A program made the position numbers and the translations under genes. DNA of 45,664 bases, taken from a virus. Under the pieces are notes generated by a model. The model made no database searches. It saw only the letters and a list, made by a program, of their open reading frames with translations, and was not told the origin of the DNA. Of this stretch, positions 1 to 45,664 are shown piece by piece. Where the stretch lies: positions 1 to 45,664 of the IMG/VR virus record IMGVR_UViG_3300043595_000022; one strand, 5' to 3'. Numbering within the stretch: the first letter of the stretch is position 1; the number at the start of each line of letters is the position of its first letter.

Positions 1-127
1 CCCCACTCCGCTCGACCCTCGGCGACTATTTCGAGCATGCGCCCGTGACGCTTCCAGGGGTTCAACGGTCGCCCCCCTCGGCGGGCTTCCGGGCGAGCCC
101 GCGCCTATGCTGCTCGGCCTGGGGGCA
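1..127. repeat. Terminal direct repeat, copy A (identical to 45538..45664)
   Basis: ccccactccgctcgaccctcggcgac...ctcggcctgggggca read at both ends, 127/127 identical by eye. Confidence 0.95.
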
Positions 128-301
128 CGACACGAAATGGGTCTGGTAGGTGTCGACCGCCCGCACGACGCCGTGCTCGTCGAGCACGAAACGTTTCTGG
201 GCGCTCGCGTCGAGCGGCATCGTCCGGCCGAGCGAGGTGCGCGCGAAAAGGATCGGCTGCCCGCACGTCGTGCACGGCGTCGGCCCGAACGCGTTAGGCA
301 C
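62..301 (-). CDS. Small Cys-pair (zinc-ribbon-like) protein
   Basis: GTG at 301 (the track start at 337 is also possible). CTTCGQ...HFVSCP Cys/His pairs. High GC3. The stop overlaps the TTG start of the next gene across the junction. Confidence 0.55.
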   Translation of the reverse strand: MPNAFGPTPCTTCGQPILFARTSLGRTMPLDASAQKRFVLDEHGVVRAVDTYQTHFVSCPQAEQHRRGLARKPAEGGDR

Positions 302-476
302 TGGGCACCTCGCGCCGGCCGCCGAAGAGGGCGGCACGGTAGCGCCCGACGAGCCAGTCGAGTTGCACGTGCACCAGGTCGAGCTCGCCCTCGCTGGGGA
401 GCTTGGCCGGTTCGATGGGCGCGGGCTCGGTGCAGTAGCAGGGCGTCGCCGGCCTGCCGTGGTTGACCGCGCTCAC
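294..476 (-). CDS. Hypothetical 60-aa protein
   Basis: GTGA start/stop overlap with 473..733. Very high third-position G+C in this frame. Confidence 0.5.
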   Translation of the reverse strand: MSAVNHGRPATPCYCTEPAPIEPAKLPSEGELDLVHVQLDWLVGRYRAALFGGRREVPSA

Positions 477-733
477 CCTTCCGCCCTCGGGCCGCGGCCG
501 CCGGCGGCGTAGAAAGACATGCGGGCGATGTCGCGCGCAAACTCGTTTGCCTCGGCCGGCGAGATCCAAACCTCGCGCCCGGCGAGCACGATACCGACGG
601 CGCCCTCGGCGGCGTTCAACGAGTAGGCGAACCGGCCGAGCTGCCGCCGGAGTCGAGCGCGTACCGGTCTGGGCGAAAGCTCGGGCGCGGATTTCGAACG
701 CCGCCGGTCGCCCAGTGAGACGACCTTAGGCAC
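473..733 (-). CDS. Hypothetical 86-aa protein immediately downstream of int
   Basis: The GTG start at 733 overlaps the integrase stop (726-728) by 8 nt. High GC3 throughout. Confidence 0.5.
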   Translation of the reverse strand: MPKVVSLGDRRRSKSAPELSPRPVRARLRRQLGRFAYSLNAAEGAVGIVLAGREVWISPAEANEFARDIARMSFYAAGGRGPRAEG

Positions 734-2243
734 GGTTCGCCTCGACGGGACGGGCCGCTTGGTCGCCCTCTTGCACGAGGAGGCGCGCGAGCTCGAGCGC
801 CCGTGTCATCGCATCGGGCGTGTCGGCGAGCACCTTGCGGGCGAGGCGCACGGGCTCGCACGCGAGCACCTCGGAGGCGAGCGACTCGGCGAGCTCGGTG
901 CAGTCCTCGCCGGCGGCAGCGGCGGCTAACAGCCGGGCTGCAAGGTCCGATCCCACGGCGATCCCATTTGAGGGTCTAACCGCTGGTAATTGTTCAGGAT
1001 GGGGTGAGTAACGGGGATTGATTTCCTGTGCGCTCGAACTGTCCGTAATCACTGCCAAATCTGGAACGTGTGGGACGGGCATGGGACCGAGCGGCGACCA
1101 TGTCGTGCGGCTCGCCGAGCGCGCGAGGGCCTCGGGCGCGAGGTGCGCGTAACGCTCGGTTTCCTCGACCGAGGCGTGGCCGAGAAAGTCTCGCACCTCG
1201 TGCAGACGCCACGGCTCGCCCCACATTCCCGAGACGAGCGCCGAGCCCGCCGTGTGCCGAAGGTCGTGCGGCCGCACGTGACGAGTGATGCCGGCGGCCG
1301 TGAGGTGCTCGCCCCAATTGGGCCAGTGGCTGACCTTCTGATACCCGCCGCGCTGCGCAGGGAACACGAGGTCGAGCGGATTCCTGGGCGCCCACTCGTG
1401 TGCGATCTGGCGCCAGCGGGTAAGCGCGTCGCGCGCGATCGGCAGCAACGGGACCGTCCGGATCTTGCGACCCTTCGGCGCCCGAAGCTTGCCCTTAGTC
1501 CGCGCGCCGTAGCGCACCACAATGTGCGGCGCGTCGCCATCGAGGTGCACGTCGCGCCAGTGCAGGTACCAGGCCTCGCCGCCGCGCATGCCAGTTCCGA
1601 CGAGCGTGGCCAGCCACAGGCGGAAGCGTTCCGGGATCTTCTCGCACGAAAACAGGCGCGCCTGTTCGTCGAGCGTCAGGTACGTCCATGCCTCCTCGGT
1701 CGGCGCGTCGCGTTTCGGCACGCGCACGGTCTCGATCGGATTGACCTCGAGGATCTCAGCAGCGACGGCGCCGGCAACGATGCGGCGCAGCAGTGTGAGC
1801 AGCTGCCCGAGCCACGAGTCGGAGGTTTCCGGGTGCTTTTTGGAGAGCACGGCGAGCCATTTCTCGACGGCCTTGCGCGTCACGCGCTTGACTGGCCAGT
1901 CTATAAACGGCGCTTTGGTGAGCCAGTTATTCCACGCCGAGCGAGCGGTCGGCATGGCGATGTAACGGCCGTGCTCGCCGAGCTCGAGCTCGGTCATGTA
2001 GCGCTGGCCGTAGCCGCGGAGAGTCACGCCGCCGCCGGTCGGCAGCATGTTGCCCGCGGCGGCCTCTTGAATGGCTGCCGCGAGCACGCCCTCGGCGTCC
2101 TCGTAAGTCGGGTGCGTGCCGAGCTCGAGCCGCGAACCGTCGGCAAGAGGCAGCCGGGCGCGAAAGCTGCCCGAGGGTAGCGGCTCGATACTGCCCTCGC
2201 CGGGCTTCCGGCGCCGTGTGTCTTCTGTGGTGTTGGCGTTCAT
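726..2243 (-). CDS. int: Tyrosine site-specific integrase with about 130-aa C-terminal extension
   Basis: Catalytic signature GMRGGE...HDLRHTAGSALV...LGHASVEETERYAHL (R..HxxR..Y). 505 aa. Confidence 0.95.
   Translation of the reverse strand: MNANTTEDTRRRKPGEGSIEPLPSGSFRARLPLADGSRLELGTHPTYEDAEGVLAAAIQEAAAGNMLPTGGGVTLRGYGQRYMTELELGEHGRYIAMPTARSAWNNWLTKAPFIDWPVKRVTRKAVEKWLAVLSKKHPETSDSWLGQLLTLLRRIVAGAVAAEILEVNPIETVRVPKRDAPTEEAWTYLTLDEQARLFSCEKIPERFRLWLATLVGTGMRGGEAWYLHWRDVHLDGDAPHIVVRYGARTKGKLRAPKGRKIRTVPLLPIARDALTRWRQIAHEWAPRNPLDLVFPAQRGGYQKVSHWPNWGEHLTAAGITRHVRPHDLRHTAGSALVSGMWGEPWRLHEVRDFLGHASVEETERYAHLAPEALARSASRTTWSPLGPMPVPHVPDLAVITDSSSAQEINPRYSPHPEQLPAVRPSNGIAVGSDLAARLLAAAAAGEDCTELAESLASEVLACEPVRLARKVLADTPDAMTRALELARLLVQEGDQAARPVEANRA
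955..1075. other. AT-rich island inside the int 3-prime coding region; candidate attP core
   Basis: Run of low-GC3 codons (GTT CCA GAT TTG GCA GTG ATT ... GAA CAA TTA CCA GCG GTT AGA) inside an otherwise GC3-rich gene. Confidence 0.3.
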
Positions 2244-2512
2244 TCCTTCAGCAACCCTTTCGAGCGTAGGATTTGGCGGGCCTTGGCGCTTTGCAGCTCG
2301 GTCGGCACGAGCCGCTGCATTCGTTCGGAGGGCGGGCGCTCGGGCGTTTTGCGGACGGTCGCGACCGTGCCCGACTCGGCATCTACGTCGGCGAACGAAA
2401 GCTCGCGGTGCATGTGCGCGATCTCCTCGTACAGATCGGCCAGGCGCGCGTGCACCTTGCCGACCGGTTTCGCGCTGGCGCGAGGCGTTTGCTTTCGAGC
2501 TACTGCACTCAT
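2240..2512 (-). CDS. Small basic protein coupled to int (position of a directionality factor; fold not recognised)
   Basis: ATG at 2512 (internal Met of track ORF 2240..2563). ATGA overlap with the int start at 2240-2243. Confidence 0.5.
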   Translation of the reverse strand: MSAVARKQTPRASAKPVGKVHARLADLYEEIAHMHRELSFADVDAESGTVATVRKTPERPPSERMQRLVPTELQSAKARQILRSKGLLKE

Positions 2513-2529
2513 AGCCGGCGACCTGGGAA

Positions 2530-2694
2530 TCAAGCGGCCCTCACGAACACGTGAAAGCCGCACGAAAGCACGGCGATCGCGAGCTCACCGCACGCGGGCG
2601 CGACGAGCAGCTCGACGCGTATCGGCTGCGAGCAGCTCGAGCAGCGCGGCCGCTCGATTGGCGCTGGTTTGGGTTGCACGTTCGACCGTTCCAC
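2530..2694 (-). CDS. Possible 54-aa Cys-containing ORF (not in ORF track)
   Basis: GGAGG (2702-2706), a 7-nt spacer, then GTG at 2694. Translation VERSNVQPKPAPIERPRCSSCSQPIRVELL... has higher GC3 than the overlapping track frames. It lies just downstream of the operator at 2724-2739. Confidence 0.3.
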   Translation of the reverse strand: MERSNVQPKPAPIERPRCSSCSQPIRVELLVAPACGELAIAVLSCGFHVFVRAA

Positions 2695-2723
2695 GCTCGT
2701 GCCTCCGATGTGTGTGCGGGTGA

Positions 2724-2739
2724 GTCTATGTATCTAGAC
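2724..2739. promoter_or_regulatory. Operator GTCTA-N6-TAGAC (upstream of the leftward int operon)
   Basis: GTCTATGTATCTAGAC, a perfect 5+5 inverted repeat. Confidence 0.6.
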
Positions 2740-2742
2740 AGT

Positions 2743-3027
2743 TCAGGCCGCGTTGACGGCGCTTCGAGCGCGCGAGACCGCGCGGCGGATCGTTTGCTCC
2801 GACGGCGGCTTGCCGGCGCCAGTCGCAAACCACTCGGTTTTCGCCCCGAAAACGCTGGCGATTCGCGCCGCCAAGTCGTGCGCCATGCGCGCCCCGGTCG
2901 ACTTGCCGCTGCCGCGCTCGAGCGCGGACGGGTAAGCGCGCGAAATTCCTGCCAATCTGGCAAGCTCGCTGCCGGATAGATCGGCCACGGTGCGGAGGTA
3001 GAGCAGCCTTTTCCCGACGGTATCCAT
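2743..3027 (-). CDS. XRE-family HTH repressor (CI-like), 94 aa
   Basis: Starts at the internal ATG at 3027. LRTVADLSGSELARLAGISRAYPSALERG is a classic HTH_3 motif. Divergent from a second HTH gene. Confidence 0.8.
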   Translation of the reverse strand: MDTVGKRLLYLRTVADLSGSELARLAGISRAYPSALERGSGKSTGARMAHDLAARIASVFGAKTEWFATGAGKPPSEQTIRRAVSRARSAVNAA

Positions 3028-3033
3028 TGGCTT

Positions 3034-3049
3034 GTCTACATGTGTAGAC
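3034..3049. promoter_or_regulatory. Operator GTCTA-N6-TAGAC (switch region, site 1)
   Basis: GTCTACATGTGTAGAC, 7 nt from the repressor start codon. Confidence 0.65.
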
Positions 3050-3051
3050 CC

Positions 3052-3067
3052 GTCGATTGCCCTAGAC
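3052..3067. promoter_or_regulatory. Operator-like site with one mismatch (switch region, site 2)
   Basis: GTCGATTGCCCTAGAC; the left half is GTCGA instead of GTCTA. Confidence 0.4.
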
Positions 3068-3086
3068 AAGTAACAAAAATGCAACA

Positions 3087-3102
3087 GTCTAGACGGATAG
3101 AC
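3087..3102. promoter_or_regulatory. Operator GTCTA-N6-TAGAC (switch region, site 3)
   Basis: GTCTAGACGGATAGAC. An additional TAGAC half-site lies at 3155-3159, next to the ATG at 3160. Confidence 0.65.
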
Positions 3103-3159
3103 ATAGCGCGCAAAAACTATTCGTTTACAACACCACTCGTTGTGACGAGACTTGTAGAC

Positions 3160-3663
3160 ATGACGCTCGCTGAGCGCCTGGAATTTATCCTGAAGCAGAA
3201 CAATTGGAACGCGGGAGTCTGGGCCCGGCGTGCCAAGCTGCACAGGTCGCACGTGTACGGTCTGATAAAAGCTGCAAGGGAAGGTGACACCAAAAAGCTT
3301 GCCTACGAGACCGCTCGGAAGCTCGCTCGCGCCGCCGGCGTCTCCGTCGAATGGCTAGCGGAGGGCATCGGAACACCAGACGATGCATTCATCGAGCAAG
3401 ACGACGAAGACGAAGACGACGACGAGGACCCAGCGATCCAAGCGCTATCGCTCCCGAAACGGCGTGCGCGCGAGGCCGCGCTCGCGCTCGAGCTGCCCGG
3501 AAAGGCGATCGCTCACGGCCTGCGCGAGCCCGACGGCTACCCCAGCCACTACTATTTCAAGGCGATGGAGCTCGCGGCCGAGCGCTTGCGCGGCGGTTCC
3601 CGCGGGGAAACACCTGTCCCGCCGCCGCCGCCGCCGAGCAAAACCAACTTAGGCCGACCCTAG
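3160..3663 (+). CDS. HTH regulator (Cro/early-regulator candidate) with acidic linker and C-terminal domain, 167 aa
   Basis: Internal ATG at 3160. LKQNNWNAGVWARRAKLHRSHVYGLIK is HTH-like. Linker is EQDDEDEDDDEDP. Divergent from the CI-like gene. Confidence 0.65.
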   Translation: MTLAERLEFILKQNNWNAGVWARRAKLHRSHVYGLIKAAREGDTKKLAYETARKLARAAGVSVEWLAEGIGTPDDAFIEQDDEDEDDDEDPAIQALSLPKRRAREAALALELPGKAIAHGLREPDGYPSHYYFKAMELAAERLRGGSRGETPVPPPPPPSKTNLGRP

Positions 3664-3953
3664 CGGCGTCGGAGATTGCCGGTTTGCACACGCTGTCGGC
3701 GTGAGCCGCGAATCTCGATCCGCACGATGCCCGGGCGAACCTGGTCGGAGGGCCGACGCGCGTGCGCAACTGGCGGCGGCGCCGTGACGACCTGGGCGAC
3801 GTGCATTTTTACACTGTCCGCGCTGCCGTTTTTCGTAATGGGACAACGCAATTGGCCCGATTCGTCGCGCTCGTAGGTCTCTGCCCGTAGCAGCGGCGAC
3901 CCGTCGCCCGCCTCTTTGATAAGCGTCAGTCGCACCCTCGGTCGCACCCTCAT
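3660..3953 (-). CDS. Hypothetical 97-aa protein (uncertain)
   Basis: ATG at 3953. Moderately high GC3. Its start faces the operator pair at 4047-4079. No recognisable motif. Confidence 0.35.
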   Translation of the reverse strand: MRVRPRVRLTLIKEAGDGSPLLRAETYERDESGQLRCPITKNGSADSVKMHVAQVVTAPPPVAHARRPSDQVRPGIVRIEIRGSRRQRVQTGNLRRR

Positions 3954-4046
3954 TGCCGCGGGGCACCATGCCGGATTCCGTGAGGTGTGTCTAGCCGCCT
4001 CGACGCGCACCCTGTGCGTTTTTTGTGGACCCCTAAACTTTCGCTT

Positions 4047-4062
4047 GTCTATGCACGTAGAC
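4047..4062. promoter_or_regulatory. Operator GTCTA-N6-TAGAC (tandem pair, left)
   Basis: GTCTATGCACGTAGAC. Confidence 0.6.
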
Positions 4063-4063
4063 G

Positions 4064-4079
4064 GTCTATAGGTATAGAC
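4064..4079. promoter_or_regulatory. Operator GTCTA-N6-TAGAC (tandem pair, right)
   Basis: GTCTATAGGTATAGAC, 1 nt from the left site and 20 nt upstream of the ATG at 4099. Confidence 0.6.
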
Positions 4080-4098
4080 AACATTGGAGCGCTTCCGG

Positions 4099-4314
4099 AT
4101 GAGTTTGGACCTGCCCGCCGAAGACTACGAGTTTCGCGTCATTGGATACCGGACGGACGAAGACGAGGACTGCACGCCGCCCTCGGGCGGCAAGTGGATC
4201 TGCGCGGCATTCACCGCGACTGAATCCACAAGCCACACTGGCGACGTCAATCGCACCGCTTGGATCCTGTGGGTACGCGGAACGCCTCGCGCGGCAGGCT
4301 CGAGCTCACCCTAG
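4099..4314 (+). CDS. Hypothetical 71-aa protein, first gene of the rightward early operon
   Basis: GGAG at 4086-4089 followed by ATG at 4099. Same frame as track ORF 4084..4314. Confidence 0.5.
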   Translation: MSLDLPAEDYEFRVIGYRTDEDEDCTPPSGGKWICAAFTATESTSHTGDVNRTAWILWVRGTPRAAGSSSP

Positions 4315-4345
4315 CGCCCCTACACCACCCGAAACGAGGGGCACT

Positions 4346-4654
4346 ATGTATCAAAAAGAACGATTGCAACGAATCCACGACTCCGTCGCCATGCTGCACC
4401 ACTGCTTGGCGGTCGATATGCGCGTCGGCTTTGAGCAGCTCGCCGGCCCGGCCGCGAGCCTCGCCGAGCTCGCGGCCGCGAGCGGCAACGACGAGATCAA
4501 GGGGCACGTGCTCGAGCTCGCGCTCGGGCACCGCGACGCCGCCATGTCGTGTGCGCAGCTGGGCGAGGCGCTCGGCGCCGTGCTCGCCGAGCTCGCGACG
4601 CTCGAGCTCGACGCCCAGGACGCCGAAACGCACGCGCTAGCGCACGCCGTCTGA
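4346..4654 (+). CDS. Hypothetical 102-aa helical protein
   Basis: GAGGGG RBS then ATG at 4346 (internal Met of track ORF 4142..4654). The N-terminal extension in the track is Arg/Pro-rich off-frame-looking sequence. Confidence 0.6.
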   Translation: MYQKERLQRIHDSVAMLHHCLAVDMRVGFEQLAGPAASLAELAAASGNDEIKGHVLELALGHRDAAMSCAQLGEALGAVLAELATLELDAQDAETHALAHAV

Positions 4655-4669
4655 GGTCGTCGAGGGGCC

Positions 4670-4942
4670 ATGGACGCGGGCGCATACGAGGCGCTGCCGT
4701 CGCACTTGCGCGACGGCATGCGGCGCTATCTCGAAGAGGGGATCCCGACGGGCGGCTTTTTGCGGGCCGTCCTCGAAAACGATTTGATGGGTGCGGTCAA
4801 GCGGGCCAGCCCGGGCACGAACCTGCTCGCGCTCGTCGATTGGCTGCTCGAGCACGCGCCGGCCGATGCATGGGGTAGCGTCGAGGCGGTCAGCAATTGG
4901 ATCCAGCGCCCAGGCGCACGCCCGCGGGTGCCGGGCACGTGA
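4670..4942 (+). CDS. Hypothetical 90-aa phage protein
   Basis: ATG ORF with good GC3. The stop overlaps the GTG start of the next gene. Confidence 0.6.
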   Translation: MDAGAYEALPSHLRDGMRRYLEEGIPTGGFLRAVLENDLMGAVKRASPGTNLLALVDWLLEHAPADAWGSVEAVSNWIQRPGARPRVPGT

Positions 4943-5811
4943 AGCGGATCAAATTCCCGTCACTCGTCCGCATGTCGGCCGAGGAGTATCACGCCGACCC
5001 GTGCCCCGAGCCGTCGCTTAGCTCGTCGATCGCGCACGCGCTCACGGCGCAATCGCCTCGGCACGCGTTCTTGCGGCACCCGCGGCTCGGCGGCCTGCCG
5101 CGAAAGGCGACCAAGCCAATGAACCGCGGCACGCTGTGTCACGCCCTGCTGCTCGGGCAGGGTCGCGACGTCGTGGTGCTCGAGGCCGCGGACTACAAAA
5201 CGAAGGACGCGCAGCGCGAGCGCGATGAGGCAGTCGCGGCCGGAAAAACGCCCGTGCTCGCGGACGAATACGGCGAGGCCGGGATCGCGGTCAACTCGAT
5301 CCGCGATCAATTGCTAAACGACTTTGGGATCACGCTCGACGGCGAAAGCGAGCTCGCGATGTTCTGGCACGAGCTCGCCGACGACGGTACGCGCGTGCCG
5401 TGCCGCGCGATGCTCGACCATTGGAACGAAGCACGAGGCCGCGGGCTCGACCTCAAGATATCGAGGAGCGCGCACCCGCGTGCGTGCATGCTGCACATGC
5501 TCGAGTATGGGTACGATCTGCAATGGGCGGCGTACACGAGCGGCCTGGGCAAGGTGTTTCCGAAGCTGCAAGGGCGGCTCGAGTTTCTGTACCTCTTCGC
5601 CGAGGGCGAGCCGCCCTATTGCGTCACGCCCTGCGAGCCGGCGGGCACAATGCGGCAGGTCGGCGAGAGTCGCTGGCGTCGTGCGATCAATCTGTGGGCA
5701 CGGTGCATGCGTGAGAACAAATGGCCGGCGTACGTGACCGACGTTGCTCGGCTCGAGGCGCCGCCCTGGGCGCTGGAAAGGGAGATGATTCAAGATGGCT
5801 CGAACCTTTGA
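4939..5811 (+). CDS. PD-(D/E)XK (RecB/Cas4-like, DUF3799-type) nuclease
   Basis: GTGA overlap at 4939-4942 (ATG at 4972 is an alternative). Motifs GLDLKISRS (D-x-K) and YDLQWAAY (QxxxY). Located upstream of a Sak4-like ATPase. Confidence 0.65.
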   Translation: MKRIKFPSLVRMSAEEYHADPCPEPSLSSSIAHALTAQSPRHAFLRHPRLGGLPRKATKPMNRGTLCHALLLGQGRDVVVLEAADYKTKDAQRERDEAVAAGKTPVLADEYGEAGIAVNSIRDQLLNDFGITLDGESELAMFWHELADDGTRVPCRAMLDHWNEARGRGLDLKISRSAHPRACMLHMLEYGYDLQWAAYTSGLGKVFPKLQGRLEFLYLFAEGEPPYCVTPCEPAGTMRQVGESRWRRAINLWARCMRENKWPAYVTDVARLEAPPWALEREMIQDGSNL

Positions 5812-6850
5812 AGACAAGCCCGCAACCCGCGAACGCACGCCGCTCTTTGTCGGCCTGATTGGCCCGAGCGGCAGCGGCAAAACCTTTTCCGCGCTGCGCC
5901 TAGCGAGCGGGTTTCAACGCGTGTCGGGCGGCGACGTCTTTTTCGTCGACACGGAAGCACGCCGCGCACTGCACTACGCCGACCGGTTCAAGTTCAGGCA
6001 CGTGCCGTTCGGGCGCCCATTCGGGCCGCTCGACTACCTCGCCGCCGTCGAGCATTGCGTGCGCAAGGGCGCCGGCACGATCATTGTCGATTCGATGTCG
6101 CACGAGCACGAGGGGCCCGGCGGCGTCCTCGAAATGCACGCGCAGGAAACGAAACGACTCGCGAGCGCATGGCGCACGAGCGAGGACAAAGCCAAGTTTT
6201 CGGCATGGAACAAGCCGAAGACCGAGCGGCGGCGCTTGATCACCACGCTCACGCAAGAGGCGTGCAACTTCATCCTTTGCTTTCGTGCCAAGCCAAAGAT
6301 CAAACCGGTGCGCGACGAAGACCCGCTCGAGCTCGGCCTCATGCCCATCGCCGGCGAAGAGTACGTGTATGAAATGACCGTGAAGTTTCTTTTGTACCCG
6401 GGCTCGCAGGGCATACCGACGCTCGAGTCGGACTATCCGGGCGAACGCACCATGATCAAGATCCCGGAACAATTCCGGGACTACCTCTATCAGAGTCGCG
6501 GCCGGAACCTTTCCGAGGACGCCGGCGAATACCTCGGGCGCTGGGCGGCAGGCACGGCGGCACCACCCAAAGTGACGGCGGCCGAGTTGCTCGCGAGCTA
6601 CGAAGCCTGCAGCGAGCCGGCGACGTATCGCACGCTCGAAGAGCAGCGGCGCGCCAACTGGTCGGCGTTCAAGAAAGAGGAAAAGGCGCAGCTCAAAGAG
6701 GCCGCCGAGCTCGCGACGAAGCGCATGGCCGAGGGCGACACGACGCCGCCCGAGCGCACGAGCGACGAGAGCGCAGCGGGCGAGCAGGCCGCCCAGGGCG
6801 AGGGCGCGGCAGCAGCAGGCGAGGGCGCAGCGACCGAGGGGCAGCAGTAG
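5795..6850 (+). CDS. Sak4-like RecA-fold ATPase (AAA_24-type) with low-complexity C-terminal tail
   Basis: Walker A GLIGPSGSGKTF and Walker B TIIVDS. Typical partner of a phage PD-(D/E)XK nuclease. Confidence 0.7.
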   Translation: MARTFEDKPATRERTPLFVGLIGPSGSGKTFSALRLASGFQRVSGGDVFFVDTEARRALHYADRFKFRHVPFGRPFGPLDYLAAVEHCVRKGAGTIIVDSMSHEHEGPGGVLEMHAQETKRLASAWRTSEDKAKFSAWNKPKTERRRLITTLTQEACNFILCFRAKPKIKPVRDEDPLELGLMPIAGEEYVYEMTVKFLLYPGSQGIPTLESDYPGERTMIKIPEQFRDYLYQSRGRNLSEDAGEYLGRWAAGTAAPPKVTAAELLASYEACSEPATYRTLEEQRRANWSAFKKEEKAQLKEAAELATKRMAEGDTTPPERTSDESAAGEQAAQGEGAAAAGEGAATEGQQ

Positions 6851-6961
6851 CACGCGCGCTCGCCGCTCCTCGTCTGTCCGCGTGCGTGGTTTCGGGAATC
6901 CCCCCCCACCCGACGCGCGTCATGCGGGCAGACTAGGAGCGGCGAGCGAACGGAGGTCAGC

Positions 6962-7450
6962 ATGTCAGACGACGAAACCATCGTGCAAAAACAAGTGCGG
7001 CTCGTGCTCGAACGGCAATGCCGCGAGCTCGCCGAGTTGCTCGCAAGCAAGGTGCCCGCGGGCGTCGGCTTTGTTCTGTTTCTCGCCGACCATGGCCCGA
7101 AGGGGAACACGGCCTATGTGTCCTCGGTCACGCGCGATAGCGCGCACGCGCTCGTGCACGAATGGCTCGACCGGCAAGACGCAAACCACCCGCAAGAGGG
7201 TTGGGAAGCGGCGGCGCAGTATGTCGCCGCGGTCGCGCGAGTAACAGGGTTCGAGGGCGAGGTCGATCCGGGCGCCGTGCTCGAGCATTGCGAGAAGCTA
7301 GCGGCCGCGGAGGTGCACGTGCTCAAAGCCGCGGCAACATTCGCGGCAGCGGTCGCAATGGCTACTCGGTACACTGGGCCGCGCGAGCTCGACGGCCTCC
7401 TCGAGCACTGTAAGCAGCTCGCCGCGAAAGCGGCCACGGTGCAGCCGTGA
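6962..7450 (+). CDS. Hypothetical 162-aa protein
   Basis: GGAGG-type RBS then ATG at 6962. High GC3. Confidence 0.6.
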   Translation: MSDDETIVQKQVRLVLERQCRELAELLASKVPAGVGFVLFLADHGPKGNTAYVSSVTRDSAHALVHEWLDRQDANHPQEGWEAAAQYVAAVARVTGFEGEVDPGAVLEHCEKLAAAEVHVLKAAATFAAAVAMATRYTGPRELDGLLEHCKQLAAKAATVQP

Positions 7451-7644
7451 TCCCGCTTCGCATCATTCTGGACGGCGAGGGTTGCTGGCCCGACCTCGCC
7501 GAAAAAGGCTTCACAAAGGGCGAGCTTGAGGCCGTCGCCGCGCTGCCGAATGGAACCGTCTCGGGCGCGCCGAGCGTGACCGTGCGCGTGACCTTGCCCG
7601 ATGGAACGATCGTGCTCGGCGCCGCGATCGACGGGCCATCGTGA
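7447..7644 (+). CDS. Hypothetical 65-aa protein
   Basis: GTGA overlaps at both ends (7447-7450 and 7641-7644). Confidence 0.5.
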   Translation: MIPLRIILDGEGCWPDLAEKGFTKGELEAVAALPNGTVSGAPSVTVRVTLPDGTIVLGAAIDGPS

Positions 7645-7931
7645 ACGCCGTTGCACTCATGGGCGACGGCTCGATCGTCTCGGGTCTGCACGCCGCGCTG
7701 CGCCGCGAATATCTCGTGCACCGCGCAATGCTCGTCGTTGGCGTCGCGCCGTGCGGGTGCATGTATGTGCTCAAAGACAAGTACGGCGGCAGCCCGCGAC
7801 CGGTCAACTTGCACGAGGCAAAGCTTGCGATCGAGCCGTACTGTCGGGCAGCGTTCGTGCCGCGCCTAACGCTGCGCGCGCTCTTCGCGCTCGAGCTCGA
7901 GCGCGCGCTCGGAAAGGGCGCGGTGCAATGA
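7641..7931 (+). CDS. Hypothetical 96-aa protein
   Basis: GTGA overlap upstream and ATGA overlap downstream. Confidence 0.5.
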   Translation: MNAVALMGDGSIVSGLHAALRREYLVHRAMLVVGVAPCGCMYVLKDKYGGSPRPVNLHEAKLAIEPYCRAAFVPRLTLRALFALELERALGKGAVQ

Positions 7932-8131
7932 TCGCGCTCGCCGGCAAGCGTTGCCACTACTGCCCGAACCCGGCGACGTACACGGATCGGATCGGTTCGA
8001 CGCGCCTGTACGTTTGCGACGAGTCGGACTGTAACCGGCAATTCGACGAGGAGGCGCGCGAGGCCGACCTCGACGCGGACGCGTTCGCGCGCGAGGCGGC
8101 CGAGGCCGACGGCTTCGAGCGGTACCGATGA
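7928..8131 (+). CDS. Small Cys-rich (zinc-ribbon-like) protein, 67 aa
   Basis: ATG at 7928 inside track ORF 7601..8131. CHYCPNP...VCDESDC. ATGA coupling on both sides. Confidence 0.5.
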   Translation: MIALAGKRCHYCPNPATYTDRIGSTRLYVCDESDCNRQFDEEAREADLDADAFAREAAEADGFERYR

Positions 8132-8313
8132 CACGCTGGCGCCTCAACAGGCCGATTGACTACGGCGATCGCTTCTGCCCCGCGTGCGGCCGCAAGCTCG
8201 CGGCAACCCGCCACGGCGTAACCGTCTGTTGCAACACGACCTGTTACAAGGTCGCTGCTCGTGAGCGCCGGCGAGTCGATCGGGCGCAAGGCATGAACGC
8301 GGGTTACAGGTGA
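8128..8313 (+). CDS. Small zinc-ribbon-like protein, 61 aa
   Basis: CPACGRKL...CCNTTC. Confidence 0.5.
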   Translation: MTRWRLNRPIDYGDRFCPACGRKLAATRHGVTVCCNTTCYKVAARERRRVDRAQGMNAGYR

Positions 8314-8316
8314 AGC

Positions 8317-8712
8317 ATGGCGGCTATCGAGTTTTCGCATTCGTACGAAACCACAACCTGCTGCAAATGCGGTGTCGCAATCGTCATGCCCGATGTCGTA
8401 ATGAAGCGCTTCAGAAGCAATCATGAATCCTTCTTTTGCGTGTACGGACACTCGCAACGCTTCACCGCCGAGACCGAGGCGGATCGGTTGAAGCGGGAAA
8501 AAGAAAGCCTCGAGAAGCGGCTTGCATGGAAGACAGCCGAGGCTGACGGCCTCGAGCGCCGCCGGCGGGCGGCCGTCGCGCAAGCGACCAAAGCCAAAAA
8601 CAAACTCGGCCGCGTCGCCAACGGCGTGTGCCCGTGCTGCAAGCGCTCGTTTCAAAACCTCATGCGTCACATGCAAACGAAACACCCGAGCTTTCGGGAA
8701 GGATTGGAGTAG
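8317..8712 (+). CDS. Zinc-finger / coiled-coil protein, 131 aa, visibly lower G+C than neighbours
   Basis: N-terminal CCKCG...FCVYGH, a central charged helix, and C-terminal CPCCKRSFQNLMRHMQTKH (C2H2-like). Confidence 0.6.
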   Translation: MAAIEFSHSYETTTCCKCGVAIVMPDVVMKRFRSNHESFFCVYGHSQRFTAETEADRLKREKESLEKRLAWKTAEADGLERRRRAAVAQATKAKNKLGRVANGVCPCCKRSFQNLMRHMQTKHPSFREGLE

Positions 8713-8979
8713 ATGCCCAAACCCGCCGACGACCGAATAGATCCCGAGCTCGCGTTGCGCGAAGTCCTGCACGCGCTCACGACGTACACCATGGAGCAAC
8801 GAGTCACGTCCTGCTCGGCCCTCATGTCCGCGATCGTGCGCTACGGCCGCTCGTGCCGGCGCGACGAGGCCGCTCGCATCTTCGACGAGCTCGGCGAGGC
8901 CCGACGCGCGGCCGCGTGTACCCAGGGCCGCGATCCAGCCGGCGACGCCTTCGCCCTCGACTTCGCTTGGGAGCGTTGA
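8713..8979 (+). CDS. Hypothetical 88-aa protein
   Basis: The ATG immediately follows the upstream stop. Good GC3. Confidence 0.5.
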   Translation: MPKPADDRIDPELALREVLHALTTYTMEQRVTSCSALMSAIVRYGRSCRRDEAARIFDELGEARRAAACTQGRDPAGDAFALDFAWER

Positions 8980-8982
8980 CGC

Positions 8983-9345
8983 ATGGGGCACCGAACCGAG
9001 GAGGTCTATCTATTCGTCGTCACTGACCCCAAGACGGGCGACGAGGGCGTGATCGCCGAGCGCTCGCGCGACGGGCAATGGTTGCCCGCGGTGTGTACCG
9101 ACCCCGAGCGGGTCGAATTTTGGCGACCGAGGGTGCAACGTATCGCCGACCACTACGCCGCGCCCGTTCGCCTGCTGCGCTTCTCGCAGCGCAGCGAGGT
9201 CGAGGTGCTCGAGCCGCGCGAGGGCGTGCCAAGGGCGACCGCCGGGCGCTGCCGCATGTGCGGGTGCACCGACGATCGCGCCTGCCCGGGCGGATGCGCA
9301 TGGGTCGCGCCCGACCTCTGCTCGAGCTGCGTTCGAAACCAGTAG
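8983..9345 (+). CDS. Hypothetical 120-aa protein with C-terminal Cys cluster
   Basis: CRMCGCTDDRACPGGCAWVAPDLCSSC at the C-terminus. Last gene of the rightward operon. Confidence 0.55.
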   Translation: MGHRTEEVYLFVVTDPKTGDEGVIAERSRDGQWLPAVCTDPERVEFWRPRVQRIADHYAAPVRLLRFSQRSEVEVLEPREGVPRATAGRCRMCGCTDDRACPGGCAWVAPDLCSSCVRNQ

Positions 9346-9368
9346 AGTTTTGCCCCGGGCCGGGCGGG

Positions 9369-9941
9369 CTAGGGCTCGAGCCGCGCTAGTAGCCGGCGGT
9401 AGGTGCGAGCTCGAGGCGCTGCGCCCGGCCAGCGGCAACCCGTCGCAGGCCGGGCATAGAACGCGATAGCGCCCTCGATCGACCTGCACCGACGGTGCCC
9501 AAAGCCGAGCTCGCGAGCGGCCGCGTAGGCGGCTCGCGTCGTGGGGTAGTACTCGACGCCCTCGAGCTCGAGCCATTCGGCGCGCGGTAGCCTCGGGCCC
9601 GCTTGCGTTTGCCAGTAGTGCCGCGCCCTGCCGCCGTCGCATTCCCAGGGCTTGCAGGCGCCGGCGCCGACGTGCTTTGCAAACGCGCTTTCGTGCCAGC
9701 CGACGGCGCCCAGGAGGGCGACGAGCTCGGCGGGCTTGCCCTGCCAAACCGGCGTGCAAAAGTCGGCACCCTCGAACGGGCCCGAGCAGGTCGCCTCGAG
9801 CGCGGCCGAGTGCATCGCCTCGGCGGTCGTCGTCATGCGTGCGAGCCGCTCGTCGTGCGTCTCACGGTCGCGATGGTAGGGCGCGAGCGATAGCAGGGTT
9901 TGCAGTGTCAGAACGACCGAGGCGAGGAATGCAGCAACCAT
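9369..9941 (-). CDS. Secreted/membrane-anchored protein, possible SLT-like peptidoglycan hydrolase (tentative)
   Basis: ATG at 9941 (the track start at 9971 is TTG). N-terminal hydrophobic segment MVAAFLASVVLTLQTLLSLA. GWHESAF resembles the E-S-x-F motif of lytic transglycosylases. Confidence 0.5.
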   Translation of the reverse strand: MVAAFLASVVLTLQTLLSLAPYHRDRETHDERLARMTTTAEAMHSAALEATCSGPFEGADFCTPVWQGKPAELVALLGAVGWHESAFAKHVGAGACKPWECDGGRARHYWQTQAGPRLPRAEWLELEGVEYYPTTRAAYAAARELGFGHRRCRSIEGAIAFYARPATGCRWPGAAPRARTYRRLLARLEP

Positions 9942-9960
9942 GCGGCCGAGGCTAGCTCGG

Positions 9961-10452
9961 TCAATTTGCAATGGCCCGTTTTACAACCTCGATAATTGCC
10001 GCAATCAACGCGCCGAATATCAGCACGAGCACGTCGCGAGTTTTGCTTTTGCCCTCGACCTTGTTCGCCTCGACCTTGGCGATAGCCTCGGTTTGCTTCT
10101 GCTGCCGCAAGGTGAGGATCTCCGCATTCTGTCGGGCGTCGCTCGCGAGCACGGCGTCGAGCTTTGCGTCGATCGTTTTCAGCTCGAGCCGAGCGAAACT
10201 CGTTTCGCGTTGCGCGTCCTCGACCGCGCGCAAGCGTTGCTCGAGCTCGCCGGCGTGCACCTCGACGCGCTCGACCTGGTCGGCGAGCTCGCCCTGCCCC
10301 TGATGAATGACCTTGAGCCAGCCGAGGATCGACTCGCGCTCCTCGGGCGGCAGCGAGCTCGGCGTGTGCCGACGTTCCGAATTGCCGCGCGCGGGCGGCG
10401 GCGGGATCTCCACGCCGCCGACGCGCTTACCGCTTGGCCGGCGTGGCTCCAT
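9961..10452 (-). CDS. Coiled-coil protein with C-terminal transmembrane anchor
   Basis: ATG at 10452 (GTG at 10413 is an alternative). Heptad-like ELADQVERVEVHAGELEQRLRAVEDAQ. C-terminal VLVLIFGALIAAIIEVV. Confidence 0.5.
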   Translation of the reverse strand: MEPRRPSGKRVGGVEIPPPPARGNSERRHTPSSLPPEERESILGWLKVIHQGQGELADQVERVEVHAGELEQRLRAVEDAQRETSFARLELKTIDAKLDAVLASDARQNAEILTLRQQKQTEAIAKVEANKVEGKSKTRDVLVLIFGALIAAIIEVVKRAIAN

Positions 10453-10750
10453 GGACTTCGTCCGCGAGCTCGTTGTGTCTCTCCTCGAGGGCGCTGTGCT
10501 TACTCGTGAGCTCGAATACCTGACGCTCGAGCTGCTCGACCCGGTTTGCGAGCTCGTGTCGATACTCGTGCACCTCGCGAAACAACTTGCGGTTTTCCTC
10601 GACAAGTTTCCCGTTGCCGCGCACGAGGGCGGCGTTACCGTCCTGCAATTCACGCACGCACCTAAGCACCTCGGGAATGTCTTTCACCTGGGCGAAAATG
10701 AGGTCGAGCGTCGGCTGCTTGCCGGGCGGGATCGATTGCTCTTCGGCCAT
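10427..10750 (-). CDS. Coiled-coil protein, 107 aa
   Basis: ATG at 10750 is the only protein-like part of the 359-aa Arg-rich track ORF 10427..11506. NRKLFREVHEYRHELANRVEQLERQVFEL. Confidence 0.5.
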   Translation of the reverse strand: MAEEQSIPPGKQPTLDLIFAQVKDIPEVLRCVRELQDGNAALVRGNGKLVEENRKLFREVHEYRHELANRVEQLERQVFELTSKHSALEERHNELADEVHGATPAKR

Positions 10751-10824
10751 ATGCCTTGATTGTACCGGCTGCACGCCCGTTTGGCCCGGGCTCGCCTCGG
10801 GATCTGTCTTTCGGTCCGTATCGC

Positions 10825-11847
10825 TCACGCTTTGGTGTCCTCGTCGAGGGCGCTGCGCCAAGCGTCGCGACCGACGATCCCGTCGCCGCGAAAGCCATGC
10901 GCCTGCTGCCAAGCGACCGTTGCGCGGTGCGTGATCGGCCCGAAAATACCGTCGTCTTTCACGCCAACGACCCGTTGCCATCGGGCAACGTTGGCGCCCT
11001 TTGCCCCGATCCCGAGCGACTCGGCGGGCACCGCCTGCCGCCCGCCCTTCTCCTCGAGCAGCGCGAGTTGATTGCGAACGATCTGCAAGTAGACCCCCCA
11101 GGGAAAGGCCGGCCCGGGATCCCAGTGCTTCGACTTCTTGTATGCTTGGTTGACGTCGTGATGGCCGCAGATACCGGCGGCGCCGACGAGCACCTCGCTT
11201 GCCGTGAGCTGCCGCACGGGAATGCGCCAGCGGTCGCAGATACCGGCGACGAGGACGGCCGAGCGGGCAAGCAGCGTTCGCGAGTAGGCGTCTTGCCAGT
11301 CGCCCGCGAGCTGCTTTGCACGACCGGCGTGCTCGACGCCAATCGACACGCCGTTGACGCCCGGCGCGTGACCCGCGACGTCGCGCTCGAGCACGCTCTG
11401 CGTGATCGAATCCGCGTCGACGGCGTAGTGCCATGACGCTTCGGGCGCGTCCGGCCCTGCCACCCAGGCGGCGAGGTTTTCGGCGGCTCGGTTCGTCTCG
11501 TCGCATTCGGCAGTGTGAATCACGACGAGCCGCACGGCGCGCCCTTGACCGGGCTTGAAGAGACGCGCCGGGATAAACGGCACGTCTTCGAGGTCGCCGC
11601 GCACGCTCGTTTGGCGCGCCGCCGGAGTCACGGACGGCGGCAGCACGAGCGGGCCGTCGGGCGCATACAGCGTCACGCCCTTGTGCTCGCCCTTCTCCTT
11701 GCTCTTGTGCGGCTCGAGCCGCGCTTCGTACGCGCGACCGTCGAGCTCGAACGGAATGCGCGCGCCCATCGGCGGATTCGTTTTCAGGATCGCGCTCGCC
11801 TTTGCAATCAGGGCGGGCGTCAATTCGTTGTTTCCCATTCGGCGCAT
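10825..11847 (-). CDS. Endolysin: N-acetylmuramoyl-L-alanine amidase (Amidase_2/PGRP type) with C-terminal PG_binding_1 domain
   Basis: VVIHTAECDE...GHHDVN...KHWDPGPAFPW. C-terminal ARWQRVVGVKDDGIFGPITHRATVAWQQAHGFRGDGIVG. ATG at 11847 or 11838. Confidence 0.85.
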   Translation of the reverse strand: MRRMGNNELTPALIAKASAILKTNPPMGARIPFELDGRAYEARLEPHKSKEKGEHKGVTLYAPDGPLVLPPSVTPAARQTSVRGDLEDVPFIPARLFKPGQGRAVRLVVIHTAECDETNRAAENLAAWVAGPDAPEASWHYAVDADSITQSVLERDVAGHAPGVNGVSIGVEHAGRAKQLAGDWQDAYSRTLLARSAVLVAGICDRWRIPVRQLTASEVLVGAAGICGHHDVNQAYKKSKHWDPGPAFPWGVYLQIVRNQLALLEEKGGRQAVPAESLGIGAKGANVARWQRVVGVKDDGIFGPITHRATVAWQQAHGFRGDGIVGRDAWRSALDEDTKA

Positions 11848-11851
11848 GGAT

Positions 11852-12055
11852 TCACCTATCGTCCCATGGGTGCCGCCTGACGCCGAGCTCGCGCACGACC
11901 GGCAGCTTTGAATCACGCTCGGGCGGTTCGTCGCCCATGAACGCGAGCGCGAATTCGCGGCGTAGCTCGCGCCGATCGCGCGGCTCTAAGAGGCTCATAA
12001 TGTAGTGCACGAGCGAGCGCGCCGCCTCTTTGGACAGATCGCCACCCTCGAGCAC
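11852..12055 (-). CDS. Hypothetical 67-aa protein
   Basis: GGAGG (12063-12067), a 7-nt spacer, then GTG at 12055. Same frame as track ORF 11852..12103. Confidence 0.45.
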   Translation of the reverse strand: MLEGGDLSKEAARSLVHYIMSLLEPRDRRELRREFALAFMGDEPPERDSKLPVVRELGVRRHPWDDR

Positions 12056-12069
12056 GCGCGCACCTCCGT

Positions 12070-12243
12070 TCAGAGTTTGACGGTTTCGCGGCCGAGGTGC
12101 CAAAGCACGACGAGCAGGCCGGCGAAAAACATGATGCGCCCGACCTCTTGATACTTCGCGCCGCGTGGCTTTTCCGTCGAAGCTGTGAAGTACAGGACGG
12201 CGCCGACGAGCGCGACGAGTAGCGGGAAAACGACGACGATCAT
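12070..12243 (-). CDS. 57-aa two-transmembrane-segment protein (holin-type candidate; not in ORF track)
   Basis: MIVVVFPLLVALVGAVLYFTASTEKPRGAKYQEVGRIMFFAGLLVVLWHLGRETVKL. ATGA overlap with the upstream stop at 12240-12243. Confidence 0.55.
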   Translation of the reverse strand: MIVVVFPLLVALVGAVLYFTASTEKPRGAKYQEVGRIMFFAGLLVVLWHLGRETVKL

Positions 12244-12461
12244 GGCTTTGCCTTTCCTACAGTGGTGCGCAACGCCAGGCGCAAGCGGTCGATGGTGCTC
12301 GTTTCGGCGTCAGTGATACGCGCCGCGAGCTCGGCGGTTTGCAGTGGCGTCGGAGACTTGGCGACGTTTTCGAGCACCCTGGCGAGGTGCACGAGGATCG
12401 GCGGGCCGAGGTACTTCGCGGCGTACTCGGCCGCTCGCCAGAAAACGGCGCCGGCACTCAT
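12240..12461 (-). CDS. Hypothetical 73-aa protein
   Basis: ATG at 12461 shares one nt with the lipoprotein gene stop (TGATG). High GC3. Confidence 0.5.
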   Translation of the reverse strand: MSAGAVFWRAAEYAAKYLGPPILVHLARVLENVAKSPTPLQTAELAARITDAETSTIDRLRLALRTTVGKAKP

Positions 12462-12712
12462 CACTGGCAGGCCGCTTTCGCGCGGTGCGCAGCTTGCCGG
12501 CGGTCGCGATACTTGGCGCGCACCTCGGGAAACTCGCCGCACTGCTCGAGCTCGCGCCCGTAACAGCGCTCGAGCCCCTCGGCGAACATGTCGTTTTCCA
12601 CGGCCTGCACCTCACGCTCGATCGCGGCGACCTCGGCCGCCGTGCAGGGCGAGCGCGCTGGCGAGCTCGAGCACGCGGCAACGACGAGCACGAGGGCGGC
12701 GAGCGCGTTCAC
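12461..12712 (-). CDS. Small lipoprotein (outer-membrane spanin candidate)
   Basis: Signal peptide plus lipobox LVLVVAAC|SSS. 83 aa, with 4 further Cys. Sits in the lysis cassette. Confidence 0.6.
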   Translation of the reverse strand: MNALAALVLVVAACSSSPARSPCTAAEVAAIEREVQAVENDMFAEGLERCYGRELEQCGEFPEVRAKYRDRRQAAHRAKAACQ

Positions 12713-12849
12713 TCTGCCACCGAAACAGTGCGTGAGCGGGTGTCATGGCCGGCCGTGAATATCCACGTCCCGAGCCACACTCCAATGCCCCAGGGAAACC
12801 ACCAGAAGCGCAAGCGAGGCGATGGCACACGGCGCAGCTCGCAGTGCAT
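12709..12849 (-). CDS. 46-aa Trp-rich single-TM protein (not in ORF track)
   Basis: MHCELRRVPSPRLRFWWFPWGIGVWLGTWIFTAGHDTRSRTVSVAE. TAATG overlap upstream and GTGA overlap downstream. Confidence 0.45.
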   Translation of the reverse strand: MHCELRRVPSPRLRFWWFPWGIGVWLGTWIFTAGHDTRSRTVSVAE

Positions 12850-13268
12850 TACTGCGCCGCCCTAAGCTCGAGCACGGCGGCCTCCATCTTCGCGCGCAAG
12901 AGCCGCTCGAGCTCGACGGGCAACATGATCTTTTCCGCCTCGCGCACGCCGTTTTGCGTCAGGTACGCCCGCGCCCGCTCGATCGATTCGTCGCGCACGC
13001 GTTTGACCTCCTCGAACGTGAGCGAGCGCTTGCCGCCGTCGGTCGCCTTTTTGAGGCCGTCGACGAGCTCGCGCTCGGTAACGGCTACCGCCGTGCGCGC
13101 GGCGTCGTCGATCCGGTCGAGCACGCCGAGCGCGTATGCGTTGCCGGCGACGCCCTTTTGCCGTTTGAGCCATGCGATCGCGTAAGTCACGAGCGCGCCG
13201 ACGAGGGCGAGCACGACCGACACGACGAGCAAGGCGAGCTCGAGGAGTAGAGGCGAGGCGTCACTCAC
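12849..13268 (-). CDS. N-terminal-TM helical protein: LL-H-type holin-like, or alternatively inner-membrane spanin
   Basis: GTGA-coupled GTG at 13268. TM segment LLLELALLVVSVVLALVGALVTYAIAW followed by a charged helical region ending in MEAAVLEL. Confidence 0.5.
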   Translation of the reverse strand: MSDASPLLLELALLVVSVVLALVGALVTYAIAWLKRQKGVAGNAYALGVLDRIDDAARTAVAVTERELVDGLKKATDGGKRSLTFEEVKRVRDESIERARAYLTQNGVREAEKIMLPVELERLLRAKMEAAVLELRAAQ

Positions 13269-13639
13269 GAAAGTGCCGCCGCGTTGTCGCCCGCTTTCGC
13301 CTCGTCCTTTGTCGAACGCGCGCCCGTCAAAACTTGCTGGAATTGTGCGACCGTCGTGGCCATGTCCCATCTCAACTGCACGGGCCGGCCCGTGCCGTCG
13401 TCCAGAAACGACGCTTCTTTACAGAGCAGCTCGTGCGCCTCGTCGGATAACCGGCCCTCGCCGCCCTCTGGCGTGTCGAGGAAATGATCGATCTCGAGCA
13501 AAAGGGAAGCGTTGCCGCGTTCGCGCCAGGCGGGCCGCACGAGCACGAGCTCGCGCACGAAAGAGGCAAGCGAGATTTCGCCCGCGGGCGCGAGCGACGG
13601 CGGGCATTTGATCGCGCGCGGAATGGTAAGCGCTTTCAT
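13265..13639 (-). CDS. Hypothetical 124-aa protein
   Basis: ATGA overlap at 13636-13639. Good GC3. Confidence 0.55.
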   Translation of the reverse strand: MKALTIPRAIKCPPSLAPAGEISLASFVRELVLVRPAWRERGNASLLLEIDHFLDTPEGGEGRLSDEAHELLCKEASFLDDGTGRPVQLRWDMATTVAQFQQVLTGARSTKDEAKAGDNAAALS

Positions 13640-13905
13640 GTGTTGGCGTATCCGGCGAGGGCCATTGCTTGATCGCGTAGCGCCGTGATCATGGCGCGGA
13701 GTTGCGTGCGCTGCGCGGGCGTGAGCGCCGAGGTAGTGATCGGGAAGTCTTGCACCGTGTTCGTGCCGTCGTCGTGCGCGATCTGCACCTCGACGCGGAG
13801 CGTGTTTGGCGGTTGCGCGGCCGCGTCGCTCACGTAAAAGCGGATCGAGATGTCGTCAGCGCCCGCCCGCGCGACTTGCGGAGCGCGATTCTTTTGCCAT
13901 GCCAT
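13636..13905 (-). CDS. Hypothetical 89-aa protein (weak paralogue of 13909..14388)
   Basis: GGAGG (13914-13918), 8 nt, then ATG at 13905. Begins MAWQK. Confidence 0.55.
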   Translation of the reverse strand: MAWQKNRAPQVARAGADDISIRFYVSDAAAQPPNTLRVEVQIAHDDGTNTVQDFPITTSALTPAQRTQLRAMITALRDQAMALAGYANT

Positions 13906-13908
13906 GGA

Positions 13909-14388
13909 TCAAACCTCCGAAAAGCCGAGCGCCGTTAGCGACTCGGCGCGTAGCGTGTTGAGGATTGCGAGGAAATCGGCGGCGTCGGTACCGTTGGGAA
14001 GCATGCTAGCGAGCGGTTCGTCTATGTAGAATGTCCAGTCGCGGGCAAAGCAGATCGCACGAGGCGCATTCGGCGGCGTGCCACCTGAGTCGGAGTAATA
14101 GATTTGCAGCGCCGTGGCGCCGGTGAAACCCGGGTAACCGGCGGCGGTCGCGAGCGCGTCGGTTAGGCTTGCGTAAAACGCGGCGAGTGCGGCCTCGTCG
14201 CCGCTGTCTAACAAATCTTGCGTGTACCCTCCGAAGTAGACCGAGCCGTATTCGGTATCGGCGGGCACGAGCTCGTCATGACACGGCGCGCCCGGGTGTG
14301 CCGAGTAAGAATCGGCTAGGTAAAGGGCGGTTTGCAGGTTCGTCGCTGAAGGCGACGCCGTGATCGTTACTTCTTTTTGCCAGGTCAT
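13909..14388 (-). CDS. Hypothetical 159-aa protein downstream of the tail fibre (possible fibre accessory/assembly protein)
   Basis: ATG at 14388, 1 nt after the fibre gene stop. Begins MTWQK. Confidence 0.55.
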   Translation of the reverse strand: MTWQKEVTITASPSATNLQTALYLADSYSAHPGAPCHDELVPADTEYGSVYFGGYTQDLLDSGDEAALAAFYASLTDALATAAGYPGFTGATALQIYYSDSGGTPPNAPRAICFARDWTFYIDEPLASMLPNGTDAADFLAILNTLRAESLTALGFSEV

Positions 14389-14389
14389 T

Positions 14390-15565
14390 TCATGCCGCTC
14401 CCAGTGGGGTGATTGCGCCGCTCGGGCCGCGGTATTTGAGCGCACCCGCCTCGACGTAAAGAAAGCCGCCGGCGGCTGGATTGCCCGACGGGATCACGCT
14501 GCAATTGCCAACGAACAAGCCGCCCGACATTGATTGGTAGCTTGCGGCTACTGCGCCGATCGAGATGTTGCCGTTGGCGGTCGCGCCCGTGCCCCAGAGG
14601 ACTTCAACGCTACCGCCGATGCGCGTGCCGCTTACGCCCGTCGCGCTGCCGCCTTTGAACGATAGCTTTCCGGCAGTGACCGACGTCGTGCCGCTGCATT
14701 CCTGCGCGGTGATCGACATCGTTTTGCCGATTACGGTCGCCGTCGCGTCTAGTGTTTGCGATATAACGGGAGTCGCAGACGCGCCCCAGACGATCGCCGC
14801 GCTCGTGATTGAGAGAGCAGACCCAGTAAGACCCACGACTTGCGAACCGCTGACCGCGAACACGTGACCGCCTGGGGCAGAATCGATGACGGTCTGTCCT
14901 ACCGTGTTCCCTACAATGGTTGTGTTTCCCGAATTCGTACGGAGCAATGGCAGGTCGGCACCGCCCGCCGCGGTACGGGCTACGATCCCCGCCGTGTTGT
15001 TGAAGATACGGATATCGCCTGTCGTCGGCGCGCTCGCGCCCGTGCCGACTTGCAAGTATCCCGTGGTAACGATGTTCTGAGCGCCGAAGTTTGGCGCAAT
15101 CTTCGAGCCGTCGATCGCGGCGCTCGCGCTCACGTCCGCGTTGACGATCGTGGCCGCCGCGAGCACGCCGGCCGCCGCTTTCACGACGCCCGCGAGGCCC
15201 GTGATCGTCAGGCCCGAGAGCGTTGGCGACGTTGCCGGCTGCACCGCAGTAGCGCCCAGCGCAGCGCCCGCCTTGACCGTGCTCGCGAGCGTGCCGTCGA
15301 TCGTTGCGCCGCCCGCGACCGCGCCCGTTAGCGTGCCGCCGGGTTGCAGCGCCGAGGCGGCAAGCGCGAGCGCTGCTAGCACCGTCGCGACCGCCGTGCC
15401 GCCAACCGAGCCGGTAAGGTTGCCGCCGGGCGAAAGCTTGGCGGCCGCCGCCGCCGCCGCCGTCGCCGCGTCGGCGAGCGCTTGCGTCGCGTCGGCTTGC
15501 GCGTCGTTTGCAGCGCCGAGCGCGGCGACCGAGTCGGCCTTTTCAGCCGTCGTAAAAACGCCCAT
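14390..15565 (-). CDS. Tail fibre protein (Ala/Gly/Thr-rich beta-helix-like)
   Basis: 391 aa. Repetitive GGTxTGAV / IVGNTVGQTV segments. GGAGG RBS. Located in the fibre module distal to the baseplate genes. Confidence 0.65.
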   Translation of the reverse strand: MGVFTTAEKADSVAALGAANDAQADATQALADAATAAAAAAAKLSPGGNLTGSVGGTAVATVLAALALAASALQPGGTLTGAVAGGATIDGTLASTVKAGAALGATAVQPATSPTLSGLTITGLAGVVKAAAGVLAAATIVNADVSASAAIDGSKIAPNFGAQNIVTTGYLQVGTGASAPTTGDIRIFNNTAGIVARTAAGGADLPLLRTNSGNTTIVGNTVGQTVIDSAPGGHVFAVSGSQVVGLTGSALSITSAAIVWGASATPVISQTLDATATVIGKTMSITAQECSGTTSVTAGKLSFKGGSATGVSGTRIGGSVEVLWGTGATANGNISIGAVAASYQSMSGGLFVGNCSVIPSGNPAAGGFLYVEAGALKYRGPSGAITPLGAA

Positions 15566-15568
15566 TGG

Positions 15569-15733
15569 TTAAGCCTCCGTCCAAATGTTGCCGAGCTCGT
15601 CCACCCATGGATTGCCGAGCTCGTCCACCCATGCGCCCGCCGGCAACCCGCCGCCGCCGCCGGCCGTTGCGCGCCGACGCGAGCGCCCGAGGCCGAGCCC
15701 GAGGCGCAAGCCAATAAGCAGTAGCGAGATCAT
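15569..15733 (-). CDS. 54-aa membrane-anchored mini-protein with tandem WVDELGN repeat (not in ORF track)
   Basis: ATGA overlap at 15730-15733. MISLLLIGLRLGLGLG...AWVDELGNPWVDELGNIWTEA. The stop lies within the RBS region of the fibre gene. Confidence 0.5.
   Translation of the reverse strand: MISLLLIGLRLGLGLGRSRRRATAGGGGGLPAGAWVDELGNPWVDELGNIWTEA
15588..15633. repeat. Tandem 24-bp repeat x2 (22/24 identical)
   Basis: ttgccgagctcgtccacccatg occurs at 15588 and at 15612. Confidence 0.9.
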
Positions 15734-15984
15734 GGCTCGCGGCTCGTATCGGCGACGCCAATCAATCCGGTCGTCGGGCTCGAGGTGTCGAGCACCTCGG
15801 CGAAATTACCAAGTAGATAATCGCCGGCTTTCACTGGCCAGGATCGCGCGTCGTCGTCTTTTCGCAAGCGCGCCACGACCGTGCCGTCGGTCGAGCAGAA
15901 GATCGCGTCGACGCGCATGTCGAACGTATGATCGCCGCTCGTGAGATCGACGGGCTCGCTTTTATCGGGGATCATTTCGCGCAT
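15730..15984 (-). CDS. Hypothetical 84-aa protein
   Basis: GGAGG, 5 nt, then ATG at 15984. Confidence 0.55.
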   Translation of the reverse strand: MREMIPDKSEPVDLTSGDHTFDMRVDAIFCSTDGTVVARLRKDDDARSWPVKAGDYLLGNFAEVLDTSSPTTGLIGVADTSREP

Positions 15985-15994
15985 GGTTTCCTCC

Positions 15995-16573
15995 TTACAG
16001 ATGCAGATACACGTTGCGTAACCGCACCTCGTCGACGCCGTGCTCGCCGGGTGTGAGACGCAAGGTCAGATAGGCCGCGTCGGCCGGGATATCCGCGGCG
16101 GCGATCGTCGCCGTAATCTTGTGGACCGTCGCCGCCGGGCTCGAATCGACCGCCGTATCGACGACCTCGGCGGCCGTGCCCCACGACGTGCCGATCTCGA
16201 ACGTCGCCGCGTCCTCGGTGCCCGAGCGCACCCATAGCTCGATAAGCACGTCCTCGTCGCCCGCGTAACCCTCGGGCAAGGGGATTTGCGCGCGCGCGCT
16301 TTGCTCGTCGCCGACCGGCCAGCGCAACTCGAGGGCGCCGTTTGCGGCGACGTCGATATCGATATCGCCGCCGAGGTGAAACGCATTGAGCGACGGCCCG
16401 GGCGTGCCGCCCGTCGCCGCTATCGTAACGATCGTGCGCTTCGTTACAGGATCGTCGGCGCTTTCGAGCGCGACGCCCGCGCCGGCGACGAGCTCGGTAG
16501 TCGTGCGTCGAATGCGCGCGATGCCCTCGATCACGAGGGTTGGCAGTCCTATCAATTCGTCTAGCCAACGCAT
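15995..16573 (-). CDS. Hypothetical 192-aa tail/fibre-module protein
   Basis: ATG at 16573 (internal Met of track ORF 15995..16810). The upstream part of the track ORF is Arg/Ser/Pro-rich and off-frame-like. Confidence 0.55.
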   Translation of the reverse strand: MRWLDELIGLPTLVIEGIARIRRTTTELVAGAGVALESADDPVTKRTIVTIAATGGTPGPSLNAFHLGGDIDIDVAANGALELRWPVGDEQSARAQIPLPEGYAGDEDVLIELWVRSGTEDAATFEIGTSWGTAAEVVDTAVDSSPAATVHKITATIAAADIPADAAYLTLRLTPGEHGVDEVRLRNVYLHL

Positions 16574-16577
16574 GGGG

Positions 16578-17099
16578 TTACTCCGGGACGATGGTCGCGA
16601 ATAGGCGGCTAAAGGTAACGTCACCGAGCGCGTTGTCGCCGTATTCCGTGCCGATGCCGACGTCGAAATAGTGGTCAGAAAGCCGCGCAGCGGCCGGCGG
16701 CATAAGCACGAGCTCGTGCTCGGCATGGTAGGCCGCGACGCTCGCCGACTCGTCGGTCGCGGATGCCGTAAAGGCTGACCCGCCCGAGGGCGCGTACGCG
16801 TGCAAGCCAAGCGAGGGCATTGTCGGCGGCAAGGCTACGTGCGTCTCCATTACAGTCGCGCGGATCCAAACGCTAATCATTGCAATTCGGCCGCGCGCGA
16901 TCCGGGGGAATGGGATCCGGATTGACAGTTGATCGACGGGTGGAACTTCGAGGCACATTAACGAGGAGGCGCCAAACGCTCGCCAATTGCTGGCGACGCT
17001 AGGATTTGGAAAGAGCAAAAACGGGATCTCGAGCACGCCGCCGACGACCTCGAGCGAGCGGTCGGCGGGTGAGACATTGCGAAACGGAGTTGCTGCCAT
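16578..17099 (-). CDS. Hypothetical 173-aa tail/fibre-module protein
   Basis: GAGGAG RBS then ATG at 17099. Confidence 0.55.
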   Translation of the reverse strand: MAATPFRNVSPADRSLEVVGGVLEIPFLLFPNPSVASNWRAFGASSLMCLEVPPVDQLSIRIPFPRIARGRIAMISVWIRATVMETHVALPPTMPSLGLHAYAPSGGSAFTASATDESASVAAYHAEHELVLMPPAAARLSDHYFDVGIGTEYGDNALGDVTFSRLFATIVPE

Positions 17100-17106
17100 T
17101 GGCTCC

Positions 17107-18243
17107 TCACAAAGTTGGGGCGCGCAGCGAGAATGCCACGCGCATGCGGTCGAGCTCGTCGCGCCCGACCGCGACAATGCCGTCGCCGAACACGAGGAGA
17201 CGCTCGTAAGCGCTGGCGAGCGCGTCGGAGTCGATCACAAATTCTCTCCATGTGTCGCCGACGTCATCGGACACGGCGACGCTTGCGCCGAGCCCGCCGT
17301 GCACGTTCGTGCAGACGATCACAAACCAGCGGCCAAACGCGATCACGTCTTGCGCGCCGCTCGGCAGCGCTATTTCGGTCCAACTTGCGCCGCCGTCCTC
17401 GCTGATTGCTCCGACGCCGTCGCTCGCAACGGCCATCCACCGATCTTGTTTTAGCGAGTATGCGACCCCGTGCCAATCGTGCGGCGCGGCCGTGAGCGTA
17501 AGCAGTGTCCATGCGATACCGTCGAGCGAGCGGGCGCATTCCGACTCGGCGCCGCTGTAGACAATGATCGCGGCGGTCTCGTTGCACGCAAAGCGCCGCG
17601 TCGTTGTCGGCGCCGAGGCGAGCCCGGTCGCCTCCGCCCACGGTGTGCCGGCGTCGACGTAGAATATTCGCGCGATGGTCGGCGTAACGCTGTTTACGGT
17701 CGTAATGATCCAACGCTCGTGCGCGGCAAAGTAGCCAACGACGTGTTGTGCAAATCCGAACGTCGCAAGGTCCATTGCCCACGTCATACCGAGGTCGTCG
17801 CTTATCCCGATGTAACCGTCGGAGCGGATTGCAAGCAGTGTCGGTGCCCCATCATAGATGCCGCCCGCGATTGCGATCGCGGGCGGGTTTGCCGGCGCGA
17901 ATAGCGCGCTTGCATCCGAGTTTGATCCGCCGCTCGCGCATGTCACGCGGCGCGTAACGCCGTCGGTACCGAGCGCGCACAGCACGGGCACGCCGCCCGC
18001 CGCGGCCGATTGCACGACGACGGCGGCGACGCCGTTGACGGGCGCAGCAAACTCGCCCGGGATCATGACGGGCGAGTGCCAGTTGAAAACGTACCACCCG
18101 CCCTCAAACCGCTGGACGTGCGCGGCGTTGTCGGCGAGCTGCTCGTAAGCCATGCCCCACGAGGCGGCGTCGTGATCGGACCCGTCGTCTGGGATCGCGA
18201 TTACCGGGTGGTAGACGTTCGGATTCGGCGTGTAATCGGCCAT
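17107..18243 (-). CDS. BNR/Asp-box beta-propeller protein (receptor-binding or glycan-degrading tail protein candidate)
   Basis: Asp-boxes ISDDLGMTW, SEDGGASW and SDDVGDTW, plus degenerate SLDGIAW. ATG at 18243. Confidence 0.65.
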   Translation of the reverse strand: MADYTPNPNVYHPVIAIPDDGSDHDAASWGMAYEQLADNAAHVQRFEGGWYVFNWHSPVMIPGEFAAPVNGVAAVVVQSAAAGGVPVLCALGTDGVTRRVTCASGGSNSDASALFAPANPPAIAIAGGIYDGAPTLLAIRSDGYIGISDDLGMTWAMDLATFGFAQHVVGYFAAHERWIITTVNSVTPTIARIFYVDAGTPWAEATGLASAPTTTRRFACNETAAIIVYSGAESECARSLDGIAWTLLTLTAAPHDWHGVAYSLKQDRWMAVASDGVGAISEDGGASWTEIALPSGAQDVIAFGRWFVIVCTNVHGGLGASVAVSDDVGDTWREFVIDSDALASAYERLLVFGDGIVAVGRDELDRMRVAFSLRAPTL

Positions 18244-19103
18244 TAGCTTGCACTCCAATAGCGCGCCGTCGATAGGCGCGCCGGCACGTAAGCGCTGCCG
18301 ACATACTTGCCCCACGTGCCCCACGTTCCATCGGGCTCGGGTGCCGCCGGATCGAAACTCTCATCATCAAACGCAACGATCACCCATTCGGCGCGCATGC
18401 CGTCGGGTTGCCAATCGCGAATGATTGCCCGCACGGCCGCGACTTGCTCGGGCGTCGCCGTCGTGCCGAGCGTCTCGCCAGGCCGACCGATTTGCCCCGG
18501 ATGCGCGCCCGCGATCGTGCCCTCGACCGCCGCCCATGGCACGCCGTCGTCGGGATATATGATCACCCAAAACCGCGACCAATGCGGCGGCGCGGGCGTG
18601 CCGTCCCAGTTCCAATTTTGCTGGTCGAGCAGATACGACTCGGTACCGTCGCGCTCGATGCAAAACCAATTGCCGTTTGCGTCGACGGTGCGCACCCGCA
18701 CGGCGGCATTGCAGTACGCGCGAAGCTGCCGACAAAGCGTGAGCGGGTTGCCCCGTTTCGGGTGCTCGTCGAGCCAAGCGAGGAGGCGCGGGACAAAGCT
18801 TTCCGCGGGCTCGCCTATGCCGCGCACGATCTTTCGCTCGCGACTCATATACGGGTAAGCGTCGGCGGGCGCGAGCGACGGAAAGCGCGCCAGCAAACCT
18901 TGACGAGCTCGCTCGGCGAAAGCGTCTTTAAGAATGCCGAGCGAGTAAAGCACGAGCTCGCCCTCGCCGGTCGTGAGCCACGACGGCAACAGGCGCTTGA
19001 AGATTCGGCGAAACACGCGCGCAAATTCGACGCTCGAGCGCGCCGCGTCGCCGACCGGCGGCGGCGTCTCGTCGCTCGAAATTGTCCAGGTAAACTCAGC
19101 CAA
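18243..19103 (-). CDS. Baseplate/tail protein (Mu gp48 / P2 gpI position)
   Basis: The TTG start overlaps the upstream stop by 8 nt. Contains RLLPSWLTTGEGELVLYSLG. Downstream of the J-like gene. Confidence 0.5.
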   Translation of the reverse strand: MAEFTWTISSDETPPPVGDAARSSVEFARVFRRIFKRLLPSWLTTGEGELVLYSLGILKDAFAERARQGLLARFPSLAPADAYPYMSRERKIVRGIGEPAESFVPRLLAWLDEHPKRGNPLTLCRQLRAYCNAAVRVRTVDANGNWFCIERDGTESYLLDQQNWNWDGTPAPPHWSRFWVIIYPDDGVPWAAVEGTIAGAHPGQIGRPGETLGTTATPEQVAAVRAIIRDWQPDGMRAEWVIVAFDDESFDPAAPEPDGTWGTWGKYVGSAYVPARLSTARYWSAS

Positions 19104-20532
19104 GGTTTCCCCCGGTATCGAGCGGCAGCGCGTGAAAGCGCGTCGGCAGCAGTGGCCACCCGCCCGCGCACGTCACGCGGTAGCGAAAGCCGTCGGCGAT
19201 TGGCGTGCGTGTGCCCGTGTACCTCGCTGCAAACCCGACGCGCTCGCCCGCGTCGAGGTGCACGACCTCGCTCGGGATCGCCTCGTTGTCATAGCCCACG
19301 AGGCACACGATCGCGCGCAATGCTCCCGCCGGATCGCGCACGTCGAATTGCGCCGAGTCGTATTTGTGCGCGGGCACGCTCACGTTTTCGACGACGGGCT
19401 CGGTCGTGTCCGCGCTCGAGGCATAGCCAATAATGTGCCCCTCGCGAATCGTGCGCGCGGGCTGCGCCCCGATCGGATTGATCAATGGTGCGATCGTGTG
19501 CGGCCATGGCATGACGAGCCGGCCGAAATGCACGACTCGGTATTGTGTAAGCGCGGGCCCGTCGTATGCGTCGCCCGTGCGCAAATTGTCGCCGGTGTCC
19601 GCCGTGCTGCGACCCCACCATAGATCGCGTGCATAGCCGTGGCGACCGCGTGCGCCTGATTCCGTGCATACGAGCCCGACCGGCCAAAGCGGAGGATACG
19701 CGGCGAGGTCGAGGGCGTCGCCAAGTAGATTGCATGATTGGGCGTTTCCGCCGACGTCACCCTCGATCAAATGCCCAACTTGCATTGTGCCGCCGCCCGG
19801 CTTTAGCGCTTTGCAGCGTCCGCCGGCCGATACCGAAAACGAGTTCGAGCCGGGCATATCTCCGCTGCCCGGCGTTGCGTCGATCAAAGCGTACACTGGC
19901 ACCGTCCATCCCGGCGACGGGTCGCCCGCACGCTCAATGAGCCAAACCGCGCTTGTGCCTATGCTGCCGCCTCGGCTCGAGGTAATCGCAACGCGGAATG
20001 CCGTGCCGTCGGGCGCCGCCCACACGTTGAAATAAGCAGCATTTTCGTTTGTGAAACCGCCCGAGCCGTACGCGCCCCACCCGTCATTTGCGGCGTTGAT
20101 AGTGACTTCGTCGGCGGCGGTCGGCCTCGAGCTCGTCGTGCCGCCGCTGAAACCAGCGGCGGACATGGTGACTCGCAATTGATAGTCAGGCGCGCCGAAC
20201 AAACCTTTTTCCCAGCAAAGCTCGACGCCAAGCTCGGGCAGCACGAGGACGATCCACCCATAGTCGGGCACGGCGGCGGCGTTAGTCCAACGATCGACGC
20301 CGTCGAGCGCCGCAACAGCGTGCGTTGCGGATCCCTTCACCGTTGCGAAAATCGACGGGTTAGGCACAACGGCGCCGCCGTTCAAGTCAACCCATGAGCC
20401 GCCGCCTTTCAGTCGGTTTTTGATCGCGATAAGCATTTCGCGCGCGACGAGCTCGTGATCGCTCGACGAGCTCGACGGTTGCAAGTTGTTAACGGCACAA
20501 TGCCAATCAAGCTCGATGGTCGGCAGCGCCAC
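19096..20532 (-). CDS. Large tail/baseplate-associated protein of unknown function, 478 aa
   Basis: GTG start 1 nt after the J-like gene stop. High GC3. No recognisable motif. Confidence 0.55.
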   Translation of the reverse strand: MALPTIELDWHCAVNNLQPSSSSSDHELVAREMLIAIKNRLKGGGSWVDLNGGAVVPNPSIFATVKGSATHAVAALDGVDRWTNAAAVPDYGWIVLVLPELGVELCWEKGLFGAPDYQLRVTMSAAGFSGGTTSSRPTAADEVTINAANDGWGAYGSGGFTNENAAYFNVWAAPDGTAFRVAITSSRGGSIGTSAVWLIERAGDPSPGWTVPVYALIDATPGSGDMPGSNSFSVSAGGRCKALKPGGGTMQVGHLIEGDVGGNAQSCNLLGDALDLAAYPPLWPVGLVCTESGARGRHGYARDLWWGRSTADTGDNLRTGDAYDGPALTQYRVVHFGRLVMPWPHTIAPLINPIGAQPARTIREGHIIGYASSADTTEPVVENVSVPAHKYDSAQFDVRDPAGALRAIVCLVGYDNEAIPSEVVHLDAGERVGFAARYTGTRTPIADGFRYRVTCAGGWPLLPTRFHALPLDTGGNLG

Positions 20533-20533
20533 G

Positions 20534-21730
20534 TTACGGATCCCTCACGAAATGGATCGTGCCCGTGACCGTGCCAATTACGGGCACCTCGTTGGTAAAA
20601 ATATCGACGTCGGCGGCGGGCGTCGTGACGACGACGCGAAAGGTAAAACCCTTGTACGTTTTTTGGATCGTCGTCTTGACGAGCGAGCGGTAAAGCCGCC
20701 CCGTCGCCGGCGGGATAATGTCGCCGCTAATCGGGCGCGCCGCGAACATGGCGCCGAGCTCGACCTTGATCTTGGCGGCGACCGCCGTCGCGTCCTCGTT
20801 GACCGAGGAGTAAAGCCACGCCTCATAAACGATGTTCACGGGCACCGCGCTCGCGTTCAAAACGGACAGCGTGATACAAAGCGGCGTCGCCCATTTCACG
20901 ACCGCGGCCTCGACGGCGAGGCGGTCGGCCTCCGAAACGGGCCCGCTCGGGCCCGCGATATACAGGCGCACGCGGCCCGTCGTCGAGTCGCCAACCGAGC
21001 GCGCACGCGTGACGTTTGTGACGCCGGTTAGCGTCGGATTTAGAGCTACGTACCGGTAAGCGTCGCGCGGCCCGTTTGGGCTCAATGCGCCGAGCTTGGC
21101 TTTTGCGCGCTCGACGAGCGCGTCGGGTTGCTCCTCGTCGAGCGCGAGCGCCGCCGCCGGGTTAGTGCACGTCACGCCGAGGAGGCCGGTTACGAGCTCG
21201 GTAATTTCGCCCGGCGTCGCCGAGCTATCCGATCCGGCCTCGTCGGCGACAACGCGCACCGTGAGCGTCCCGCCTGGCGTCAGTATGCCCGCCGTGAGCG
21301 AGTGATACGTCTTGCCCGAAACGGAGTTTTTTACAGTGAGGTCGCCGGCGACGAGCTCGTAATAACCGCCGCCCGTGTTTGTCAGAACGACATCGGTTTC
21401 GGCATAGGTCGCCGCAACGGCCTCGGTCCCGAAAACTTCCCATGCCGTGCGCTTGAGCCACGAGGCGGCGAGCGTGCGGGCGTCGTCGTCGGTCGCCTCG
21501 TTGACGGCCTCGAGCCCGAGCTCGAGCGAGCCGCCCGCGACGTATGTGTATACGACGACCTCGAGCTCGGCGAGCACCTCGGCGAGGTAGAGATATGTCG
21601 AACGCGTTGGATCGCCAGGGCTCCATGAGGAGACCGGCAAGCCAATCGCCTCGGCGACGGCGAGCCCCTTGGCGAGCAGCTGCGCCATGGTCGCGCGGGC
21701 GACGAGGCCGGCCATTGAGATCAAGTTCAT
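20534..21730 (-). CDS. Baseplate J-like protein (Mu gp47 / P2 gpJ type)
   Basis: ATGA-coupled ATG at 21730 (track ORF 20534..22108 has an Arg-rich false extension). 398 aa. Follows a gp25/W-like gene. Confidence 0.65.
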   Translation of the reverse strand: MNLISMAGLVARATMAQLLAKGLAVAEAIGLPVSSWSPGDPTRSTYLYLAEVLAELEVVVYTYVAGGSLELGLEAVNEATDDDARTLAASWLKRTAWEVFGTEAVAATYAETDVVLTNTGGGYYELVAGDLTVKNSVSGKTYHSLTAGILTPGGTLTVRVVADEAGSDSSATPGEITELVTGLLGVTCTNPAAALALDEEQPDALVERAKAKLGALSPNGPRDAYRYVALNPTLTGVTNVTRARSVGDSTTGRVRLYIAGPSGPVSEADRLAVEAAVVKWATPLCITLSVLNASAVPVNIVYEAWLYSSVNEDATAVAAKIKVELGAMFAARPISGDIIPPATGRLYRSLVKTTIQKTYKGFTFRVVVTTPAADVDIFTNEVPVIGTVTGTIHFVRDP

Positions 21731-22134
21731 GGCGCGCCGCCTCCGCCGAGCATTTCGAGCGTCACGCCGGCGACCGTCGCGACGAGCGCGAACGGACCCT
21801 CGCCCGTGTAACACTCGACACGCACGCCCCACGAGACCGCGGGACCCTCGACGCTTTCGAACACGGTCGCGACGACCTCCTCGATCCGCGCATCCTTCAA
21901 AAGCTCGGCGCGGATTTGGGCGGGCAGCGCGACGGCGTCTTGCTCGCTCGTCGTGCGGCCGAGCGCGCCGGCGAGGTCGAGCCCATACACCTCCTCGTCG
22001 GGCCCGCCGCGCAGCATGCCGGGCGGAGTTTCGAGCCGGTGCTTTGCGTTTTGCGCAACGAGGAGGACCCCGCGCACGAGGCGCCCCGTTTGCAGCGAGT
22101 CGCCGCAATAGACGTCCATCCCAAAATCGGTCAC
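21727..22134 (-). CDS. Baseplate wedge protein (gp25/W / Mu gp46-like)
   Basis: 135 aa. GTGA overlaps on both sides. GMDVYCGDSL...HRLETPPGML fits the small baseplate protein family pattern. Confidence 0.55.
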   Translation of the reverse strand: MTDFGMDVYCGDSLQTGRLVRGVLLVAQNAKHRLETPPGMLRGGPDEEVYGLDLAGALGRTTSEQDAVALPAQIRAELLKDARIEEVVATVFESVEGPAVSWGVRVECYTGEGPFALVATVAGVTLEMLGGGGAP

Positions 22135-23246
22135 GCGAACACCCGCGACGGCTCGGGTGGCAAGCCGAGGCCGATCGTTACTTGGGCGACCACGCCGGGC
22201 GCTTGCCCGCTCGGGTTTGCCTGCACGCCTTGCAACGTGAGCGTGTCGCCCTCACGCAGCACGCGCCCGAGCCCTTTGCCGAGGTCGAGGCGGTTGGGCA
22301 GAAAGCCGCCGCCGCCAGGCTCCTCGAAACCGACGATCACGGGTCGGCCGGGCGCACCGTCAACGAAGGTCACGAGCACGCGCGAGCCGAGGGCGAGGTC
22401 GGCGCGCGCGCCCGCAATGCCCGCCCGCACGTGCACGCGGCGGAGGTCGGGCATGCCGAGCGACACTCGCACGGCCTGCAGGTTGATACGGTCGCTCGCC
22501 TCTTGCGTTACGACGCGATACTCGGTCACGCCCCTGTAACGGAGGTCGGGCAAGAGCTGCAAAAGGAGCTTTCGGTGTGCCGCAAGCCGGCGGCTCGTCG
22601 AGCTCGTGCCGCGCCCCCAAATGGTCGAGCGCAGGCGGGCGCTATCGAGCTCGTGCTCGACGTCGTATGCCTCGAGCCCGTCGATTACGACGCCCGGCAC
22701 GAGCTGCCCGAGCTCGTCGGCGGCAAGCTCGAGCATGCCGCGGGCGACGTCGAGCTCGCCGCGGGTGCCCGCGCCCGTATACGTGACCGCCGGCCGGCGC
22801 CCAACGCGCGTTATGCCGTCCTCGCCGACATACCAATTTTGCGGCACGTGTAGCTCGAGCACGCGCGAGGCCGGATCCTCGGGCCGCGCGCCGCCAGGCC
22901 CAATCGTGCGCGCCGGGATCGTCGCCGCGTCGAGCTCCTCGCCGGCCGCTCGGGCCGCGTCGAGTAGCACCGTCGCGAGCTTTACGCCGGCGTCGTTGGT
23001 ATAGCTGCCGCGCTTGATCGTCTTGCCCCACCCGCCACGGCCGCCAACAATCCGGTACCGGCTCGAGCCCTTGCTCGGCCCGCCGACGAGCGTGCCCGAT
23101 AGGCGGAGGCCGGCGAGCTCGAGCACGGCGGCGCCCTCGAGCTCGACCTCGGCGTCGAGCGTGGCGTGTGCATACCAAATGCCCCATGCGGGCAGCTGCA
23201 AGCTCGCACGCGTCACGCGGTGCCCGTTCAAGGTCGCAACGCTCAC
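22131..23246 (-). CDS. Baseplate hub / central spike protein (gpD-gpV-like)
   Basis: 371 aa. C-terminal OB-like GSRVLVTFVDGAPGRPVIVG is typical of gpV/Gp5-type spikes. GTGA-coupled. Confidence 0.6.
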   Translation of the reverse strand: MSVATLNGHRVTRASLQLPAWGIWYAHATLDAEVELEGAAVLELAGLRLSGTLVGGPSKGSSRYRIVGGRGGWGKTIKRGSYTNDAGVKLATVLLDAARAAGEELDAATIPARTIGPGGARPEDPASRVLELHVPQNWYVGEDGITRVGRRPAVTYTGAGTRGELDVARGMLELAADELGQLVPGVVIDGLEAYDVEHELDSARLRSTIWGRGTSSTSRRLAAHRKLLLQLLPDLRYRGVTEYRVVTQEASDRINLQAVRVSLGMPDLRRVHVRAGIAGARADLALGSRVLVTFVDGAPGRPVIVGFEEPGGGGFLPNRLDLGKGLGRVLREGDTLTLQGVQANPSGQAPGVVAQVTIGLGLPPEPSRVFA

Positions 23247-23821
23247 GGCGCCCTCGCTTGCGCCCTAAGCGCCGCTAGCTCGCGTTTGGCGGCCGCATTG
23301 GGATCGGGCCGCTCGCGCGCACTCTTGGCCGCCGCCGTGCCTGGAGCCGCGCCCGCCGCTGCCCCTTTCGCTTTCGCTTTCGCGACCGGCTTTTTACGCG
23401 GCGGGCGATGCTCTAGAAACTTGACTTTGACGCTCGCGCCGCCGAGGCCGTCGTGCTGCATGCCGCCGACGCCGCCGTTAACCACGGCCGTGAAACGGTT
23501 ACGCGCCAAATCCGGGTGATAGACCGGCAACGCGATCGGAGTCGTGCCCGCCGTCGTGCTTTCGATCAACGCTTGATATTCGTCCCATGCGGCGAATTCA
23601 TCGATTGGACTATCGGGCCCGTTTGTAATGTAAAACGTCGCCTCGAATTGCCCGATCGGCTCGCCGCTCCTCGACGAGCTCGCGCCGTCTTGCCCCTTCG
23701 CGGGTTGTATGTCCCACGACTGATTGCGGTCGTGCCCGGATAACGCGACCTCGCCGATCCAAGTCTTGCCGCCGAGCTTGAATTTATAGAGGTCGGGATT
23801 GTCGTGCGGGTTAGGGCTCAT
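23243..23821 (-). CDS. Tail protein downstream of the tape measure, with Lys/Ala-rich tail
   Basis: ATGA-coupled to the tape measure gene. 192 aa. Confidence 0.5.
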   Translation of the reverse strand: MSPNPHDNPDLYKFKLGGKTWIGEVALSGHDRNQSWDIQPAKGQDGASSSRSGEPIGQFEATFYITNGPDSPIDEFAAWDEYQALIESTTAGTTPIALPVYHPDLARNRFTAVVNGGVGGMQHDGLGGASVKVKFLEHRPPRKKPVAKAKAKGAAAGAAPGTAAAKSARERPDPNAAAKRELAALRAQARAP

Positions 23822-25818
23822 GCCGCCGCCATTTCGCCCGCGCCGAGCTGCAATAGATCGCCCTCGGTAATCTCGAGGAGCACGCGCTTGACCTCTTGAG
23901 CGATGCTTTGCGCCGAGCTTTCGCTGCCCGCGTTGATCACAATGTTGTAGGTGTTACCGCCCGCTCGCGCGGCGAGGAGCGCGCCCGCCGGCGAGCTCGC
24001 GCCCGGCGGCTCGACGACGGCCTCCATTGCCGAGCGCACACGGGGCGCGCCGCGCTCGAGCCCGTGCTCCATGCCGCCGACCGTGTGCCCGGCAATTTGC
24101 GCGAACACTTTTGAGTCGGAGGAAATGCCGAGCAGGTTTTTTGCGGCCGTGATCGCGCCGCCGACGACGCCGGTAATCGCGTCGATCACCCGTTTTGCGC
24201 CGGCGGTAATCCCGCTTGCGAGCCCGCCGATCAAGTCGGCGCCGATTTGCGCGAGGTCGATCGACTTGAGCCAATCGACCGACTGTTGCGCGCTCGCTTT
24301 TATCGCGTCCCATGCCGTGCCGGCGGCGCCGACGAGCGCGGCGAAACCGAGCGCGGCCGCAATCAAGGGCGCGGCAAGCGCAGCGACAACCGCCGCCATG
24401 CCGATGAAAATACCCGTGAGGTGTTTGCCGAGGAAAAGCGCAACGTCGAGCGCGTCGGGCAGCGCGCTATCCGTGCCGCCGAATAGCTCCTCGACCGCTC
24501 GGATCAATGGCTTAAACGCGATGTAGACTTTTAGCCCAGTGATCGCGACGCCGAGCGCGAACGCCTCGACCATGTAAAAGGCTTTCTCCGCGCCGTCGAC
24601 GAAGGGCTGAAACACGCCCTCGAACACGTCTTTGAGCAGCTTGCCCATTTCGGTATTTTGGTCGAATAGCTCGACGAGCCGGGTAAGCGCGGCGAGCATT
24701 GGGTCGATATCGAGCCCGCCAAATGTCTCGGTAAGGTTGCGATTGAACCGCGCGGTTTGCGCGTCGAGGCCGAGCAGCTTCGCGGCGACAATGCCGCCGA
24801 ATTTTTGCTCGACCTCGGCGGCGAACGCGTCAACGGAAAGCTTGCCCTCCTCGAGGTCGGCAATGAACTTGGCGGCGCCGCCTTTACCGAGCGCGGCCTC
24901 GGCGGTCGCTGCCGCGCGGAGGGCCGCGGGCATGTCCGCGGCGGCGACCTTGGCGCCGGCGAGCGATTTCGCGAGCCCCTCGAGCTCGTCGCGCGATTGC
25001 CCCGTCGCGTTTTGCAGTGACGGCAAGAGCGCGCCGAGCCCGGATAGCGACTCGCTCGTTTGCTCGAGCGCAGCGGTTTGAAGGCCCGCCGAGCGCGCGG
25101 CGTCGGCGAGGCCGATCGCCCATGCCGTGGTTTTGACAATCGCGGCGCCAATGCCAACGACGACGAGGCCGACGATCGCAACGGCGGCGACGCCCGCCGC
25201 GGCGACGCCGCCGAGGGCGCTGGCGAGCTTTGCGACCGAGCCCGCGCCGCCGGCGGCTTGCGAGCCCATCGAGCCTAGCGGCCCGCCGAGGCGCGCCAAT
25301 ACGCCGCCCAGCTTTTCAAACGTTTCGCCCGCGTTGGCGCCCGACTTGGCGAGCTTGGTTTGCGCGCGCGCGCCCGCCTCGAGCCGTTTCATAGTGTCGG
25401 CGAGCCGCCCTTGCGCGCCGGCGGCGCCGGCGGCTTTGGCGCGGAGGTCGTCGAGGGTTATCGCCTCGGCTCTAAGCGCGGCCTCCGCGGCTCGCGCTTT
25501 CTGGGCGAGGTCGGCCGGTACTGAGCCGGACATTTGAAGGCCCGCCCGCTCGACGGCGACCGCGGCGCGCACGGCAGCGCGCTCGAGCTCGGCATACTTG
25601 GTTTCGCCCTCGGCGAGCGCGGAGGCGGCAGCGCTCGACGCTTGCGCGGCCTCGGCGAGTTTCGAGCTCGTGCTAGCGAGGGCGGCGTCGAAGGATGTAG
25701 CAGCAACACCGGCTCCGCTCAACTTGTCGGCGAGCGCGGCGAGCTGTGAAATCGACGACTCGGCGCCCGTCATTTGGGCTGCTACGTCGATCGCGTATTG
25801 CGTGGAGTCGTCGGCCAT
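23818..25818 (-). CDS. Tail tape measure protein
   Basis: 666 aa, Ala/Gly-rich helical with central hydrophobic stretches. Immediately downstream of the frameshifted chaperone pair. Confidence 0.8.
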   Translation of the reverse strand: MADDSTQYAIDVAAQMTGAESSISQLAALADKLSGAGVAATSFDAALASTSSKLAEAAQASSAAASALAEGETKYAELERAAVRAAVAVERAGLQMSGSVPADLAQKARAAEAALRAEAITLDDLRAKAAGAAGAQGRLADTMKRLEAGARAQTKLAKSGANAGETFEKLGGVLARLGGPLGSMGSQAAGGAGSVAKLASALGGVAAAGVAAVAIVGLVVVGIGAAIVKTTAWAIGLADAARSAGLQTAALEQTSESLSGLGALLPSLQNATGQSRDELEGLAKSLAGAKVAAADMPAALRAAATAEAALGKGGAAKFIADLEEGKLSVDAFAAEVEQKFGGIVAAKLLGLDAQTARFNRNLTETFGGLDIDPMLAALTRLVELFDQNTEMGKLLKDVFEGVFQPFVDGAEKAFYMVEAFALGVAITGLKVYIAFKPLIRAVEELFGGTDSALPDALDVALFLGKHLTGIFIGMAAVVAALAAPLIAAALGFAALVGAAGTAWDAIKASAQQSVDWLKSIDLAQIGADLIGGLASGITAGAKRVIDAITGVVGGAITAAKNLLGISSDSKVFAQIAGHTVGGMEHGLERGAPRVRSAMEAVVEPPGASSPAGALLAARAGGNTYNIVINAGSESSAQSIAQEVKRVLLEITEGDLLQLGAGEMAAA

Positions 25819-25821
25819 TGG

Positions 25822-26396
25822 TCACTTTAGAAACATCCGAATCCGTAGCAAGACGTCGGCTAAGACAAAGGCCGCGGCCTCGGCGTCGATCGACGACGTT
25901 GGCGGCGGGAGCCAAGCGCGCAAGCATTCTGCAAACACGCCCGGGCGTGTGCTCGCGGCGCCGATCCGGGCCTCTAGGATTTTCCCTCCTTGACCGCTCG
26001 GCCCGACGCCGCCTCGACGATCGAGATCCCGCCGATCATATCCATTCCGGGTTGCAGCTCGAGCAAGCGTTTCCACCCGTCGCGATCGGGATATTTGATG
26101 CAGGTAACGGCGAGCGTTTTCGCCGAGCCAATCGGGTCGCCGACCTTGCCCTCGCGCTCTTTGTTTTGGTCTTGATAGCGCTTGATTTCGTCGGGCGACG
26201 CCGCACGGAATAGCGCCATGGTCGGCACGCCCGGCGCCCATGCCGTGCACTTGACGACGATCACGCGGTCGGGCCCCTCGACCTCGATCAAGTCGGCATA
26301 GGCGGCGAGGTCGCGGGCGTATTGTTCGGCTTTGGCGTCGGCGTGCTCGGCTTTGCGCGCCGCGATCCGCTCCTCGAGCTCCTCGATCGTTGTCAA
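25822..26396 (-). CDS. Tail assembly chaperone, -1 frameshift fusion (G-T type)
   Basis: The -1 frame stays open from the slippery site to 25822, 4 nt before the tape measure ATG. It adds ILEARIGAASTRPGVFAECLRAWLPPPTSSIDAEAAAFVLADVLLRIRMFLK. Confidence 0.6.
25974..26396 (-). CDS. Tail assembly chaperone (G-type, zero-frame product)
   Basis: 140 aa, between the tube and tape measure genes. TTGA-coupled to the tube gene. Confidence 0.7.
   Translation of the reverse strand: MTTIEELEERIAARKAEHADAKAEQYARDLAAYADLIEVEGPDRVIVVKCTAWAPGVPTMALFRAASPDEIKRYQDQNKEREGKVGDPIGSAKTLAVTCIKYPDRDGWKRLLELQPGMDMIGGISIVEAASGRAVKEGKS
25980..25986 (-). promoter_or_regulatory. Slippery heptamer G_GGA_AAA for -1 programmed frameshift
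   Basis: Minus-strand GAG GGA AAA TCC TAG. It has the X_XXY_YYZ form and sits three codons before the zero-frame stop. Confidence 0.6.
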
Positions 26397-26884
26397 AGCA
26401 GCACGATTTCCTCGCCGGCCTCGAGCTCGACGACTTGCATAGGGTTCAAATTCACCTCGACTTTGTCGGCGTCGGCGCCCTCGCCGGATTGCGCGTTACG
26501 ACCGAGGAGGCGGCACCCGTTGATCTGCGTTACGAAAATATCCGTTTCGCCGGGCGGCGTGTATTTCACCAGGAAATTAAAAACGACGAGCGAAACGAGC
26601 CGCTGATTTCCACGCTTGGGCGCAATGGTCGCGAGGTTGCGGATCAACTTGCGATGCCCCGATCGGTAAAGCGTCGCCGACGCCTCCGTCGCAAGCTGCC
26701 CGGTCGTGCGTTTGTAAACGCGGCCGCTCCGTCGTTGCGGCCCGACCTCGACCGAATCATTCCAATTGAGCGAGGCGATATCCTCGAGATCAATTAGCGG
26801 CCCGTCGAAAATTTTCGCGGTCACTAGGACGTCGGTCCAGCTCGGCGCGAAGCCTGCTAGATCGGGGTACGCTTGTTGCGACAT
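26393..26884 (-). CDS. Tail tube protein
   Basis: 163 aa. Directly follows the sheath gene and precedes the chaperone. Confidence 0.65.
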   Translation of the reverse strand: MSQQAYPDLAGFAPSWTDVLVTAKIFDGPLIDLEDIASLNWNDSVEVGPQRRSGRVYKRTTGQLATEASATLYRSGHRKLIRNLATIAPKRGNQRLVSLVVFNFLVKYTPPGETDIFVTQINGCRLLGRNAQSGEGADADKVEVNLNPMQVVELEAGEEIVLL

Positions 26885-26911
26885 TCGTGGCGTTTCCTTT
26901 CCCGTTGGCCG

Positions 26912-28867
26912 TTACTGCACGCGCACGGATGTATCGACGTGCACGAGCGTGCCGCGCAAGTTGAGAGCGAGGCGCCCGTGCAAGGTCGCGTTGGGCACGT
27001 TCAAGACGTCGTCACGCTTGGCCGTCCATTGCGCGTTACTAGCGCGCTGCCCCTCGTTGCCCGTGTCGCGTAGCAGGTTTCGCGCGAGCTCGGCATTTAC
27101 CTCGCCCTCGAGATCGACGAGGCTTTCGAGCGTCGCCGTACCGTCGTCGTTTAACACGAGCGTGCGGCCGGTCGCGTTTTCGGTCGTGGCTTGCACCGTC
27201 GCGCACCCGACGTTTGCGACGGCGAGATTATGTGTGTACGAAAGGATCGAATCCTCGACCTCGCGCGTTAGCGACATGGCGATAAACGTGCCCATGGGGC
27301 CATTCGCGAAGCTTCGAAAGCAGGTAAAGCGAGCGGCAAGCGCGCCGCCGTCGACGCGCTCGTCAAACTCGACGAGCGTGCCCGCCTCGTCTTCGAGATC
27401 CCAACCGTCGAGCGGGCCGAGGTCCTTTTGCCAGGTCGCGACGTGCACGTCATGCTGATACTCGCGGATCGACGCGGCCCATTGCACGGGGCGCCGCATA
27501 CGGTAACCGAGGATCCGCGACATTTTGCGGCCGCGGCCGATCCCGATATCAATGCGCCGCTGCGCGTCGATATCCGCAAACTCGGCGTCCATGGCGGCGA
27601 CCCATTGCGTTTTCGACTCGCCCGCCGTGAGCGTGACCGCGTAAGCGCCGACCGTTTCGGCGGCGAGGTCGGTCGCGCCGAAAGTAAGCACGAGGTCGGT
27701 CACGCCGGCGAGGCCGGCAACGGCGGTCAAGTTGTTTGAGGCCGAGCCCGCGATCGTCACGAGGTCGCCGACGCGAAAGCCGTCGTCGATCCACGAGCCG
27801 CGCGTGCGGGTGAGCGTGTCACCCGTCGCGCCGACCTCGGCAAACGTTAGGGTCGGCGTGCCCACGACGCTAACGCCGGCGACGGGACCCTCGGCGACGA
27901 GGTCGGTCGCGCCGAGGGTAATCACGAGGTCGGTAAGCGACGCGATCGGGCCCGTGACATTGTTGCTCGCGCTGCCCGCTACCGTGATCGTGTCGCCGAC
28001 CGCAAAGCCGTCGGCAATCCACGAGCCGGCGCTACGCGCGATCGTGTCGCCCGTGCCGCCGACCTCGGCAAACGTGAGCGTCGGCGCGCCCGTCATGCGC
28101 ACCTGTGAGCGCGTCATGACGGCCGCGGGCAATCGGTCGCGCACTTGAACGCGGGCGTAAATAAACCGCTCGTTGGCGGTCTCGTAAGCGTTGATCTCGG
28201 TCGCGACGTCGCTCGCGTCGTCTTCGCTTTCGAGGTCGCCGACGACGAGCATGGAGCGCATAGCCTTTTGCTGCCCGGCGAGCGCCGCTCGAGCGGCAGC
28301 TAAGCCCGCTTGATCCCAACGCGGCGCCGTCGTGTGCCACGTCAAAACCGTTTCACCCGCGACGAGCGTGCCGGCGCCGAGCGCGAGCGCGAGCCCGACA
28401 TACGGGATCGTGTACGCGTTGGCCGTGCCGACGCGTACTTTTTTGGTTTCGCGCCCGCCATTGAGCGACACGCCGAGGAGGATTTGATCGGCGCCGACCG
28501 TGCCGCCGCGGATCACAGTGACGACGCCGTCGGTTTCCTCGAGCGGCCCGTCGGGACCCTCGGCGACGCTTACGACGCTCGTGCCCGAGTTGCCGGAATT
28601 GTCGAGGCGACCGAGCACGCCGGCCGTTTCGATCGGTAGTCCGATGAAAACGATCGGCTTGCCGGTTTCCTCAATGTGAAGCGCGGCGTAATCCGCGCCC
28701 GCGTTGTAACGGTGCTGCGCTAGCAGGGCGAGGTGCGAGGAGTAAACGCGCGGCGTAATGTCCGCATTGAGCGCGCACGCGGCAACGATGCAGCAATAGT
28801 TCAGGCCGGCGGCGATTGCGCCGCCCTGCGCTTCGATCCGCGTGCGTGCACTAGGTAGCTCGGCCAT
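26912..28867 (-). CDS. Contractile tail sheath protein with duplicated insertion domain
   Basis: 651 aa, upstream of tube/chaperone/tape measure. C-terminal region is typical of sheath proteins by position and size. Confidence 0.65.
   Translation of the reverse strand: MAELPSARTRIEAQGGAIAAGLNYCCIVAACALNADITPRVYSSHLALLAQHRYNAGADYAALHIEETGKPIVFIGLPIETAGVLGRLDNSGNSGTSVVSVAEGPDGPLEETDGVVTVIRGGTVGADQILLGVSLNGGRETKKVRVGTANAYTIPYVGLALALGAGTLVAGETVLTWHTTAPRWDQAGLAAARAALAGQQKAMRSMLVVGDLESEDDASDVATEINAYETANERFIYARVQVRDRLPAAVMTRSQVRMTGAPTLTFAEVGGTGDTIARSAGSWIADGFAVGDTITVAGSASNNVTGPIASLTDLVITLGATDLVAEGPVAGVSVVGTPTLTFAEVGATGDTLTRTRGSWIDDGFRVGDLVTIAGSASNNLTAVAGLAGVTDLVLTFGATDLAAETVGAYAVTLTAGESKTQWVAAMDAEFADIDAQRRIDIGIGRGRKMSRILGYRMRRPVQWAASIREYQHDVHVATWQKDLGPLDGWDLEDEAGTLVEFDERVDGGALAARFTCFRSFANGPMGTFIAMSLTREVEDSILSYTHNLAVANVGCATVQATTENATGRTLVLNDDGTATLESLVDLEGEVNAELARNLLRDTGNEGQRASNAQWTAKRDDVLNVPNATLHGRLALNLRGTLVHVDTSVRVQ
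27626..28087 (-). repeat. Tandem duplication of an approximately 77-aa domain inside the sheath gene
   Basis: APTLTFAEVGGTGDTIARSAGSWIADGFAVGDTITVAGSASNNVTG... versus TPTLTFAEVGATGDTLTRTRGSWIDDGFRVGDLVTIAGSASNNLTA... DNA identity is also visible (gccgacctcggcaaacgt at about 27830 and about 28061). Confidence 0.85.
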
Positions 28868-28870
28868 TGA

Positions 28871-29449
28871 TCAATTTCCTCCGCATGCAGTTTCGCCGTC
28901 GCCGCTTTGGCCCGGCAATTTGACCGACGTCGTATTTTCGAGCGTGAGGTCGTCGAGGGCGACGGTCGGGCGTGCCTCGCCTTTCCAATTGGCGTCGTCG
29001 ACGTGCCGGTCGATTGCGATCCGGAGGTCGTAAACGACGCCCGGCCATTGCTCGATTTCGATCGCGAGCTCGGTCGCGCTCGGCATGCCCGCCGCTACCA
29101 AACGGAAAAACTGTTTGCGGCGGCCCAGCACGTGCCGGATCGACGTCCACAATTGATCGAGCACGTCGGCGAGCAAGCGCTCGTGATCGGAGAGGCGCGC
29201 GCCGGCGAGCGTGCTCGAGGCGTACACCGTAAACCACATGGGCACGCCGCGAATGCCCTCGGGCCGCGGGTTGCGGTCGTGCCGCTTTGGCTCGCTCCAT
29301 GTTTCAACGCCGCGGCCTCGCCCGTGCTCGGCAATGATGCGCGAGGCGCCGATCGCTGGCTTGTATGGGACGGGCCCGTATTCGATAGGCACGGGGCACC
29401 CGCGCTTGCGCAGATCGGCGCCGACCTCGCGCGCGATTTCGTAAATCAC
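28871..29449 (-). CDS. Neck/tail-completion protein (function by position)
   Basis: GTGA-coupled GTG at 29449 (track ORF 28871..29995 has a false Arg-rich extension). 192 aa. Confidence 0.5.
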   Translation of the reverse strand: MIYEIAREVGADLRKRGCPVPIEYGPVPYKPAIGASRIIAEHGRGRGVETWSEPKRHDRNPRPEGIRGVPMWFTVYASSTLAGARLSDHERLLADVLDQLWTSIRHVLGRRKQFFRLVAAGMPSATELAIEIEQWPGVVYDLRIAIDRHVDDANWKGEARPTVALDDLTLENTTSVKLPGQSGDGETACGGN

Positions 29450-29844
29450 GGCAGCGCCCTCCGTATTTCGTCGCGCGTCGCGTCGCCGATCGTTTGCGAC
29501 CAAAGCGCGGGCAGCTTGCCCATGGGTAGGATTCGATACTTCCCAATCAGGTAACGCGCGTGCCGCGTGCCGAGCACGCAACGCACGACCGTGCCGATCG
29601 CAACGAACCGCACGCGCGCGAGCGTGTCGCCCTTGACGACCAGGTCGAGCTCGTGCCCGCCGAGGCCGCGCGGGCGGGCGTCGCCGTACACTGTGCGGCC
29701 CGATGTATAGGCCGAGCGCGCGAGCGTCGTAAGCTCGGGCGCGACGCGCGTCGCGATCCTTTGCGCGAGCACCTTGGGCAGCTCTTGCAGCGTGCGCCCA
29801 AACTCGCGCAAGTTGCGCGGGTTGCCGCGGAGGCCGCTTTTCAC
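29446..29844 (-). CDS. Head-tail joining protein (function by position)
   Basis: GTGA-coupled GTG at 29844. 132 aa. Begins VKSGLRGNPRNLREFGRTLQELPKVLAQRIA. Confidence 0.5.
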   Translation of the reverse strand: MKSGLRGNPRNLREFGRTLQELPKVLAQRIATRVAPELTTLARSAYTSGRTVYGDARPRGLGGHELDLVVKGDTLARVRFVAIGTVVRCVLGTRHARYLIGKYRILPMGKLPALWSQTIGDATRDEIRRALP

Positions 29845-30491
29845 GGAATGCCTCCGTCGGGCGGCGTGTAGCGGCGAGGGTCGACGCCGCCGGTAACGGT
29901 TGCCGATATCGCGAGATTGGCCGACGCGGGCACATTGGGCCCGCGCACGGGTTGCCCTTTCGCCCAACGCTCGAGCATCTTTTGCGTTTCCGCAACGACC
30001 TCGGTCATACTCTTGCGCTCGTTGCCGCTGAAACTCAGGAGGCGCCAGGCGGCGAGCGTTGCCGCGCCCGACACGACCGTTTCGGGATAGGGCGGCGCGA
30101 GCTGTGTACGGTGCGCGCCGAGGTTTTCGTCGACGATTGCTGACGCCCATTCGATCGCGGCCGCCCACGGCAAGGGCGAGGTCACGAGCACGTGATCGCC
30201 CGTCGTCGTGAGGTTGATAGCCGCGCCGCCCGGCGTCGCCGCAACGCGAAACGTCGAGTCGCTAGTCGGGATCGCGTAATAGGTCGTGCCGGCCTCGAGC
30301 GGCGCCGGCATGCTGCCGCCCATTTCGGCGCGAAACACGAGCTCGATACCGAGCTCGAAACTATGGCCGTCGAGCACGAGCAGATCCGTCGCCGGCACGA
30401 CCTCGGCGACAAGTCGCGCCGGGTTGGGTAGCGAGCCGCCGCGCAAGACATTTGCGATGTCGGCGCGCGTGCAATAAACGGAGTCGGCCAT
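29841..30491 (-). CDS. Head-tail connector protein, DUF1320/Mu gp36-like with inserted domain (tentative)
   Basis: N-terminus SVYCTRADIANVL and C-terminus IEWASAIVDENLGAHRTQLAPPYPETVV resemble the gp36 family pattern. First gene after the capsid gene. Confidence 0.5.
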   Translation of the reverse strand: MADSVYCTRADIANVLRGGSLPNPARLVAEVVPATDLLVLDGHSFELGIELVFRAEMGGSMPAPLEAGTTYYAIPTSDSTFRVAATPGGAAINLTTTGDHVLVTSPLPWAAAIEWASAIVDENLGAHRTQLAPPYPETVVSGAATLAAWRLLSFSGNERKSMTEVVAETQKMLERWAKGQPVRGPNVPASANLAISATVTGGVDPRRYTPPDGGIP

Positions 30492-30506
30492 GTCTCACGC
30501 ACGTAA

Positions 30507-30542
30507 GCCCCGTGCTGCGCGGTTTTCCGGCTCACACGGGGC
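30507..30542 (-). terminator. Stem-loop just downstream of the capsid gene (attenuator/RNA-stabiliser candidate)
   Basis: 8-bp stem gccccgtg / cacggggc with a 20-nt loop. No strong U-tract. Confidence 0.35.
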
Positions 30543-30560
30543 GCGCTCGAGCGGCCGCGC

Positions 30561-31499
30561 TTACGGCGTGCCTTCCCAGCGCTGCGCGACGTGCGGCAAA
30601 ATGAGCTTGCCGGCAGCCTCTTTGATGTACGCGATCGCGACCTTCAGCGTCGTCTTGTACAGATGCGAATCCTTGTCGTGCCGGATCTCCTCGGGCACGC
30701 CGTTGTCGGTCACTACCCACGGATAGATCCCGGGCTTGTTCAGGGCGAGCGGGTACCACTCTGTACCCGTGAGCTCGTCCGAATAGATCGGCGTCACGGT
30801 GCCCTTGTGACGGTTGCCGATCACGCCGAACGACGAGCCGATTGTGATGAGCCGCAGATCCTCCTTGAGGATGGAGTCCCACGCATCTTCTTGATCGGAA
30901 GGCGCGAGCACATGAGTCATTTTCCAGCCCATGGGCTTGCCGTTCGGGCCCTTGATCGCGCGGAAGTTCTGTTTCGCGAGGACCAAGTTTTCGACGCTGG
31001 GCTCGGTACCGGCGCCGGTAATGTCATTGTCGATCGTGCCGAGGGCGCCGTCGAAAACGTTTGCTGGGTGGTCAGGCGCAAAGAACGGTTTACCGTCCCA
31101 CCCGACGGGGTTTGCGACGAGCTCGGCCGCAATGATGTCATTCAAGAGTCGCTCGCCCTCGAGCGCAATCGCGGCGGGTTGCTCACCCCACCCGATAAAG
31201 TCGGGCGCCTCGATAATCTTTGCGAGCTCGGCGACGCCGTCCTGGTAGGTTTTCGACGTCAACGATACGGGCGTGCTGAGCAGCGAACGATATTTGATGT
31301 CGCCCAAAAACTCGCGATAGCCCGCCGCCGATACGGGGACGTGCCACGTCGTTTTTAGCGCGTCCGACGTGTGGAAAAGGCCGAGTTCTTTCGCCCACTG
31401 ATTGATGGGGCCGAGCGCGAGCGCCGCCGCGTAGTTCTCTGCAAACTCTTCTAGGCGGCGTGCGGCGCCGGGACTTAATAGATGAATCGGGGTGCCCAT
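30561..31499 (-). CDS. Major capsid protein, Mu gpT-like
   Basis: 312 aa. Follows the Mu gpI-type protease/scaffold. Family-typical size and GYREFLGDIKYRSL...DGKPFFAPDHP pattern. Confidence 0.75.
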   Translation of the reverse strand: MGTPIHLLSPGAARRLEEFAENYAAALALGPINQWAKELGLFHTSDALKTTWHVPVSAAGYREFLGDIKYRSLLSTPVSLTSKTYQDGVAELAKIIEAPDFIGWGEQPAAIALEGERLLNDIIAAELVANPVGWDGKPFFAPDHPANVFDGALGTIDNDITGAGTEPSVENLVLAKQNFRAIKGPNGKPMGWKMTHVLAPSDQEDAWDSILKEDLRLITIGSSFGVIGNRHKGTVTPIYSDELTGTEWYPLALNKPGIYPWVVTDNGVPEEIRHDKDSHLYKTTLKVAIAYIKEAAGKLILPHVAQRWEGTP

Positions 31500-31551
31500 T
31501 GCATTCGATCCTTGTGAGGGTGACTCGTTTGGTTCGCTCGAGCGCGCTGCG

Positions 31552-32037
31552 CTACGCCGTGAGTGCGACGATGAGATTGATCAAGGCCGCGACTGTCGGG
31601 CCCTGATGCACATAGACGCGGCCGTTACGCACCTCGCTGATGACACCCGCCGGGCCGCGCGCGCCCGTGCTCGAGGTGAGCGCGACCGTTTGATTGTCGA
31701 GCATGTAGCAAACTTTGCTCACGTCGTCGGCCGCGATGGCGTCGCCGCCGCCGGCGGACAGCCAATCGAACACGCCATATTCCGTTTCGAGATACGCCGC
31801 GCCGGCGGCGCCGCCGAGCTCGCTGCCGGTGCGGTTGTCCAGCGTGTGACTCGCCTTGCCAACCGCGACGAGCGCGCCGTTTGCGATCGTGTTGGCGGGC
31901 ACGGCGCGGCCGTTCACGTCGAGCGCAACCATCCATCCTTTGCGGATCAACGTGTTCGCTGCGATCGGGTGCGACCCTCGCGCCGGCGCCAAACTGGCAA
32001 TCGACTCGGTCGCTCTTTCAGTCGTCGTCGCGGTCAT
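31552..32037 (-). CDS. Head decoration / DUF2190-like protein (tentative)
   Basis: 161 aa, between the protease/scaffold and capsid genes. GAGGAG RBS. Confidence 0.45.
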   Translation of the reverse strand: MTATTTERATESIASLAPARGSHPIAANTLIRKGWMVALDVNGRAVPANTIANGALVAVGKASHTLDNRTGSELGGAAGAAYLETEYGVFDWLSAGGGDAIAADDVSKVCYMLDNQTVALTSSTGARGPAGVISEVRNGRVYVHQGPTVAALINLIVALTA

Positions 32038-32088
32038 GATCCTTTTCTCCTCGTCGCGTGTTTGCTGCTCGAGCGCGCGCGTCGCGCG

Positions 32089-33504
32089 TTAGTTTGCTTG
32101 GTCGGTCGGGTCGGGGTTGCGCCGACTGCGCGCACGGATGTCGGCCCGCGTCTTCGCGTACTTCGCCGGATCGACGCCCTTCGCCTTGCACATGGCGAGC
32201 TCGTCGTCGGTAAGATCGGCGACGTCGCCGCCCTTGGGATCGCCGCGTGGCGGCTTGGGCGGCGGCGGCGGCTCGCCTTTCGCCGCCTTGAGTTTCGCGA
32301 CGCGGTCGCGCAAGCCGTCGATCGGTTCGTTCGCCAGGCGTGCGACGGGCTCGGTTCCCTTCTCGTCGCCCCATGCCGTCGCCGGGATCTCGACGCCGAG
32401 TTTCACGAGGTCGCCGACCAGGCCGCGGCGCTCCTTGCCCTCGAGCTTTGCTTGCTCCTCGGCGAGCTGCTCGGCGCGCTCCTCGGAATTGAGGTGCGAC
32501 TTTTTGAACGTCTCCAGCTGCGACAGAGCCGCGTTCAGTGACCGCTTACCCGTCTCGCGCATGAGGCGCACCGCGGCAGCTTCGACGCTACCGACAGTCT
32601 CGCCCTCGAGCGCGGGATCGGCGGGCAGGTCGGTCGGCTCGGCGCCGGCGGCCGAGGCGATCAAGCCTTTGAGGATCTCGAGCGCCTTGTTGGTATCGCC
32701 CGACTCGATCGCGTCGAGTGCATCCTTGATCAATTTGGAATTCACAGGGCCTCCATTGACGGACAGGCGAGCCGTCCTCGACTTGTTTTGCGCGACCGCG
32801 ATCGGCGCGTAGGAACGTTTCACCGCGACGGGCGCGCCGAGTTTCGCGGTCGCGCCGTTGAACGTGTACGGGATCTCGAAAAGCTTGCCGTCGTGCTCGT
32901 ACACGGCCGACGCTTCGAACACGTCGACGAGGTACGGGCCGAGCATGCAAGGCGCGTCGGGCGTCGGCGCGGGATAGAGCTCGGCAATCGCAGCGGCGAG
33001 CGCGCGTTGCGTGTCGTTGAGCGAGTCACCCGTCGAAAGCTTCGCGCCGAGGAAAGCGCTCGCCGCGGCGACAAGGTGCTCGAGCCCATGCGTCGCAGGG
33101 ATTGCGGTCAGCGCGATATTCATGACGCGCGTCGGGCGTCGTTTCTTGTCGTAGAGAAAGACAGGCGAAATGTAGCGTTGCGTTTTCGCGCGCAGGCGGC
33201 GCGCACCGTCGTCGGTCCATGTGACGTTGACCGCCCACAATTCGCCGTCGCGCAGCTCGAGCTTTGCCCACCCGCGCGCGTCGGGATCGTAGTTCGGGTT
33301 TGTGTCGTCGATCGACAAGTGCTCGAGGTCGATCATTCGATCGGCCTTGTGCGCCCCGTAGTGCGCCATCACGGCGCGTGCGGCCTCCTCGTCGAAGAGA
33401 TACCGCCCGTTATCCGTTTCGTTCCACCCCACCCGGAAGATGCGAAATTCGCTCGGCGGCTCGTCACCCTCCAGGGCGACGGCGAGCACGGCGAGCGCGG
33501 GCAT
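32089..33504 (-). CDS. Prohead protease/scaffold fusion, Mu gpI-like
   Basis: MIDLEHLS...ARGWAKLELRDGELWAVNVTWTDDGARRLRAKTQRYISPVF...NIALTAIPA matches the Mu-like protease pattern. C-terminal half is coiled-coil and Pro-rich. Start may be ATG 33504, GTG 33513 or TTG 33519. Confidence 0.75.
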   Translation of the reverse strand: MPALAVLAVALEGDEPPSEFRIFRVGWNETDNGRYLFDEEAARAVMAHYGAHKADRMIDLEHLSIDDTNPNYDPDARGWAKLELRDGELWAVNVTWTDDGARRLRAKTQRYISPVFLYDKKRRPTRVMNIALTAIPATHGLEHLVAAASAFLGAKLSTGDSLNDTQRALAAAIAELYPAPTPDAPCMLGPYLVDVFEASAVYEHDGKLFEIPYTFNGATAKLGAPVAVKRSYAPIAVAQNKSRTARLSVNGGPVNSKLIKDALDAIESGDTNKALEILKGLIASAAGAEPTDLPADPALEGETVGSVEAAAVRLMRETGKRSLNAALSQLETFKKSHLNSEERAEQLAEEQAKLEGKERRGLVGDLVKLGVEIPATAWGDEKGTEPVARLANEPIDGLRDRVAKLKAAKGEPPPPPKPPRGDPKGGDVADLTDDELAMCKAKGVDPAKYAKTRADIRARSRRNPDPTDQAN

Positions 33505-33605
33505 TCGGAGCACATGCAAAACCTGTCATGCGAAACACTGCAAAAGCCAGGCTCGGCGGTCGCGCTTTTTTCTAATCCCCTCGTACCCTGGTAACCTCGT
33601 ACCTC

Positions 33606-33809
33606 ATGCACACCAGAACACCGTTAGGTCGGTTGAACGAAGCCGAGGCAGCGAAAGCGCGTCAAATGGTGACGGAACACGGGGCGAAAGAGGCCGCCAA
33701 GAGGCTTGGTCTATGCAACGAGCGGACGTTGCGAAAGGCGGCGCTCGGCGAACCCGTGCACCCGCTCACGCTCTCCACTCTTCGCGCGAAGCTGCCCGAC
33801 ACGCTTTGA
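33606..33809 (+). CDS. Small HTH DNA-binding protein, 67 aa
   Basis: EHGAKEAAKRLGLCNERTLRKAALGE is HTH-like. Lower G+C than the surroundings. Directly upstream of the portal gene on the same strand. Confidence 0.5.
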   Translation: MHTRTPLGRLNEAEAAKARQMVTEHGAKEAAKRLGLCNERTLRKAALGEPVHPLTLSTLRAKLPDTL

Positions 33810-33827
33810 CCGTGGCACATTCGCAGC

Positions 33828-35393
33828 ATGGGCCGACGCTCGCGACGCGCACGCAAGACACGTCAAGGCAGCGAGTTTGACCTCGCGCAATTGATCGGGC
33901 GGCTCGAGCCGCCGAAGCAACCGCAGACCGCGTACGGCTGGAGTCTTGACGCCATTCGCGCTGCGCGCGACTTGCAACTCGCCGGCAAGTTTTCTGAGCC
34001 CGTCAAGCTCGCTAAGGCGATGCGAACGGACTACGCACTTTTTACCGCGTACCAAAACCGCCTCGCGCCGCAACGCTGTATCGGCGTCGAGCTCGTGCCG
34101 CCGAGCGAGAGCGAGCAAGCCAAGCGCGTCGCCGGCGAAGCCGAGGCGCTCTTCGGCGAGCGCGGCGTCGCGATCACGACCGAGGGCATCAGCTCTATCA
34201 ACGGCACGCTCGCAAACCACTGCATCGCAGTTGGCGCCGTCGCGCACACGCCGCGCGCCGACGGCTCGCGCGTCGATCTGGAAATGCGTTCATGGCCGCT
34301 CGAGTTTTGCGAGTGGAGCCCGAACGACCGTTGCCTCGTAACGCGGGTGCACGGGAGCAACGTGCGCGTGCCGATCATTCACGGCGACGGTCGATGGGTC
34401 GTGTTTCAAAAGCATGAAGAAGAGCCTTGGACGCAAGAGCCTTGCGTGCTTCCGGGCGGACTGCTTTGGGCGTCGCATGCGTTCGGGTTGCGTGATTGGA
34501 GCCAGGGATCAAAGTCGCACGGTCTCTCGCGCGTGATCGGCGAGATGCCCGCCGGCGTGCCGCTGCAAAACGCCGACGGGCAATTGAGCGCCGAGGCGGC
34601 AGCGTTCGTGCAACTCTTGCTGTCGCTCTATCAAGGCGACCTGCCCGTCGGCGTGCAACCGAGCGGAGCGAAAACGCAGTTTGTAACCAACAACTCGACC
34701 GCTTGGCAGGTGTGGGAACAACTCATTTTGATGGGCGACAAAGCGGCCGCTCGAATCTACCTGGGCACCGACGGCATGCTCGGGAGCCAGGGCGGCGCGC
34801 CGGGCGTCGATATCGCCACGCTCTTCGGCGTCGCCACGACGATCGTGCAGGGCGACCTGTCGGCGATCGAACGCGCCATTTTGACCGGTGTGATCGAGCC
34901 ATGGGCCGCGATCAATTTCGGCGACTCGACGCTCGCGCCGTATCGGCGCTATCTCATGCCCGACGCCGACGCCGACGCCGAGCGCGAGAGTTTCGCGAAA
35001 CGGCTCAATGCATTCCACGCCGCGGTCGAGCAGCTGCGCAAGAATGGTTTCGAGGTCGCCCAGGAAAGCGTGAACGCGTTGGCCCAAAAATTCGCGGTGC
35101 CGGCGCCGACGCTGCCGGACGAAAGCAAACGCGCACCATCGATCACGCTCGCGCCGACGGATATCGCCCGCGTCGTCAAGGTCAACGAGGCGCGCGCCTC
35201 GGCTGGCCTGCCCGCGCTCACGCTCGCCAGCGGCCAGGACGATCCCGACGGGCAGCTTACCGTCGAGGAATTCGCCGCGAAGAAAGCCGCGGCCGTGAAA
35301 ACCGCCGAGCAGCAGCACGCTTCGCCGCCGTCGACGCCACCCACACCGCCCCCGAACGGCGCCCCCAAGCCCGCGCCGGCGCTCCCCTCGTAG
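33828..35393 (+). CDS. Portal protein (DUF935 / Mu gp29-like), encoded on the strand opposite to all other morphogenesis genes
   Basis: 521 aa and the only portal-sized candidate. Divergent neighbour of the Mu-type protease. Pro-rich C-terminal tail. Confidence 0.6.
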   Translation: MGRRSRRARKTRQGSEFDLAQLIGRLEPPKQPQTAYGWSLDAIRAARDLQLAGKFSEPVKLAKAMRTDYALFTAYQNRLAPQRCIGVELVPPSESEQAKRVAGEAEALFGERGVAITTEGISSINGTLANHCIAVGAVAHTPRADGSRVDLEMRSWPLEFCEWSPNDRCLVTRVHGSNVRVPIIHGDGRWVVFQKHEEEPWTQEPCVLPGGLLWASHAFGLRDWSQGSKSHGLSRVIGEMPAGVPLQNADGQLSAEAAAFVQLLLSLYQGDLPVGVQPSGAKTQFVTNNSTAWQVWEQLILMGDKAAARIYLGTDGMLGSQGGAPGVDIATLFGVATTIVQGDLSAIERAILTGVIEPWAAINFGDSTLAPYRRYLMPDADADAERESFAKRLNAFHAAVEQLRKNGFEVAQESVNALAQKFAVPAPTLPDESKRAPSITLAPTDIARVVKVNEARASAGLPALTLASGQDDPDGQLTVEEFAAKKAAAVKTAEQQHASPPSTPPTPPPNGAPKPAPALPS

Positions 35394-35421
35394 CCGCTGC
35401 AAGATTCAATTCTTGCAGCGG
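35394..35421 (+). terminator. Perfect 11-bp stem-loop immediately after the portal stop
   Basis: ccgctgcaaga ttcaat tcttgcagcgg. No U-tract. Confidence 0.45.
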
Positions 35422-35543
35422 GCGCACGCTCGGCCCGCCGGGCGCACGGCGTAACAAAGCCATTGTTACGGCTTTGTTCTGCCCCGCCGCCCGCAAGCCC
35501 GCGATGTCTAGACGCAGCCGACGTGGCACGCCGGGCGCATTAC

Positions 35544-35559
35544 GTCTAGACTTATAGAC
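35544..35559. promoter_or_regulatory. Operator GTCTA-N6-TAGAC upstream of the lipoprotein moron
   Basis: GTCTAGACTTATAGAC, followed by AGGAGGGG RBS and ATG at 35577. A GTCTAGAC palindrome also occurs at 35506-35513. Confidence 0.55.
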
Positions 35560-35576
35560 AGGAGGGGTTCGCACAA

Positions 35577-36233
35577 ATGCGCCCTTGGATCATGATCGCG
35601 AGTTTCTGTTGTTCTCTGATTGCTTGCTCGGGCGCCGACGGCGGCGACTCGCCGCACGAGCCCGGGCCCGACGCGGGCGATGCGGGCGAGCTCGAGGCCG
35701 ACGCCGCCGGCGGGCGGGCAGGCGAGGGGGGCACGGGCGGAGGCGCCGGCACGGCCGCTCACGGCGGCTCGGCGGGCACGAGCTCGGGCGGCATGGCCGG
35801 CACGTCGGGCGGCTCGAGCGGCAGCGCTGGACGGGCGGGCACGGGCGGCAGCGCGGGTGCCGCGGGCAGCTCGGGCAGCGCCGGCACGGCGGGCAAGGGC
35901 GGCTCGGCCGGCACGGGCGGCAGCGGCAGCGGCGGCGGCGGCGCGGCGACGTGCCCGAGCACGTGCTCGTACCTAAGCTTTCCGGCGACGAAAAGCTCCC
36001 CGCCGGCGACGACCTCGGGCACCGCGGAGGTGCGCGCCGTGTGCCCGGCGGGCAGCACGATCGAGCCGGGCCCGGCCTATTGCTTCAACTGCGATCCGGG
36101 CACCGCGCAGCGGCTCCCTAACGGGATCGTGCGCTGCTTTCCAATGCCGGCCGCGCCGGCGGGCTCGGTATGCACGATTCAGTTTAGGTGCGTGACCGAG
36201 CGCTTCTGCGTCGAATGGAATGCGCCATGCTGA
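35577..36233 (+). CDS. Lipoprotein with Gly/Ser/Ala-rich repeat region and Cys-rich C-terminal domain (moron)
   Basis: Signal peptide plus lipobox MRPWIMIASFCCSLIAC|SG. GGSAGT-type repeats. 10 Cys in the last 90 aa. Confidence 0.75.
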   Translation: MRPWIMIASFCCSLIACSGADGGDSPHEPGPDAGDAGELEADAAGGRAGEGGTGGGAGTAAHGGSAGTSSGGMAGTSGGSSGSAGRAGTGGSAGAAGSSGSAGTAGKGGSAGTGGSGSGGGGAATCPSTCSYLSFPATKSSPPATTSGTAEVRAVCPAGSTIEPGPAYCFNCDPGTAQRLPNGIVRCFPMPAAPAGSVCTIQFRCVTERFCVEWNAPC

Positions 36234-36621
36234 GAGACCGTTTGGTATTTGCTGCGCTCGTCCTGGGCGCGCTGCTCGCGTGCAAGAGGAAGGCGCCGAC
36301 GCCGACGCCGGTCGAAACGGCCCTGTCTCCGACGGCCGTGCTCGCAATGGCGGCGGACGCCGGAAGCTTCGAAGGGGCCGAGGTCCGCGTGACGGGCAAG
36401 GTGCTCGCCTTGCGTCCAGGCGGCGAAGCTGTGCCGCCGTTCGTCGACCTCGAGGCGGCGGACGGCGCGAAGCTCTGCCCGCGGGCATGCGTCACTACTC
36501 ATGTTTGCGAGGCACGTGCTTCAAGGAGCCGCCGCCGGTCGGTTCGCTGGCGACGCTCAAGTGCACCGGCTCTTTCCTACTCGAGCGCCCGCTGCTCATG
36601 CAGTGCGAGCAGGTGAAATAA
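36227..36621 (+). pseudogene. Second lipoprotein gene, apparently frameshifted near 36470-36510
   Basis: MLRDRLVFAALVLGALLAC|KRK has a lipobox. High GC3 follows the 36227 frame up to about 36490, then switches to the frame that ends at TAA 36619-36621 (..CFKEPPPVGSLATLKCTGSFLLERPLLMQCEQVK). Confidence 0.5.
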
Positions 36622-36624
36622 ACT

Positions 36625-36668
36625 CGAGGCGCCCGCGGGCCGAACAACAAAAACCCGCGGGCGCCTCG
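36625..36668. terminator. Bidirectional terminator between the moron and terL
   Basis: Perfect 15-bp stem cgaggcgcccgcggg / cccgcgggcgcctcg with a 14-nt loop. On the minus strand it is followed by AGUUUAUUU. Confidence 0.7.
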
Positions 36669-36714
36669 GGCCGCTCCTACTCATACGGGCGAGTTTCCAA
36701 GGCCCAGGCCCGGA

Positions 36715-38259
36715 CTATAACAGGTCGCGTCGCGTACCGCGTAGCAGCGCCGCGATCGCGTTGTCGCCCGCCCGCGGCGGCATGGGATCGACCTCGCCAG
36801 AGCGCGGCCTGGGCGGCGCCGCTGGCGCGAGCTGCTCGGCCATTTTCTCGATACCCTTGAACGCTGCGCGCGCGTCGGGCGGCTTCGTGAAAAAGCCTTC
36901 AAGCTCCCATACGCCGTGCACGAGGGCGTCGAGCCGGTTCGGCGACTCGACGCCAGGCTCGGCGACGAACGTTGTCATTTCGTCCTCGAGCTCGCCGAGC
37001 TCGGCGCCGAGGACATGCGACCCGCGGCCGGCTTCCCAAACCGTGGCGGCGGGCTCGGCGCGCGAAAACTTGCTCGTGCGCCCGACAATCTCTTTCACAT
37101 AGATGGTGCTCGGCGAGTGCCGCGTCGTGGCCTTGAGGTCGAGCACCTCGACGCTGATCCCGCGTGTCAACGCGCGCGCACGCAAGAGGGCAACGACCAG
37201 GTCGCCGCCGCGATTGCGCTCGACGACGACGCAATCGCACTTGCCGGCGAGGTAGCGGTCGATCACGAGCTCGCCCCACACTTCCGGCGCGTGCCGATCG
37301 GTCAAGTCGGCGAACACAAGGATCTGATTGTCGATGCCCTGGCCGAGCTCGACGATGCCCGTCGGGTCGGTGCCTTCGCGCCCGCTGATTGCCGGATCGA
37401 CGGCGATGATCCGCCGCTTCAATTGCGTGGGCGCGTGCCGGCGATGGTCGTCGATCCATACTTGCTTCCACGCTGCGCCCTCGGCCTCGTCGAGAAAGAT
37501 GCCGCGTAGCTCCTCGTCGCCCGCTTGCGTGCCGCCGATAGCTTTCTCGATCGAATCGACGAACCCCTCGCCGAGGTTGTCTTCGTTTTCGCGTATCTCG
37601 CCGCGCACGACAATGTGCTCGTCGGGCGAGGCCGCGGCGCGCTGCAAGTTGCTGCGCAGGATCGGGTGCCGTCGGCGCGAGGTGCAGTCCCAAACCGTTT
37701 TCGCGTACCCGAGCGAGCACATGATTTCCAAGTTTCGCCACGCCTCGAGCCTCGTCGCGTGCGGCCACGATTGCAGCTCGGTCGGCCAAGCGAGGTGCAC
37801 GCCGGGCCCGCGAATGTTGCCGGGTTTCTCCGGCGTGAAAACGAAAGCCTGTGCGCCATTGGGCCAAAGCACGCGGCCCTTTTCGAACGACGGCTTGAAC
37901 CATGGCGGCGCGCAGGCGATCAAGCCGCTATCGCCCTCGACCTGCACCTCGAGCGCCTTGTCTTCATTCTGTGCAATCAACGCGATCCGCATGGCGCGGC
38001 CCGCCTCGGCCTCGCGATTGACAAACTCGGCGACCGCTCGAGTTTTGCCGAAACGGCGGCCGCACAGGAAACCCCACGATCGCCAGCGGCCCGCCGGTAT
38101 GATTTGCGACGGGCGCGCCCACGTCCGATCCCAGTCGTGCGAAAGCGCAGCGAGCTCGAGCGGCGTGAGCTCGTCGAGCCAGGCGGCGGCATACTCTACG
38201 GCGAGCTCGGGCGGCAGGTCGGCGAGCGCGTCGCAGATCGTTTCGACGAGCGCGGTCAA
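36715..38259 (-). CDS. terL: Terminase large subunit
   Basis: Walker A GFLCGRRFGKT. C-terminal nuclease-like IIAVDPA...VVVERNRGG. 514 aa. The TTG start is TTGA-coupled to the upstream gene. Confidence 0.85.
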   Translation of the reverse strand: MTALVETICDALADLPPELAVEYAAAWLDELTPLELAALSHDWDRTWARPSQIIPAGRWRSWGFLCGRRFGKTRAVAEFVNREAEAGRAMRIALIAQNEDKALEVQVEGDSGLIACAPPWFKPSFEKGRVLWPNGAQAFVFTPEKPGNIRGPGVHLAWPTELQSWPHATRLEAWRNLEIMCSLGYAKTVWDCTSRRRHPILRSNLQRAAASPDEHIVVRGEIRENEDNLGEGFVDSIEKAIGGTQAGDEELRGIFLDEAEGAAWKQVWIDDHRRHAPTQLKRRIIAVDPAISGREGTDPTGIVELGQGIDNQILVFADLTDRHAPEVWGELVIDRYLAGKCDCVVVERNRGGDLVVALLRARALTRGISVEVLDLKATTRHSPSTIYVKEIVGRTSKFSRAEPAATVWEAGRGSHVLGAELGELEDEMTTFVAEPGVESPNRLDALVHGVWELEGFFTKPPDARAAFKGIEKMAEQLAPAAPPRPRSGEVDPMPPRAGDNAIAALLRGTRRDLL

Positions 38260-38480
38260 GTGCGGCGCCGTTGCTCAAGGTATTCTAACGCGTCCACGCC
38301 GCGGCCCGCATCCGCGTCGTCGAGCGCACGCTCGAGTGACGAATGCAGCGCGGCACGTTCGTCGGGCGTGAGCTCGTCGCCTACGATGATAAGCACCGTG
38401 ACCTCGGCGCCGTCGGGTAAGTCGGTCGGTTCGTCAATCGTGACGCGACCATTTTTTACTTGCGCTTTCACGGTGTGCAT
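38256..38480 (-). CDS. Antitoxin-like small protein (AbrB/SpoVT-like N-terminus plus addiction-module-component-like C-terminus)
   Basis: ATG at 38480. MHTVKAQVKNGRVTIDEPTDLPDGAEVTVLI followed by LTPDERAALHSSLERALDDADAGRGVDALEYLE. 74 aa. Confidence 0.5.
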   Translation of the reverse strand: MHTVKAQVKNGRVTIDEPTDLPDGAEVTVLIIVGDELTPDERAALHSSLERALDDADAGRGVDALEYLEQRRRT

Positions 38481-38490
38481 TGTGGCTTGT

Positions 38491-38928
38491 CTAGACGTCG
38501 CGACGAGCGCGGTCAATTGGCGGGCTTGCCTTTCGCGCGTTCCGGCTCGAGCTGCTCGACCATTTGCTGCTGTGGACGACGTCGTGGCCGTCGATCTCGA
38601 CGACGAGCGCCGCGTGCTCGAGTAGCAACGCGAAGTCGGCTCGCGCTCCGCACGGCAACGCAAACTGCGCGCGTAGTAGCGTTTCGAGACCGCACGGAAA
38701 GGTGAGTCGCACGGCGCCGCCCGCGCGCGGCGAATGACCGCTCGCCTCCATCAGCAATGCTGTCACAAAGAGGCGCTCCATGGGAGACTCGCAACGCGCG
38801 ATCAAGCGCGTAATGAAACCGGGTTCGCCCGGCAATAGCATGAGCCGATCGAGGATCGCGGCGGCCGCGGCAGTTTCGATCTGCAGACTCCACGCAAGCC
38901 ACGTTTCGGCGAGCAATGCGCGCATCAC
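38491..38928 (-). CDS. Restriction-endonuclease-fold (DUF559/Vsr-like) protein, possibly C-terminally disrupted
   Basis: CGARADFALLLEHAALVVEIDGHDV resembles the D...ExDG core of DUF559-type nucleases. The tail SSKWSSSSSRNARKAS looks off-frame. GTGA/ATG coupled to the terS-like gene. Confidence 0.4.
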   Translation of the reverse strand: MMRALLAETWLAWSLQIETAAAAAILDRLMLLPGEPGFITRLIARCESPMERLFVTALLMEASGHSPRAGGAVRLTFPCGLETLLRAQFALPCGARADFALLLEHAALVVEIDGHDVVHSSKWSSSSSRNARKASPPIDRARRDV

Positions 38929-39395
38929 GCCGCGTGTCCCTTCGCTGCGCGTCGCACGCGCTCGAGTATTTTCTCGCGAGCTCGCCGCGCAGCTTCGATC
39001 ACGTCGGGCGAATCGTTTTCGTCCGGCGCCGGCGGCGGAATGAGTCGCGACAGCTCTTTGATCGCCGAGCTCGCGACGCGCGCGAATTGCAAATAGACGT
39101 GTGGGTCCTGCCGCTTGCGTGCTTCGTCGGCGAGGTCAGTGATCGTTGCGATGATCTTGCCGAGCTGCGCGCGCAGATCGTCGCGCGAGGTCGGCGTCGC
39201 GGTGCGCACGGGCGGCGGCTTGCTGCTCGAGCTCGTCTTGCTCGAGCGCGGCGGCGCCGGCGCGGGTTGCTTCAACGCGTTCGAGACCGTCGGCTGACTG
39301 ATTCCAAGCGAGCGCGCGATCTCCGTTTGATTCAAACCACGTCGGCGAGCGGCGTGAATTCTCGCGAGCATTTGGCCATTGAGCTTGCGTGTCAT
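38925..39395 (-). CDS. HTH protein, terminase small subunit candidate
   Basis: ATG at 39395. RRRGLNQTEIARSLGISQPTVSNAL is an HTH, followed by a Ser/Pro linker and a helical C-terminal domain. First gene of the packaging operon. Confidence 0.5.
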   Translation of the reverse strand: MTRKLNGQMLARIHAARRRGLNQTEIARSLGISQPTVSNALKQPAPAPPRSSKTSSSSKPPPVRTATPTSRDDLRAQLGKIIATITDLADEARKRQDPHVYLQFARVASSAIKELSRLIPPPAPDENDSPDVIEAARRAREKILERVRRAAKGHAA

Positions 39396-39429
39396 GCGAT
39401 CGCAAAGCTCCTCGAAACCACATGAAACC

Positions 39430-39733
39430 ACCGCGCGTAACTATCGAATAATAGGCTATTTTCTATAAATTCCGCGCGAGAGGAGCCCCTCCAAGCCGAC
39501 CCCGGGGGCCCGTAACCCCCTCTTTTCGCGGGCTTTTTGCGTGGTCTTTTTCGGCTGCTTTTGCCCTGTTTTTGATGTGCGGCCAGCATGTGGCCGCGAA
39601 GCCAATGTAGGGGAGGGTTCCGCAGCCGTTTTAGGCTGGATGGGCTTTGATCCTGGGAAGCGCCGCGCGTTTGCGGGCCATCCCCCGCGGGTGTGGCTAC
39701 CCTGTGGATAACTCTCGCGAGGAGACACACACG
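39430..39733. promoter_or_regulatory. 304-bp divergent non-coding region: AT-rich patch plus phased T-tracts
   Basis: ctatcgaataataggctattttctataaatt at 39441-39471. T4-5 tracts start at 39523, 39534, 39547, 39559 and 39569 (spacing 10-13 nt). Hairpin gcggcca-gcatg-tggccgc. Confidence 0.5.
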
Positions 39734-40075
39734 ATGGCGACGAAACAAGAGCTCGAGCAGCGGCTCGGCGGGCAGCAGAAACAGCGGATCGTTCTGATTG
39801 GGCCCAATTCCGAGGAGGGCGCAAAGCAGGGGGATCAGCTCATGGCGGATTTCAACGGGAAGCACCGGGCCCTCTTGCCCGACGGCTGGCGGGTCGAGCG
39901 CCAGAGCGGGGCGGCCACACCCGAGGCCGAGCCGCCGCCCCATGGCACGCCCGCCGAGGGCGCCGTGCGGTCGTCGGTACAGCTCGAGCAGGACGTCGCC
40001 GCACGGCAGCAGAAAGAGCAGCAGTCGCGGGCTCAGTCCGGGCACAGCGAGCAGGACGCCAAGCGCGCGCGCTGA
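39734..40075 (+). CDS. Orphan plus-strand hypothetical protein, 113 aa, Gln/Glu-rich
   Basis: GAGGAG RBS (39719-39724) then ATG at 39734. High GC3. Internal Met of track ORF 39647..40075. Confidence 0.55.
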   Translation: MATKQELEQRLGGQQKQRIVLIGPNSEEGAKQGDQLMADFNGKHRALLPDGWRVERQSGAATPEAEPPPHGTPAEGAVRSSVQLEQDVAARQQKEQQSRAQSGHSEQDAKRAR

Positions 40076-40086
40076 GTTCTCACGAG

Positions 40087-40127
40087 GGCGGGCCGCCGGA
40101 CTTCGAACCTCCGTCATGCGGCCCGCC
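40087..40127. terminator. 10-bp stem-loop between convergent genes, overlapping the RuvC stop
   Basis: ggcgggccgc / gcggcccgcc with a 21-nt loop. No U-tract. Confidence 0.35.
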
Positions 40128-40623
40128 GTCGTGTCCAGCGTTGAAAGCCCGCGATGCACACGGCGATCGCGTCGGCACCGTCCTGGGGCACGCGCGAGCC
40201 GGTGATACGAAGCACGGCCTCTTGCACCTGATGCTTTGACGCGGCGCGATTGCCCTTGCCGAGCACGGCGAGCTTGGCCGACATGGGCTGAATCTTGATC
40301 ACGGGCACGCGGTAGATTCGAGCGGCGGCGATCACGAGCCCTTGCACAATCAAGGGGCCAGCGTTCGAGGCGTTGACCTCGCCACGCTCGTGCGCTGCGA
40401 CGATCGCGCGCGTCTGATCCTCGAAGGCAACGAAGGCCGGCATGTGCTCGCGCATGGCGAGCGAGAGGGCATCGACGATCACGTCGCAACGCTGCTCGAA
40501 CCCGGCCGTCGGCAGCGTGCGCGGCACGGCGACCGACACGAGGGCGTACCCTCGCGCCGTGCGCCGCACTACGCCAATGCCGGGCGAGCGAATGCCCGGA
40601 TCGAAGCCGAGGCCAACGGTCAA
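40114..40623 (-). CDS. RuvC-like Holliday junction resolvase
   Basis: TTGA-coupled TTG at 40623. GLGFDPGIRSPGIGVV, AFVAFEDQT and PQDGADAIAVC carry the catalytic acidic residues. Confidence 0.8.
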   Translation of the reverse strand: MTVGLGFDPGIRSPGIGVVRRTARGYALVSVAVPRTLPTAGFEQRCDVIVDALSLAMREHMPAFVAFEDQTRAIVAAHERGEVNASNAGPLIVQGLVIAAARIYRVPVIKIQPMSAKLAVLGKGNRAASKHQVQEAVLRITGSRVPQDGADAIAVCIAGFQRWTRRRAA

Positions 40624-40967
40624 TCGAGCACCTCGACGGCCTTTTTGGCCTTTACCGTTTGTTCCTTTTCCCAGGCCTCTTCGAACGCCGCGCGTCGCTT
40701 CTCTTTCTCCTCGTCGGTCAACTCGAATTCGATCTCGCGCTCGGTCGTCGTCGCTTCCAGCATCGGCTTCGCACCTGTCCGCCCGTTGGTTCCCTGCGCA
40801 CGACACGACGGGCATACCGTGTCGAACGCCACTGAGTGCAGCTCGCACACACGCGGCGTGAAATGCGTTGCATGCGAGCAGCACTGGATCCCGTCAATCT
40901 TCCAAAAGTAGATCCCGCGCTCTTGGTCGCTGGCGATCTTGCTCACGCTGGCGTGCTGCACTGTCAC
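40620..40967 (-). CDS. Cys-rich hypothetical protein, 115 aa
   Basis: GTGA-coupled GTG at 40967. CCSHATH...VCELH...CPSC. Acidic helical C-terminus. Confidence 0.5.
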   Translation of the reverse strand: MTVQHASVSKIASDQERGIYFWKIDGIQCCSHATHFTPRVCELHSVAFDTVCPSCRAQGTNGRTGAKPMLEATTTEREIEFELTDEEKEKRRAAFEEAWEKEQTVKAKKAVEVLD

Positions 40968-41410
40968 GGCGGCCACCCTTTCGCCTCGGCGAGCTTGCGC
41001 AGCGCGATCCCCTCGAGCTGCCGCACGCGCTCGCGTGTCAGGTTCATCACATACGCGACGTGCTCGAGCGACAGTTTGCCGACGGCGGCGAGGTCGAGCG
41101 TGCACGTCGCCGGCACCTCGGTCGCGTCGCGATCGGGGAAGTTGACGCGCAGCGTGCCCGACTTGTTGACGTCCAAATAGAGGTGGTACCGACACGACGC
41201 GAACGGGCACGGGCGCGGCAGGCGGTAGCAGTCGCCGCGCTTGACGGGGCGCGCGGGCCCGTCCTCGGGATACTCGACGAGCTCGAGCTCGCGGCGCTCA
41301 CTTGCGCGCACCCGCTTGGGTAGCGTGAGCGGGCGCGTCGGGTGTTGCCGCCCGCTGCGCGCTTCGTATCCGATTACCGGCAGACCGAGCCGGCGCGCCG
41401 ACACGTTCAT
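40964..41410 (-). CDS. Sigma-70 region-4-like HTH protein (candidate late-gene regulator)
   Basis: LSLEHVAYVMNLTRERVRQLEGIALRKLAE matches the sigma region 4.2 pattern. ATGA-coupled to the helicase gene. Confidence 0.65.
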   Translation of the reverse strand: MNVSARRLGLPVIGYEARSGRQHPTRPLTLPKRVRASERRELELVEYPEDGPARPVKRGDCYRLPRPCPFASCRYHLYLDVNKSGTLRVNFPDRDATEVPATCTLDLAAVGKLSLEHVAYVMNLTRERVRQLEGIALRKLAEAKGWPP

Positions 41411-42698
41411 GCGGCGGCCTCGTCGTCTTGCGGGCGCAGCTCGAGCTGCTCGCCGATGTCATCGACAAAGTTGGCCGTGCGATCGTTCCAGGGCAGCTCG
41501 ACCTGCATGCCCTTTTTGCCAAACTTGGCTTTCTCGATCGAGCACGCGCGTTCGCCGTGATTGTAGTACCCAATCAGCACGATCTCCGCGGCCTTGATCA
41601 AGTCTTTCGAGTCGCGGATCGACTCCTTGTTTGGGCGCCGCCCCTCGGCTGGCATGGTGAGCTGTGCGAACATGACGCCGGCGGCGCGCGATTGCTTGAT
41701 AGCGCTCGTGACCGTGCGCCCGATGTACGCGATCTCGCGCGAGCGCTCGCTGCCCGTGAATTCCTTTTCAGTGACCGTCGCGTGCAGGTAGTCGAAGATC
41801 ACCAGGTTGATTTGGTGCGCGGCGCACGCGGCGCGGATCTGTCCGGCGAGCGTCTCGACTGGAATGCCCTCGCCGGACAGATAGAACAATCCGTCTTCGA
41901 GGTTCGTTGCCTCACGCACGAGCCGCTCGATATCCCATTCGTCGAGCGAGCGGTCGCGCATGCGAGTGAACGTCACGCCGGCGCGCCGACAGAGCAGCCG
42001 ATCGCGGTACGAGTCGAGCTCGTCTTCCGTCGTGACAATCAGCACGCGCTTGCCAAAGCGCACGTTGACGTCGGCGAGCATGGCTATCCACGCCGTCTTT
42101 CCCCACGACGTGTCGGCGCCAATCAGCGTGATCCACTTGCGGCGCAAGCCGCCCGTTTGGTCGTCGATGTTGCGGAGCCCAGTCGTGCAGAAAGTGACCG
42201 GCTCGCGACGGCGCAGGTCGTCGGCCAGGCCGCGCATCAGCTCGCGCCCCGTGACCAGCGGCAGGCCGACGCCGGCGATCGACTGCTCGACGGCATCGCG
42301 CATGCGGCCTTGCACCTCGGCGAGCCGCTCGCCACCGTCGACGGCGCCCTCTATCTCGCGCGCGCACTTGCGCAAGTTCCGAAGCGCGCGCAGCTCGCGC
42401 AGCTTGTCGACGTCGGCGAGCGGGTTGGACAGCATGGGCGCGCCGAGCAGCTCGAGCACGCCTTGCCTGCCGCCCGGGACGGCCGCGAGCTTTCCCTTTT
42501 TCTCGAGCTCGGCGACCGTGAAAAGTTCATTCCAGCGGCGTGCGCCAAACGCCTCGGAGAACACTTCCGCGATCGCCACGGTGCCCGGCGAGTAGAAAAG
42601 ATCCGGCTCGGGTTTCCACGCGAGGCGAAAGCGCTCGTCGGCAACCCAAGTGCCGAGCACCATGCGCTCGAGCGCCTCGTCGACGCGGGCGGCGGCGG

Positions 42699-42702
<4 letters not shown>
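41407..42702 (-). CDS. DnaB-type replicative helicase
   Basis: Walker A GADTSWGKT, Walker B LVIFDYLH, and IGRTVTSAIKQSRAAGVMFAQL. Start is uncertain (TTG 42702 with TTGA overlap, or ATG 42663). The track start at 42756 reads poly-Arg through the GTC repeat. Confidence 0.8.
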
Positions 42703-42925
<223 letters not shown>

Positions 42926-42929
<4 letters not shown>

Positions 42930-43240
42930 GCCGCGACCTCGGCCATTTGCTCGAGCAGCCATGCGCGCGCGTGCTCGAGCGTCGTCACGTCGATCGGTTT
43001 GCTGACCTCGACGGCCAGGTCGGCGGCGGCGCGAAACGAGTAGCCGTCGGCCACGGCGCAGATCGCGAGCTCACGCCGGGTGCGCGGCTTGCCGAGCTCG
43101 ACGAGCACGATCGCCGCCGATAGCACCAGCTCGCAACGCTCGTCCCACCACGGCCAGCGTGCGACGAGCTCGGCCTTGACCTGCTCGAGCGGCACGAGCC
43201 CGCGCCAGGCGACGGCGCAAAACGCCTCGGCCGGCGTCAT
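42926..43240 (-). CDS. Hypothetical 104-aa protein
   Basis: ATGA overlaps at both ends. Confidence 0.55.
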
Positions 43241-44490
43241 GCTGCACCCTCGTTGCCGCGCCCGTTGGCGGCCGTCCTGTGCGTGCCCGAGCCGGGCTCG
43301 CCCTCGCCCCGCCCGTTGCCCTGCGCGGCCGGCGGCGGCGGCTTGCGGCGCAGCCGGCGCTCGTCGTCGAGGTACCAGCGAGCGCCCTCGCTATCGCGGC
43401 CGTTCTTGAACCGGCGAGTAGTGGGGTCTACATCCCACGCTTTGAAGCGCAGGGGCGGCGGCAGGCGCGGGCGCTCGTCTTCGGCGAGCTCGCACACCTC
43501 GCCCTCGCGATCGATTTCGCGCTCGGGTTTGACCTCGGCGCCGACCGCTTTCGCGTGTGCAGTCTTCTCGCGCAAGCGCTCGGCGCGCGCATCGACGAAC
43601 CGCCGTAGCTGTGACTCGTAGTAGGCAGCGTCGGCGACCTTCTTGCGCACCTTCTCGCGCATGTCCGTGAGGCAATCGAGAAACTGATTTTCCGATAGCC
43701 CCTCGGCGAGCGCGTACGCATGAAGCGACGCCGTCGGCTGCCACGTTGAAAGGCTTACTTTTCCCTCGAACGATTGAGCGAAGGGGTCGGCACGCCCGCC
43801 CGCCCGCGGCTTCGATGGGCCATCGCTTTGGCCATCCTTGGCTATGGCCTGGCCATGCTCGCGCGCGCGAATACCTGTCAGGTCTTTAGCGGGCTGGCCG
43901 GCAGATTTCCCGTATCCGTCTCCGTTCTTCTCTGAAGAAGCAAGAGTCTCCGCGCGCGAGCCAATGGCCTCGGGATGGCCTAGGCCATTGGCCTGGCCAT
44001 GGCCCGGGCTATCTGTTTGGCTATCGCCGGCATGGCCTCGCGCATGGCCTTGGCTATCCGTTTGGCCGTCGCCACCATGGCCAAGTTGGCGCTTACCCCA
44101 GCGCTTCGCAGCGCCCTTGCGTCCAGCGTCGGCCAAAGCTGCCGAGCGCGGGCGCTCGGGCTTGGCCGGCGACGCGGGTGGGTCGGACGGCGGCCGCTTG
44201 TCGGGCGGCCAGTATTGCGGCGCGTCATGTATTCGCCACCCGCCGGCCTCGCGCTCGAGTATGCCCTCGCGACCATGCGGTCGACCGCAATCCTCGAGCT
44301 CGCGAGCGAGCCGCTTTGCCCGGGCTTTACCGCCCGCGAGCTGCTCGAGCACGGGCTCGGGCACAAAATCGGTCTCATATTCGGCGCCCCAGCAAACCAG
44401 CGCATCGCCGAAACGATACGCCGGATCGGATAGGCTGGCCCACTTGGGGTGACGCGGCCGGGTTGGTTCCATTCTGACCCAAAAACTCAC
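43237..44490 (-). CDS. Replication initiator-like protein (N-terminal DNA-binding domain, low-complexity middle, helical C-terminus)
   Basis: GGAGG, 7 nt, then GTG at 44490 (ATG at 44472 is an alternative). Lies directly upstream of the helicase block. Internal repeat cluster at 43815-44095. Confidence 0.55.
   Translation of the reverse strand: MSFWVRMEPTRPRHPKWASLSDPAYRFGDALVCWGAEYETDFVPEPVLEQLAGGKARAKRLARELEDCGRPHGREGILEREAGGWRIHDAPQYWPPDKRPPSDPPASPAKPERPRSAALADAGRKGAAKRWGKRQLGHGGDGQTDSQGHARGHAGDSQTDSPGHGQANGLGHPEAIGSRAETLASSEKNGDGYGKSAGQPAKDLTGIRAREHGQAIAKDGQSDGPSKPRAGGRADPFAQSFEGKVSLSTWQPTASLHAYALAEGLSENQFLDCLTDMREKVRKKVADAAYYESQLRRFVDARAERLREKTAHAKAVGAEVKPEREIDREGEVCELAEDERPRLPPPLRFKAWDVDPTTRRFKNGRDSEGARWYLDDERRLRRKPPPPAAQGNGRGEGEPGSGTHRTAANGRGNEGAA
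43815..44095. repeat. Iteron-like repeat cluster plus lower-GC spacer inside the initiator gene (candidate origin)
   Basis: 31-nt units at 44007-44037 and 44052-44082 (26/31 identical). TTGGCYRT and ATGGCC cores recur at least 6 times. Palindromes GGCCATGGCC and GGCCTAGGCC. AT-richer 43871-43950 carries the hairpin ttcttc-tct-gaagaa. Confidence 0.45.
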
Positions 44491-44494
44491 AGGG

Positions 44495-44695
44495 TTACCT
44501 CCTCGTCCGGCCCGGCGACACGACACAAAGCGGCTCGTGCTCGGTGCTCGCGTCGAAGCACCGACAGATCCGTTTCTTGCAGCGCGAGCAAATGAACGTC
44601 GCGAGCGCGCTGTAGCGGCAACGGTTCGTGAGGTGCACGGCCGGCGGTACGAGCTCGAAGCCGCCGAGCGCGCCGACACTTCCGCGCGCCGTCAC
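44495..44695 (-). CDS. Small Cys-rich protein, 66 aa
   Basis: GTGA-coupled GTG at 44695. CRYSALATFICSRCKKRICRC. The boundary with the upstream gene is inferred from the overlap pattern and GC3. Confidence 0.45.
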   Translation of the reverse strand: MTARGSVGALGGFELVPPAVHLTNRCRYSALATFICSRCKKRICRCFDASTEHEPLCVVSPGRTRR

Positions 44696-44910
44696 GGCGT
44701 CGCCCTCCTCGTTGCTCGAGCTCGACGCGCGGCCGCGGCAGATCGCGAGGCGTGACCCGTGAGCGCGCCGGCGCCGTTCAAGTGGCGCCCGCACCGCGGC
44801 TCGCTGCACTTGGCGGGCACCCATCGCGCGGCGTCGTGATCGAAGTGGCCGCCGCTACCGACGCGGATCACGGCCGCGCGATCGCAGTAGGCGCACGCCT
44901 CGCGCGTCAC
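44692..44910 (-). CDS. Small Cys-rich protein, 72 aa
   Basis: GTGA-coupled GTG at 44910. CAYCDR...KCSEPRC. Confidence 0.45.
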   Translation of the reverse strand: MTREACAYCDRAAVIRVGSGGHFDHDAARWVPAKCSEPRCGRHLNGAGALTGHASRSAAAARRARATRRATP

Positions 44911-45122
44911 GGTTTGCACCCTTCCGGATAGCTGCCGGGCTCGGTCGGATCGTCGTCGGCGTAGCGGTCGTGGCACGAGCAGGCGCACGGGCGCGTGCTC
45001 GAAGAGACCGGCGCCGGCATGTCGGGCGAGGCAAGCGGGTCGATGTCGAGGCGCAACCCGCGCCGGGCGCGGCAGCATGCGACGCTGCTCGAGCTCGAGC
45101 AGCCGCACGGCGGCCGGCTCAT
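44907..45122 (-). CDS. Small Cys-rich protein, 71 aa
   Basis: ATGA-coupled ATG at 45122. Very high GC3. CGC...CC...CACSCH...C. Confidence 0.55.
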   Translation of the reverse strand: MSRPPCGCSSSSSVACCRARRGLRLDIDPLASPDMPAPVSSSTRPCACSCHDRYADDDPTEPGSYPEGCKP

Positions 45123-45346
45123 GCGACGCGCCCCAGGTTCGGGGGCGGCAGCGGCGGCGGCCGACGGGGCGGCACGTCGTGCACGACTACCTCGATCGTG
45201 TGCCCGCGCTCACACTGGTACTTGACCTCCATCAGATAGCGACGCGGCACGCCGGCTTGCGCCGTGAGGTCGTAACGCTGAAGGCGCGCCATCGTTGCGC
45301 ACACGGGGCAAATCGTCGTCGGTAGGGGCGTCGAGGTGCTATCCAC
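45119..45346 (-). CDS. Small zinc-ribbon-like protein, 75 aa
   Basis: GGAGG, 6 nt, then GTG at 45346. CPVC...CERGH. Confidence 0.5.
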   Translation of the reverse strand: MDSTSTPLPTTICPVCATMARLQRYDLTAQAGVPRRYLMEVKYQCERGHTIEVVVHDVPPRRPPPLPPPNLGRVA

Positions 45347-45602
45347 GGCGAGCCTCCTGCCGGCGTTCAAGGCGCGCGAGCGTCTCCTCGAGGGCGTCGT
45401 GTACGTGCAACGGCTTTGCCGCCGTGAGCCACAGATCGCCGTTGCCGCGCGAATAGTCCTCGAGCACGCAGTCGGTGACGCCCGGAAACTCAGCGTGCAG
45501 GCGCCGGCGAATTCGCATTGCGGCGATCTCGCCGGCGCCCCACTCCGCTCGACCCTCGGCGACTATTTCGAGCATGCGCCCGTGACGCTTCCAGGGGTTC
45601 AA
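45339..45602 (-). CDS. Hypothetical 87-aa protein spanning the repeat/junction
   Basis: The TTG start at 45602 (equivalent to position 65) forms a TTGA overlap with the stop of ORF 62..301. High GC3. Confidence 0.55.
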   Translation of the reverse strand: MNPWKRHGRMLEIVAEGRAEWGAGEIAAMRIRRRLHAEFPGVTDCVLEDYSRGNGDLWLTAAKPLHVHDALEETLARLERRQEARRG

Positions 45603-45664
45603 CGGTCGCCCCCCTCGGCGGGCTTCCGGGCGAGCCCGCGCCTATGCTGCTCGGCCTGGGGGCA
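45538..45664. repeat. Terminal direct repeat, copy B (identical to 1..127)
   Basis: Same 127-nt string as 1..127. Reading frames are continuous across the implied junction. Confidence 0.95.

Follow-up and report, generated by a model that had tools for sequence, protein, structure and literature searches.

In phage lambda, the PL operon carries recombination genes and the cI mRNA made from PRM is leaderless, and the dimer geometry of 434-type repressors fits palindromes built of two 5-bp half-sites around a 6-bp spacer (5-N6-5). P2-type switches have promoters that face each other and operators made up of direct repeats. Restriction-modification systems encode controller (C) proteins, small Xre-type dimers whose leaderless genes are preceded by two adjacent palindromes; the stoperators of L5 and Bxb1 are asymmetric 13-bp sites, present in 20–30 copies across the genome, in one orientation and in short intergenic gaps. 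The int gene of P2 lies downstream of the repressor gene (PMC1904263).

Here we describe a set of 16-bp palindromes in an uncultured temperate phage that are most likely the binding sites of the phage’s own lysis/lysogeny repressors, real and conserved in relatives. The window, that is, the whole stretch of DNA analysed (45,664 nucleotides, IMG/VR record IMGVR_UViG_3300043595_000022), holds a complete, circular genome, as its bases 1–127 are identical to bases 45538–45664 (assembly overlap), so that a motif search is exhaustive for this phage. The temperate-phage genome measures 45.5 kb at 66% G+C, with a non-coding share of only ~8–10% on a GC3-based ORF map, and its host probably belongs to the Myxococcota. 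No cultured phage in the collection compared has a large terminase more than 36% identical to the one encoded here, megablast of positions 1–12000 against cultured phages gave no match, and Rfam and tRNA scans of the whole genome found nothing.

Perfect copies of GTCTANNNNNNTAGAC (GTCTA-N6-TAGAC) lie at exactly the six positions named in a preliminary description of this DNA (2724, 3034, 3087, 4047, 4064 and 35544), compared with none in 100 dinucleotide-preserving shuffles (mean 0.00, maximum 0). Allowing up to one mismatch gave 8 matches against 0.26 expected, adding the copy at 3052, also described before, and one at 3989; with up to two mismatches there were 10 against 4.8 expected, the further copies being 3144 and 38489. 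The original list was thus right in every perfect copy and lacked the conserved degenerate copies at 3144 and 3989. It had also pointed out GTCTAGAC palindromes at 35506 and 38489. Both are present (the pattern occurs at 3087, 35506, 35544 and 38489, 4 matches against 0.22 expected), but neither is conserved in L091, the scanned part of the relative introduced below, and the bare octamer, absent from L091, which is only part of that relative, was dropped as a second motif. Half-sites are not over-represented genome-wide (39 found, ~49 expected), and 14 of the 39 fall within 2724–4079, which is 3% of the genome. When a PWM built from all sites was scanned over the genome, nine sites scored 15–26, the copy at 38489 scored 12.5 and the background did not exceed 9.5. 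All nine are non-coding and adjoin gene starts, in agreement with the intergenic, promoter-proximal placement first described.

Sites were compared with those of a diverged relative, a phage on L084/L091, and of a third genome, L094. The sites and the features around them are as follows.

2724–2739: perfect site GTCTATGTATCTAGAC, 3 bp after the stop codon of the HTH94 gene and 29 bp before a 54-aa ORF with a GGAGG-N7-GTG start; neither L084 nor L094 has an equivalent.
2743–3027, minus strand: HTH94, 94 aa, with an Xre/434-Cro-type HTH.
3034–3049: O_a, perfect, 6 bp upstream of the HTH94 ATG; kept in L084 (at 9997) and L094 (at 205), abutting the ATG in both.
3052–3067: O_b GTCGATTGCCCTAGAC, one deviation, starting 18 bp after O_a; in L084 (at 10015) with the same GTCGA deviation and 18-bp spacing, in L094 (at 187) likewise with 18-bp spacing.
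Minus strand, across O_a and O_b: proposed leftward promoter TTGTCT-17-TACACA, its −10 TACACA in the centre of O_a and its −35 TTGTCT supplied by the TAGACAA half of O_b.
3087–3102: O_c GTCTAGACGGATAGAC, perfect, its centre ~65 bp upstream of the HTH167 gene start; no equivalent in L084.
3124–3152, plus strand: proposed rightward promoter (TTTACA, 17 bp, GAGACT), read by eye.
3144–3159: O_d GACGAGACTTGTAGAC, weak, two deviations, abutting the HTH167 ATG and overlapping the proposed −10; its counterpart GACGACACTCGTAGAC in L084 (at 10105) and L094 (at 97–112) has the same two deviations.
3160–3663, plus strand: HTH167, 167 aa, with an N-terminal HTH domain paralogous to HTH94.
3660–3953, minus strand: p97, 97 aa, conserved; its gene converges on that of HTH167, and the stop codons overlap.
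3989–4004: O_e GTCTAGCCGCCTCGAC, one deviation, 35 bp upstream of the p97 ATG; in L084 (at 10899) with the same TCGAC deviation.
4002–4027, plus strand: G+C-rich stem-loop followed by a T-run, terminator-like, between O_e and the operator pair; partly conserved in L084.
4045–4050 and 4067–4072: −35 TTGTCT and −10 TATAGG of a proposed early rightward promoter (TTGTCT-16-TATAGG), the former made of two T bases and O_f, the latter inside O_g.
4047–4062: O_f, perfect; L084 counterpart at 10971.
4064–4079: O_g GTCTATAGGTATAGAC, perfect, starting 17 bp after O_f, with all 16 bp identical in L084; the pair lies 19 bp before the ATG at 4099.
4099–4314, plus strand: first gene of the early rightward operon, 71 aa, 51% identical to its L084 homologue.
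35544–35559: perfect site GTCTAGACTTATAGAC, with the lipoprotein gene’s Shine-Dalgarno AGGAGGGG directly next to it; in the relative, a perfect site GTCTATACTCGTAGAC abuts GGGAGGG before the homologous lipoprotein gene.
35577–36233, plus strand: lipoprotein gene, 218 aa, lipobox LIAC, with a Gly/Ser/Ala-rich linker and a Cys-rich C-terminal domain.
38489–38504: candidate weak site GTCTAGACGTCGCGAC, two deviations, ending 8 bp short of the ATG of a 74-aa gene, itself followed by the large terminase gene; without conservation in the relative, and doubtful as an operator.

The HTH94 and HTH167 homologues of the relative are 64% and 61% identical overall to those of the phage (71% for the DNA-binding domain of HTH167), and its DnaB, TerL, exonuclease and AAA_24 proteins are 56–70% identical. 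Six switch-region sites recur in L084 at equivalent positions with the same deviations, and the half-site columns are identical throughout (60/60), as against 39% (79/205) of the other intergenic columns (Fisher p = 6e-21). The site before the lipoprotein gene has kept its position, though the protein is only 39% identical. L094, whose HTH94 homologue is 56% identical, keeps O_a and O_b at their spacing and has an O_d identical to that of L084, and the layout of divergent genes with shared operators is found in L084 and L094 alike. The search with 0–2 mismatches over the whole genome and its relatives, suggested in the preliminary description, thus confirmed the enrichment and found the sites retained in diverged phages; the same description’s reading of the motif as the operators of a dimeric HTH regulator gains support from enrichment, non-coding placement, half-site conservation and co-occurrence with one HTH gene pair.

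Being perfect 5-bp inverted repeats, with one cluster adjoining a terminator-like stem-loop, the palindromes might be thought to serve as RNA or DNA hairpins (terminators, processing sites), restriction-modification targets, replication iterons or recombination sites. We rejected the hairpin or terminator reading, as the RNA stems have little stability (−2.9 to −6.1 kcal/mol), none leads directly into a T-run, and they are conserved base for base without compensatory changes. Conserved stems around variable loops are the pattern of sequence-specific recognition. A phage would avoid restriction targets, not cluster them at its promoters, and iterons usually have another form, that of direct repeats near an initiator gene. 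Such non-operator functions are in our view hardly credible.

The preliminary description offered three candidate regulators, among them a 67-aa HTH protein encoded at 33606–33809. This protein is small and HTH-like, with a weak Pfam Phage_CP76/CII match (E=0.045), and the 35544 site follows its gene on the same strand at a distance of 1.7 kb. However, there is no site in its own upstream region, 8 of the 9 sites cluster around the other two HTH genes at a distance of more than 29 kb, and the sole nearby half-site is inside its coding sequence. With no site near its gene, we found nothing in support of this candidate, which is very unlikely to be the regulator.

A host-encoded global regulator, LexA-like or some other palindrome-binding factor, might also bind the sites. 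The host genome lies outside the genomes compared, HTH167 has no self-cleavage domain, so that some host input into induction would be needed, and the same dual motif appears on a few unrelated metagenome contigs. Among the phages compared, however, the motif is confined to the three that carry this HTH pair (the phage, L084/L091 and L094). It occurs in none of 80 AAA_24-linked relatives with other immunity genes, and at least nine of these carry palindromes of their own (5-N(4–6)-5) in the corresponding region, mostly in two groups ~0.6–1.7 kb apart. A search for the dual-operator pattern returned no match in viral contigs and six short, unrelated contigs in metagenomes; these were rejected as relatives, since two are tandem duplications, two lie beside an unrelated HTH gene and none encodes homologues of the phage proteins. 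To our knowledge the motif matches no known LexA box, and both HTH genes have sites right at their start codons, as is typical of autoregulated phage repressors. When the literature was searched for the half-sites as repressor operators, nothing emerged but unrelated TetR-type boxes such as that of AmtR. Control by a host regulator is accordingly very unlikely.

The two remaining candidates are encoded side by side. The genes for HTH94 (minus strand) and HTH167 (plus strand) diverge from a 132-bp region (3028–3159) that holds O_a, O_b, O_c and O_d, and their start codons leave no room for a ribosome-binding site. Both proteins are predicted to have an Xre/434-Cro-type five-helix HTH fold, HTH167 on a weaker model. 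HTH94, which adds a C-terminal helix to the 434-Cro-type fold, was modelled by AF2 with a pLDDT of 92 and a target-normalised TM-score of 0.87 to 434 Cro; it matches phrog_2328 ‘transcriptional repressor’ (E=4e-10) and, at 23.7 bits, stays below the 27-bit gathering cut-off of Pfam HTH_31. In HTH167 the HTH domain is followed by an acidic linker, by two C-terminal helices (predicted) and by the tail PPPPSKTNLxRP, which is conserved. HTH167 also matches phrog_2328 (E=1e-7) and aligns pairwise with HTH94 (25% identity, E=2e-7); AF2 modelled it with low confidence (pLDDT 60), and the HTH domain of the model is similar to DdrO and the 434 repressor. The predicted recognition helices of the pair are SRAYPSALERG and HRSHVYGLIK. 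Peptidase_S24 is matched by neither protein, and HTH167 has no significant Pfam match.

These regulators have almost no relatives in public data. The HTH94 family counts 455 representatives, and a word-based protein search with HTH94 returned only itself. HTH94 scans of genome contigs and of viral contigs gave only HTH matches of 28–36% identity, which are uninformative, alignment-based scans of viral contigs found no relatives of HTH167 or HTH94, and the integrase used as bait in viral contigs found nothing. The convergent neighbour p97 is 45% identical to the product of L084 10594–10866 (minus strand) and has no Pfam or PHROG match.

We propose, with a probability of roughly 80%, that the palindromes are the operators of the phage’s lysis/lysogeny switch and are bound by dimers of these two HTH proteins. 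The predicted arrangement is that of a lambda-like genetic switch, with sites flanking divergent paralogous HTH genes, and all assignments of proteins to DNA are drawn from sequence. Five transcription units have operators across or next to their starts. At the first, O_a and O_b cover the proposed leftward −10 and −35, and HTH94, integrase, replication, packaging and structural genes lie downstream. At the second, the weak O_d covers the proposed −10 to −1 of the apparently leaderless, monocistronic HTH167 gene; the 7 nt from the proposed −10 to the A of the ATG at 3160 would give a leaderless mRNA, and L084 and L094 share this geometry (GTGACA-17-GACACT-7-start). O_e lies upstream of the third unit, p97. 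At the fourth, the tandem O_f/O_g covers the proposed core promoter of an early recombination operon, which continues into a DUF3799 exonuclease (4939–5811) and an AAA_24 protein (5795–6850).

A sigma-70 consensus scan of 2400–4400 reported no promoter, and the proposed −10 elements (TACACA, GAGACT, TATAGG) are weak; the promoters were read by eye and are proposed for their geometry, conserved in three genomes, not for consensus strength. The fifth unit is the lipoprotein gene, a predicted regulon member with one site between promoter and ribosome-binding site. Its operon’s only recognisable promoter is a candidate sigma-54-like −24/−12 element with an upstream palindrome, proposed for its position, which is conserved in the relative; sigma-54 consensus matches are not enriched genome-wide (4 against 7.6 expected).

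The CI and Cro labels given to the two proteins in the preliminary description are probably reversed, with HTH167 in the CI position and HTH94 in the Cro position. HTH167 would be CI-like because its gene is monocistronic, stands between two operator clusters and has only a weak operator on its own promoter, and because of its two-part build and the S24 repressors in the same slot of relatives. In two of these (L067, L041), an HTH+Peptidase_S24 gene occupies the HTH167 slot and the leftward gene is YdaS/Cro-like, and all four S24 proteins found in the 80 loci are encoded on the HTH167 strand; this synteny argument is positional only, because S24-carrying relatives have immunity proteins without homology to HTH167. 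HTH94 would be Cro-like because its gene heads the leftward operon, which runs through integrase, DnaB, RuvC, TerS and TerL with no strand change.

With the roles as first labelled, HTH94 would be an immunity repressor co-transcribed with the integrase, like P2 C-int or 186 cI-int, and HTH167 a lytic protein of the Cro/Cox/Apl kind. Small genes and the integrase do follow HTH94 on the same strand, and since the P2 repressor gene precedes int, HTH94-int could be a lysogenic operon. P2 C (99 aa) is among the structural matches of HTH94, so that small size is no bar to an immunity repressor, and the 2724 site after the HTH94 stop could block read-through into int and lytic genes in a lysogen. Yet the leftward unit runs on into DnaB, RuvC, TerS and TerL, and a unit that reaches TerL on one strand marks the main lytic direction. 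The strongest operator pair is on the HTH94 promoter and only a two-deviation site on that of HTH167, whereas a maintenance circuit needs the opposite. Unlike a Cro that heads an early operon, HTH167 has a monocistronic gene running towards a convergent one, S24-type repressors occupy its slot in relatives, and the palindromes sit at divergent promoters, unlike the P2 type. The original labels retain an appreciable but minor chance of being correct.

We prefer the reversed roles, with HTH167 as maintenance repressor. In a lysogen it would fill the strong sites, cooperatively at the pairs 17–18 bp apart, and so silence the two lytic operons and the lipoprotein gene. The weak O_d would be filled only at high concentration, giving negative autoregulation as at lambda OR3/PRM, and HTH94, expressed from the leftward lytic promoter, would act as a Cro-like antagonist. 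Three weak sites have CGA for CTA in one half-site, identically in the relative, which suggests that the deviations are selected, either for graded affinity or for discrimination between HTH94 and HTH167. The second cluster (O_e, O_f and O_g, 3989–4079) is separated from the first by ~1.0 kb that includes the HTH167 gene, as in L084, and more speculatively the two clusters could loop like lambda OL and OR.

Further features, taken jointly, would define a distinct switch design of an uncultured, probably Myxococcota phage lineage, a proposal that we think unlikely to hold as a whole. It would combine two paralogous regulators whose mRNAs are both leaderless, half-sites that supply promoter hexamers (TTGTCTA as −35, GTCTAnnnn as −10), a repressor that has the PPPPSKTNLxRP tail and no self-cleavage domain, and direct gating by that repressor of a distant lipoprotein operon with a sigma-54-like promoter. 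If true, it would couple phage immunity to a host enhancer-binding protein.

Our results provide a nine-site operator map, with strong and weak classes and predicted binding, for an uncultured high-G+C temperate phage, and correct the likely identity of its maintenance repressor. The repressor/operator pair could be an orthogonal regulatory part for high-G+C hosts, and the operator before the lipoprotein operon points to a repressor-controlled accessory function. Conceptually this would be another lambda-style switch, an ordinary kind of element, and the map is useful rather than surprising.

Several known systems share parts of this arrangement. Like the P2 and 186 switches, the locus has a small HTH repressor-like gene followed by an integrase gene on the same strand, and the HTH94 fold resembles P2 C. 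Unlike theirs, its promoters are divergent rather than face to face, its operators are palindromes rather than direct repeats, and its leftward operon runs on into replication and late genes. The best PDB sequence matches of HTH94 are the restriction-modification controllers C.BclI and C.AhdI (E ~0.008), and the locus shares with C proteins and their C-boxes the small Xre-type dimers and two adjacent palindromes immediately upstream of a leaderless gene. It differs from them in having no restriction-modification genes (the neighbours are an integrase, another HTH gene and recombination genes), in its half-site (GTCTA as against GACT/AGTC) and in a strong promoter-proximal site, which would mean repression and not the activate-then-repress logic of C-boxes. 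Two sites recall the stoperators of L5 and Bxb1, as those at 2724 (within an operon, after a stop codon) and 35544 (between promoter and ribosome-binding site) could block elongation if bound; in contrast to stoperators, the nine or ten sites here are palindromic, eight of them lie within 1.4 kb, and most are at promoters.

The closest resemblance is to the lambda, 434 and P22 immunity regions, where OR and OL, tripartite operators, are the targets of CI and Cro. Beyond the fold, the phage’s proteins have no detectable sequence relationship to those of lambda, 434 or P22. HTH167 lacks a Peptidase_S24 domain, HTH94 carries one C-terminal helix more and has the integrase gene directly behind its own, and neighbouring sites are 17–18 bp apart centre to centre as against 20–24 bp in lambdoids. 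Both regulator genes, moreover, appear leaderless, a lipoprotein gene at a distance from the immunity region has an additional operator, and the convergent gene p97 stands inside that region. In both cases, however, divergent HTH genes share palindromic operators, which here are proposed to overlap both promoters. In both, too, the repressor gene is enclosed by this cluster and a second one, situated on the other early promoter, and the presumed maintenance promoter has a weak operator. Recombination genes belong to the early operon behind the second cluster, a parallel with the lambda PL operon, the mRNA of the presumed repressor seems to lack a leader, like lambda cI mRNA from PRM, and the 434-type fold suits the half-site-N6-half-site geometry of the operators.

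The window is a circularly closed whole phage genome of about 45.5 kb rather than a prophage fragment: positions 1-127 are identical to 45538-45664, an exact 127-bp terminal direct repeat, and because this overlap makes the contig complete and circular, a motif scan is exhaustive for the genome. The phage is temperate and has 66% G+C. Genes for a DUF3799 exonuclease and an AAA_24 protein occupy 4939-6850 (+); the phage further encodes a tyrosine integrase (726-2243, -), a large terminase (36715-38259, -), a DnaB-like helicase (41407-42756, -), a RuvC-like resolvase and a TerS-like protein. The identical sequence occurs in Logan assembly SRR35212539, whose gene calls served as a check. Its large terminase shares at most 36% identity with any cultured phage in the collection, and since the best named homologue comes from a Polyangiaceae MAG (54% identity), the host is probably a member of the Myxococcota.

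Two further features were observed. An opposite-strand island among the late genes (33606-36616, +) converges on the large terminase gene. It encodes a 67-aa HTH-like protein, two lipoproteins whose lipoboxes are LIAC and LLAC, and a 521-aa protein for which the portal match (phrog_113) is weak, at E=7e-5; the 515-aa positional counterpart of this last protein in another phage locus, L092, is Portal_Mu, and there too the Mu-like portal and terminase genes lie in opposite orientation. A 651-aa ORF (26912-28867, -), probably a structural or tail gene, contains a direct repeat of ~210 bp with 77% identity (27657-27863 / 27891-28091).

Scanning the whole genome with 0-2 mismatches, as the preliminary description had proposed, recovered all six perfect copies of the 16-bp palindrome GTCTANNNNNNTAGAC that it had claimed (2724, 3034, 3087, 4047, 4064 and 35544), with 0 matches in 100 of 100 dinucleotide-preserving shuffles. 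Up to one mismatch, 8 matches are found vs. 0.26 expected, the additions being 3052, already reported as a one-mismatch copy, and 3989, which that list had missed; up to two mismatches, there are 10 vs. 4.8 expected, with 3144 and 38489 added. GTCTAGAC occurs at 3087, 35506, 35544 and 38489, in agreement with the earlier placement of copies at 35506 and 38489. Half-sites are not enriched genome-wide (39 observed, about 49 expected), and 14 of the 39 fall within 2724-4079. With a weight matrix derived from all sites, the nine window sites score 15-26, the background reaches at most 9.5, and 38489 is intermediate at 12.5. The claim that the copies are intergenic holds for 9/9 sites; coding sequence makes up roughly 90% of the genome.

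Features around the sites (start position or range, strand, description)
Left of 2724, all -: integrase, then a 90-aa gene, then a possible 54-aa ORF
2724: site between the 54-aa ORF and the HTH94 gene
2743-3027, -: HTH94, a 94-aa HTH protein
3034: O_a, 6 bp from the HTH94 ATG
3052: O_b
3087: O_c
3144: O_d, abutting ATG 3160
3160-3663, +: HTH167, a 167-aa HTH protein
3660-3953, -: p97, a conserved 97-aa gene convergent with HTH167
3989: O_e
4002-4027: stem-loop with T-run, between O_e and O_f
4047: O_f
4064: O_g
4099: ATG at which the early operon begins
35544: site far from the others, abutting the Shine-Dalgarno of a 218-aa lipoprotein gene (ATG 35577)

Three smaller observations concern this layout. 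The 54-aa ORF (2530-2694, -), just downstream of site 2724, has a strong GGAGG-N7-GTG start, 80% GC3 and a CxxC motif; it is uncalled in the public assembly and has no homologue in locus L084 of a relative. The unannotated p97, whose stop codon overlaps that of HTH167, is 45% identical to its L084 counterpart and matches nothing in Pfam or PHROG; O_e, its own weak and conserved operator, lies upstream. Transcription of p97 could extend antisense into the repressor gene, and p97 is a possible antirepressor or other switch component. TAGACAAGCCA is common to the start regions of HTH94 (3028-3049) and of a 74-aa gene preceding the large terminase gene (38481-38496), just 5′ of the ATG on the minus strand; the second copy forms part of site 38489, the doubtful one with two mismatches, and is not conserved in locus L091 of the relative.

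A 48-kb contig of this relative, reached via a single HTH167 homologue and taken as loci L084 and L091, is the same kind of phage as the window, with identities running from 56% (exonuclease) through 62% (AAA_24), 63% (DnaB), 64% (HTH94) and 70% (TerL) to 71% (DNA-binding domain of HTH167); the gene at the integrase position differs. Six of its sites reproduce window sites, deviations included.

Sites in L084 (position, counterpart, description)
9997: O_a, perfect, abutting the ATG of the leftward gene
10015: O_b, with the GTCGA deviation and 18-bp spacing of the window
10105: O_d, with the GACGA deviation of the window, abutting the rightward ATG
10899: O_e, with the TCGAC deviation of the window
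10971 and 10988: O_f and O_g, 17 bp apart, O_g identical to the window over 16/16 bp

In pairwise alignments with the relative, half-site columns are identical at 60/60 positions, site centres at 22/36 and other intergenic columns at 79/205 (Fisher p=6e-21). A third genome, the 918-bp contig L094, carries an HTH94 homologue (56% identical) with a pair of sites spaced by 18 bp, of which the nearer abuts the ATG, and a divergent HTH167-like gene whose O_d is identical to that of L084. The scan of relatives that had also been proposed finds the motif kept in these genomes and absent from 80/80 phage loci that were reached via the AAA_24 protein and carry other immunity genes than the window. In an exploratory scan, uncorrected for multiple testing, at least 9 of the 80 show 5-N(4-6)-5 palindromes of their own at the corresponding place, most of them forming two groups separated by about 0.6-1.7 kb (e.g., ATAGG-N5-CCTAT at 3613, 3637, 4684 and 4709 of L025). 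The window and the 80 loci follow the classic immunity-specific operator pattern of mosaic phages. A host regulator was rejected as the binding protein, as the motif travels only with this HTH gene pair.

The loci with their own perfect palindromes (L020, L025, L028, L030, L041, L047, L055, L065 and L067, at about 2.7-5.5 kb in each) constitute a ready-made set of heteroimmune operator/repressor pairs; their motifs include ACAAC-N4-GTTGT, TTACC-N4-GGTAA and GGGGA-N4-TCCCC. In the four examined (L020, L025, L041 and L067), the palindromes flank the genes that separate a leftward Cro-like gene from the early operon, and a rightward HTH repressor gene was identified in L025, L041 and L067. Separately, two unrelated metagenome contigs (L086 1267-1299 and L090 898-930) carry a tandem GTCTA-N6-TAGAC pair with 17-bp spacing directly 5′ of an HTH gene, whose 147-160 aa product has no detectable similarity to the regulators of the window; the L086 pair adjoins a gene that resembles the C-terminal part of a type I restriction enzyme. 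These pairs may reflect convergent use of the same half-site.

Both regulators match phrog_2328 "transcriptional repressor" (HTH94 E=4e-10, HTH167 E=1e-7) and are homologous to one another across the whole 72-residue DNA-binding domain (25% identity, E=2e-7). HTH94 falls into a family of ~95-aa proteins with 455 representatives at E ≤ 1e-3, and its AlphaFold2 model from the family alignment (pLDDT 92) has a five-helix Xre fold with a long C-terminal helix, gives a target-normalised TM-score of 0.87 on 434 Cro, and also matches C.BclI, C.AhdI, SinR and, more weakly, P2 C. The HTH167 model is weaker (pLDDT 60) because only one relative is known; its HTH domain resembles those of DdrO and 434 repressor, and it also shows an acidic linker that is disordered, a pair of C-terminal helices and a tail rich in Pro. 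Neither protein contains a Peptidase_S24 domain. The HTH167 tail (3616-3663), PPPPSKTNL(G/P)RP, is kept in both phages while the remaining C-terminal half is only loosely similar; it could serve as a tag for degradation or interaction that bears on how a repressor without a self-cleavage domain is induced.

A sigma-70 consensus scan found no promoter in 2400-4400. Three promoter-like arrangements nevertheless recur with fixed geometry in three genomes, from which we infer candidate promoters. The leftward candidate has TTGTCT in an O_b half-site, 17 bp, TACACA/TACATG/TATACG in the O_a centre and the ATG 7 nt further on (in the window, the leader is 6-7 nt long); the rightward has TTTACA or GTGACA, 17 bp, GAGACT or GACACT inside O_d and 7 nt to the start codon; and the early has TTGTCT inside O_f, 16 bp and TATAGG inside O_g. 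That O_g is the sole site whose centre is identical in the window and L084 would follow from an embedded -10. In the relatives, the space in front of each regulator gene is too short for a Shine-Dalgarno, so both regulator mRNAs are probably leaderless.

In the assignment that we favor, with a probability of about 0.6-0.65, HTH167 is the repressor that maintains lysogeny and HTH94 plays the Cro-like part. The unit headed by HTH94 stays on one strand through integrase, DnaB, RuvC, TerS and TerL and is therefore the main lytic direction. Its leftward promoter carries the strongest operator pair and that of HTH167 just the weak O_d, as in the logic of lambda OR1/OR2 vs. OR3. The reverse assignment, with HTH94 maintaining lysogeny and HTH167 acting as Cro, recalls P2 C-int in its small repressor followed by int, and site 2724 could then act as a read-through block; we consider it unlikely. 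HTH167 as repressor is also consistent with its being monocistronic, lying between two site clusters and having a second domain, and with L067 and L041, where an HTH+Peptidase_S24 protein occupies the HTH167 slot and the leftward gene is YdaS/Cro-like; the S24 proteins among the 80 loci are on the HTH167-slot strand in 4/4 cases. The HTH protein at 33606, which the preliminary description had listed beside the CI-like and Cro-like candidates, was dropped, as no site lies near its gene. Hairpins or terminators were likewise rejected: the stems are weak and conserved without compensatory change, and no T-run directly follows any site.

The relative's counterpart of the remote lipoprotein gene, which is 39% identical, has a perfect site, GTCTATACTCGTAGAC, abutting its Shine-Dalgarno GGGAGGG. 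Upstream of the window operator at 35544 lies a sigma-54-like -24/-12 element, TGGCACGCCGGGCGCA (35524-35539), ending 4 nt before it; equally far from its own site, the relative carries TGGCGTGCCGCTTGCA. The sigma-54 consensus is not significant alone (4 matches vs. 7.6 expected in the window). Some 65 bp beyond the element, again upstream, lies a unique palindrome of 19 bp, GTAACAA-N5-TTGTTAC (35451-35469; 0.02 expected), which is conserved in the relative as well; the corresponding region there is L091 12730-12800 (-).

The site set is solidly real and the predicted mechanism conventional: the sites are putative operators of a functionally lambda/434-type switch, which would add one more case of this known design. 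No description of a GTCTA-N6-TAGAC operator was found in the literature searched. Compared to the lambda and 434 families, the switch is not a sequence-level member and lacks an S24 domain; it further differs in its site spacing, its predicted leaderless mRNAs for both regulators, its convergent p97 gene and its remote lipoprotein operator.

Follow-up and report, generated by a model that had tools for sequence, protein, structure and literature searches.

The 183-nt spacer between the portal gene and the first lipoprotein gene of this phage (35394-35576) is probably the control region of a horizontally acquired lipoprotein cassette, keyed to a site for the phage's own immunity regulators. The window, the whole 45,664-nucleotide stretch that was analysed (IMG/VR record IMGVR_UViG_3300043595_000022), holds a perfect GTCTA-N6-TAGAC palindrome against the Shine-Dalgarno (SD) sequence of that gene. 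An earlier note on this DNA had taken the palindrome for the same operator as that of the immunity region, and this is borne out, since five of the six perfect sites in the window lie in the immunity region. Most likely, the cargo is switched by the lysis/lysogeny regulators rather than freely expressed. The cassette thus appears to be tied to the immunity switch itself, and the tie has survived a switch in operator specificity, implying that repressor control of the lipoproteins has been selected for.

The phage genome and its relatives

The window represents the complete genome of a temperate phage of about 45.5 kb with a GC content of 66%; a 127-bp terminal overlap closes the contig on itself. 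Its head module is Mu-like by Pfam, with a portal (PF06074), a protease/scaffold protein (PF10123) and a T4-type terminase. The landmarks used below are as follows.

726-2243, minus strand: tyrosine integrase
10828-11916: amidase
33828-35393, plus strand: portal gene (Portal_Mu, Pfam PF06074, E = 4e-15), with its stop codon TAG at 35391-35393
36715-38259, minus strand: terminase large subunit (TerL, Pfam PF03237), convergent with the cassette

The portal gene is on the strand opposite to the protease and terminase genes, which is a trait of the phage family, and the same orientation is found in contigs L002, L003, L005 and L048. The search of INPHARED returned no close cultured phage, the top terminase match being 36% identical. 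Nothing was found in GTDB genomes with the portal protein or with the promoter-operator DNA pattern as query, nor in IMG/VR with the terminase protein or the same pattern. An integrase from a Polyangium MAG among the homologues hints, weakly, at a myxobacterial host.

Two related phages carry most of the comparison with the window's phage (phage A). Phage C, represented by contig L036 and extended as L054, has the closest homologue of lipoprotein 1; its identity to the window is 70% for TerL, 63% for DnaB, 39% for the lipoprotein, 63.5% for the Cro analogue and 70.5% for the HTH domain of the CI analogue described below. Its integrase was missed by the integrase search, and a neighbouring protein, looked up by exact match, led to the rest of the contig. 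Phage B consists of contigs L044 and L048, which we joined as one phage because they co-occur in two samples, show complementary synteny and have adapter ends at the same genome position. The regulators of phage B are only 28-32% identical to those of the window.

Operator sites in the immunity region

The immunity region is the mirror image of that of lambda and comprises the following elements.

2724-2739: isolated operator, 4 nt past the stop codon of the Cro-analogue gene and upstream of the genes in the xis/int direction
2743-3027, minus strand: 94-aa XRE-type HTH protein (Pfam HTH_31/HTH_3, phrog_2328), 63.5% identical to a 95-aa protein of phage C
3034-3159: OR-like operator cluster between the divergent HTH genes
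3160-3663, plus strand: 167-aa HTH protein (phrog_2328), placed between the OR-like and OL-like clusters
3989-4079: OL-like operator cluster, ahead of the early operon that runs rightward from ATG 4099

Judged by position, the 167-aa protein would be the CI analogue and the 94-aa protein the Cro analogue. The gene for the latter is the first of a long leftward operon that runs through an xis-like gene and int, across the contig junction, to the replication genes and the terminase, and the rightward early operon behind the OL-like cluster encodes a PDDEXK nuclease and an AAA_24 ATPase. The HTH domain of the 167-aa protein shares 70.5% identity with the phage C protein and 28-32% with the phage B repressor, while the homologue search with the 94-aa protein returned only the query itself.

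Perfect copies of GTCTA-N6-TAGAC occur at 2724, 3034, 3087, 4047, 4064 and 35544, and all but the last are in the lambda-like immunity region. This count of six compares with 0.00 in 100 dinucleotide shuffles and with an expectation for the window below 0.02 (0.013 as estimated from composition). Near-matches are found at 3052 and 3989 (one mismatch) and at 3144 and 38489 (two mismatches), and all 10 of the sites with at most two mismatches are at gene boundaries. The OR-like cluster contains the perfect sites 3034 and 3087 together with 3052 and with 3144, which abuts the ATG at 3160; the OL-like cluster contains 3989 and the tandem pair 4047/4064, separated by a 1-nt gap. Only two perfect sites, 2724 and 35544, are outside these two clusters.

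The motif has the form of a CI/Cro-type operator, namely inverted-repeat sites that keep their half-sites, leave the spacer free and recur in multiple copies at divergent regulator genes, and across phages A, B and C the operator sequence follows the regulator sequence. As in lambda OR and OL, the sites are palindromic with conserved 5-bp half-sites and cluster between divergent HTH genes and again ahead of the second early operon. The longer HTH gene lies between the two clusters, as lambda cI lies between OR and OL, and the start codon of the CI analogue has an operator directly next to it, as would suit a leaderless PRM-type transcript. The differences from lambda are that the only relation detected between the HTH proteins here and lambda CI or Cro is the XRE fold, that no S24 peptidase domain was found in them, and that there are two extra isolated sites, one after the Cro-analogue gene and one at the cargo cassette in the late region. 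The tandem-operator pattern also matches 30 IMG/VR contigs of all GC contents, none of which encodes relatives of these proteins; several of them use a longer GTCTAGG..CCTAGAC palindrome instead.

A lipoprotein cassette inserted between portal and terminase

In L002, L003 and L005, whose portal proteins are 44-52% identical to that of the window, the portal and terminase genes converge or overlap and enclose no other gene. The window has 1.3 kb between the two, with two overlapping lipoprotein genes inside. Because the three relatives have nothing at this place, we regard 35394-36714 as an insertion, and the earlier description of the segment as a moron is thereby upheld, in the sense of an insertion at a conserved portal/terminase junction. 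Cargo of variable content is also found there in L048 and L036; in phage C, only 6 nt separate the stop codons of the cassette and the terminase gene. The GC content is 0.754 in 35501-36000 compared with 0.65-0.69 in the flanks, a difference that comes in part from a Gly/Ala-rich repeat.

35577-36233, plus strand: lipoprotein gene 1 (218 aa), with a signal peptide and the lipobox LIAC
36227-36621, plus strand: lipoprotein gene 2, with the lipobox LLAC; its ATG overlaps the stop codon of gene 1 (ATGCTGA)
36623-36670: 17-bp GC-rich hairpin between the convergent cassette and terminase genes (-39.7 kcal/mol, z = -6.5)

As a pattern check, both proteins match the lipobox [LVI][ASTVI][GAS]C, with MRPWIMIASFCCSLIAC followed by S in the product of gene 1 and GALLAC followed by K in that of gene 2, and the lipobox is kept in the homologues. 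Lipoprotein 1 has a Gly/Ser/Ala/Thr-rich linker and a Cys-rich C-terminal domain that matches no family. Among billions of proteins it has only four detectable relatives, P0001 (39% identical), P0126, P0129 and P0130, and the cargo proteins have no match in Pfam, PHROG, NCBIfam or PADLOC. An AlphaFold model of lipoprotein 1 was set aside (pLDDT 41). Lipoprotein gene 2 appears to have shifted frame near 36470 when compared with the intact 130-aa homologue of L048, as indicated by a switch of the GC3 frame, by tblastx matches in two frames and by the intact translation of L048 9498-9890.

The 45.6-kb window has 14 perfect hairpins with stems of 9 bp or more, and three of them are at the borders of this 1.3-kb cassette. 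A strong terminator had been claimed for the cassette at 36625-36668. The hairpin there is real, but only the minus strand gives it a U-rich tail, so that it would serve the terminase transcript and not the cassette; it is absent in phage C.

An immunity operator against the lipoprotein ribosome-binding site

The part of the spacer nearest to the lipoprotein gene contains four elements.

35506-35513: stand-alone GTCTAGAC palindrome made of two overlapping half-sites
35524-35539, plus strand: TGGCACGCCGGGCGCA, a candidate sigma-54 -24/-12 element (GG-N10-GC) or a -35 region for a TAGACT -10 at 35547-35552
35544-35559: immunity-type operator GTCTAGACTTATAGAC, identical at 14 of 16 positions to the operator at 3087 and abutting the SD sequence
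35560-35566, plus strand: SD sequence AGGAGGG, 11 nt before the ATG at 35577, conserved in L036 and L048

The operator as it stands in the window, GTCTAGACTTATAGACA, runs directly into AGGAGG (35560-35565), which is followed by the ATG. Both the short palindrome and the perfect operator by the lipoprotein ribosome-binding site had been pointed out before and were found again where described. The earlier note is silent on a second copy of GTCTAGAC at 35544-35551, which is the left part of the cargo operator; in all, the window holds 4 copies, as against 0.22 expected. The copy at 35506 is not conserved in phage C, and its function is uncertain.

The same arrangement is found in phage C. The sole perfect site in the 12.5 kb of L036, GTCTATACTCGTAGAC at 1823, abuts the GGGAGG of the orthologous lipoprotein gene. 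Its half-sites are intact and three of the six spacer positions are changed relative to the window, a pattern expected for a protein-binding site. The immunity region of phage C on L054 has the same motif and layout, with sites at 6158, 6175 and 7149 in addition to degenerate ones. The first two form a tandem pair with a 1-nt gap ahead of the early operon, as in the window, and each regulator gene has a site directly against its start codon.

In phage B, GTCTA-N6-TAGAC is absent altogether, and a different palindrome, ATAC-N4-GTAT, occupies positionally equivalent sites in the immunity region (L044 7598, 7613 and 8423). Two further copies (L048 8204 and 8280) lie in the spacer between the portal and a five-gene cargo operon that includes homologues of both lipoproteins. 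The expectation for this palindrome is 0.01 per contig, and neither the window nor L036 contains it. Because phage B swaps both sets of sites to ATAC-N4-GTAT, the cargo operator co-varies with immunity type, an observation that rests on three phages and on a phage B motif defined after the sequences were seen. As far as sequence comparison can go, this co-variation is the strongest non-experimental evidence obtainable that the phage's own regulators use the cargo site. The phage B operators are 53-140 nt upstream of the SD sequence rather than against it, and the mechanism in that phage may differ from that in the window. A more distant lipoprotein homologue, on L051, has no recognisable operator. 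CTGCAAG was considered as a second shared motif and rejected, being common throughout these genomes.

The conservation of the site against the SD sequence in phage C and its immunity-matched replacement in phage B make it very probable that the operator at 35544 is functional. Its binder would be the phage's own 167-aa CI analogue, the 94-aa Cro analogue or both. The last base of the palindrome immediately precedes the SD sequence, so an mRNA translated from this SD has to have its 5' end inside the operator or further upstream, and because the operator abuts the SD, the logic of control should be negative, with binding able only to repress or block. This geometry favors the conditional suggestion, made before, that the cargo would be off if CI binds here.

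We propose that a bound dimer would occlude a proximal promoter and its start site, or would serve as a roadblock to elongation. The promoter would be placed in 35500-35560, and the structures upstream, at 35394-35421 and 35432-35499, would probably insulate the cassette from the portal transcript. The cassette would thus be wired as an early lytic gene, off under the lysogenic repressor and on after infection or induction, and the Cro analogue may lower its expression again later.

Hairpins and a heptamer element in the upstream spacer

The upstream part of the spacer is unusually structured (z = -4.05 for the spacer overall).

35394-35421, plus strand: perfect 11-bp hairpin directly after the portal stop codon, CCGCTGCAAGA/ttcaat/TCTTGCAGCGG
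35432-35499, plus strand: imperfect inverted repeat with 30-nt arms, present in the minimum free energy structure, whose tip holds both alternative hairpins
35451-35480: heptamer element GTAACAA, 5 nt, TTGTTAC, 4 nt, TTGTTCT, the three copies starting at intervals of 12 and 11 bp

The first of these had been called a terminator. Its perfect 11-bp stem is there (-22 kcal/mol, z = -5.65, with none of 200 shuffles folding as well), but the hairpin is followed by GCGCACGC with no U tract, was not listed by the terminator scan and has no counterpart in L036 or L048. Probably it is peculiar to this phage and either insulates the portal transcript or forms its 3' end. A transcript prefix ending at 35500 folds at -36.2 kcal/mol. 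Within it, GTAACAA at 35451-35457 can pair with TTGTTAC at 35463-35469 in a short hairpin of -8.0 kcal/mol, or AACAAAGCC at 35453-35461 can pair with GGCTTTGTT at 35470-35478 in a long one of -11.8 kcal/mol (-14.7 kcal/mol with the outer pairs), and the long hairpin makes up 73-79% of the ensemble. The mutually exclusive pairings described earlier are therefore present, but a switch does not follow from them, as they are a by-product of three heptamers with one dominant fold.

The heptamer element is conserved in phage C at 29 of 31 positions in inverted orientation (blastn, L036 1739-1769 against window 35478-35448, 93.5%, minus). In that orientation the T-rich tail falls on the strand that cannot serve termination, and the two hairpins share their 3' arm; the inversion argues against an attenuator. 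The element could be an orientation-free hairpin or an enhancer-like array of protein-binding sites. The heptamer does not belong to the immunity regions, with one copy, at 3070, in the window and none in L054. A 19-mer from the element, GTAACAAAGCCATTGTTAC, had no match in IMG/VR and 7 matches in metagenomes, about the chance expectation and none of them related.

Candidate promoters

A scan for the sigma-70 consensus found none anywhere in 33000-39000 and so is little informative for 35422-35576. Because a promoter in the latter interval could not be demonstrated, we infer rather than observe that the cassette is an autonomous transcription unit.

Two candidates are nevertheless shared with phage C. 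Its TGGCGTGCCGCTTGCA lies at the same distance from the operator as the TGGCACGCCGGGCGCA of the window, and the sigma-54-like element reads TGGCACG-N4-GCGCA in the window and TGGCGTG-N4-TTGCA in phage C at the same operator spacing; the other candidate, a TAnnnT hexamer within the operator (window TAGACT, phage C TATACT), is likewise identically spaced. Both candidates are not above chance in GC-rich DNA. Measured against a reference of GG-N10-GC in the context TGGCACG-N4-TTGCW, which lies some 12 nt ahead of the start site, both 35524 and the homologous position 1803 of L036 score 10/12, and 1803 is the only such site in the L036 locus. Sigma-54 sites are not enriched in the window (2 compared with 3.9 expected), and the Sigma54_activat domain was not found among the window proteins scanned. 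A second perfect TGGCAC-N7-GCA, at 33813, was discarded, as transcription from it would start after the portal ATG.

For the sigma-54-like element, the heptamer array some 85 bp upstream would be a candidate activator site. A more elaborate reading, which we regard as quite unlikely, is that a sigma-54-type promoter drives the cassette, with the heptamer array as an orientation-independent, enhancer-like element and the operator over the start site. Such an array would explain the conservation of 29 of 31 positions despite the inversion between the two phages, and, if this reading were true, the cargo would integrate a signal from a host enhancer-binding protein with the lysis/lysogeny state. 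We know of no phage example of cargo controlled by a sigma-54 promoter and enhancer together with the lysis/lysogeny state, and the literature searched for this analysis showed none.

Alternative explanations

The operator could act without any promoter of the cassette's own. Transcription would then read through from the small-HTH/portal operon, and the occupied operator would stop elongation in the manner of a stoperator, as would the isolated site at 2724 after the Cro-analogue gene. We consider this unlikely, even though no convincing promoter was found and the upstream hairpins, which lack U tracts, may not terminate. The site at 2724, 4 nt past a stop codon inside an operon, is most naturally read as a roadblock, and stoperators are documented (PMC9283540, PMC6550527). 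However, the cargo site is palindromic, whereas stoperators are asymmetric and orientation-dependent, and the late portal operon should be silent in the lysogen, leaving little to block. Furthermore, the gene upstream differs in phage C, yet the heptamers, the TGGC...GCA element, the operator and the SD sequence travel with the lipoprotein gene, which suggests a self-contained control region. Promoter occlusion and a roadblock lead to the same prediction, that the cassette is silent under the lysogenic repressor and on with the early genes. The repressor might instead be recruited to activate the cassette in lysogens, or the site might be a looping partner without local effect, which would agree with the expression of classical morons in lysogens and with lambda CI, which activates PRM and forms OL-OR loops. 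We find this very improbable because no start that includes the SD can be more than about 8 nt downstream of the operator center (35551.5), a spacing incompatible with class I or class II activation; because some 13 kb of the 45.5-kb circle separate the site from the closest immunity operator; and because the position against the SD is kept in phage C.

The alternative hairpins of the earlier note, at 35451-35478, might form an attenuator that gates portal transcripts into the cargo. The two pairings are both there, the terminator scan picked up the short hairpin, which has a T-rich tail behind it, and the spacer is unusually structured, as described above. Such a switch is nonetheless highly improbable, given that the long hairpin dominates and the short one is weak, that the segment shared by the two hairpins is the 5' arm and thus an outer arm, rather than the middle segment of a terminator/antiterminator or riboswitch topology, and that the inverted element in phage C has its T-rich tail on the wrong strand. 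Rfam gave no family match at 35440-35480, and a search of 33000-39500 at E <= 1 gave only two hits, both at chance level. The proposal that we deem least credible of all is that the motif at 35544 merely came with recombined DNA and is unused; it is a single site, and the neighboring GTCTAGAC at 35506 is not conserved. Set against this are the expectation of fewer than 0.02 perfect sites in the window, the retention of the site in phage C despite only 39% identity between the lipoproteins, and the presence of a different, immunity-matched palindrome in phage B.

Relation to known systems and significance

A moron, in the definition of Hendrix and Juhala and as found in HK97 and HK022, is a gene between conserved neighbors with its own promoter and terminator. 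Morons are usually seen as host-benefit genes that are expressed from the prophage while the remainder is repressed. The cassette resembles those of the HK97/HK022 type in being inserted between genes that are adjacent in relatives, in having a composition unlike that of its flanks and hairpins at both borders, and in carrying cargo of an accessory type, namely lipoproteins. It differs in carrying the phage immunity operator against the SD sequence, which predicts silence rather than expression in the lysogen. Thus, the cassette is a moron by position and composition and is predicted to be wired opposite to the classical expectation.

That operator control of a moron should be unexpected, as was suggested earlier, is an overstatement, because repressor sites outside immunity regions are known. 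The stoperators of cluster A mycobacteriophages (L5 gp71 type) are such sites; they are asymmetric, 13 bp long, bound by a monomer and orientation-dependent, and number about 20-30 per genome (PMC9283540, PMC6550527). The cargo operator resembles them in its location outside the immunity region, in a short intergenic space just upstream of a gene. Stoperators keep non-immunity genes silent in the lysogen, and the same is predicted for the cargo operator. The difference is that the sites here are palindromic and only one or two of them are outside the immunity region, and the site at 35544 has neither the asymmetry and orientation dependence nor the many copies that define a stoperator.

Lipoprotein genes under prophage-encoded control are also known from the erp operons of Borrelia cp32 prophages, in which an operator 5' of the gene is bound by the prophage-encoded protein BpaB (PMC2938228). 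The likeness lies in prophage-borne lipoprotein genes behind an operator 5' of the gene; however, BpaB is ParB-like, the operators differ and there is no link to a CI/Cro-type switch. A possible functional analogy for a repressor-silenced phage lipoprotein expressed in lytic growth is Llp of phage T5, a lipoprotein that is made during lytic infection and blocks the receptor, although it has no sequence similarity to the cargo lipoproteins here.

The arrangement described here points to a class of accessory genes that may act in lytic growth or right after infection, with receptor masking or envelope modification as possible roles of the cargo. It also suggests a comparative test for such cargo elsewhere, namely whether the cargo operator tracks the immunity operator. 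Finally, it supplies a defined pair of operator and regulators, together with a genome architecture, for an uncultured and probably myxobacterial phage lineage.

Minor features of the spacer

Several smaller features were noted in passing. In phages A and C, read-through RNA is predicted to sequester the SD sequence by pairing with an upstream CCCUC, but short transcripts also pair the SD. An upstream ORF of 17-18 codons, preceded by no SD sequence, ends in the TAG of the right operator half in both phages and is probably due to chance. One of the metagenome matches to the 19-mer, on L041, is a tandem GTAACA-N7-TGTTAC array in an unrelated contig.

Regulator genes and the spread of the operator type

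Both regulator genes encode helix-turn-helix (HTH) proteins, and a solitary copy of the immunity-type operator, GTCTA-N6-TAGAC, lies beyond them:

3160-3663, gene for a 167-aa HTH protein between two operator clusters; CI analogue by position
within 2743-3663, minus strand, gene for the shorter, 94-aa HTH protein; Cro analogue by position
2724-2739, isolated perfect operator, 4 nt past the stop codon of the Cro analogue and about 30 nt ahead of the next start codon

An operator-like site adjoins the start codon of each HTH gene, which suggests that both are expressed from leaderless transcripts. The 94-aa HTH gene heads an operon that also holds the xis, int, replication and terminase genes. 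The isolated operator may act as a roadblock to xis, int and everything downstream of them, or as a secondary point at which they are controlled.

To judge from its distribution, the GTCTA/TAGAC half-site pair appears to be an operator type that recurs among phages. Arrays of GTCTA-N6-TAGAC are present in two unrelated GC-rich viral contigs, L034 (8145-8290 and 1357) and L023 (5475-5514), the former with at least five copies in front of a gene and a further, solitary one at a distance of 7 kb. Several ATGCAT palindromes precede the gene for the lipoprotein 1 homologue P0130 in the 1-kb contig L050 (positions 1-344), and these may represent a third operator type. GTAACA-N7-TGTTAC dyads stand in tandem, 22 bp apart, in an unrelated metagenome contig (L041, 8960-9080; GC 0.535), one having exactly the sequence of the 19-mer that lies upstream of the cargo operator in the window. 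Because it recurs there in tandem, the dyad may be a protein-binding site in L041.

Reading frames and motifs in the late region

The cargo operator also closes a short upstream ORF, and further features lie around the portal gene and beyond the cassette of two lipoprotein genes:

33606-33809, plus strand, 67-aa HTH-like ORF preceding the portal gene
33810-33830, CCGTGGCA(C/T)-N7-GCATGG, overlapping the portal start codon
35504-35557, upstream ORF of 17-18 codons (MSRRSRRGTPGALRLDL); in phage C, which shares the operator motif, L036 1780-1836 (MRFAPLADGVPLALRLYS)
38489, GTCTAGAC, an operator with two mismatches that overlaps the stop codon of a 145-aa ORF, with the ATG of a 74-aa ORF 8 nt further on

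In the window and L036 alike, the upstream ORF takes its stop codon from the TAG of the right operator half-site, 2 nt before the Shine-Dalgarno (SD) sequence. Since it has no SD of its own in either phage, this ORF is probably a by-product of conserved DNA.

Lipoprotein gene 2 (36227-36621) changes reading frame near 36470, right after ...EAADGAKL, and its intact 130-aa homologue in phage B (L048, 9498-9890) runs in an uninterrupted frame. The change is a 2-nt insertion or a 1-nt deletion, which makes the gene a pseudogene unless it stems from a mistake in the assembly.

The 67-aa HTH-like ORF is conserved in the phage family, occurring also in L048 (6395-6598) and upstream of the portal gene in L004; with the portal gene it forms a small plus-strand island, the rest of the late region being on the minus strand. 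The motif over the portal start codon, which fits the GG-N10-GC spacing of sigma-54 but would imply a start site inside the portal gene, recurs at about 5935-5955 in L005, a relative without the cargo.

By comparison with phage C, which carries a different gene between its terS-like gene and terL, segment 38259-38928 seems to be a second slot in which the cargo varies. The 74-aa ORF beside the 38489 site has a weak match to a RelN antitoxin (E = 0.0025).

Genome closure and possible physical ends

The same 127 bases occur at both ends of the window (1-127 and 45538-45664), so the contig represents an entire phage genome, about 45.5 kb long, that was assembled as a closed circle. The operon that runs leftward from 3027 crosses the contig junction and takes in the replication and terminase genes on the far side. 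The physical ends of the genome may lie inside the window:

39430-39490, AT-rich sequence TAACTATCGAATAATAGGCTATTTTCTATAAATT, preceding the terS-like gene

Both phage B contigs (L044 and L048) terminate in Illumina adapter sequence at the equivalent site, which suggests that the genome ends (cos or pac) are located at this stretch.
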